Program-made: the position numbers and the translations under genes | Source: Eubacteriales bacterium | GTDB taxonomy: Bacteria > Bacillota > Clostridia > Oscillospirales > CAG-272 | Assembly: GCA_045589735.1 (NCBI GenBank) | Contig: JAZNPQ010000041.1 | Span: 1 to 37,600 of the forward strand | DNA length: 37,600 nucleotides | Direction of reading: 5' to 3' | Notes under the pieces: generated by a model | Seen by the model: the letters and a program-made list of their open reading frames with translations, nothing else | Databases searched by the model: none | Told to the model about the DNA's origin: nothing | Shown: positions 1 to 37,600 of the stretch, piece after piece | Numbering within the stretch: position 1 is the stretch's first letter | Layout: the number at the start of each line of letters is the position of its first letter

Positions 1-58
1 ATAGGGCGTCACACACCGACTCTGAAGGTCGAAGGTTCGAATCCTTTCGGGCAGGCCA
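1..58 (+). tRNA. 3' part of a tRNA, probably tRNA-Arg(CCG); truncated by window start
   Basis: T arm GAAGG-TTCGAAT-CCTTT, acceptor 3' strand CGGGCAG-G-CCA, anticodon loop CA-CCG-AC. Has atypical A33 and a C:C mismatch in the anticodon stem. Confidence 0.75.
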
Positions 59-59
59 G

Positions 60-98
60 AAAAATCGACAAGCTTCTTTCAAAGCTTGTCGATTTTTT
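60..98. terminator. Bidirectional intrinsic terminator
   Basis: AAAAATCGACAAGCT...AGCTTGTCGATTTTT inverted repeat between the tRNA and the convergent acyltransferase. Confidence 0.8.
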
Positions 99-160
99 AT
101 TAGTTGCGAAAGCAACGGTATATCATTACTGAATTGTTACTTTGCAAACTATATTTTTAT

Positions 161-1474
161 TTATTCCTCTTTTTCTTCCTTCTCCTTCTTGTCTTCCTTC
201 GCGGCTTTTTTCTCGGCTACTGCCATTTTATACAGCTCCTCGGTGGCAAGTCTCGTCTTTGCAACAAGGTCTCCGGAGTTCTTCGGGAAGCAATAGTAAA
301 GTCCCTTCTGGTTCCCTATGCATATTACGTCGCCCTGCTCGTACCAAAAATAGTCGGCGTTAAGCGTATACGACGCGAGCGGCTTCTGGCTGTAGTCTAT
401 CTTTCCGTCGTCGCTGACAAGTCGGAATCCGTCTTTTCCGTGGGTAAGTCTGCCCGTTCCTACGTCGTACAGACAATCGGAATTGACAAGCATTTTTATG
501 TCTACCTTTACGTCGAGTCCGTATTCTCCGTTTAGTATCTCTTCCCTTACGCACTCTCGCTCCCAGCTAAACCAATCGGGAATGTGGTCAAATTCCGTCT
601 CGCCGTCAAGTGCCTTCATATAGCCGTATTCCGTAAGCTCGTACTTCTTGCCGCATGCCTTGCATACCAGATACTTTCCTTTGCCGACCGTTTTGCCTTC
701 GGTCTTGCAATTCGGACATTTATAAAGCACACGGTTGAGTCCGTCCGCGCGGAAGGGCTCGTCTATCTTTACCTTATTCTCCTGCTGCCACTTAAAATTA
801 TCAAACGTAAACTCTTCTCGCAGGATCTTATTTATCTCGGCGGGTGTCATATTCGCGATATCGTCGGGTGAGAGCACATATTTCATATCCGCCGAAATTT
901 TTACCTTACGCAGCTGGAGATTATTATACAGCGGATCTCTCAAAAACGCGCCGTACGTCTTTATCATTACGACCGGTGTTTTCATTACCTTGACCATTTT
1001 TCCAAGGCTGTCGGGCAGAACTGTGGCTGTACCGTCAAGACTGTACGCCGCTTCGGGATACATAAGCACCGAGCTTTTTAACTTTCTGACGGTGTAAAGT
1101 ATATCTCTGACAAGCGTCAGGTCGTTTACGTATTTGAGCGTCGGTATACATCCCACCTGTCTCATAAGCCACGTTTTACCGACGAATCCGTCAAGCGTTG
1201 ATACGATATTGAACGGGCGGGGATAGAGCAGAGTTGCCGCGATCTTGAAATCCATAAAGCAGGAATGGTTCATAAGATACAGACACGGTTCGTCCTTTCC
1301 GAGCTTTTCCATTCCTATCTTGTTGCACGAAAGCTCCGATTTTTTTGACGCATAGACCGACAGTGCCTTCGTGAGCGTTCTGAATACCATATTGGGCTTT
1401 ATCGGTTTTTTGTGTTCCTTCTCAGGTATTGCGACTACCTCATCGTAGGTCTTTTTTTGTGTCTTGATCTTCAT
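161..1474 (-). CDS. PlsC-like 1-acyl-sn-glycerol-3-phosphate acyltransferase with C-terminal Cys-rich extension
   Basis: NHSCFMD (NHx4D) and YPEA motifs; CPNC/CKAC motifs in the C-terminal half. Confidence 0.85.
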   Translation of the reverse strand: MKIKTQKKTYDEVVAIPEKEHKKPIKPNMVFRTLTKALSVYASKKSELSCNKIGMEKLGKDEPCLYLMNHSCFMDFKIAATLLYPRPFNIVSTLDGFVGKTWLMRQVGCIPTLKYVNDLTLVRDILYTVRKLKSSVLMYPEAAYSLDGTATVLPDSLGKMVKVMKTPVVMIKTYGAFLRDPLYNNLQLRKVKISADMKYVLSPDDIANMTPAEINKILREEFTFDNFKWQQENKVKIDEPFRADGLNRVLYKCPNCKTEGKTVGKGKYLVCKACGKKYELTEYGYMKALDGETEFDHIPDWFSWERECVREEILNGEYGLDVKVDIKMLVNSDCLYDVGTGRLTHGKDGFRLVSDDGKIDYSQKPLASYTLNADYFWYEQGDVICIGNQKGLYYCFPKNSGDLVAKTRLATEELYKMAVAEKKAAKEDKKEKEEKEE

Positions 1475-1497
1475 ATATATGTCTCTCCGATTTGTTT

Positions 1498-2154
1498 TTA
1501 CCAGCTGTATCCTGCTTTATTCAGCGCGTCAAGGCTCATATACCATTTGTCGGCAGCTCCGTTTCTTTGAAGCTTTCCGTTTTCTGTGACGCATTCATAT
1601 ACACAGTATATTCCGTCCGACGAATAGTATTCTATACCGTTTTCGGATTTTTGTGTCAGCACTCCGTTATTCCAATACCACACAGCACTTCCCTTCACCT
1701 CGACATATGCCGTCGGAACGTCTGGGTTTTCTGTCGTTACGTTTGTTTTTCTGTATAGTTTGCATTTTATCTCTTTTGTCTCGGAATCAAACTCAGGCTC
1801 AAGCAGAGTTCCAAGCTCGGTGTGCTTTGTGAACGTACCCGTGTTCGGCTGAAACATAAAGCAATCAAACGTTCCGTCTTTCTTCGACGATTTAAGGCGA
1901 ATATCCTTGTTACCGTCAAAATTCATATCAAGATATTCAAGATCGGTTCCGTCACAGCTCAGTACGCAAACGGACTTTCCGTCTTTTTTTACGGTTATAC
2001 GTGTAACTGTTCCCTTTTTACCGTCAAGCTCAAAGGAAAACGCGCTTCCCTCGGGTGTTACGGTTTCTATGTGCTTGCCACAACCGACAAAACAAACGGC
2101 AAGACATGAAATCGCAAGAAGCAGAGCTGACATTATCTTTACAGTTCTTATCAT
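1498..2154 (-). CDS. Hypothetical lipoprotein (start likely MIRTVK at 2154)
   Basis: Signal peptide ending FVGC lipobox; GGAG RBS upstream; DMNFDGNKD calcium-loop-like motif. Confidence 0.7.
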   Translation of the reverse strand: MIRTVKIMSALLLAISCLAVCFVGCGKHIETVTPEGSAFSFELDGKKGTVTRITVKKDGKSVCVLSCDGTDLEYLDMNFDGNKDIRLKSSKKDGTFDCFMFQPNTGTFTKHTELGTLLEPEFDSETKEIKCKLYRKTNVTTENPDVPTAYVEVKGSAVWYWNNGVLTQKSENGIEYYSSDGIYCVYECVTENGKLQRNGAADKWYMSLDALNKAGYSW

Positions 2155-2246
2155 AAAAAAACTCCGTTTATAAATAATTTTATACATTATAGCACATTGT
2201 CCACTATTTTTCAAGTTTTTTTGAGTTTCTTGTTCAAAATCACAAT

Positions 2247-2275
2247 TTGATTTTTGTCATTTATTATGGTATAAT
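2247..2275 (+). promoter_or_regulatory. Sigma-A promoter for the CarD-family gene
   Basis: TTGATT-17bp-TATAAT with extended TG. Confidence 0.6.
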
Positions 2276-2317
2276 ATTAATATAAATAATATATGTCAAC
2301 TCTATAGGAGGCACAAA

Positions 2318-2851
2318 ATGAAAGCTCTGACACCTATGGAACGCTTTAATATAAACGACGATATTCTTTATCTCGGCACAGGCATATGTCATATTGACGA
2401 CATACGCACCGAAAATTTCGGCACCGAGCCAAAGGAATATTTCGTTATGCACGCCGTAAGCGATCCGAGTTCTGTCATTTTTGTTCCCGTCGATTCGGAA
2501 AGACTGACTTCCTGTATGCTTGAGCTTCTCTCTCCCGACGAGATAAACGAGCTTATAGAAGAAGCCGAGGAAAACGATCTTGAATGGATACCCGACAACA
2601 AGCAACGTATGTTAAAATTCACCGAAATGATATCCTCGTGCAACCGACTTGACATCCTACTTATCTTCAAAGCGCTCTCTCTTATGAAAAGAGAGCTTGA
2701 GGGACAAAAGAAAAAATTTTACGCAACCGACGAGCGTTTGCTCGCATCTGCTTCAAAGGTCATAGTTGAGGAATTTTCATTCGTTCTTAAAATAGACCAA
2801 GGCGACGTAGTTCCTTATATACTCGACCGTGTTAAAAACAGCGTCACGTAA
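2318..2851 (+). CDS. CarD-family transcriptional regulator
   Basis: N-terminal FNINDDILYLGTGICHIDDI ... IFVPV pattern of the CarD RID domain; GGAGG RBS. Confidence 0.85.
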   Translation: MKALTPMERFNINDDILYLGTGICHIDDIRTENFGTEPKEYFVMHAVSDPSSVIFVPVDSERLTSCMLELLSPDEINELIEEAEENDLEWIPDNKQRMLKFTEMISSCNRLDILLIFKALSLMKRELEGQKKKFYATDERLLASASKVIVEEFSFVLKIDQGDVVPYILDRVKNSVT

Positions 2852-2881
2852 AAGACTTTGCTTTATTTGCAAGGTCTTTTT
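2852..2881 (+). terminator. Intrinsic terminator
   Basis: AAAGACTTTGC...GCAAGGTCTTTT hairpin after the stop codon. Confidence 0.6.
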
Positions 2882-2956
2882 CTGTTCTTTTATTGACAAA
2901 ACCGAGCAAGTATGATAAACTATAATATATTATCATATTTTAAGGAGGGAAAAAGC

Positions 2957-4396
2957 TTGAAAAAAATGATCATAGCGATAATTATCGCTGTCACTTTGCT
3001 GGTAGCAGGAATAGTTTCTACCATATTGATCATAAATACTCCTTCCATAGTAATGGTGCCAACCGTTACCTCCGCATTCTCGGATTTTATGAAGCGCGAC
3101 GACGTAAAGCAGATACAGAACGTGCTTGAAAACGGCTCGGTTGAATTCGATGTGCTTGACGAGGAGAGCAACACCGATGTCAGCGGCAAGCTTTATTTTG
3201 GGCTTGATGACTATAAGCTTATGGGAGAAAATATTGAATTTAAGCGCGGTGATATTTCGCTTTCGGGTGATTTTTATATAAGTAAGAATCTTTGCTACGC
3301 GCAGAACGAGGAAATACTTGACGGCACCTTCGGTATCAAATCGGGAAACGCGGCAGAAGAGTTTGAAAAGAGTATTTTCGCATTCGGTTCGGGGTCAAAA
3401 TACGCCGCAGATGAAGAAACGCACGATTCCGTTTATGAAATTCTTTCGGCGCTCGACAATCATTTCCCCGATAAAATGAAAAAGGATGCAGGAAAGCTCA
3501 TCACAAAATATACGACCAGTCTTCAAAATATTATTTCAAAGTACGGTGAATTTTCATCCGAAAAAGGAACCTTCAAAGTTGGCACGTCCTATATGAAGGC
3601 GCGTATGATGACGCTCGTTCTTGACGAAGCTGCTATCTCAAATATCGCATCGGATTTTCTCACTCTCCTTGCAGAGGATGAGGGCTTCAAGGATTTCGTT
3701 TATACCTATGGCGATAAGCTCATAAGCATTTTTAATCTGACCGATACGAACAACGCCGCTGAGTTATATGCCAAAATAACAGACGATATAAATAACTGTA
3801 TCTCTAATATAAAAAACGACGTCAAGGGTCATAAGATAACGTTTGACGTAATCACGCCGAAGCTTTCAACAAAGCTCCTTGCCTTCACGTTAACCATTGA
3901 TAAAAACGGAGTCGTCAGCACCTACGGCGCTGATTTTGGTACTGAAGGTGTAAAAAGCTCAAACCTTATTACACTGAACCTTAACGGAACCTCGGTGGAA
4001 TATAAGCTTGGCAGTGACTCAAAGAGCTTTTCTGTCGTTGTTGAAGATTTCGCTAAAATAACCTACTATCTTGACGGAAAAGACGGCTTTGAGCTTGCGC
4101 TCCTCTTATTCTATGAGGGAGAAGAACGTTATGAAATATCCGGCACAGTTACCTCGGATAAGCATCTCACTTGTTACGATATAACAAATTATAAGTACAC
4201 TTATAAAAAAGACGGCGCGACGGATTTTGAAAATACCGTTGAAAAATCGCTTAATATAAAGCTTAGTATTTCGGACAAGGACAAAATGCCGACACCGATA
4301 AAGGAATATGAATCCTTCCTTGAAATTGACGACGAACGATTCAGCACTATTGAGCAAAAATTCGTTGCCATATTTGGAAATAAAGAACAAGAATAA
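2957..4396 (+). CDS. Hypothetical membrane-anchored extracellular protein (likely TTG start at 2957)
   Basis: AAGGAGG RBS before TTG; N-terminal hydrophobic helix; long ORF; TTGACA-17-TAAACT promoter at 2893-2921. Confidence 0.7.
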   Translation: MKKMIIAIIIAVTLLVAGIVSTILIINTPSIVMVPTVTSAFSDFMKRDDVKQIQNVLENGSVEFDVLDEESNTDVSGKLYFGLDDYKLMGENIEFKRGDISLSGDFYISKNLCYAQNEEILDGTFGIKSGNAAEEFEKSIFAFGSGSKYAADEETHDSVYEILSALDNHFPDKMKKDAGKLITKYTTSLQNIISKYGEFSSEKGTFKVGTSYMKARMMTLVLDEAAISNIASDFLTLLAEDEGFKDFVYTYGDKLISIFNLTDTNNAAELYAKITDDINNCISNIKNDVKGHKITFDVITPKLSTKLLAFTLTIDKNGVVSTYGADFGTEGVKSSNLITLNLNGTSVEYKLGSDSKSFSVVVEDFAKITYYLDGKDGFELALLLFYEGEERYEISGTVTSDKHLTCYDITNYKYTYKKDGATDFENTVEKSLNIKLSISDKDKMPTPIKEYESFLEIDDERFSTIEQKFVAIFGNKEQE

Positions 4397-4434
4397 AAAA
4401 GTATCTGTCTCATTTCAGAGACAGATACTTTTTT
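4396..4434. terminator. Bidirectional terminator
   Basis: AAAAAAGTATCTGTCTC...GAGACAGATACTTTTTT between convergent genes. Confidence 0.8.
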
Positions 4435-4993
4435 AAAGCGTATAATCAACTATCCCCTGATAAATTCCCTCTGCAAAAAGTCCCGGACTGTTAAGCATAA
4501 GAGAGGCGTCGTTTGGATTGGTGATAAAGCCAAGCTCGACAAGTATTGCCGGCATTGCCGTTTTTCTGAGTACGTAAAGTCCCGGGCGCACGAACATTCC
4601 CCTATTACGCAGTCCCGTAGTTTCGCTCATTCGCGCGAGTATATCCTCTCCGAGCGAAAATGCGGCAGACGGCTCACTGTATGCAAACGCTTCGCTCCCT
4701 GTTGCCGACTCTATATTCGACGCATTGGTATGCAGACTTATGAAATAGTCAGCACCCCATGAATTCGCGTCGTTAACTCTCGCGCGAAGCGAAGATGTGT
4801 TCGAGGTTCCTATCTGTGTATCGGGTGTCGGTCTTGACAGTCGTACTTCAAAATTTCCGTTATTCCGAAGTCTTTCGGCAAGCTCTATACCTATTCTGTA
4901 TACAAGATCCTGCTCGCGAAGTCCGTTTCCCTCTGCTCCCGCATTTGGATTTACGGGATTGTGCCCCTGATCAATATAAATCTTTATCGCCAT
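4433..4993 (-). CDS. N-acetylmuramoyl-L-alanine amidase (Amidase_3), no signal peptide
   Basis: IDQGH, E, ISLHTNA and ILVELGFITN zinc-amidase motifs. Confidence 0.92.
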   Translation of the reverse strand: MAIKIYIDQGHNPVNPNAGAEGNGLREQDLVYRIGIELAERLRNNGNFEVRLSRPTPDTQIGTSNTSSLRARVNDANSWGADYFISLHTNASNIESATGSEAFAYSEPSAAFSLGEDILARMSETTGLRNRGMFVRPGLYVLRKTAMPAILVELGFITNPNDASLMLNSPGLFAEGIYQGIVDYTL

Positions 4994-5051
4994 ATACACC
5001 TTTTCCTTTGAGTTTTACTATAATTATATTCATATTACACAGAAAATGTGA

Positions 5052-5094
5052 AAGAGACTGTATAAAACGCATTTAGCTTTTTATACAGTCTCTT
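5052..5094 (-). terminator. Terminator of the upstream lipoprotein gene
   Basis: AAGAGACTGTATAAAA...TTTTATACAGTCTCTT inverted repeat. Confidence 0.7.
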
Positions 5095-5108
5095 ATTAAT
5101 TTTTAGCT

Positions 5109-6779
5109 TTAGTTATCCGTCACAAATTTATCGTAAGCAATTACGTCATCCAAAGGAATGTCGATGTCTGTTTCGTAAATATCAACGCCTGAGCCTATGA
5201 TTACTCCGGGGTTATAGACCAATCCGTTCTCTCCGTCGAAATTTTCTTCATAAGTATTTATTTTAGGATGCTCCGGAGCTGTAGCGGTACGGAAGAAGTG
5301 TATGTCTTGGAATATAAGAATATCCCTGTCCTTCATTATGAGCTTGCCGTTCCAACCGTCCTTATATGCTGATTTCAGGGTAGCAATGTTGCCGTTCTCA
5401 CTATACTTTCCCATGTCAATCCGCTGCGCATTGTTTCCCCATACATCTATGCTGTATACGGTATACATACCGCCGTCTATAACCAACAGATAGGTCACCG
5501 TGTCCCCGTCATCGTCGTTTGCCAGATAGGTTCCGATGAATCCCGGCTTCTCCATCTCTGTAGTATCGTCAGCGTTTCCGTTGTTAGAGGGAAAATCCGC
5601 ATACGGCGCGTGGTGGTAGAAGACAACTCCGTCAACATCAATTTTTTCACCGATGGAAAAGTTATCAATTTCAAAGTTCGTATCTGTAGACATTACAACA
5701 AGAACGTTATTACGGAGATAGTATTTCCCTCCGTCCATCTTTTCGCCCTCGTTTCCGTACATGTCGTACATAATCCAGCTTCCGTCATCGAGGAAAAGCC
5801 AACGTATATAACTTCCGTCGCCAAGATCCTTTGTCTCATAGGTTGCAGTAAACGGTCCGTTTGAAGGGTCTTTCTGCGTTGTCGTGTCAACTGCTCCGGT
5901 AACGGGACGGTCTGTGGGATATACTACATCCGGCTCATCCTCTGTATAGCTTGGCACAGTATAGTGAGGATCGTCGTCGGGATGTACTGAGTACTCAGGC
6001 TCCTTTGTATAATCCCCTTTGTTTGTATTATTTACAGCGGTGTTTTCATTAGGACGCACCGTGTCCTGGGGCTTTATTGTTGCGGCGTCTTCATTCGGAC
6101 GCATCGTGTCCTGAGGCTTCGTTGTTGCGGAGTTTTTTTCCGGAGCATATTCTACGCCGTCTATTGTGAGCTTCCCGGATTCAAACGAATACGAATATTC
6201 CTCGGTTTTGCCGTCAACTGTTATTGCAATTTTGTTTTCCTTTATTTCGTACCTTCCTGTCTTTGTGACAACCGTGATATCGGTAGAGTTCTTTATACTT
6301 ACGCTACCGTCGGCTTTAAAGGTGATTAAGGTCGCACCGTCATTCGTGAGATACGTACCCGACAGTACAGCTTCACCGAGCTTTCCGAGAAGCTCATATA
6401 CGGTAAATTCTCTGTCGCCTTCCTCGTAATCATCGGGTCCCTCGTCGGCAATCTTGAATTTAACTCCGTCGATAACAACGTAGGACTCGCTCTTTTCTTT
6501 GTAGGTGAATACCGCTTTGTTCTTCGCGGCATCCTTGATCTCTATCTCATCGTCGTCTATTTCATAGTCAAAAGTATATGACTCTGCATCCTTACCGTCA
6601 ACAACAACGACAAGTATCTCCTCTGCCTTTTCATCAAACGAGATATAGTATTCGATATCTCCGTCCTCACGGCAGAACCATACGCTTTTTTCTCCGAACA
6701 GATCACAGGATGCAAGTACGGGTAGCACAAGCGCGCAGACGAGAACAAATGTCAGCGCAAGTATCAAACGCCTTTTCAT
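5109..6779 (-). CDS. Multidomain acidic lipoprotein with repeated beta-rich modules and a Pro/Thr linker
   Basis: MKRRLIL...VLASC lipobox; GGAGG RBS; about four similar ~90-aa beta modules. Confidence 0.75.
   Translation of the reverse strand: MKRRLILALTFVLVCALVLPVLASCDLFGEKSVWFCREDGDIEYYISFDEKAEEILVVVVDGKDAESYTFDYEIDDDEIEIKDAAKNKAVFTYKEKSESYVVIDGVKFKIADEGPDDYEEGDREFTVYELLGKLGEAVLSGTYLTNDGATLITFKADGSVSIKNSTDITVVTKTGRYEIKENKIAITVDGKTEEYSYSFESGKLTIDGVEYAPEKNSATTKPQDTMRPNEDAATIKPQDTVRPNENTAVNNTNKGDYTKEPEYSVHPDDDPHYTVPSYTEDEPDVVYPTDRPVTGAVDTTTQKDPSNGPFTATYETKDLGDGSYIRWLFLDDGSWIMYDMYGNEGEKMDGGKYYLRNNVLVVMSTDTNFEIDNFSIGEKIDVDGVVFYHHAPYADFPSNNGNADDTTEMEKPGFIGTYLANDDDGDTVTYLLVIDGGMYTVYSIDVWGNNAQRIDMGKYSENGNIATLKSAYKDGWNGKLIMKDRDILIFQDIHFFRTATAPEHPKINTYEENFDGENGLVYNPGVIIGSGVDIYETDIDIPLDDVIAYDKFVTDN
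6045..6130. repeat. Two-copy 45-bp (15-aa) tandem repeat in the lipoprotein linker
   Basis: ATTKPQDTMRPNE / ATIKPQDTVRPNE. Confidence 0.8.
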
Positions 6780-6925
6780 AAAAACCTCCAAAATTTTCTA
6801 TATTAATTTCATTGTATCACATTTTATTTTTTATGTCAACAAATATAATAAAATACTTTTTTGCATATTTTCGTATATCACGAATAAGATTTTAACAGAT
6901 TCTTTTAAAAAGAGAGGATATTACA

Positions 6926-8239
6926 GTGAAAAAATTTATGTTTTGTGTATTTGCGCTTGTCTTTTGCTTGATTTGTGCGTTACCCATCGGGGCTGATGAT
7001 GTTATACCCATATCATCGGAGCAGGTAAGCTCGGCTGTCTCTCCCGCACTTTCGATAATTGCCGCAGATTCGGGTATGGCTAAGGCAGGGCTTGTCGGGC
7101 GTACGCTTGTCTTTTCGTCCGACGATTTCTGCCGTGCGCTGAATCTTTCAAGGGTCGAAAGTATTACCGTCACTTCCCTTCCTGATGCAACATCAGGGCG
7201 CTTACTTCTCGGAACAACGCTTGTCTCGTCGGGTCAGAAAATTTCGTCGGCAAACCTTGACCTTCTGGCATTTTCTCCCGCGTCGGACGAAAAATGCTCC
7301 GCCGAATTTGACTTCACAGTGGCAGATCTCGGCTATACGCTCACCTGCTCGGTTTATATGCTTGACAAAATTGATAAGTCTCCCATATCTGCTCACAGCT
7401 CTGACGTGTCACTAAAGCTCTCTGCCTATTCCGACATTTCAGCGTTTGGCAACCTCCCTGCGTACGATCCCGAGGGAAGTGAGCTTCGGTATGAAATAAT
7501 ACGTTATCCCTCTCACGGACTGCTTATAATGAATGATACCTCTGTCGGTGATTACGTTTACCTGCCGTCAAAGAATTATTCGGGTACAGACAGCTTTAAA
7601 TACGTTGTACGCGACAAGTACGGTAATTATTCCGAGTCTTCGACAGTTAACATAAACGTAACGCGTCTGTCTTTAAAATACGTATATTACGATATGCTGA
7701 ATCACCCTGCGAACAACTCTGCGCTGATGCTTGCCGAGCTTGGCATTATGCAAGGAAGCAATGACGGCGGCAAGTACTGCTTTTCTCCCCAAGGCAATGT
7801 CAGCCGCGAGGAATTTACCGTTATGGCTATGAAAGCAGCGGGTATCAATGATCTGCCAACAGTCACATCTACCGATTTTTCTGACGACTCCGACATCTCT
7901 GCCGCTTCGAAGCCGTATATTTCCGCAGCAAAGCAGCTCGGATATCTTGACGGACTTACCGACAGTTCAAATTTCTACCCGAATACTCCTATTACAAGAA
8001 GCGAAGCCGCACTTATAGTTGACCGTATTGTCGGTGCTTCGGGCATTGTCGGTTCATTCTCATTTTCTCCCAGCTTCTCCGATTCGTCAGATATTCCCGT
8101 TTGGGCTGAACGCTCGGTCGAAAGCCTGCATCTTCTTGGTATACTCGACGATGTTGGCGGAAAAATTTGCGCGTCCGATTCTCTCACTCGCGCCGATGCC
8201 GCCGTTATGATAACCTCGGTCTTAAAGCTCAAAAAATAA
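6926..8239 (+). CDS. Secreted S-layer homology (SLH) domain protein with an Ig/cadherin-like domain
   Basis: Signal peptide; YSGTDSFKYVV Ig-like motif; three SLH repeats (VSREEF, ITRSEAA, LTRADAA). Confidence 0.85.
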   Translation: MKKFMFCVFALVFCLICALPIGADDVIPISSEQVSSAVSPALSIIAADSGMAKAGLVGRTLVFSSDDFCRALNLSRVESITVTSLPDATSGRLLLGTTLVSSGQKISSANLDLLAFSPASDEKCSAEFDFTVADLGYTLTCSVYMLDKIDKSPISAHSSDVSLKLSAYSDISAFGNLPAYDPEGSELRYEIIRYPSHGLLIMNDTSVGDYVYLPSKNYSGTDSFKYVVRDKYGNYSESSTVNINVTRLSLKYVYYDMLNHPANNSALMLAELGIMQGSNDGGKYCFSPQGNVSREEFTVMAMKAAGINDLPTVTSTDFSDDSDISAASKPYISAAKQLGYLDGLTDSSNFYPNTPITRSEAALIVDRIVGASGIVGSFSFSPSFSDSSDIPVWAERSVESLHLLGILDDVGGKICASDSLTRADAAVMITSVLKLKK

Positions 8240-8240
8240 A

Positions 8241-8272
8241 AAGAAGGAAAACGCTAAAGCGTTTTCCTTCTT
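8241..8272. terminator. Bidirectional terminator
   Basis: AAGAAGGAAAACGC-TAAA-GCGTTTTCCTTCTT. Confidence 0.8.
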
Positions 8273-8276
8273 GAAA

Positions 8277-9908
<1,632 letters not shown>

Positions 9909-9918
9909 TTACCTCCGA

Positions 9919-10218
<300 letters not shown>

Positions 10219-10262
10219 TTATATGCGCTATTTTGCGTAATATTTTATAAATTTAATGTTTT

Positions 10263-10289
10263 TTGGCACTCTTGATGTTTGAGTGCTAA
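10263..10289 (-). promoter_or_regulatory. CIRCE element (HrcA operator)
   Basis: TTGGCACTC-N9-GAGTGCTAA, one mismatch to TTAGCACTC-N9-GAGTGCTAA, upstream of groES. Confidence 0.95.
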
Positions 10290-10301
10290 CCAACAATGCT
10301 T

Positions 10302-10329
10302 ATTATACACCATTACAGTAAAATTGCAA
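10302..10329 (-). promoter_or_regulatory. Sigma-A promoter of groESL
   Basis: TTGCAA-16bp-TATAAT on the minus strand, just upstream of CIRCE. Confidence 0.7.
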
Positions 10330-10376
10330 TAGTTTTTTTCATAATTAACACTTTATTAACATTTTTTGGAGGCTTT

Positions 10377-11723
10377 GTGAGCATTATAGAAGCTATTAAC
10401 CGTTTTTTAGGTGTTCTTGTGCCTATATCTTTGTTTTCTGTCGGCATTTATTATTCTATTAAGCTTCGCTTTTTTTGGCTCTTTCACCCTATCAAAATAA
10501 CATCCTCGATGTTAAAAAATGACTCCGTTAACGGTATCTCTCCGTTCCGCGCGGTCACTCTGGCACTTGCAGGCACGCTTGGGGTTGGAAATATTGTCGG
10601 AGTTGCGAGTGCTATTGCCCTTGGCGGCTTTGGTGCGATCTTTTGGATGTGGGTCAGCGCGCTTGTCGCTATGATGTTAAAATATGCCGAAATAGTGCTT
10701 TCTGTCTCTCACAGGCGAACCGACAAAAAGGGCTTTTACGGAGGCGCGTTTTATTACATACGCGACCTTTTTTCGAGGATAGGCGCCGACAAGTCAGGTG
10801 CTGTTCTTGCTTCGCTGTTCGCAATATTTATGATAATCGACAGCTTTACCACCGGAAATATGGTTCAGATAAATTCCGCCGCAAGCTCAGCCTCATCTGT
10901 ATTCGGTATTTCTCCGATTTTTGTGGGTATTTCGGTCGCATTGATTACTTTTTTTGTCGCAATCACGGGCGCTCGCGGCGTATCAAAGCTCACAGAATGG
11001 CTCATCCCGATTTTATCCCTCGGTTATATAGTTATATCTATTTGGGTCATTCTCCTTAATGCGAATGAAATTCCCACGGCTTTCGGGCAGATTTTTTCAT
11101 CGGCATTCGATTTTGACAGCGCTGTCGGCGGCATTTTCGGTTTTCTCACATCCAGAGCATTGCGCTTTGGAACCATGCGCGGTCTGCTATCAAACGAAGC
11201 AGGCTGCGGATCGTCCCCCACGGCTCACGCCTCGGCTGATGCAAAAAGCCCTGCCGAGCAAGGCTTTTGGGGAATATTCGAGGTGTTTGTCGATACGGTA
11301 ATTCTCTGCACGCTCACAGCGCTTGTCATTATTATAAATTACGATGCCGTTCGTCACCTGTCAAGCAACGGAATCATGATGGCTATACGTGCCTATTCCG
11401 CGACGCTCGGTTCTTTTGCGGAATATTTTTTGTCTCTGTCGGTCACGGTCTTCGGTCTTGCCACTATTATATGCCGCGCCCACTACGGAAGCGAAACTGT
11501 ACGCTGTCTTTTCGGCAGAAAGAAACGCTTTCCTGTATTTTTATTCCTTATATTATATTGCTCGGTCACGGTGCTTGGCGCGGTCATCTCTCCCGAAGCA
11601 GTAATGTCTGCCGCTGATCTTTCAATAGGCGCTATGACGCTTATAAACGTTTTTGTGCTTTTTTTGTACCGAAAAGAGGTTTTCTGTGAGACCGAATCTT
11701 TTTTCGGTAAAAACAAACTTTAA
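10377..11723 (+). CDS. Sodium:alanine/glycine symporter (AgcS family); likely GTG start at 10377
   Basis: GTLGVGNIVGVASAIALGGFGAIFWMW and SNEAGCGS motifs; GGAGG RBS. Confidence 0.93.
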   Translation: MSIIEAINRFLGVLVPISLFSVGIYYSIKLRFFWLFHPIKITSSMLKNDSVNGISPFRAVTLALAGTLGVGNIVGVASAIALGGFGAIFWMWVSALVAMMLKYAEIVLSVSHRRTDKKGFYGGAFYYIRDLFSRIGADKSGAVLASLFAIFMIIDSFTTGNMVQINSAASSASSVFGISPIFVGISVALITFFVAITGARGVSKLTEWLIPILSLGYIVISIWVILLNANEIPTAFGQIFSSAFDFDSAVGGIFGFLTSRALRFGTMRGLLSNEAGCGSSPTAHASADAKSPAEQGFWGIFEVFVDTVILCTLTALVIIINYDAVRHLSSNGIMMAIRAYSATLGSFAEYFLSLSVTVFGLATIICRAHYGSETVRCLFGRKKRFPVFLFLILYCSVTVLGAVISPEAVMSAADLSIGAMTLINVFVLFLYRKEVFCETESFFGKNKL

Positions 11724-11725
11724 TC

Positions 11726-11754
11726 TTGACAATATTTTGAAAAAGTAATATAAT
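11726..11754 (+). promoter_or_regulatory. Sigma-A promoter
   Basis: TTGACA-17bp-TATAAT. Confidence 0.75.
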
Positions 11755-11790
11755 TAAAACACCAAAATAAAATTCAAGGAGGGTTTTTCA

Positions 11791-12696
11791 ATGAAAAAAA
11801 TTATTGTTTTGGTATTGGCACTCGCCATCACGTGTATCTCGTTTGTCGGTTGTAACCGGTATTCCGACTCAAAGCCTATGAGTGAAAAACGTGTTGACAA
11901 ATTTATTGAAGCCAAGGGTGACCGAATTGAGGACGATATTAAAGATTGGGATAGCCTTGAAATGTCGATCGACATAAAGCAGACTATTGCGGGTCAAGAA
12001 ACAGATATGGTCTATAGTATGATATTTGATACTAAGTCAAAGACCTATTCTCTTGATATGTCTCAGCTCAGCGAAGAGTATGCAGAGTTTGGAACTGCGT
12101 ATCTCAAGGGAGATTATTGCTATTTCGACATGAAGGACACAGGAAAAATAAAGGTTGACCTCAGCTCCGAAATGGATCTCAGCTCCTTTATTGATTATAC
12201 GTCACAGATCGAAAATTACCTTTTCGTTTTTGAAGAAATGGACGGAGAAGAGCTTAAAGAGCTTGAGGTTGAGGTTTTCGTTACCAAGACCGATGACGAC
12301 GGCGAGCTTTACCGCTTTGAATTCAGCGAAGCATATTATGAGTATCTTCTCAAGGAAGGTCCCGCAAACGGCGCGCTTGATTCTCTCGGAGAAGAATTCG
12401 CGGCGTATGCAGATATGATAAAATACAAGAATATTGATCTTGAAGAATACATCATCTCCTTTGAATTTGACGAGGACGGCGCACTTATTGAGATCTCCGA
12501 GGAAATCGACGTTGCTTTTTCGGTTGATATGAGCAAGCTGTATGAAAGTATGGGAATAGCCGGGGAGATGCTTGAATCCATGTATGGTTCCGCAACCATG
12601 GAAATGGCTACCAAGGGTAAGAGCGTTATTCGTATGTCCGATGAAGAAATTGATATCGACGAAGATGAATATACCGAAGTAGATTTTGATTTTTAA
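11791..12696 (+). CDS. Hypothetical acidic lipoprotein
   Basis: MKKIIVL...FVGC lipobox; AAGGAGG RBS. Confidence 0.75.
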   Translation: MKKIIVLVLALAITCISFVGCNRYSDSKPMSEKRVDKFIEAKGDRIEDDIKDWDSLEMSIDIKQTIAGQETDMVYSMIFDTKSKTYSLDMSQLSEEYAEFGTAYLKGDYCYFDMKDTGKIKVDLSSEMDLSSFIDYTSQIENYLFVFEEMDGEELKELEVEVFVTKTDDDGELYRFEFSEAYYEYLLKEGPANGALDSLGEEFAAYADMIKYKNIDLEEYIISFEFDEDGALIEISEEIDVAFSVDMSKLYESMGIAGEMLESMYGSATMEMATKGKSVIRMSDEEIDIDEDEYTEVDFDF

Positions 12697-12701
12697 CATA
12701 T

Positions 12702-12738
12702 AAACAGGGTGAGTCAATTGATTTGACTCACCCTGTTT
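12702..12738. terminator. Bidirectional terminator / dispersed palindrome
   Basis: AAACAGGGTGAGTCAA...TTGACTCACCCTGTTT; same core as at 26015-26054. Confidence 0.8.
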
Positions 12739-12743
12739 GTTTT

Positions 12744-14042
12744 TTAAAATATTCCGCCGTATTTATTTATAACAGCCTTTATCTTTTCCTCATCTTTGCC
12801 CTTGTATTTGATTAAAGGATTTCCGTTATATATTCTTATCGCGGCTTCGATCGCGTGAATATTTTCGCTCTCTATCATAAACGGAATTTTTACGATACTC
12901 TGAAGCTCACCTACGGTTTCACACATCATAGATACCTCGTCAGCTCCGTCAAGCTCAACGTTTATACCGAGTATTTCGACTTCGCTTTCGACCTGCTCCA
13001 TCGCCTGCTCTATCATGTAGTCAACGTCATGTTCTCTGATAGCCGCTTCGTATTCTTCGGTTTCTGCGCCATCACTCAGCATTCCTATTACCGTCTGCTC
13101 ATTAAGCTCTACCGTCTGACAGTAGGACGACACGAGCCTTGCGTTCTTTTTTTCGTTAGGTATGTATTTTACATCCGAAACTGCCGAAACCGCCGCGGCG
13201 ATATATTCGGGAGTCGTTCCGCAGCAACCGCCGACAAGAGATGCGCCTATCTCTGCTATTTCCTTCATGTCCATGGCAAAAGAATCCACCGACAGATCGT
13301 ATACGGTTTTTCCGTCCACGGTTTTGGGCAGTCCCGCATTAGGCTTCACTATTATCGGAACAGAGGCGTATTTATTAAGCTCACGAACCACGTTTTTCAT
13401 AAGGTCGGGACCCATTCCGCAGTTCGTTCCTATAGCTGAAACGCCGAGTCCCTCACATATAGCGACCACAGATCTGACGTCCGAGCCCATCATAAGTCTT
13501 CCGTTCTTTTCGTACGCGCAAGTCGCAAAAATCGGAAGCCCACAGCTCTCCTTTGCCGCAATTATTGCCGCTTTAAGCTCGTATACGTCGGTAAAGGTCT
13601 CAAAATATATAAGGTCAACGCCTGCCTCGGCTCCTGTTTTTATGCTTTCCGAAAAAATTTTAACCGCGTCCTCGAAATCAAGATCACCGAAAGGCTTAAG
13701 CAGCTTTCCGAGTGAGCCAAGGTCAAGCGCGATGTATTTTTCACCGCCGTATTTTTTCTCTGCCGCTTTTCGCTCGGTGTCCGCAATTTTCACTGCGGCT
13801 TCTATTATCTTTTTCAGCGTTTCGCTGTCGTGCTTGAGCGCGTTCGCTCCGAACGTGTTGGTGCAAACTATATCGCTTCCCGCATCGAAATACGCCCGAT
13901 GAAGCTTTGCGACCTCCTCGGGATGAGTCAGATTCCAAGTTTCGGGTCTTTCTCCTGCTTTGAGTCCTGCCGCCGTGAGTAAAGTTCCCGTACCGCCGTC
14001 AAGTATAAGGCGGCGTTCCTTTAATATTTCGGTTTTGAACAT
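12744..14042 (-). CDS. Homocysteine S-methyltransferase (MetH N-terminal domain) with a partial pterin-binding domain
   Basis: ILDGGTGT, TNTFGAN, GTNC, PNAGLP and GGCCGTTPEYI motifs; GGAGG RBS before MFKTE. Confidence 0.88.
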   Translation of the reverse strand: MFKTEILKERRLILDGGTGTLLTAAGLKAGERPETWNLTHPEEVAKLHRAYFDAGSDIVCTNTFGANALKHDSETLKKIIEAAVKIADTERKAAEKKYGGEKYIALDLGSLGKLLKPFGDLDFEDAVKIFSESIKTGAEAGVDLIYFETFTDVYELKAAIIAAKESCGLPIFATCAYEKNGRLMMGSDVRSVVAICEGLGVSAIGTNCGMGPDLMKNVVRELNKYASVPIIVKPNAGLPKTVDGKTVYDLSVDSFAMDMKEIAEIGASLVGGCCGTTPEYIAAAVSAVSDVKYIPNEKKNARLVSSYCQTVELNEQTVIGMLSDGAETEEYEAAIREHDVDYMIEQAMEQVESEVEILGINVELDGADEVSMMCETVGELQSIVKIPFMIESENIHAIEAAIRIYNGNPLIKYKGKDEEKIKAVINKYGGIF

Positions 14043-14062
14043 ATCTATTCCTCCAAGAAATA

Positions 14063-14983
14063 TTACAGATAAAACAGCTTGACGGATTTTATCGCAGATC
14101 CGTCGGGGTATTCCCTTACCTGTCCTATCGCGAAAAATCCACAATTCTCACCCGACACACGAACAAGTGTTTCGGTCTCAAAATTTGTTCCTATCTTTTT
14201 TTGATAAATTTCACAGCCCGAGCGGAAAAGTCTTTCATAAAATTCAGGCAGTGTTACCTCGGGAAGCTCCGAAAAAAGCTCCGACAGCGGTATGATCCTC
14301 GAAACTCTTTCGTTTTCGTCAAGAGCCGTAAGCTCATCTACCGTCATGGCTTCTTCTATGGGAAATCCGCACGCCGCACGGCGTTCAAGTGCCGCCATCG
14401 CTCCGCCGCATCCGAGCTTTTTGCCGATATCGGCGCAAAGCGTTCTTATATACGTGCCGCCCGAGCATTCAACGTCGAGCACGTATTCCTCTTTTCTGTC
14501 GGTCTCTTTACATTCGAGCGAAAACACCGTTATAGGTCTTGCTTTTCTCTCGACCTCGCCGCCTCGCCTTGCAATATCGACAAGCTTTTGACCGTTTACC
14601 TTGAGTGCACTGTACATCGGAGGAACCTGCATTACTTCACCGACAAACTCACGGCAGACCTCAAAGACCCTGTATTTGTCGGGTATTGTGTCTGTACTTG
14701 TGAGTATATTTCCGGTGGTATCCTCCGTGTCGGTCGTAATACCCAGCTTCAGCTTTGCGCGGTAGGTCTTTCTGTCCGACGGTACAAGCTCCGCCGCTTT
14801 CGCGGCTCTGCCGACAAGCACAACAAGCACACCCGTCGGCATTGGGTCGAGTGTGCCCGTGTGTCCGACGCGCTTCGTTCCGTAAAGCCGTCTTATTTTA
14901 TTTACTATATCAAGTGACGTACACCCTGCGTGCTTATTTACTATAAGAAGTCCGCAGGGCTCGTCTATTAAAATCTCACCCAT
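14063..14983 (-). CDS. truB: tRNA pseudouridine(55) synthase
   Basis: GHTGTLDP, QVPPMYSALKVNG, CSGGTYIRTL. Confidence 0.97.
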   Translation of the reverse strand: MGEILIDEPCGLLIVNKHAGCTSLDIVNKIRRLYGTKRVGHTGTLDPMPTGVLVVLVGRAAKAAELVPSDRKTYRAKLKLGITTDTEDTTGNILTSTDTIPDKYRVFEVCREFVGEVMQVPPMYSALKVNGQKLVDIARRGGEVERKARPITVFSLECKETDRKEEYVLDVECSGGTYIRTLCADIGKKLGCGGAMAALERRAACGFPIEEAMTVDELTALDENERVSRIIPLSELFSELPEVTLPEFYERLFRSGCEIYQKKIGTNFETETLVRVSGENCGFFAIGQVREYPDGSAIKSVKLFYL

Positions 14984-15609
14984 GCCGAATATATGGGCTT
15001 ACCCTCTGCCGTGAAATGCGCCTCGTATTCAGTCATTACGTTTTCTGCGGCAAGGTCGGTTGAGTGAAGGTCTCTCGTTTCCATTTCTATTTTGAGTCCC
15101 GCCTCACGGTACTGCTCAAGTGAAAAATCAAAAAGTCCCTCGTTGTCGGTCTTCTGCTTTAAAAGTCCGCCCGGTACAAGTATCTCTCTGTACTGTTCAA
15201 GAAACGTTTTATATGTAAGGCGTCTCTTGCTGTGTCCTTTTTTGGGCCACGGATCCGAGAAATTCAGATAGATGCACTCTACGCTGTGAGGCGCGAAGTA
15301 CTCTGTCAGATGTGACGCGTCGGCAATAAAGAATCTTAAATTGTCGGGACGGTTATCCGCGCTTTCCTTGCAGCGTTCAAGTCCGACACAAGCCGCATCA
15401 GCCGAGCGCTCCATGGCGACAAGGTTGAAATCCGAATATTTTTCGGTCATTTTGCAGGCAAATCCGCCCTTACCCGCGCCTATTTCAAGGTGCAAAGGAC
15501 GCGACACATTAAAATACTCCGAGATTGCCTTTTCGGGCGGGTTCGGTATTAAAAACTCTCCGCACGCTGCTATCCTTTCGGCGCCGTGCTTTTTCTTTCT
15601 CATTCTCAT
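14968..15609 (-). CDS. trmB: tRNA (guanine-N7)-methyltransferase
   Basis: MRMRKK, LEIGAGKG, LNFSDPWPKKGHSKRRLT, KTD, TEYE. Confidence 0.97.
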   Translation of the reverse strand: MRMRKKKHGAERIAACGEFLIPNPPEKAISEYFNVSRPLHLEIGAGKGGFACKMTEKYSDFNLVAMERSADAACVGLERCKESADNRPDNLRFFIADASHLTEYFAPHSVECIYLNFSDPWPKKGHSKRRLTYKTFLEQYREILVPGGLLKQKTDNEGLFDFSLEQYREAGLKIEMETRDLHSTDLAAENVMTEYEAHFTAEGKPIYSAWVRF

Positions 15610-15704
15610 TTTTTGTTTTTCCTGTTTGATTTAATTTTTAGTTTTTATTGACTTTTAACGTAAGCTGTGCTAAAATGTACTAAAACATTAGGAGGTAGGT
15701 AACT

Positions 15705-16325
15705 ATGAATATCAGAAATTCTCAAATAAGATCACAAGCTCGGGCTATGCTTGGAAATAAGATTTTTTCGAATTGCTGGCTAATGGCTGTCGTTATATTT
15801 TTTATAGCGTTGGCTATTCAGTCTCATATTCAATTCGCGTCTATCATCTTATCGGGCCCTATTTCGGTTGGTATAGCATTCGTGTTTTTAAAACTTGTCA
15901 GATTCGGTGAAGAGATAACGTTGGAAAACGCATTTAACGGAGTCAAGAAAAATATCAGCGATAACATCCTTTTAGGTCTTATTTACAATGTCTTTATTAT
16001 CCTTTGGTCTTTACTTTTCGTAATACCCGGCATTATTAAAAGCTATTCCTACAGTATGTGCTTTTACATAAAGAACGATCATCCCGAATATGATTGGAAA
16101 AAGTGTCTTGACGAAAGCAAGAAAATGATGGACGGCAATAAGTGGAAGCTTTTCTGTCTTGACCTCAGCTTTATCGGATGGATAATCGTAGGTTTCTTGT
16201 GTTTGGGTATCGGTACTCTCTGGGTGTCTGCATATATAAATGCGTCTCACGCAATTTTTTATAATGAGCTCAAAGGTTCTGATCCCGTGTCCGAATCTAC
16301 TGAAAACGCAAACGATATAGGATAA
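15705..16325 (+). CDS. DUF975-family membrane protein
   Basis: LWSLLFVIPGIIKSYSYSM and SKKMMDGNKWKLFCLDLSFIGW signature. Confidence 0.9.
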   Translation: MNIRNSQIRSQARAMLGNKIFSNCWLMAVVIFFIALAIQSHIQFASIILSGPISVGIAFVFLKLVRFGEEITLENAFNGVKKNISDNILLGLIYNVFIILWSLLFVIPGIIKSYSYSMCFYIKNDHPEYDWKKCLDESKKMMDGNKWKLFCLDLSFIGWIIVGFLCLGIGTLWVSAYINASHAIFYNELKGSDPVSESTENANDIG

Positions 16326-16377
16326 ATTTCTCTTTACTGTCAACACAGCTACACTCTATTGTGTAGCTGTGCTTTTT

Positions 16378-17472
16378 TTACACATTGAATCTAAAGAGAA
16401 CAATGTCTCCGTCCTTCATTACGTATTCCTTACCTTCACTTCTGACAAGTCCCTTGTCCTTTGCGGATGTCATGCTTCCGCACTCGATAAGGTCATCGTA
16501 GGCTACGACCTCGGCTCTGATAAATCCGCGCTCAAAGTCGGAATGTATCTTTCCTGCCGCCTGGGGCGCTTTTGTGCCTTTTGTTATCGTCCAAGCACGT
16601 ACCTCTTCGGGACCTGCGGTCAAATAGCTTATCAGCCCGAGAAGTGCATAGCTTGCCTTAATGAGTTTGTCAAGTCCACTCTCTGCAATTCCCATGTCTT
16701 CGAGGAACATTGCCTTTTCCTCGCCCTCAAGCTCGGCGATCTCCGCTTCGATTCCGGCGCATACCGCAATGACAGCTGAACGCTCGGTATCAGCAAACGC
16801 CTTGACCTTCATATATGCTTCGTTATCCGTCGGCTCCGATGCTACCTCGTCCTCACTTACGTTTGCAACGTATATGACGGGCTTCATAGTAAGAAGGGGC
16901 GTGTCGTGGAGAACTGCAAGCTCGTCCTCTGTAAGCTCCATGGTTCTCGCGCATTTACCATCCTCAAGAACCCCGTATATTCTCTCAAAAAGCTCAAGCT
17001 CCGAGGAAAGACCCTTGTCGCCCTTCATTGCCTTTTTGGTTCTGTCGATACGGCGCTCGACCATTTCCATATCGGAGAAAATAAGCTCCATATTAATGGT
17101 CTCAAGGTCACGCATGGGATCGACCGAGCCGTCAACGTGTATGATATTATCGTCCTCAAAGCAACGTACAACGTGAACGATCGCGTCACACTCTCTTATA
17201 TTTGAAAGGAATTTGTTTCCGAGGCCTTCGCCCTTGGATGCGCCCTTGACAAGTCCCGCTATGTCAACGAACTGAATAATTGCGGGAGTATATTTTTTAG
17301 GGTCGTACATCTTTGCGAGTACGTCAAGACGGCTGTCGGGAACCGTTACAACACCGACATTCGGCTCAATAGTACAAAAAGGATAGTTTGCCGACTCAGC
17401 GCCCGCATTTGTCAGCGCGTTAAAAAGTGTTGACTTACCGACGTTCGGAAGTCCTACGATACCAAGTTTCAT
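16378..17472 (-). CDS. ychF: Redox-regulated ATPase YchF (start MKLGIVG)
   Basis: GIVGLPNVGKSTLFNALT, NYPFCTIEPN, DIAGLVKGAS, IHSDFERGFIRAEV. Confidence 0.98.
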   Translation of the reverse strand: MKLGIVGLPNVGKSTLFNALTNAGAESANYPFCTIEPNVGVVTVPDSRLDVLAKMYDPKKYTPAIIQFVDIAGLVKGASKGEGLGNKFLSNIRECDAIVHVVRCFEDDNIIHVDGSVDPMRDLETINMELIFSDMEMVERRIDRTKKAMKGDKGLSSELELFERIYGVLEDGKCARTMELTEDELAVLHDTPLLTMKPVIYVANVSEDEVASEPTDNEAYMKVKAFADTERSAVIAVCAGIEAEIAELEGEEKAMFLEDMGIAESGLDKLIKASYALLGLISYLTAGPEEVRAWTITKGTKAPQAAGKIHSDFERGFIRAEVVAYDDLIECGSMTSAKDKGLVRSEGKEYVMKDGDIVLFRFNV

Positions 17473-17740
17473 TGTTTTTATTCCTGCTTTCTCTAAAAAA
17501 TGCGCATAATAATCTATTATAAATACATTATAATATATTTTCATTGATTTTTCAAGGGGTGTTTGAGAATTTAAGGTAAGTTAAGGTAAGAAAAAGCCGC
17601 TATCGCGGCGTGTTTAATCACGCTTTAATAACGGCTATACAATATTCATTTTGGCAAATCAATAATTATGCTTATTAAAGAGCAAGGGTATTACAGTAGT
17701 GGGGATTTCCAAAAATCTTTCAAGAAATCCTTTTATTCTC

Positions 17741-17769
17741 TTGAATTCTATATAACTTTGTGGTATAAT
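17741..17769 (+). promoter_or_regulatory. Sigma-A promoter of the islet gene and its leader RNA
   Basis: TTGAAT-17bp-TATAAT with extended TG. Confidence 0.7.
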
Positions 17770-17773
17770 GTAC

Positions 17774-17932
17774 TCGTCACACAAGTTCATATTATTTTAT
17801 CCGTAGGGAAAACTATCTTGGTAAAAGGTGTTTTCTCTCTTTGCTCATATCTACGGATAAGTGAGCTTGTGTGACGACAATGAGGGATTGCGCTTTTTCG
17901 GTGCGTTCCTCTCGGAGCGCACTTTTTATTTT
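17774..17932 (+). ncRNA. Putative structured 5' leader / attenuator RNA
   Basis: Nested stems 17774-17790/17861-17877 and 17797-17807/17850-17860; terminator-like hairpin 17901-17922 plus U tract before the RBS. Confidence 0.55.
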
Positions 17933-17945
17933 GGAGGAAGCATTT

Positions 17946-18956
17946 ATGAACTACAATCAAAATTATAATTACAGTCAAACTAACAAAACTCGTAACAAAA
18001 AGACAATTGTTATTGTGTTCGTTATTGTTGTGGCAGTTTTAGGAATCATAATAAGTAATATTATAGGCAATAGTGAAAACATGCAATCCGAAGAAACTAC
18101 CAATACGGATACCAATAATAATTTTTATGTTGGTGAAACAATGAACTATGACAACATTGATGTTACGGTAGACTCAATTTCCGAGACACAATATTCTCTG
18201 TCTTCAAATAATGAAAATGGGTACATCATAAAAGTGACCTTTACTTTAAAAAACAACGGAACGGAAGAGTTTTCGGTTGACGATGATTGTTTTGACCTTA
18301 GGACAGAAGATAAAAACGAGAGATATACTACTGAACAATTTTTATTTTATAGATCAATCATTGCGGGAGGGCAAGAAACATTTTGGTTACAATTTAAAGT
18401 TCCTTATTCAATGACTGAAAAAAATTATATCATGTATTTCGATTGGGGCTTTTTGCATACTGAACAAGCATACCATTTATATAACAGAGATGGTACTGCT
18501 GCAATAACAAAGCAGGAAGAAGCTGATGAAAACATCGATACAAATAATAAAGAGAAATATGAGAATATTTTTTCTGGTGGTTGCCCCGTGAATGTAAATG
18601 CTACATATCGTACTTCCTCTCAAGTATTATCTATACGTGCCAACAATCAAAGTAAAAAAACAATAGTTGCAATTAAGTATTTGATAGTTGTTTATGATGT
18701 CTATGGCGAAGTGTTACAAAAATATGATTACGGTGCTTCTTCATTAACTGCGACATATGATAAATTTAGCATAAACCCTGGTAGTGAAAGATTAGGAGAA
18801 TGGGAATTAAGTGGTTTTTCTGACGGCAAGTCAGTAGATATTTATGTGTTTAGTGTGTTGTATGATGATAATACTGAATGGGGCAGCAAGGATTTATCAG
18901 TAACTGATATAAAAAATTATGCACCCAAAACACATGTGACCGGTAGCTATTCTTAA
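17946..18956 (+). CDS. Membrane-anchored two-domain protein, DUF4352-like; AT-rich
   Basis: N-terminal TM helix; FYVGETMNY..VTV..IIKVTFTLKNNG pattern; GGAGG RBS. Confidence 0.7.
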   Translation: MNYNQNYNYSQTNKTRNKKTIVIVFVIVVAVLGIIISNIIGNSENMQSEETTNTDTNNNFYVGETMNYDNIDVTVDSISETQYSLSSNNENGYIIKVTFTLKNNGTEEFSVDDDCFDLRTEDKNERYTTEQFLFYRSIIAGGQETFWLQFKVPYSMTEKNYIMYFDWGFLHTEQAYHLYNRDGTAAITKQEEADENIDTNNKEKYENIFSGGCPVNVNATYRTSSQVLSIRANNQSKKTIVAIKYLIVVYDVYGEVLQKYDYGASSLTATYDKFSINPGSERLGEWELSGFSDGKSVDIYVFSVLYDDNTEWGSKDLSVTDIKNYAPKTHVTGSYS

Positions 18957-19082
18957 TACATCAACAAATCATAGCACCATCAAACAGTTTCCATATTTGT
19001 ATTGATTGCCTTGTTGTCTGAACAATAATGATACAAAGGATAAACTGCAAATTATTAAAATAAATTATGCCGAAAAAATCGG

Positions 19083-19112
19083 AAGGAGCAGGACATTGTC
19101 TTCTGCTCCTTT
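19083..19112. terminator. Terminator between convergent islet genes
   Basis: AAGGAGCAGGA...TCTTCTGCTCCTTT hairpin. Confidence 0.55.
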
Positions 19113-19170
19113 TATACTTTGTATAGTCTTAAAAAAGTATGTAAAATGCCTGTTTGATTTCATATTCACA

Positions 19171-20214
19171 TTATTTTCTAACCGGTAATTTCGACTTTCT
19201 TGTTGAACAGTTGAATCCGCATTGAGTTAAATAATCGTTTGTCGTGCTTATGATGCTTTCGTTATCGATAAATGGGCTTATTAATACTTCTTCCAAATAC
19301 GAAGTTCCATTTTCTACTATAAGGTCGATGTAAGGAATAGGCATTCCATTCTGCGTTCTATATTTTATACTTGGCATTTGATTTTTTAACAGTTCTGGTT
19401 TATTATAAGGCAAATAGAAAACAAATCTATATTCCTGTTCGGAAGAATAGCACTCATGTTTAAATTGAAATTGGAAATTCTTTAGTGCATACTGTATGAA
19501 TCCTTTAGATGCTTGATTTTTTTCGCTTTCTGATTGGTCGGAGTTTTGATAGGCGGAAAAGGCATCAACAATAATGTCTCTTAAAATTTGAAGCTTTTCT
19601 GAATCTTTGTAAATTACTTTATATGATTTAATTAAACTAAATATTGCATCTTCTTGGTAGTCGGAATACTCATAACTTTTGTATTTATCAAAAAGCAACG
19701 AATAACACTTTAATCCATAACCGCCATTACCTTTAGAATAATATCTCCACATGTCAAGGGAATCTTCTTTTAAAGAGAAGCTGCATATGAATGCGTGGCA
19801 TGAAACACAATCCAATACACTTTCATGAACATAATCTTCACGTGAGGGAATGGGAAAATTAACAAATTGACGATCTGGGATTTCTGCGTTATTTATAGCA
19901 TCATAAAAAGATTGAGAAATAGTTTTTTGCTGAAGAAGTTCAGCACACATTTGACGAAACAAGAATAAAATATGATTTCCCTCCGAAGTATCATTCAAAC
20001 AATCACTTCTTGTAAACCAAAAGTGAAGTTGCCCGTGCTCTTTGGGCTCGTTTCTTATGATACCCATCAGACCATCTGCACTTGTATAGTGCCATAACTT
20101 GAAAAAATGGGTATGTGTTTCATTATAATAATGTTTTTTATACAGATCTTTGAAATTAAGAATAGGGGCATTTACCATTTGCGATTGCATTTTATTTGTT
20201 TCTGTCATTTTCAT
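19171..20214 (-). CDS. DUF2971-like protein; AT-rich
   Basis: HYTSADG, LNDxSEG, CSFS..DSLDMWRYY and FKHxxYxxEQEYR motifs. Confidence 0.75.
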   Translation of the reverse strand: MKMTETNKMQSQMVNAPILNFKDLYKKHYYNETHTHFFKLWHYTSADGLMGIIRNEPKEHGQLHFWFTRSDCLNDTSEGNHILFLFRQMCAELLQQKTISQSFYDAINNAEIPDRQFVNFPIPSREDYVHESVLDCVSCHAFICSFSLKEDSLDMWRYYSKGNGGYGLKCYSLLFDKYKSYEYSDYQEDAIFSLIKSYKVIYKDSEKLQILRDIIVDAFSAYQNSDQSESEKNQASKGFIQYALKNFQFQFKHECYSSEQEYRFVFYLPYNKPELLKNQMPSIKYRTQNGMPIPYIDLIVENGTSYLEEVLISPFIDNESIISTTNDYLTQCGFNCSTRKSKLPVRK

Positions 20215-20223
20215 TCTCCGCTA

Positions 20224-21273
20224 TTAAAGATTTTTCATATACCTCGAATTTCTTCCGTCGCCGATTTTCTTAATGCTTCCGTTTTTTACCATCTGACCGA
20301 GGACTGCTTCCACGGTGGTGGGACTGACGTCGGGGAGAATCTTACAGATTTCTGACTTGGAGATTGGTATCAAACTATTAAGAACTGTGGCTTCGACACG
20401 GCTTTTCTTGGTGATCTTCTTGCCGTTGACGATAGCAAAACGCTTGTCAAGCTCCTTATAGCACATATAAAGCGTAGAGAGGAAGTTTTCGATGAAGGGG
20501 AAATAGTCGTTTTCGTTCGTATCCCATCCGTCCGAGGATTGCTTCAATGCCTCGTAATAGAAACCCTTGTAGTTGTTGATCTGTTCCTCGAAGGAAACAT
20601 ATTTACCCGCGTCAAATCCATTTTTATAAAGCAAGAGAAGTGAGAGCAGACGAGATAGTCTTCCGTTTCCGTCACGGAATGGGTGTATGCACAGAAAATC
20701 AAGAATCACGCAGGGGATCAGCAAAAGCTGGTTGATATTTGCATCATTTCTCGCGTCAAGATAGGCAAGCTCAAGCTGTTCCATCGCTTGCTTAACCTCG
20801 CGAGCGGGCGTGGGGCGGAAGCGAATGCGACGGTTTCCGTCGGCATCGACTTCCAAAATGACGTTATCATCGGTCTTATATTTGCCGCCAAATTCATATC
20901 CCGCAATCGACATCATCGTTTCGTGCAAACGGAGAATATCGCCCTCGCGGAAGTCGATATATTCGTGTCCCGTGTGAATGGCATTCAGCGCGTCGCGGTA
21001 TCCCGCTATCTCCGCCTCATTATGATTGAGAGGTGCGCTGGTGCCGCTGACGATTGCGGCAATTCTGTCGTCGCTCGTTACGATACCCTCAATGGCATTT
21101 GAACTTTTGACCGACTGTATTTTTGCAACCGCTTCAAGTTCGGTGAATATCTTGGCGTATTCATCTTTGCGAACACCCGCCATTGTTTTCAATTCTGTAA
21201 TGCCCGCAGTTAGATTGACGAGCCGAGCGGGGAGCAGACCGTTATTCAAAAAAGAGTAATCAAATTTTCTCAT
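20224..21273 (-). CDS. Fic-domain protein (class II) with C-terminal winged HTH
   Basis: HPFRDGNGRLSR catalytic motif; SSNAIEG inhibitory (S/T)xxxE(G/N) helix; C-terminal ISKSEICKILPDVSPTTVE...IGDGRNSRY. Confidence 0.92.
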   Translation of the reverse strand: MRKFDYSFLNNGLLPARLVNLTAGITELKTMAGVRKDEYAKIFTELEAVAKIQSVKSSNAIEGIVTSDDRIAAIVSGTSAPLNHNEAEIAGYRDALNAIHTGHEYIDFREGDILRLHETMMSIAGYEFGGKYKTDDNVILEVDADGNRRIRFRPTPAREVKQAMEQLELAYLDARNDANINQLLLIPCVILDFLCIHPFRDGNGRLSRLLSLLLLYKNGFDAGKYVSFEEQINNYKGFYYEALKQSSDGWDTNENDYFPFIENFLSTLYMCYKELDKRFAIVNGKKITKKSRVEATVLNSLIPISKSEICKILPDVSPTTVEAVLGQMVKNGSIKKIGDGRNSRYMKNL

Positions 21274-21289
21274 ATTCATTCCTCCATAT

Positions 21290-21373
21290 CTGCATATAGT
21301 ATACCACAAAATATGCAGTTTGTCAAGCAAATGGCGAAGTTTCTTTGCACATAAATTTTCAAACAATATGCAA
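21290..21373 (-). promoter_or_regulatory. fic promoter with two putative palindromic operators
   Basis: TTGACA(21326-21321)-17-TATACT(21303-21298); CTGCATAT-N13-ATATGCAG (21290-21318) and TTGCACAT-N13-ATATGCAA (21345-21373). Confidence 0.65.
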
Positions 21374-21412
21374 ATAGGGCATACAAATCGTTTAAATTTG
21401 TACGCCCTGTTT
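21372..21412 (-). terminator. Probable queA terminator
   Basis: AAATAGGGCATACAAAT...ATTTGTACGCCCTGTTT imperfect inverted repeat. Confidence 0.55.
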
Positions 21413-21523
21413 TTCTTTTATTCTATGAACTGTATGCGATATAAGAAAATTTGAATGTTGGTTAGTAGGAATTGTCGTAGACGAGGCGTAATGGCACGAG
21501 CGAGATGAAGCCTATACGGTAAT

Positions 21524-22600
21524 TTATACAATCAACATCGCGTCGCCGAAGGAGAAGAAGCGGTACTTTTCCTCAACTGCCGTTTTGTACGCGTCAAGTA
21601 TGTGTTCTCTGTCGTAAAGTGCCGAGACAAGCATCAAGAGCGTGCTTTCTGGCAGGTGGAAATTAGTTATAAGCGCATCTACCGCCTTGAATTTGTAGCC
21701 GGGATAGATAAATATTCCCGTGTCTCCCGTGACTGCGTGCACCGTTCCCTCTCCGTCTGTCACGCTTTCAAGTGTGCGGCATGAGGTTGTACCGACGGCT
21801 ATTATCCGTCCGCCCTTTTTACGTCTTTCGTTTATTATTCTTGCGGATTCCTCGCTTACAGAAATAAATTCTGTATGCATTACGTGCTCGTCTATTCGGT
21901 CGGCTTTTACAGGTCTGAACGTTCCAAGTCCCACATGAAGCATTACGGGCACTACCGCGACACCTTTATTTTTCAGCTTTTCAATGAGTTCGGGCGTGAA
22001 ATGCAGTCCCGCCGTGGGTGCTGCCGCTGAGCCTTCCTCTCTTGCGTAGACCGTCTGATATCTCGATATGTCGGTCGGCTTTTCGGTTATATACGGAGGA
22101 AGCGGCATAAGACCTACCTTATGGAGCACCTCATATATGCTTGTATACTCTTCTCTATCATAATCAAACTTGACTATACGATTGCCCTCGTCGACTATAT
22201 CGGTAACAGTCGCTTTAAGTATTCCTCCGCCGAACTCAAGAGTTGCACCAACCTTTGCGCGTTTGCCGGGTTTTACAAGTGTTTCCCAGGTGTCAAGCCC
22301 TCTTGAGCGCAGAAGAAGCAGCTCTACCGCCGACTCACGTCCCACGGGATTTCCGAGAAGTCTTGCCGGAATTACCTTTGAATCGTTGATAACCAAGGTA
22401 TCCTCGGGATTTATATAATCTATTATATCGTAAAAATGCTTATGCTCGACAGTATTTTTTTCACGGTCAAGGATCATGAGCCTTGATCCGTCTCGTTTTT
22501 CAGCGGGATGCTGTGCTATAAGCTCCTCAGGTAGATCGTAATAAAAATCGGACGTCAGAAGGTCTGTCGGTTTTTTCTCGTTTACTATGACTTTATCCAT
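21524..22600 (-). CDS. queA: S-adenosylmethionine:tRNA ribosyltransferase-isomerase
   Basis: [56 protein letters not shown]. Confidence 0.98.
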
Positions 22601-22697
22601 AAAATGATACGCCTTTCTCTCTTCTTCGACATATAATGTTACTAACCAATACATTATAATATATATTTTCATTTTTTTCAATAGCTTGAGGTATCAT

Positions 22698-23588
22698 ATG
22701 AATAAAATAATTTTCGAGGGCGCCTCGACCGCCCTCATAACTCCTTTTAAAGACGGAAATATAGACTTTACGGCACTTGGAAAGCTGATAGATATGCAGG
22801 TCTCGTCGGGTATTGCGTCAATTACCGTCAGCGGTACTACGGGAGAGTCGGCGACACTCAGCGACAGCGAGAGGTGTGAGCTTTACGAATACACGGCAAA
22901 CCGAGTTGGGGGACGCATACCCATCATAGCGGGAACCGGAACGAACAGTACCGAACGCGCTTTCGAGCTTTCGCGCTCTGCGGTATCGTCGGGCTGTGAC
23001 GCTCTGCTCGCGGTCACACCCTACTATAACAAATCATCACCCGAAGGGCTTTACGCTCACTATATGAAAATCGCCGAAGCCGCAAAGGATCTGCCTGTCA
23101 TTGCGTATAACGTACCGTCACGTACAGGAGTCAATATACCTATTGAAACGCTGTCGCGTCTATATAAAAGCGGTGCGATATCGGCAATAAAAGAAGCATC
23201 GGGAGACCTTTCAAGAGTTGCAAAAATAGCCGCATACATACCGGGACTTACGGTATATTCGGGAAACGACGATCAAATATTGCCCATTATGTCGCTCGGC
23301 GGCAAGGGCGTTATATCGGTCTTATCAAATATTCTTCCGCGCGCCGTGCAAAAAATGTGCAACGAATATCTTGACGGTAATTCCAAAGACGCGCTTGAAC
23401 TCCAGCTAAAATTCCTTCCCGTGATAGAATTGCTTTTCTCAGACGTAAATCCTATACCTGTCAAATACGTTATGTCAAAAATGGGGCTCTGCCGCGAGGA
23501 ATACCGTCTGCCGCTTGTGTCTCCCAACGACATGCTGAAAAAGAAGCTGGACGGAATAATCCCTACTGTCATTGAGTATAGTAAATAA
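22698..23588 (+). CDS. dapA: 4-hydroxy-tetrahydrodipicolinate synthase
   Basis: ALITPF, GTTGES, YNVPSRTG, IKEASG, SGNDD, NPIPVK. Confidence 0.95.
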   Translation: MNKIIFEGASTALITPFKDGNIDFTALGKLIDMQVSSGIASITVSGTTGESATLSDSERCELYEYTANRVGGRIPIIAGTGTNSTERAFELSRSAVSSGCDALLAVTPYYNKSSPEGLYAHYMKIAEAAKDLPVIAYNVPSRTGVNIPIETLSRLYKSGAISAIKEASGDLSRVAKIAAYIPGLTVYSGNDDQILPIMSLGGKGVISVLSNILPRAVQKMCNEYLDGNSKDALELQLKFLPVIELLFSDVNPIPVKYVMSKMGLCREEYRLPLVSPNDMLKKKLDGIIPTVIEYSK

Positions 23589-23648
23589 CGTTTTAATGCT
23601 AAATTTCAATTTTAGTTAAAAATATTTAAATATTTTTTCAAAAAATAC

Positions 23649-23677
23649 TTCACAAAGTTCAAATTATGTGTTATAAT
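23649..23677 (+). promoter_or_regulatory. Sigma-A promoter of the response regulator
   Basis: TTCACA-17bp-TATAAT with extended TG. Confidence 0.55.
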
Positions 23678-23798
23678 AAGTTCATAATGGGTTAAAATTT
23701 GACCGAATTGTGCAAAAATTCAACTTAATTTCACACAGAATCCAAATTCACATTATATATTTATCTAAGCAACAAAGATAAATCAGCGGGAGGTAAAA

Positions 23799-24491
23799 AT
23801 GTTGGATACAAAAATTCTAATTATTGACGACGATCCTACTATTTGCGAATTACTTAAAGATTATCTTGAAAAGGAAGGCTATGAGGTAAAAGCTGTAAAC
23901 GACGGCGTTGACGGCATAAACTTTTTTAAGATTTATGAGCCGGATCTTGTCCTTCTTGATATTATGCTCCCGAAAAAGGACGGATATCAAGTCTGCCGAG
24001 AAATTCGTGAGGTTTCAGGTAAGCCCATTATTATGATAACTGCCAAGGGGGATGTTATCGATAAGGTTATCGGTCTTGAGCTCGGTGCTGACGACTATCT
24101 GGTAAAGCCATTTGATATGAAGGAGCTTTCTTCACGTATCAAGGCAGTCCTCAGACGCTATTATATACATACCAAGCAGTATGATGAGGAGATAATCAAA
24201 TTTGAAAATATCGAAATAAGTCTCCAGAAATATGAGCTTAAATTAGGTGGCAGATCTGTGGATATTCCACCGAAGGAGCTTGAGCTTCTCTACTTCCTCG
24301 CATCTAACTATAACAGAGTATTTACACGCGATCAGCTTCTCGATAAGGTCTGGGGCTTTGATTACCTCGGAGACTCCCGCACGGTTGACGTTCACGTAAA
24401 GCGTCTTCGCGAAAAGCTTGAAGGTGTTTCCGACAAATGGGTACTGAAAACCGTTTGGGGTGTCGGATATAAATTTGAGTTGCTTAACTGA
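23799..24491 (+). CDS. OmpR/PhoB-family response regulator
   Basis: IDDD, LLDIMLP, GADDYLVKPF, SRTVDVHVKRLREK, TVWGVGYKF. Confidence 0.97.
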   Translation: MLDTKILIIDDDPTICELLKDYLEKEGYEVKAVNDGVDGINFFKIYEPDLVLLDIMLPKKDGYQVCREIREVSGKPIIMITAKGDVIDKVIGLELGADDYLVKPFDMKELSSRIKAVLRRYYIHTKQYDEEIIKFENIEISLQKYELKLGGRSVDIPPKELELLYFLASNYNRVFTRDQLLDKVWGFDYLGDSRTVDVHVKRLREKLEGVSDKWVLKTVWGVGYKFELLN

Positions 24492-24573
24492 TTACGAAGA
24501 ATAAGTGTTGACAGCGTTTTCGGTAGATATTACCGATTCGTCTTCACTCTTAACTATAATAAGGATATAACCT

Positions 24574-26007
24574 ATGATAGAAGAAAACATTAACCAAAAC
24601 GGTATGAACGCCGAAAACACAGATGGCGCTAAAGTTCCTGAGCCTATAAGCGAAACAACAGACAGCACTCAGTCAGAGTCTGAAATGTCCGCACCTCCCC
24701 TGCAGGATGACAGTCAGCCCAAATACGTTTATCATTGGGAGCTTGACTCGGACGACACGTGGAAAGGCAAGAGAAAGAACAACGGCAAGAAAAAAAGGCA
24801 CGGCGGAACACCGACTTTCATAGCGATCATGCTCGTTGCTCTCGCGGCAGCCATACTTTGTCTTTCCGCAGTTCTCTACTTTACCCCAGACTACACCTCG
24901 GGCGCAGCCATGGGTTCTGTTTCGAAGCTTTATGAAAGCAGCTGTCCTTTCACGGTTGCTATTGAGACCGACGCCCGCTCTATCGGCACAGGCTTCTTTG
25001 TTACCGAAAACGGATACGTTGTCACAAACCATCACGTTATAGCAAACGCATCTTCGGTTCTCGTTTATACTAACAACGGACAAAAATATTCTGCCGATAT
25101 AGTAGGCTCTGACGTCGAGCTTGACTTAGCTGTTCTTAAGGTAAACGGGAAGAACGGTCAGACCTTCCCTGCTGCAAAGATAGCAAACTCCGACAAGGTA
25201 AAAACAGGTGACAGTATAATCGTTATAGGAACTCCCGTACGTCTTGATCTTGCGTGGTCACTCACTACGGGATACGTTTCTTATGCAAAGCGCGAATCCA
25301 ATATGTCGGGGACTATGCAGACGTATATACAGATAAGCGCCGCCGTTAACCCCGGAAACTCGGGCGGACCTCTTATCAATGCAAACGGTGAGGTCATAGG
25401 TATCGTTCAGGCGCGTATCATAGACAAAGAAGAAGTTTACGATGCAAACGGTCAGATTATAGGATATACTATGCCGGGAGCTGACGGAATCGGGCTTGCT
25501 ATTCCGATAAATAAAGTCATCGATACCTTTGAAGAGCTTATTGACGGTAACATGAAAGAACCCATACTCGGTATAACCTGCGTATCTGTCTATGAAGGCA
25601 GAGAGTATTTTATGACCGACGGTTCAGCGTATTACGTACAAACCGATGATAATTCACAAAAGTATTTCGTGAAATATGATTCATTTACGCAAGAACAGAC
25701 TACGGTAATAATCACAGACGAGGTTCTTGAAACCGGTACTATTTTCACCGCACATAAAAGTGGTATATGGATAGAAGAGGTGGCCGATAATTCCGGAGCT
25801 AAAGGGATTCTCGATACCGGAGATATCATATTAAGCTTCGGTTCTCTTAATCTTTCGGAAGAGGCAAACTCAAATCTGTCCGTGAATCTTGTCAGCGTTA
25901 TCAAAGACGAGCTTGCCAAATATAAGGCAGGTGACATTGTCGAGGTAACTTATCTCAGAGACGGAAACGTTTATACAGTAGATATCACTCTTACTGCAAA
26001 GCAATAA
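24574..26007 (+). CDS. htrA: Membrane-anchored HtrA/DegP-family serine protease with PDZ domain
   Basis: TM helix; TNHHV, DLAVLKV, NPGNSGGPL triad; C-terminal PDZ (GDII...VTYLRDG). Confidence 0.9.
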   Translation: MIEENINQNGMNAENTDGAKVPEPISETTDSTQSESEMSAPPLQDDSQPKYVYHWELDSDDTWKGKRKNNGKKKRHGGTPTFIAIMLVALAAAILCLSAVLYFTPDYTSGAAMGSVSKLYESSCPFTVAIETDARSIGTGFFVTENGYVVTNHHVIANASSVLVYTNNGQKYSADIVGSDVELDLAVLKVNGKNGQTFPAAKIANSDKVKTGDSIIVIGTPVRLDLAWSLTTGYVSYAKRESNMSGTMQTYIQISAAVNPGNSGGPLINANGEVIGIVQARIIDKEEVYDANGQIIGYTMPGADGIGLAIPINKVIDTFEELIDGNMKEPILGITCVSVYEGREYFMTDGSAYYVQTDDNSQKYFVKYDSFTQEQTTVIITDEVLETGTIFTAHKSGIWIEEVADNSGAKGILDTGDIILSFGSLNLSEEANSNLSVNLVSVIKDELAKYKAGDIVEVTYLRDGNVYTVDITLTAKQ

Positions 26008-26014
26008 AAAAGAA

Positions 26015-26054
26015 GAGGGTGAGTCAAATGCATTTTTGCATTTGACTCACCCTC
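26015..26054. terminator. Terminator / dispersed palindrome
   Basis: Perfect 18-bp stem GAGGGTGAGTCAAATGCA-TTTT-TGCATTTGACTCACCCTC. Confidence 0.75.
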
Positions 26055-26258
26055 AACGTTTTTGCTTGACGGTTAAACACCGTCATTTTTGCCTTTATAA
26101 AGGCAAAAAACGCAAATTCCGAGCAACAAAAAAGTCTAACGTCAACTTTTTTGCGTGGGAGCTTCGTTAATGACTCTGCCCCTTCTTTTTCTATTAGATT
26201 ATAAAACATCGCGATTCAGAGCATACTTTTCTTTAATAAAGTACTGCGAGGTGTTGTT

Positions 26259-27221
26259 ATGTGTACCGCTCTTCATTCGGGTATTCTTTTTGGAAGAACT
26301 CTTGACCTCGAATACTCATACGGTGAAAATATTGTGTGTGTTCCGCGTCGGTTTCGTTTTGATTTTTTGCGTGAATCACCTGAACACGACCACGCCGCAA
26401 TCATCGGTGTCGCGCACATCAACAGAGGTATTCCTCTTTTCTATGACGCCGTAAACGAGCATGGACTTGCCGCCGCGGCGTTGAATTTTCCGAGGTGCGC
26501 CGTCTACCGCAAGCCCGACGCAAAGCTTACAAATCTTGCGTCGTTTGAGCTTATACCGTGGCTTCTTTGTCGGTGCCGTGATCTTTCATCTGCTGTGGAT
26601 ATGCTTAAAAATATAAATATTACCGACGACAGCGTTGACACTTCTCTTCCCTCAACTCCTCTTCATTGGATGATTGCAGACAGGACGGGAGCCGTCGTTG
26701 CAGAACCTACGCAAGACGGTCTTAAAATATACGAAAATCCCTTTGGCGTGATGACGAACGCTCCCGATTTTCCGTATCACGTCAACCGTTTATCGGAATT
26801 AATGAATGTAAGTCCGTATCCGCCGAAAAATCGCATTTTTCCATCGGCAGAGCTTATTTCTTATTCGCGCGGCAGCGGTGCGCTCGGTATTCCCGGTGAT
26901 TTTTCGTCAGCATCGAGGTTTATCCGCGCCACCTTTGCCTCGGCTCACACAGCTCACGGCGAAACCAAGTCGGATGAAATATCTCGATTTTTTCATATTA
27001 TGGACACCGTCGCGCAACCGTCAGGGTGTGCTGTAACCGACGGGGGAAAGCCTATATCGACCGTCTACACCTCCTGCGCCGATACCGAAACCGCCACCTA
27101 CTGCTTTACGACCTACGGATGTCGGCGTATACGTTCTGTTGCACTTAAAAATACGGCGCTCGATTCGGATACTCTCGTCGCGTATCCTATGGAGTCCCGT
27201 GAGGATATTTTGTGTTTATAA
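26259..27221 (+). CDS. Choloylglycine hydrolase / penicillin V acylase family Ntn hydrolase
   Basis: N-terminal MCT nucleophile, GRTLD, NEHGL, MTNAP, PGDFSSASRF. Confidence 0.9.
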   Translation: MCTALHSGILFGRTLDLEYSYGENIVCVPRRFRFDFLRESPEHDHAAIIGVAHINRGIPLFYDAVNEHGLAAAALNFPRCAVYRKPDAKLTNLASFELIPWLLCRCRDLSSAVDMLKNINITDDSVDTSLPSTPLHWMIADRTGAVVAEPTQDGLKIYENPFGVMTNAPDFPYHVNRLSELMNVSPYPPKNRIFPSAELISYSRGSGALGIPGDFSSASRFIRATFASAHTAHGETKSDEISRFFHIMDTVAQPSGCAVTDGGKPISTVYTSCADTETATYCFTTYGCRRIRSVALKNTALDSDTLVAYPMESREDILCL

Positions 27222-27731
27222 AATATTGTTTTCTTTTTCAAAGTGTGTGAGCTGTCTTTGGTTTTTTATTATTACGATCTTGTCGGGATACTTTTCGGCT
27301 AAATTCTTGTATCTGTCGCGTGCTTTTTTATTTCGTCCGCCGTAAAGTATCCAACAGGCAAATTCAGCGTCAAATTTTTCGTTACACCCCTCTGCCATAT
27401 CGGGTCTTGTCAGTCCTTTATATTTTTTGTATCTTCGATAGGCTCGAGACAGGCAGGCAAAGCGGTTGAAAAGCAACATTATTATCATATCCGCTTCCTC
27501 TGTTCTGCGGTCATAAAACAGCTTTGTGTAGTTTCCGTCTATCACCCAAGAGCTGTTTTCATTAAGGAAATTCTCAACGTCGCGTAGTTTTTCTTCGGCA
27601 TTACGTTCTGTCCAACCGTCAGAAAAGTGAACGTCATCAAGGTGCATAACGGGTATACTGTATTTCTCAGCAAGCTTTCTTGCAAGTGTCGATTTGCCCG
27701 AACTGCTGTAGCCGATTATTGAGATTTTCAT
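27216..27731 (-). CDS. Adenylate-kinase-like P-loop protein (topology modulation protein family)
   Basis: MKISIIGYSSSGKSTLARKL, HLDD, WVIDGNY, RPDMAEGCNEKFD; AGGAG RBS. Confidence 0.88.
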   Translation of the reverse strand: MKISIIGYSSSGKSTLARKLAEKYSIPVMHLDDVHFSDGWTERNAEEKLRDVENFLNENSSWVIDGNYTKLFYDRRTEEADMIIMLLFNRFACLSRAYRRYKKYKGLTRPDMAEGCNEKFDAEFACWILYGGRNKKARDRYKNLAEKYPDKIVIIKNQRQLTHFEKENNIL

Positions 27732-27785
27732 TTTGAGTCTCCTTATAAAATTTGTCTTAAAACATAATGATGACCTTATTTTTAA

Positions 27786-27992
27786 GTGAAATATTCGGCG
27801 TTGCCGAATGTGAAATAATTCACGTTGTGAATTGTGAAATATCTCACTTCGTTCGATGTGAAATAAAATTCGCCTTTTCACATTTGCGAAGCAAATATTT
27901 CACAGCGAAGCTATTCACATGGCGAAGCCATATTTCACTCGCCGAAGGCGAATTTCGTTGAAAAAAGCACTTGCAATGCAAGTGCTTTTTTC
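27786..27992. repeat. REP-like multi-hairpin element built from GTGAAAT/ATTTCAC units, ending in a terminator
   Basis: Four GTGAAAT copies, then ATTTCAC/ATTCAC copies with GCGAAGC mini-hairpins; GAAAAAAGCACTTGCA...TGCAAGTGCTTTTTTC at 27960-27992. Confidence 0.65.
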
Positions 27993-28013
27993 TGGTGGGG
28001 GATGGTGGATTCG
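27993..28013 (-). repeat. 21-bp duplicate of the tRNA-Tyr 3' end
   Basis: TGGTGGGGGATGGTGGATTCG identical to 28169-28189. Confidence 0.9.
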
Positions 28014-28168
28014 TGACCCTCGCGAGCGTCGCTTCGCTCCTTATCGCTTTCAAGAACGCTTATTATACGATTTGTTTTTTTGTTTTCCTGCGTTCTTGTT
28101 TCGGTGTTCCTTTCGCCCACCTTTTCCACCAAATAAAAAACCAAGCCTTTTGGGCTTGGTCTTTTATT

Positions 28169-28253
28169 TGGTGGGGGATGGTGGATTCGGACCACCGAAG
28201 TCAGTGACAACAGATTTACAGTCTGCCCCCTTTGGCCGCTCGGGAAATCCCCC
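28169..28253 (-). tRNA. tRNA-Tyr(GTA)
   Basis: GGGGGATTTCCCGAGCGGCCAAAGGGGGCAGACT-GTA-AATCTG...long variable arm...CCACCATCCCCCACCA. Confidence 0.96.
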
Positions 28254-28284
28254 ATTATTAACCGACCTCTGCGGGTCGGTTTTT

Positions 28285-28359
28285 TGGAGCTGGTGATCGG
28301 AGTCGAACCAACAACCTGCTGATTACAAATCAGCTGCTCTGCCATTGAGCCACACCAGC
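28285..28359 (-). tRNA. tRNA-Thr(TGT)
   Basis: GCTGGTGTGGCTCAATGGCAGAGCAGCTGATT-TGT-AATCAG...GTTCGACTCCGATCACCAGCTCCA. Confidence 0.97.
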
Positions 28360-28377
28360 AAAATTCGGAACGTGCCT

Positions 28378-28406
28378 ATTATATCACATCACTTTCCTTT
28401 TGTCAA
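28378..28406 (-). promoter_or_regulatory. Strong sigma-A promoter of the tRNA operon
   Basis: TTGACA-17bp-TATAAT with TG and an upstream A-rich tract. Confidence 0.85.
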
Positions 28407-28443
28407 CACCTTTTTTCACTTTTTTCAAAAATTTTTTCAGGTC

Positions 28444-29058
28444 TTAAAATTTCTCTCCTTTTAGCTCTTTCAGCGTAGAAAAAGTCCCTTCTTTTATGCC
28501 TCTGCAAACCGTTACTGTATATTTCCCCTCTATTTCAAAGCTGTCGTACGCAACCGATTCGTCTTTTTCACTGTCAAGCTCGTGTGACTGTCCGCCTTTG
28601 TACTTATAATACGCTTCCTTTCTCGTCCATACCGTCGCAAAGCCCTTGGCACTCTCTCCTGCTCTGCTCCTTTCCCTCTCCGAAAAAAATCTTTCCTTTA
28701 TTTTTTCATATTTAGTGTCTGTCGGAATCTTTTCTATATCAACACCGACATTTCCTTCCGTTGACACCGCACAGACCGCGTATTCTCCCGAATGTGACAG
28801 ACTGAAGCTTATATCTTCTCTATTTAGGAAGTACGGTCGGCCGTATTCGTCCTTTTTATATTTCATCGTGGAGATATCTTCATGGAATTCATTTTTCAGC
28901 GTTTTTGCAAGCAGAAAAAGAGCCGCACAGCTTTCATTTATCGAAGCTCGGCTTTTTCTTTTTTTGATTTCCTCAATATATTCCCGACAGTCAAAAGCTA
29001 CGCAAAGCTGCAGGGGGTCTATACTGTCTTTTATTTTGCAATAGGTCAACGCTTTCAT
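28444..29058 (-). CDS. Sfp-type 4'-phosphopantetheinyl transferase
   Basis: YGRPY, FSLSHSG, VGVDIE, WTRKEAYYK. Confidence 0.92.
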   Translation of the reverse strand: MKALTYCKIKDSIDPLQLCVAFDCREYIEEIKKRKSRASINESCAALFLLAKTLKNEFHEDISTMKYKKDEYGRPYFLNREDISFSLSHSGEYAVCAVSTEGNVGVDIEKIPTDTKYEKIKERFFSERERSRAGESAKGFATVWTRKEAYYKYKGGQSHELDSEKDESVAYDSFEIEGKYTVTVCRGIKEGTFSTLKELKGEKF

Positions 29059-29116
29059 TTGCTCACCTCTCTGTAATTATAACACAAATTAAAAAATTTT
29101 TCAATTATTTTTATTT

Positions 29117-29172
29117 TTTGGCACTGTTTGGCACTTTATGGCACTGTCGGTTTTTATACCGCGTGTTAAAAT
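29117..29172 (+). promoter_or_regulatory. Putative activator-dependent promoter: three phased direct repeats plus extended -10
   Basis: TTTGGCACTG/TTTGGCACTT/TATGGCACTG at 10-bp period (29117-29146); TGtTAAAAT at 29164-29172; no canonical -35. Confidence 0.6.
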
Positions 29173-29203
29173 CTACTCGCACAAGCAACCAAGGAGGTGA
29201 ATC

Positions 29204-29584
29204 GTGTGCACAGATGATCTTGATGCAATTTGTCAGATGAAGCGACTATCCGAGCTTGCCGAAAAATATATTCTCGCCTGCCGCGAGGACAAGGACTTCG
29301 GAAAGCAGGGACGCTTCCCAAACATTGCAGGATTTTGCCGTTTCTTCGGCTTTCCCGGTGACTCGCTTGACAAAATAAAGCGCGAGTATCCCGACAGTTA
29401 TTCGGCTCTGTGCCTTATTTTCGAAGACGAGGCGCTTAACTCGGACGTTTCTGCGTCGGTGCTATCGGCGTATTTAAAAAAGCGTCTCGGATACAGTGAG
29501 GAAAAGGAAAAAACCGACTCCTCGCTGAGCTTCGAGCAGTTAAAATTGGTTTTTGAGCATGACATCGTCGCCGACGGAGAATGA
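29204..29584 (+). CDS. Putative terminase small subunit / DNA-packaging protein
   Basis: 126 aa directly upstream of and overlapping TerL; AAGGAGGTG RBS; FPNIAGFCRFFG HTH-like segment reminiscent of P22 gp3-type TerS. Confidence 0.6.
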   Translation: MCTDDLDAICQMKRLSELAEKYILACREDKDFGKQGRFPNIAGFCRFFGFPGDSLDKIKREYPDSYSALCLIFEDEALNSDVSASVLSAYLKKRLGYSEEKEKTDSSLSFEQLKLVFEHDIVADGE

Positions 29585-30893
29585 ACCGAGGATAGTCAGA
29601 ATACCGGGTAAGCCAAATCCGAAGCAAGCAGAATTTTTTGCCTCACGCGCAAAGTACACTGCATACGGCGGCGCTCGCGGCGGCGGAAAATCCTGGGCGC
29701 TTCGACGTAAGCTTGCCGCGCTCTGTCTGCGCTATCCCGGAATATCCTGTTTGCTTGTGCGTCGGACTATGGCAGAGCTCAAGACCAATCATCTTATTCC
29801 CATGCTCCGAGAATACGGTGCGTTTATGACCTATTCGGAGTCTGACAAACGCATCGTCTGCTCAAACGGCAGTACTATCACTCTCGGATACTGTTCTTCC
29901 TCACGGGATACTCTCAGGTATCAAGGTCAGGAATTCGACATTATCGCCCTTGACGAAGCAACGCAATTTGGCGAACATCAATTTTCTGTTTTTAAGGCTT
30001 GTCTGCGAGGGGTAAACGAATTCCCAAAACGTATGTACCTGACCTGCAATCCCGGCGGAGTGGGACACGCATGGGTAAAACGTCTCTTTGTTGACCGTGA
30101 TTTCCGTACGGGAGAAGAACCAAAGGACTATCTTTTTATTCCTGCCGTTGTTTACGACAACAGCGTACTGATGTCAAGCTGTCCAGAATATATAGCGCAG
30201 CTTGAAAGCCTGCCGCCGCGTCTGCGCGATGCATGGCTTCACGGTAAATGGAACGTATTTGAAGGACAGTTTCTTCCCGAATTCGATATCGAACGTCACG
30301 TCACGGATAACGCCGTCCCCACTAAAAAATTGCGGCATTTTATCGCGTTTGACTACGGCTTTGATATGCTTGCGGCGCTTCTTATCGCGGTTGACGGTGA
30401 CAGGCTTATCGTTGAATCCGAATATTGCGCTCCGAATCTCACGCTGTCGGAAGCAGCAGAACGTGTTGCGGCGCTGTCGGGTGGACTTGCGGAGTATGCC
30501 GTTGCGTCGCCTGACCTGTGGAATCGCCGTCAGGACAGCGGTAAAAGCGGTTTTGAGATAATGCAACAGGTAAAAGGTATGCCGCCTATGACTCCCGCTG
30601 ACGACCGTCGTATTCCCGGTTGGCGAATGCTTCGTGAATATCTTTCGAGCTCATCCGGCGATCCGCGTTTGATTATTTCAAGCCGTTGCTATGAGCTGAT
30701 ACGATGTCTGCCTGCTCTTCTTTGCGATACTTTGCGCCCGGAGGATGCGGCGGGAGAGCCTCATTCGGTCACGCACGCGCCCGAGGCTTTGCGATATGCG
30801 GTAATGAGCCGTATAGCGATGCCTTACGATAGAACCGTCGGACAGTTTAGCTTTAAAAAGCGAACTAACACGGCACTAAACCATTTAAACTGA
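29559..30893 (+). CDS. Phage terminase large subunit
   Basis: PNPKQ Q-motif, Walker A YGGARGGGKS, Walker B IIALDEA, LTCNPGG motif III, nuclease FDYG. Confidence 0.93.
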   Translation: MTSSPTENEPRIVRIPGKPNPKQAEFFASRAKYTAYGGARGGGKSWALRRKLAALCLRYPGISCLLVRRTMAELKTNHLIPMLREYGAFMTYSESDKRIVCSNGSTITLGYCSSSRDTLRYQGQEFDIIALDEATQFGEHQFSVFKACLRGVNEFPKRMYLTCNPGGVGHAWVKRLFVDRDFRTGEEPKDYLFIPAVVYDNSVLMSSCPEYIAQLESLPPRLRDAWLHGKWNVFEGQFLPEFDIERHVTDNAVPTKKLRHFIAFDYGFDMLAALLIAVDGDRLIVESEYCAPNLTLSEAAERVAALSGGLAEYAVASPDLWNRRQDSGKSGFEIMQQVKGMPPMTPADDRRIPGWRMLREYLSSSSGDPRLIISSRCYELIRCLPALLCDTLRPEDAAGEPHSVTHAPEALRYAVMSRIAMPYDRTVGQFSFKKRTNTALNHLN

Positions 30894-30903
30894 AAGGACT
30901 TTT

Positions 30904-32655
30904 ATGCCAAAAAAAAGTAAAAATCATTATACACACCACTTTACTCCCAATGGATTTGGAGGTATCGACCTCAAAAATCCGAAGCAAAACGCCTCGGAGG
31001 TCTACAATTTCAGAATAATGCCCGACGGTTCCATAATGAAGCGTCAAGGCTTTAAGCGGCTGGCAACTCTTTCCGAGGCTCCGACTTACTTCGGTATATT
31101 CAATATAAATTCGTCGGAGGTTGGGCTCGCCGTGATCGGAAAGAAAATTTTTGAGGTCGATCTTGAAAGCGGTGAATGCTCCCAATATATGGGCACTCTT
31201 GATGCAAAGGCAACGAATTGCGATATAGTTTTCTATAACGAAAATATATTGATATTTGACGGTACGCATGCAAAGCTCGTAAAAGACGGAGAGGTACAGG
31301 ATTTTAACGGTTATGTCCCTCTATACGGCAAAGCATGGCACCCTACCGGTGGCGGTCCTGTGCATGAACAGCTTAATATTGTCTCAGAGCGCTACCGTGT
31401 AAATTATTCTCTTTCGTCTGACACCGACAAAATACGTCTGCCGAACAATGCAGACTATATAGATTACGTCGAGGTTAACGGAGAAGCGCTATATAGCGAC
31501 GACTATTCCTTTGACCGAAGCACAAAGTTCGTACATTCAGAGAAATTTTCTTCAGACGGCGGAAGCGTTACCTTTTGGATCTCCTTCGAAAACGAAGAGA
31601 TTTCTACACTGCACAGCTGCACTAAGGCTCTGGCGGTCAGCTCAGGAAGCAGTCCGGTTATATTTTGCTACGGCAGAAGCGGGAGAGACGGTATCTTTTG
31701 TCTCCGTTCCGTTCCCGTTTCGGAGGAAGAAAGACGGAATATGCACTACGTATATTCCGATGAATTTGATCTATATATTCCCTACGGCGGCTCTTTTACA
31801 GTCGGTAGCGGTGAAAATACGATACGCGCAGTCATTCCTTATGACGAACGCGTCATAGTATTCACAGATCACGACGCATGGTTCGTTCCTATAATAAGCA
31901 ACTCGGTAATGCCCGAAACACTTAATAAAAGTATCGGTTGTTCTTCTCCTTACGGCGTCGCATACTGCGGAGAATCCCCCGTTACAGTATGTCACAACCG
32001 TCTCTTTATATGGACTCCTACGCTTGATCCCTATAATCCTTTAAACGCTGTCAGCGTTTCAAATTCGGTCGAGCTTCAGGAAGCCGAAGCCGATAAATTT
32101 ATAAAGGTGTTTGTAAATCGATACGGCAGTGAGCTTTGGATATTTAACGAAAGCTCCGAGACCGATAACATTTTGATATATGACTATGAGGCTGAAAAAT
32201 GGTTCAGCTTCGGTGATTTCTATCCAAGCTTTATATTCAATTACGGCGGACAGGTAGGCTTTGTCGAAGGCAGCGGAATTTTTCTGTTCGATGACGACGC
32301 CGTATACGATGAAAGAATTGACGGAATACCTCAATATATCTCGGCTGTATATACGTCGGCTTGGGCAAAAATAGACGACACGGGAAAGATAAAACATGCT
32401 GACCGTCTTATCACTGAGGCGTATTCGGGCAGGGGCGGAAGGATCTCTATAACTCTTGTTTATAATTACGGAAGTACAGATGATGCCTTATATACCGTTA
32501 CCGAAGCCTCGCTCTCTCCGCAGATATTCGTAAAGCGACTGCCTCATTCACGCTTCAGAGAAGTTCGCTTTACCATAACCGCAGACGGCGCAAGCAGTGA
32601 ACGTATATATGACGTTGCGCTTGAGCTGACGGTCGATGACGGAAATCAATGCTGA
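30904..32655 (+). CDS. Putative podoviral nozzle/hub (P22 gp10 / tail tubular B-like) beta-propeller protein
   Basis: N-terminal FGGID...NF...DGSIMKRQG pattern, IGCSSPYGV and LIYDY..KW motifs; beta-rich 583 aa; phage context. Confidence 0.6.
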   Translation: MPKKSKNHYTHHFTPNGFGGIDLKNPKQNASEVYNFRIMPDGSIMKRQGFKRLATLSEAPTYFGIFNINSSEVGLAVIGKKIFEVDLESGECSQYMGTLDAKATNCDIVFYNENILIFDGTHAKLVKDGEVQDFNGYVPLYGKAWHPTGGGPVHEQLNIVSERYRVNYSLSSDTDKIRLPNNADYIDYVEVNGEALYSDDYSFDRSTKFVHSEKFSSDGGSVTFWISFENEEISTLHSCTKALAVSSGSSPVIFCYGRSGRDGIFCLRSVPVSEEERRNMHYVYSDEFDLYIPYGGSFTVGSGENTIRAVIPYDERVIVFTDHDAWFVPIISNSVMPETLNKSIGCSSPYGVAYCGESPVTVCHNRLFIWTPTLDPYNPLNAVSVSNSVELQEAEADKFIKVFVNRYGSELWIFNESSETDNILIYDYEAEKWFSFGDFYPSFIFNYGGQVGFVEGSGIFLFDDDAVYDERIDGIPQYISAVYTSAWAKIDDTGKIKHADRLITEAYSGRGGRISITLVYNYGSTDDALYTVTEASLSPQIFVKRLPHSRFREVRFTITADGASSERIYDVALELTVDDGNQC

Positions 32656-32679
32656 ATTTAGAAAGAAAGGAATTACACT

Positions 32680-34239
32680 ATGAAAAGCAACACAACATCT
32701 ACCTGGCGGCAGTATGAAGCCGGTAAAGACTACAAACGCCGCATAGGCCTTTACGAAACGGTCAGACGCAACGAACGGTATTACAGAGGTGACCAATGGT
32801 ACGGGGCGGCTCTTCCGGATCTTCCACGTCCCATCTTCAACGTAATAAGACGTATCGTCGATTACCAGATATGCACCGTTATTTCGGGAAATCTATATAT
32901 CAACTATACCGACGAGGATCTTCCCTACGCCGACAATTCCGCAACACGTCAGATGATGCTTTCGGGCACCGAGCTTCTTACAAAAAACGCAGCGTACCGT
33001 TGGGAGCGTGAAAAGCTCGATAACGTTATGTACCGTCTCATGCTCGACGCCGCTATCTCGGGTGACGGAATTCTGTATTGTTGGTGGGATCCGTCAATTC
33101 GTACGGGACAGCCTTATGCAGGTGACATCGTAACCGAAACCGTCGACAACTCTAATCTTTTTGTTGCCGACGTCAACAGCACAGATCTGCAGTCTCAGGA
33201 ATATATCATTCTTTCGGGTCGTGACAGTGTATCTTCGCTAAGACGCGAAGCAAAAAAATACGGTGCGAGCGAAAGCGAGCAGAAAAAAATAATACCCGAC
33301 AGCGAATTTGACTGCGGTTCGGGAGACCTTTCGGAGTATGAGCTTGAGGACGAGGATTTCGCAAAGGCTACTTACCTTATAAAATTCTGGCGTGAGGACG
33401 GCTACGTTATGTTTGAAAAATCCACTCGCCACACAGTCATAAGACGCGGCCCTACCGGTATGAGACTTTATCCCGTAGCCTACTTCAACTGGTATCCTAC
33501 AAAGGACAGCTTCCACGGCACACCGCCCGTTTCGGGAATGATAGCAAATCAGAAGTTTATCAACAGAGCCTACGCCCTTATAATGAAGCATATGACAGAC
33601 ACCGCATTTTCCAAGGTCATTTACGACAAATCAAAAATACCCGAATGGTCAAATGAGGTAGGTGAGGCTATTGCCGCCATTGGCGGGGGTAATATTTCAG
33701 ATTCGGTCTCGGTCGTCGGCGTCGGTCAGATGCAGGACGGTTATCTTGAGCTTATCGAAAATGCCATAGCCCTTACAAAAGAGCTTAACGGAGCAACCGA
33801 TACGGCTCTCGGTAATACAGACCCTACAAACACAAGCGCGATTCTTGCGATGCAGGAAGCAGCGCGTGTTCCTCTTATGCAGGTTCGTTCTTCGCTTTGC
33901 CGCTGTATTGAGGAGCTTGCGTCTATCTGGGCTGAAATGATCTTTCTCTATTATCCAAAGGAGCGCCTCGTTCCATATAGGGAAAACGGAGAGATACACG
34001 CCGAATGCTTCTCGTTTGATAAAATGAAGGATGCGCTTATATGCTCTCACGTTGAAGTAAGCAACATAGAGCGTTCCTCTCCTGTCGCAACGCAAAGCAT
34101 ACTCGATAAGCTTCTCGACGGAGGTCATATCGGTGCCGACACCTATATATCTCTCCTGCCTCAAGGCATTATTCAAGCAAAAGAAGAAATTATAGAAAGC
34201 ATCAAAAGAGAAAGGAAACAAAGCATAAATGAACAGTGA
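32680..34239 (+). CDS. Phage portal protein (P22-like)
   Basis: NERYYRGDQW, PIFNVIRRIVD, DAAISGDG, NQKFIN, SAILAMQEAA; helical 519 aa; position in operon. Confidence 0.85.
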   Translation: MKSNTTSTWRQYEAGKDYKRRIGLYETVRRNERYYRGDQWYGAALPDLPRPIFNVIRRIVDYQICTVISGNLYINYTDEDLPYADNSATRQMMLSGTELLTKNAAYRWEREKLDNVMYRLMLDAAISGDGILYCWWDPSIRTGQPYAGDIVTETVDNSNLFVADVNSTDLQSQEYIILSGRDSVSSLRREAKKYGASESEQKKIIPDSEFDCGSGDLSEYELEDEDFAKATYLIKFWREDGYVMFEKSTRHTVIRRGPTGMRLYPVAYFNWYPTKDSFHGTPPVSGMIANQKFINRAYALIMKHMTDTAFSKVIYDKSKIPEWSNEVGEAIAAIGGGNISDSVSVVGVGQMQDGYLELIENAIALTKELNGATDTALGNTDPTNTSAILAMQEAARVPLMQVRSSLCRCIEELASIWAEMIFLYYPKERLVPYRENGEIHAECFSFDKMKDALICSHVEVSNIERSSPVATQSILDKLLDGGHIGADTYISLLPQGIIQAKEEIIESIKRERKQSINEQ

Positions 34240-34783
34240 AATTTTAAATCAGGAAGAAGCTATAGAACTGTCTTCCCTTCCTGTAGAAGAAAACGAAGCT
34301 CCCGAACCAGAAGTAGAACCCGAACTCGAACCGGAATCGGAGGATATTCCAACAAGTGACGAGCTTCCTTGTGTGGAAATCGAAGATACTCCAAAAGAAG
34401 TTACACCTGAGGACGAACCCGATTCGGAATCTGAAAACTATCTTAACAGTCTTATACGTGAAGAACGTATATCAAACGAATATGCGGAATTTAAATCGCT
34501 TTTCCCCGGCGTGTCGGTCAGCGAGCTTCCCGACAGTGTACTGAGCAGTGTCAAAAACGGAGTTCCGCTCTCTGCGGCTTATGCGCTTTATGAACGCCGC
34601 CGCGCTATGTCAGAAGCTGTTGCGTCAGGAGTGAACCAAAAGAATCGCGAGCTTTCCTTCGCGGTAAAAAGCGGAAAAACAACCGAAGTATATTTTTCAC
34701 CCGACGAGGTAAGACAAATGTCTGCCTCTGAGGTCAAAGCAAATTATTCAAAAATAATCGACTCAATGAGTCATTGGAACTAA
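34229..34783 (+). CDS. Putative capsid scaffolding protein
   Basis: Acidic EP-rich N-terminus; C-terminal FSPDEVRQMSASEVKANYSKIIDSM helix; between portal and capsid. Confidence 0.7.
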   Translation: MNSEILNQEEAIELSSLPVEENEAPEPEVEPELEPESEDIPTSDELPCVEIEDTPKEVTPEDEPDSESENYLNSLIREERISNEYAEFKSLFPGVSVSELPDSVLSSVKNGVPLSAAYALYERRRAMSEAVASGVNQKNRELSFAVKSGKTTEVYFSPDEVRQMSASEVKANYSKIIDSMSHWN

Positions 34784-34815
34784 AATAAAAAAATTAGTAA
34801 AATTGGAGGAATTTT

Positions 34816-35664
34816 ATGGCTATTAAAAACTTTATTCCCACAGTATGGAGCGAAACTCTTTATGAACAGCTCGATAAACAGTATATCGCGGTACGTAACT
34901 GTAACCGTGATTTTGACGGCGAAATCAAGGAACAGGGCGGCACAGTAAAGATCTGCGGAGTTGGAAATATCAATATATTCGATTACACAAAAAACACCGA
35001 TATAAGCAATATGCAGACCCTTTCCGATTTATATGCTGAAATTGTTATTTCACGTGCCCGCGCATTCAATTTCCAAATAGATGACATTGACCGCGCGCAG
35101 GCTAATCCCAAGCTTATGAAAGCTGCTATGAAGGTCGCGGCATCGGCTCTCGCAAATGACGCCGATAAGTACGTTTTCTCTTTGTATCAATACGCTGATA
35201 TTGATAACCACCTTACTTGCAAGGACACGACTGCCGAAAACATCGTTGACCATATAATTGCCGCGAGAGAATTGCTTTTCGACAACAATGTCACAAACAA
35301 TGACGAGGTCGTTCTTGAGGTCTCGCCTCAGATCGCATCTTTTATCCTCAAAGCAAAGATATCGCTTTCCAACGATATCTCCGACACTGCTCTTTCAAGC
35401 GGTGTTCTCGGCACTATTGCAGGCTGCAAGGTGTACGTTTCCAACAATATACATAAAGAAGAAGAAGAAATCGACATAATATATCACAAGTGCATGATGA
35501 GAACAAAGCGCGCTATCGCTTTCGCGGAACAGCTTTCCGAGATCGACGCATACCGTCCCGAATCGAGATTCGCCGACGCTGTCAAGGGTCTCCATCTCTA
35601 CGGTGCCAGTGTCATTTATCCCAAAGAGGTCGTTCTTCTCAATCTCGGTGTATCCGTGGCTTAA
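34816..35664 (+). CDS. Major capsid protein (HK97 fold, P22 coat gp5-like family)
   Basis: NFIPTVWS, NRDFDGEI..GGTVKI, FNFQIDDIDRAQ, GTIAGCKVYVSNN, FADAVKGLHLYGA; strong GGAGG RBS. Confidence 0.9.
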   Translation: MAIKNFIPTVWSETLYEQLDKQYIAVRNCNRDFDGEIKEQGGTVKICGVGNINIFDYTKNTDISNMQTLSDLYAEIVISRARAFNFQIDDIDRAQANPKLMKAAMKVAASALANDADKYVFSLYQYADIDNHLTCKDTTAENIVDHIIAARELLFDNNVTNNDEVVLEVSPQIASFILKAKISLSNDISDTALSSGVLGTIAGCKVYVSNNIHKEEEEIDIIYHKCMMRTKRAIAFAEQLSEIDAYRPESRFADAVKGLHLYGASVIYPKEVVLLNLGVSVA

Positions 35665-35674
35665 TATCTAACAA

Positions 35675-36061
35675 ATGACAGTCAGGGACATTTATAATTC
35701 AGCACTCTGTCTTATCGGGGAGAACTCCGAATCCGAAAATGATTCAGATTATTCCGAAAGAGCTACCTATATCGTTGCTATATTTTGCGATAAGATAGCT
35801 CACATAGACCGTTCCTACCGCGAAAGTCACCGCCTTGACGAGCAGAAAAGCTTTAATGAGGTGTGCCTTGAACTCGATACAGAGTTTCCGCTGAGCCCCC
35901 GTTTTGCGGATTCGGCGAGTCATTATCTTGCCGCGATGCTCGTGCTATATGAAAACGAGGTCCTTCACGATAAGCTCTTTTCTATGCACTGCGATCTGCT
36001 TGCCAATGCAATAAGTGAAATACCTTATCTCAAGGAAAAGATCAAGAACGCATACTGCTGA
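35675..36061 (+). CDS. Putative head-to-tail adaptor protein
   Basis: MTVRDIYNSALCLIGE start typical of adaptor proteins; helical 128 aa; follows capsid gene. Confidence 0.6.
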   Translation: MTVRDIYNSALCLIGENSESENDSDYSERATYIVAIFCDKIAHIDRSYRESHRLDEQKSFNEVCLELDTEFPLSPRFADSASHYLAAMLVLYENEVLHDKLFSMHCDLLANAISEIPYLKEKIKNAYC

Positions 36062-36071
36062 TAAAAATTTG

Positions 36072-36112
36072 GGCTACCTCAATGAAAATTGGGGTAGCCT
36101 CTTTTATTTTTT
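36072..36112 (+). terminator. Intrinsic terminator closing the capsid operon
   Basis: GGCTACCTCAAT-GAAA-ATTGGGGTAGCC followed by TCTTTTATTTTTT. Confidence 0.8.
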
Positions 36113-36124
36113 ATCAAAACATGG

Positions 36125-36153
36125 TTGAAATTTGACATTTTATATGGTATAAT
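36125..36153 (+). promoter_or_regulatory. Sigma-A promoter of the PqqD cassette
   Basis: TTGAAA-17bp-TATAAT with extended TG. Confidence 0.7.
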
Positions 36154-36175
36154 ATTAAATGAGGAGTGATTTTCT

Positions 36176-36901
36176 ATGTTTTATATAAAGATGGCGGAGC
36201 TTAATATAGGCATCGACAACAAATACGCTTATCTTAAAGAGCTGTGCCGTGACTATCTCACAGAATGCGACACACCCGACCTTACCGTCTCTGTAACGGA
36301 AGAGCAAATAAAGGCCGAGCAAGAGGACTCTCTTTCGACAGGTGTCGTTGCAAGCGCGCCTTATGCCGAAAGTATTTGTATGTACCGTGAGATATGTAAC
36401 CGTATACACGAATATGACGCCTTTCTGTTTCACGCCTCGGTCATTGAATGTGATGGACGGTCATACGCCTTTGCGGCTGCAAGCGGCACAGGTAAGTCAA
36501 CGCACACAGGACTTTGGCTTAAGCATTTCGGAGACCGCGCAAGAATTATAAACGGCGACAAGCCCATCATGCGATTTGCCCACGGTGAGCTTCGCGCGTA
36601 CGGAACTCCTTGGTGCGGCAAAGAGGGGTATAATATAAACGACAGCTCTCCTCTCGCAGCGGTCTGCTTCCTTGAAAGAGGAAAAACCAACACCATACGA
36701 AAGCTTGAAAGCGATGAATCCGTTATGCGTCTTTTCCCTCAAATACTGTTGCCGACAGACGAGGGCGCTATAGACCTTCTCTTCCCGCTCGTAGAAAAAA
36801 TGATAGAAACTATCCCCTGCTACTGTCTTGCCTGTACCATATCCGACGAGGCTGTTACAGTAGCGTATAACGCCATGAGCCAAAATACTCAGAATCAATG
36901 A
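36176..36901 (+). CDS. HPr-kinase-related P-loop protein
   Basis: LFHASVI, FAAASGTGKSTH, INGDKP, YGTPWCGK, ICFLERG-like motifs. Confidence 0.75.
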   Translation: MFYIKMAELNIGIDNKYAYLKELCRDYLTECDTPDLTVSVTEEQIKAEQEDSLSTGVVASAPYAESICMYREICNRIHEYDAFLFHASVIECDGRSYAFAAASGTGKSTHTGLWLKHFGDRARIINGDKPIMRFAHGELRAYGTPWCGKEGYNINDSSPLAAVCFLERGKTNTIRKLESDESVMRLFPQILLPTDEGAIDLLFPLVEKMIETIPCYCLACTISDEAVTVAYNAMSQNTQNQ

Positions 36902-36914
36902 AAGGAATTTTCTT

Positions 36915-37181
36915 ATGAAAAGAAAACCCGGCTTTATAGTCAGAAAAATATCCGGGCAAAACGTCGCCGTTGCTATCGGTGAGGCTTCAAAAAGCTTTCA
37001 CGGAATGATAAAGCTCAACGACACGGGACTTATAATCTGGAATACGCTCGCAAAGGACGTGACCGAGGATGATATCGTCGCAGCAATCCTTGAGCAGTAC
37101 GACGTTGCACCCGAGAAAGCGGCAGAGGACGTACACAAATTCGTTGAGGTGCTTAAGGATGCGGGAATCGTTATCGAGTGA
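36915..37181 (+). CDS. PqqD-family protein (RiPP recognition element)
   Basis: 88 aa; LNDTGLIIWNTL...ILEQYDV...AAEDVHKFVEVL. Confidence 0.88.
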   Translation: MKRKPGFIVRKISGQNVAVAIGEASKSFHGMIKLNDTGLIIWNTLAKDVTEDDIVAAILEQYDVAPEKAAEDVHKFVEVLKDAGIVIE

Positions 37182-37600
37182 GTTTTCACTTGCCGAAGCC
37201 GAAGAGCTTATCGTCGAGGTGCTTGAATCGGGCGGCGAATTCGAGCTGTATCCTCGCGGCACGAGTATGCTTCCGCTTATCGTTCAGGGACGCGATTCTG
37301 TCACGCTTGTAAAGCCTGACGGCCGTCTTTTTGAAGATGATATAGCTTTTTACAAAAGAGCCGACGGCAGCTTTATACTCCACAGAGTTATGTCGGTTGA
37401 AAAAGACAGCTATACGATGTGCGGCGACAATCAGCTCGTACTTGAGCCCGGAATAACCGACGCGCAGATAATTGGTGTCGTCTCGTCACTTTTCGTAAAG
37501 GGCAAAAAAATAGGCGTAACAAGCAAATCCTACAAAAGATATATAAAACGCCGCAAAAATCTTAAATGGCGTCGCATACTTCTGAAGTTTGCAAGGCATA
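37159..37600 (+). CDS. S24/S26-family signal-peptidase-like protein (runs off window; absent from the ORF track)
   Basis: ATG at 37159 with GAGGTG RBS; translation MRESLSSEF...PRGTSMLPLI...FILHRV...MCGDNQ (Ser, His-Arg and GDN motifs). Confidence 0.8.
   Translation, partial: MRESLSSEFSLAEAEELIVEVLESGGEFELYPRGTSMLPLIVQGRDSVTLVKPDGRLFEDDIAFYKRADGSFILHRVMSVEKDSYTMCGDNQLVLEPGITDAQIIGVVSSLFVKGKKIGVTSKSYKRYIKRRKNLKWRRILLKFARH

Follow-up and report, generated by a model that had tools for sequence, protein, structure and literature searches.

A seven-gene, short-tailed particle cassette in gut Clostridia, probably a minimal gene-transfer-agent-like system

A 6.9-kb cassette of seven ORFs (g1–g7), occupying positions 29119–36110 of the window (the whole 37,600-nt stretch of DNA analysed) when its control elements are included, codes for head, packaging and tail structural proteins and, as judged from sequence, is probably a domesticated, gene transfer agent (GTA)-like particle cassette of a minimal variety. 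Our more specific reading, held with moderate confidence, is that this operon is fixed in the chromosome, that its products build a small, short-tailed particle filled with DNA, and that it represents a pared-down seven-gene form of the FpGTA-like kind, the likeness to FpGTA being drawn from its description. FpGTA of Faecalibacterium prausnitzii is a podovirus-like, GTA-like system that was shown experimentally (Borodovich et al., Nat Commun 2026, PMC12946183), and since it has already been described, the idea of a GTA-like system in Clostridia is no longer new in kind. As reported there, GTA-like packaging of bacterial DNA is common in gut Clostridia, with a gene cluster tied to it only in Faecalibacterium, and it also occurs in Oscillospiraceae and Christensenellaceae with no gene cluster identified (PMC12946183). 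A candidate GTA cluster has further been proposed for Coprocola, and a comparison with satellites raised (bioRxiv 10.64898/2026.07.08.737213).

Results

Organization of the cassette

The window is the entire contig C41 (JAZNPQ010000041.1) of a 156-contig draft genome (88% complete) of an Eubacteriales bacterium (Oscillospirales; CAG-272), and for this reason how minimal the gene set is can be judged from relatives only. Genes g1–g7 form one tight unit, running from a conserved promoter to a terminator amid housekeeping genes. All seven lie on the + strand, span 29204–36061 without a frameshift, and either overlap or are separated by 10–32 nt (Table 1); these coordinates confirm the tight packing described in the first-pass annotation, whose good RBSs are clear for five of the seven genes and not for g2 and g7. 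Its terminator was likewise confirmed, with stem and T-run at 36071–36100, as was the separate promoter (36125–36153) of the three genes downstream, which constitute a cassette of their own that is also present in two other genomes (G001 and G009).

Table 1. Control elements and genes of the cassette, with the dN/dS range of each gene
Feature	Position	Strand	Description	dN/dS
TGGCAC ×3 direct boxes	29119–29144 (starts 29119, 29129, 29139)	+	exact 10-nt period; putative activator-binding array	
Extended −10 box TGTTAAAAT (TGnTAAAAT)	29164–29172 (hexamer 29167–29172)	+	22 nt past last repeat	
GCACA(A/G) element	29179–29185	+	conserved, just 3′ of −10 box; consensus anchored on 24 loci	
g1	29204–29584	+	126 aa, small terminase-like, P22 gp3 / GP3_package type; moderate support	0.05–0.33
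g2	29553–30893	+	TerL; 446 aa if TTG at 29553 is the start, ATG at 29559 likelier	0.04–0.16
g3	30904–32655	+	583 aa, podovirus tail nozzle/hub, beta-propeller type; strong fold match	
g4	32680–34239	+	519 aa, P22-type portal	0.03–0.14
g5	34229–34783	+	184 aa, scaffold-like, from position and sequence character	0.09–0.41
g6	34816–35664	+	282 aa, major capsid protein (MCP), HK97 / 'P22 coat' type	0.01–0.19
g7	35675–36061	+	128 aa, four-helix head-to-tail adaptor, P22 gp4 / Sf6 gp7-like; moderate support	0.10–0.17
Intrinsic terminator	36071–36110	+	13-pair stem and T-run; closes operon	

Products of the seven genes

The product labels originally given to the seven genes are well supported for TerL, nozzle, portal and capsid, moderately so for TerS and adaptor, and stand by inference for the scaffold. 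TerL is identified by matches to PF03237 (1.7e-10), PF04466 (6e-10) and phrog_979 (4e-44), the portal by PF16510 P22_portal (1.5e-11) and phrog_156 (5.5e-27), and the MCP by phrog_267 (1.3e-46) and PF19821 (2.8e-6), a search with g6 returning 3,905 clusters (90% identity) at E ≤ 1e-10. The g1 protein of the window matches PF16677 over the full profile at an E value of 0.02, under the cut-off, and 5 of 10 members of the g1 family match it, also sub-cut-off (best E 4.9e-5). Its Atlas scores are 0.97–0.98, 20 of the 30 Atlas matches fall in clusters containing the PF16677 family, and in 65 of 81 loci the gene that directly follows g1 is TerL. Family searches with g5 gave no matches; its place between portal and MCP, its acidic, disordered and variable N-terminus and its helical, conserved C-terminus point to a scaffold.

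The AF2 model of g3 (pLDDT 83.3, pTM 0.81) retrieved nozzle or hub chains at all of ranks 1–31 in a Foldseek search of the PDB (E 1e-19 to 8e-11, target TM up to 0.70), including those of P22 gp10 (8eap_D, 1.5e-16, TM 0.70 on target), Sf6 gp8, T7 gp12 and SU10. Between genera g3 is 21–26% identical, yet its length is kept. For g7 (AF2 pLDDT 84.6), ranks 1–22 were all podovirus adaptors of the P22 gp4 / Sf6 gp7 type, with weak E values of 0.046–0.8 and a probability of 0.98 for the P22-like adaptor fold of 9pgg_Ax. The trio of portal, adaptor and nozzle that forms the P22/Sf6 tail hub (gp1, gp4 and gp10 in P22) is represented in the cassette, strongly for portal and nozzle and by a consistent though weak match for the adaptor (best E 0.046), and the PF16510 portal family is common to both. 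Unlike P22, the cassette, which has no further ORFs, lacks equivalents of the needle or plug (gp26), of the tailspike or fibre (gp9) and of the ejection proteins. The initial description of the operon as podovirus-type fits portal, adaptor and nozzle and not the capsid protein, because the nearest phage MCPs, at most 41% identical to g6, are those of long-tailed phages.

The cassette is set apart from the phages sampled (IMG/VR and 50,697 phage records). A tblastn search of those records with the nozzle gave no match, and the long viral contigs of IMG/VR carry MCPs of at most 44% identity and no g1, g3 or g7 matches. IMG/VR relatives with at least 50% MCP identity are all on contigs of 4–10 kb, and the virus collections contain cassette-sized contigs, namely MT836592.1 (9.6 kb, faecal virome) and L108–L117 (4–10 kb).

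Promoter

The promoter region first annotated as dedicated is real, with boxes and an extended −10; it is not a sigma-70-like −35/−10 promoter, the + strand upstream of the operon having no −35/−10 match and no −35 hexamer. Three or four TGNNAC boxes with a 10-nt period, followed by a −10 box without a −35, were found in 37 of the 61 loci with g1. The controls gave 3 of 277 for random regions and 3 of 305 for shuffles. The signal is confined to period 10. The distance from repeats to −10 box is also conserved, at 22–24 nt with three repeats and 11–14 nt with four. The GCACA(A/G) element is probably the transcription start region. Phased TGNNAC boxes that abut a −10 in this way suggest an activator-dependent promoter, with the activator acting in trans. 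The array is missing from same-order relatives that carry their own sigma factor. We found no earlier description of such a promoter in print, and the word 'promoter' is absent from the main text of PMC12946183.

Relatives, neighbourhoods and descent

The genome collection contains 501 relatives of the cassette, corresponding to about 500 species-level genomes, and the best 80 of the 501 are all gut Clostridia MAGs. A search of sequencing runs reached at most 21% of sampled words in the best run, with no RNA runs. Across 81 loci the seven core genes alone are recurrent as a set (each in 64–81 loci), and their repeated neighbours are Sfp (22), HprK (16), PpiC (13), RecX (10) and RecA (9), followed by Der, Obg, pyrophosphatase and AP endonuclease. 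Host genes flank the cassette on both sides in relatives, in line with the first-pass annotation: on a single contig of G007, for example, Sfp and g1–g7 are followed by genes for a translocase, TauE, a sulfatase, an oxidoreductase and GH3. Doubt over truncation is removed because the long contigs of relatives place the cassette between housekeeping genes. Its position differs by clade, lying on either side of the host blocks Sfp-PHP-c28 and HprK-PpiC-u326. Orthologue lengths are kept in the 10 loci fetched (L013–L022) wherever the gene is present, and the nozzle is undetectable in 6 of 68 loci. Same-order relatives carry a sigma factor, an XRE/ImmA switch and a fibre gene; G045 and MT836592.1 represent a same-order form of about ten ORFs.

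Presence among close relatives is patchy, at roughly half of the family, an outcome that the first-pass annotation had named beforehand as refuting its reading. An MCP match was obtained for 17 of the 36 other genomes of the family and for 6 of the 9 others of the genus; 12 family genomes of at least 94% completeness have none, 8 of which also have no portal match. The cassette nonetheless co-diverges with its host, a result qualified by this patchiness and by some incongruence. Identity to the window follows that of the host protein YchF for portal (rho 0.89, n=24) and MCP (rho 0.66, n=26), cassette distances correlate with those of adjacent host genes (HprK, r 0.71; PpiC, 0.67; Sfp, 0.43; none of 2,000 permutations as high in each case), and cassette clades coincide with neighbourhood types. 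The congruence with host descent that had been looked for holds in these correlations and fails for G006 and G007, whose MCPs are nearer to that of the window than are the MCPs of G002 and G005, whereas their YchF is more distant. The closest pair is a mosaic, g1, g2 and g4 being 95–98% identical and g3, g5, g6 and g7 78–80%.

All seven genes are under purifying selection, as first anticipated: in a grid of 10 close pairs by seven genes (70 cells, 15 of them unscored), dN/dS was 0.01–0.41 in all 55 scored cells. The composition is host-like, the tetranucleotide correlation of 0.933 comparing with 0.914 ± 0.051 for random 6.9-kb pieces of the genome and with 0.675 for the AT-rich islet from which the cassette had by eye been distinguished.

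Lifestyle and accessory genes

The earlier statement that lifestyle genes and att-like repeats are missing holds for the scanned ORFs of the window (Pfam), where we also found no repeats bracketing the cassette. Integrase, excisionase, replication genes and flanking repeats were not found in the window and the 81 loci (recurrent flank families, Pfam), and on the long contigs of relatives the genes next to the cassette include none for an integrase, replication, lysis or a long tail. The genome has four tyrosine-integrase matches, all on other contigs, and neither a second terminase (PF03354) or portal (PF04860) nor a tape-measure protein (PF10145) was found in it. An intact prophage was rejected, as lysogeny, replication and lysis modules are not contiguous with the structural genes. 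An activator supplied from elsewhere, as originally proposed, accords with a promoter that appears to need one in trans. Loci for fibre or RBP, holin, endolysin or activator were not found in the 88%-complete draft when it was searched by gene family and, using tblastn, for the accessory genes of five relatives (L018, L019, L021, L013 and G045). Other lineages are the only ones whose loci contain either a fibre with a Collar domain or a glycine-rich protein.

Discussion

If the cassette is a domesticated, GTA-like system, an unlinked activator would bind the array of three or four phased TGNNAC boxes, in place of recognition at a −35, and turn on the operon as a whole in a subset of cells. The capsid would assemble on the portal with the aid of the scaffold, TerS and TerL would load it to capacity (headful packaging), mainly with host DNA, and adaptor and nozzle would seal the portal to give a stub tail. 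Release of the particles may then depend on lysis genes located elsewhere or on autolysins of the host, and DNA delivered to related cells could be integrated by RecA. Patchy presence, partial incongruence, the mosaic closest pair, the nozzle-less loci, a cassette length below the FpGTA headful and the failure to find a fibre or lysis locus in the 88%-complete draft count against a GTA-like reading.

We raise more tentatively, as a possibility that we rather doubt, that this is the smallest complete GTA known, in which seven genes suffice and which became fixed in an ancestor from which a large group of gut Clostridia descends. Its control would have passed from phage functions (the sigma factor and XRE/ImmA kept in same-order relatives) to an activator of the host that recognizes four TGNNAC boxes phased at 10 bp; the cassette could supply the genes still missing for packaging in Oscillospiraceae and Christensenellaceae, and, the operon being smaller than the likely headful, could move itself between kin.

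The cassette might instead be an integrase-less mobile element, a satellite or miniature defective phage that packages itself, spreads horizontally and depends on host recombination or a helper for insertion, replication and lysis. We regard this as unlikely. It would account for the patchy presence, the placement on either side of the two host blocks, the mosaic pair and partly incongruent MCPs, the cassette-sized contigs in virus collections and the sigma factor, switch and fibre gene retained by same-order relatives, and 6.9 kb would fit one small head. The lack of integrase, excisionase, replication gene and flanking repeats in the window and 81 loci argues against it, as do the host-like composition, the cassette distances that follow adjacent host genes and the agreement of clades with neighbourhoods. 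Intact genes under purifying selection are equally expected of a mobile element.

A domesticated particle with a benefit other than gene transfer, such as PBSX-like killing, the release of DNA, lysis, or interference with phage assembly as a decoy, seems to us quite unlikely. The evidence of domestication applies to it equally, no receptor-binding fibre was found, six loci have no nozzle, and the discussion in PMC12946183 leaves a PBSX-like action possible for FpGTA. However, TerS, TerL and portal are all conserved under strong constraint, and conservation of the full packaging machinery points to DNA-filled heads. That the cassette is what remains of a decaying prophage, or the left part of a complete prophage truncated by a contig end that lies 1.5 kb past the cassette (with tRNA genes 0.85 kb upstream), is highly improbable and, as far as sequence data reach, refuted by seven intact genes of conserved length, dN/dS far below 1, host genes on both sides in relatives and a downstream cassette with its own promoter.

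Capsid-forming PICIs are small chromosomal islands that have their own TerS, TerL, portal, scaffold and capsid genes, retain integrase and replication genes and borrow the tails of helpers. The cassette resembles them in this head and packaging set; a tail-stealing PICI was rejected because the cassette has no integrase and replication module and carries its own tail hub, nozzle included. RcGTA and other alphaproteobacterial GTAs are domesticated head-tail clusters that are inherited vertically, respond to a trans-acting activator and have no replication or integration genes. RcGTA itself is siphovirus-like and about 15 kb, with extra loci elsewhere and the regulator GafA/CtrA, and its head is too small for its own cluster. 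It differs from the cassette in capsid lineage and regulator, and the cassette, unlike the RcGTA cluster, may fit its own head.

Under the domesticated, GTA-like reading, the presence of the cassette in hundreds of uncultured species makes it a testable candidate machinery for other lineages, its seven genes set out the minimum of parts for a short-tailed particle that carries DNA, and the sharply defined promoter motif offers a handle on the regulator that times particle production. If the cassette does transfer DNA, genes would be moving through the gut communities of humans and ruminants by a major route that has not been counted so far.

By its published description, FpGTA is, like the cassette, a gut Clostridia operon with TerS, TerL, portal, scaffold, MCP and short-tail parts and without replication and integration genes (PMC12946183). 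In F. prausnitzii ATCC 27766 the accessions of MCP and portal (RCH50849.1 and RCH50851.1) are two apart, which fits a single gene between them, as in the cassette. FpGTA I is reported to have ten ORFs in 10.5 kb and a second operon of 5.5 kb with baseplate, fibre, RBP, holin and endolysin (PMC12946183); the cassette differs in having seven ORFs in 6.9 kb and a nozzle between TerL and portal, and a second locus was not found in the 88%-complete draft. No Faecalibacterium names occur among the best 120 matches listed in either MCP search. FpGTA particles are about 40 nm and contain 8.4–8.9 kb of DNA (PMC12946183), more than the 6.9 kb of the cassette, and packaging of the whole cassette is thus possible, unlike in classical GTAs, if the capsid size of FpGTA, which may not apply, is assumed. 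The form of about ten ORFs in G045 and MT836592.1 is nearer to the published description of FpGTA than is the seven-gene cassette.

Gene identities of the cassette

The seven-gene particle cassette is confirmed as an observation. Its ORFs are spaced by 10–32 nt or overlap. Profile searches identified TerL, a P22-type portal and an HK97-type major capsid protein (MCP). The third gene product, g3 (583 residues), is without a family match and has a confident predicted fold (pLDDT 83, pTM 0.81) whose best 31 structural matches are without exception nozzle or tail-hub chains of podoviruses (E 1e-19 to 8e-11), among them P22 gp10, Sf6 gp8, T7 gp12 and the chains of SU10, Pam1, Pan3, GP4, VP1 and crAss001; its sole match in a PDB profile search was 7z47_G (E 0.0048). 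The 128-residue g7 has a predicted four-helix fold (pLDDT 85), and podovirus adaptors (P22 gp4, Sf6 gp7 and others) make up its best 22 structural matches, none with E below 0.046. A PDB profile search returned no match for g7, and a predicted complex of g7 with the portal scored 0.02. No match was found in NCBIfam for g1, g3, g4, g5, g6 or g7.

The first gene probably encodes a small terminase of the P22 gp3 type. PF16677 is matched by 5 of 10 members of the g1 family, below its cut-off (best E 4.9e-5), and the window's own g1 aligns to the whole profile at E 0.02; language-model neighbours also indicate a small terminase, and the PNxAGFCR motif of g1 resembles the N-terminal helix-turn-helix of such proteins. 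The sole match in a PDB profile search was a DUF1244 chain (E 0.61), and comparison of the g1 profile with an ORF of the related locus L195 was weak (hhalign probability 21%, E 0.0011). An alignment (A7) of four TerS-position ORFs from loci of a longer, same-order form was incoherent and was discarded. The g5 product is called a putative scaffold because of where it is encoded and because its N-terminus is acidic and variable.

Profile and fold evidence, Shine-Dalgarno sites and the terminator together indicate that the gene calls of the first-pass annotation were right, as were its bounding terminator and separate downstream promoter. Good ribosome-binding sites had been claimed for all seven genes; Shine-Dalgarno sites are clear in five and not in the other two.

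Positions of features in the window and in related loci
Feature	Position	Strand	Remarks
579-aa ORF	8271-10010	+	antisense artefact of GroEL gene
GroEL gene	8277-9902	-
AT-rich islet	17600-20200		encodes DUF4352 and DUF2971 proteins
Fic-domain gene	20224-21366		just past AT-rich islet
OmpR-type orphan regulator	23799-24491
29-nt copy of tRNA-Tyr 3' end stretch	27985-28013		93% identical, 176 nt off
136-aa and 125-aa ORFs	within 27985-28359		spurious calls
tRNA-Tyr	28169-28253	-	between kinase-like gene and Sfp
tRNA-Thr	28285-28359	-	between kinase-like gene and Sfp
Sfp	28444-29058	-	upstream of cassette
Three TGGCAC boxes	29119-29144		Sfp-g1 spacer
Seven-gene cassette	29204-36061	+
Strong terminator	36071-36100		directly after cassette
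Promoter of downstream trio	36125-36153
Downstream trio	36125-37600		P-loop, PqqD-family, S24-like
416-aa ORF of L073, L078, L091	10837-12087		clade without nozzle gene
Additions at L019	2946-6412
Additions at L021	9550-12024
L107 (MT836592.1)	1-9588		whole longer-type cassette
L193 (genome G045)	G045:C1:1636000-1655999		ECF-type sigma factor; cassette between host genes

Recurrence in related genomes

The window's genome is a 156-contig, 1.58-Mb draft (88% complete), the window being the entire 37.6-kb contig C41, and contig truncation as the reason for the minimal form is ruled out by the loci of relatives. Of 61 related genomes, the window's own included, 30 have an MCP relative, and the cassette, where present, recurs as a block in ten fetched loci; in one genome (G007), a single contig bears Sfp, the seven-gene cassette and five host genes in that order. 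A scan of a species-level genome collection gave 501 relatives, the best 80 of which all come from MAGs of uncultured gut Clostridia, Eubacteriales or Oscillospiraceae (hosts: humans, deer, sheep, yak, cattle, horse and chicken). When ORFs of these best 80 loci and the window were clustered, with many loci cut by contig ends, MCP was present in all 81 loci, portal in 76, g7 in 75, g5 in 73, TerL in 68, g1 in 65 and g3 in 64. Besides recurrent host neighbours, namely Sfp (22 loci), HprK (16), PpiC (13), RecX (10), RecA (9), AP endonuclease, PHP, GFO/IDH, Der, Obg and inorganic pyrophosphatase, the core genes alone recur. No phage tail, lysis, integrase or replication family is recurrent around the cassette in the 81 loci, in keeping with the earlier statement that the locus has no integrase, replication, lysis or tape-measure module.

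In 6 of the 68 loci possessing TerL, portal and MCP, the nozzle gene truly escapes detection. In one clade lacking it (L073, L078 and L091) the adaptor-like domain is the C-terminus of a 416-aa ORF, the N-terminal ∼310 residues of which have no Pfam match. In some lineages a glycine-rich PF21722 protein and an Amidase_3+LysM or M15 peptidase adjoin the cassette (L019, L021 and contig G059:C22). PF21722 (Gly_rich_2) was rejected as a general marker of a second locus, being found in 3 of 61 genomes and each time beside the cassette.

Promoter array

The dedicated promoter region proposed upstream of the cassette is upheld by phased boxes but not by a sigma-70-type match, none of which was found on the + strand of the Sfp–g1 spacer. 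Three TGGCAC boxes with an exact 10-nt period are present there, with TGTTAAAAT located 22 nt after them. Three or four phased hexamers occur in 37 of 61 loci with g1 (four in 26), against 3 of 277 random regions and 3 of 305 shuffles, and no hexamer enrichment was seen at periods of 8, 9, 11, 12 or 13 nt. The repeated word differs by lineage (TGGCAC, TGAGAC, TGGGAC, TGTCAC or GGTACT). The consensus of 24 four-repeat loci anchored on the −10 box consists of a T-rich tract, 4 x TGnnAC, ∼12 nt, G-TAaAAT and then a conserved CACA element; from this layout the array would span roughly −60 to −25, replacing the −35 element. Transcription is predicted to start a few bases downstream of position 29172. 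Alternatively, the phased repeats are possibly the pac site of TerS, although the fixed distance from repeat to −10 box favours a promoter role.

As a promoter element, the array has a geometry that may resemble that of the tandem sites for response regulators with a winged helix, for example PhoP. The OmpR-type orphan regulator encoded in the window was rejected as a dedicated activator; orthologues at 73–87% are found in almost every genome of the family, also where the cassette is missing. TGGCAC was also considered as a sigma-54 element, a reading set aside in view of the three or four copies of the box at 10 nt and its variation (TGAGAC, TGGGAC, TGTCAC).

Relation to phages and to a longer form

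The nearest phage capsid proteins are at most 41% identical and come from long-tailed phages (AP45, D6E, phiCP39-O and mycobacteriophages), and tblastn found no match to the nozzle among 50,697 phage records. In IMG/VR, all relatives with at least 50% MCP identity lie on 4–10 kb contigs bearing cassette genes, and viral contigs of 30–66 kb have MCP identities of at most 44% and no g1, g3 or g7 match. The window's genome yielded no further gene for a terminase (PF03354), a portal (PF04860) or a tape-measure protein (PF10145). In a sequencing-run search the largest share of sampled words in any listed run was 0.21, and no RNA run was listed.

A longer form of about ten ORFs is present in G045 (a single-contig genome), G053, G055, G057 and virome record MT836592.1. 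In G045 the order is sigma factor, helix-turn-helix TerS-like ORF, TerL, portal, scaffold, MCP, adaptor, small ORF, nozzle and Collar-domain fibre, adjoined by a divergent XRE/ImmA-type (Peptidase_M78) pair with host genes beyond; this cassette (L193) is a putative intermediate stage between phage and the minimal cassette. Fibres, lysis and activator had been proposed to come from elsewhere. No relatives of the sigma factor, switch or fibre of the longer form were found in the window's genome, nor in the fetched loci of its cassette clade. The phased array is in turn absent from the same-order loci, and the window's form thus appears to derive from the longer one by further reduction and re-regulation.

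MT836592.1, which is titled 'UNVERIFIED Bacteriophage sp.' and carries no annotation, comes from a human faecal virome and begins ∼50 nt upstream of its TerS-position ORF. Among named MCPs, the closest to its own is that of Acidaminobacterium chupaoyuni (74% identity), and the record was rejected as a bridge to FpGTA, the podovirus-like GTA-like element of Faecalibacterium prausnitzii (PMC12946183).

FpGTA is described as comprising a 10.5-kb operon I of ten ORFs (TerS, TerL, portal, scaffold, MCP and short-tail components) and a 5.5-kb operon II with baseplate, fibre, RBP, holin and endolysin genes, its particles being ∼40 nm and carrying 8.4–8.9 kb of DNA (PMC12946183). The proteins of FpGTA I and II include RCH50849.1 and RCH50851.1, and the two loci lie at 2536737-2546346 and 2672270-2677176 of CP030777. 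The same source reports GTA-like packaging, without an identified cluster, in Gemmiger, CAG-115, Ruminococcus callidus, Onthomonas and Christensenellaceae; its main text does not contain the word 'promoter', and a literature search found the name FpGTA in this paper only. Further GTA-like carriage in gut Clostridia is described in a 2026 preprint (10.64898/2026.07.08.737213), including a 14-kb core cluster and a 3.6-kb lysis cluster in Coprocola. The cassette has seven genes, and FpGTA operon I, by its published description, ten ORFs. The kind is already known, so the cassette represents a new, minimal, differently regulated and very widely distributed form, and no description of it or of its promoter array was found in the literature searched.

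Inheritance and predicted role

The structural and evolutionary parts of the earlier interpretation are supported, and a GTA-like domesticated particle, with its function predicted, is the reading we favour with moderate confidence. Across the same genomes, identity to the window tracks that of the housekeeping GTPase YchF for the portal (rho 0.89, n=24) and the MCP (rho 0.66, n=26), with p-values that overstate the case because related genomes are not independent. In a FastTree tree of TerL, portal and MCP from 68 loci, clades coincide with host neighbourhoods, one clade comprising all eight RecX-flanked loci and another the four u326-flanked loci; the arrangement of reverse-strand Sfp beside g1 occurs in several deep clades. 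Cassette distance correlates with that of the adjacent host gene for HprK (0.71), PpiC (0.67) and Sfp (0.43), values reached in 0 of 2,000 permutations each, and not significantly for RecA (0.19; seven loci, tiny range). In ten close pairs, dN/dS is well below 1: 0.01–0.19 for MCP, 0.03–0.14 for portal, 0.04–0.16 for TerL and 0.05–0.41 for the four remaining genes, with 55 of the 70 combinations of pair and gene scored.

Several findings stand against pure vertical descent, and a self-packaging mobile element is a distinctly less probable reading of the cassette. Presence in the family is patchy, 12 of its genomes, each at least 94% complete, having no MCP match and 8 of these no portal match either. 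For G006 and G007, the MCPs are closer to that of the window than would be expected from host distance. Clades also differ in the side of a shared host block on which the cassette lies, so the unit or its neighbours were inverted or shifted locally with clean boundaries. This was seen for the Sfp-PHP-c28 block (L031, L043, L053, L057, L059 and L060 versus L070 and L081) and the HprK-PpiC-u326 block (L042, L068 and L090 versus L074, L086 and L100). Finally, the closest relative, L023, is a mosaic with respect to the window, with protein identities of 95–98% for g1, g2 and g4 and 78–80% for g3, g5, g6 and g7, and dS climbing over the length of the operon (0.2 to 0.9), a pattern suggestive of recombination among variants of the cassette.

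That the particle is domesticated but serves some other role is slightly less probable still, and a remnant or assembly artefact is very improbable.

Surroundings of the cassette

Upstream of the cassette lie Sfp, two tRNA genes and ordinary host genes. The downstream trio consists of a P-loop protein (weak ScmC/HprK-related matches), a PqqD-family peptide chaperone and a weak S24-like ORF truncated where the contig ends; it also lies 3' of the cassette in G001 and G009 and is treated as a separate host cassette. Family searches agree with the host-type flanks described initially, and a repeat search of the window found no repeats bracketing the cassette, as had been stated for att repeats. 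The 29-nt tRNA-Tyr copy looks like an old att-type footprint, and the cassette is not bracketed by it. Host-like composition, previously judged by eye, was also found by calculation: the tetranucleotide correlation with the genome is 0.933 for the cassette, compared with 0.914 ± 0.051 for 200 random 6.9-kb pieces and 0.675 for the AT-rich islet (GC 0.327). By composition, the islet is clearly foreign and the cassette is not.
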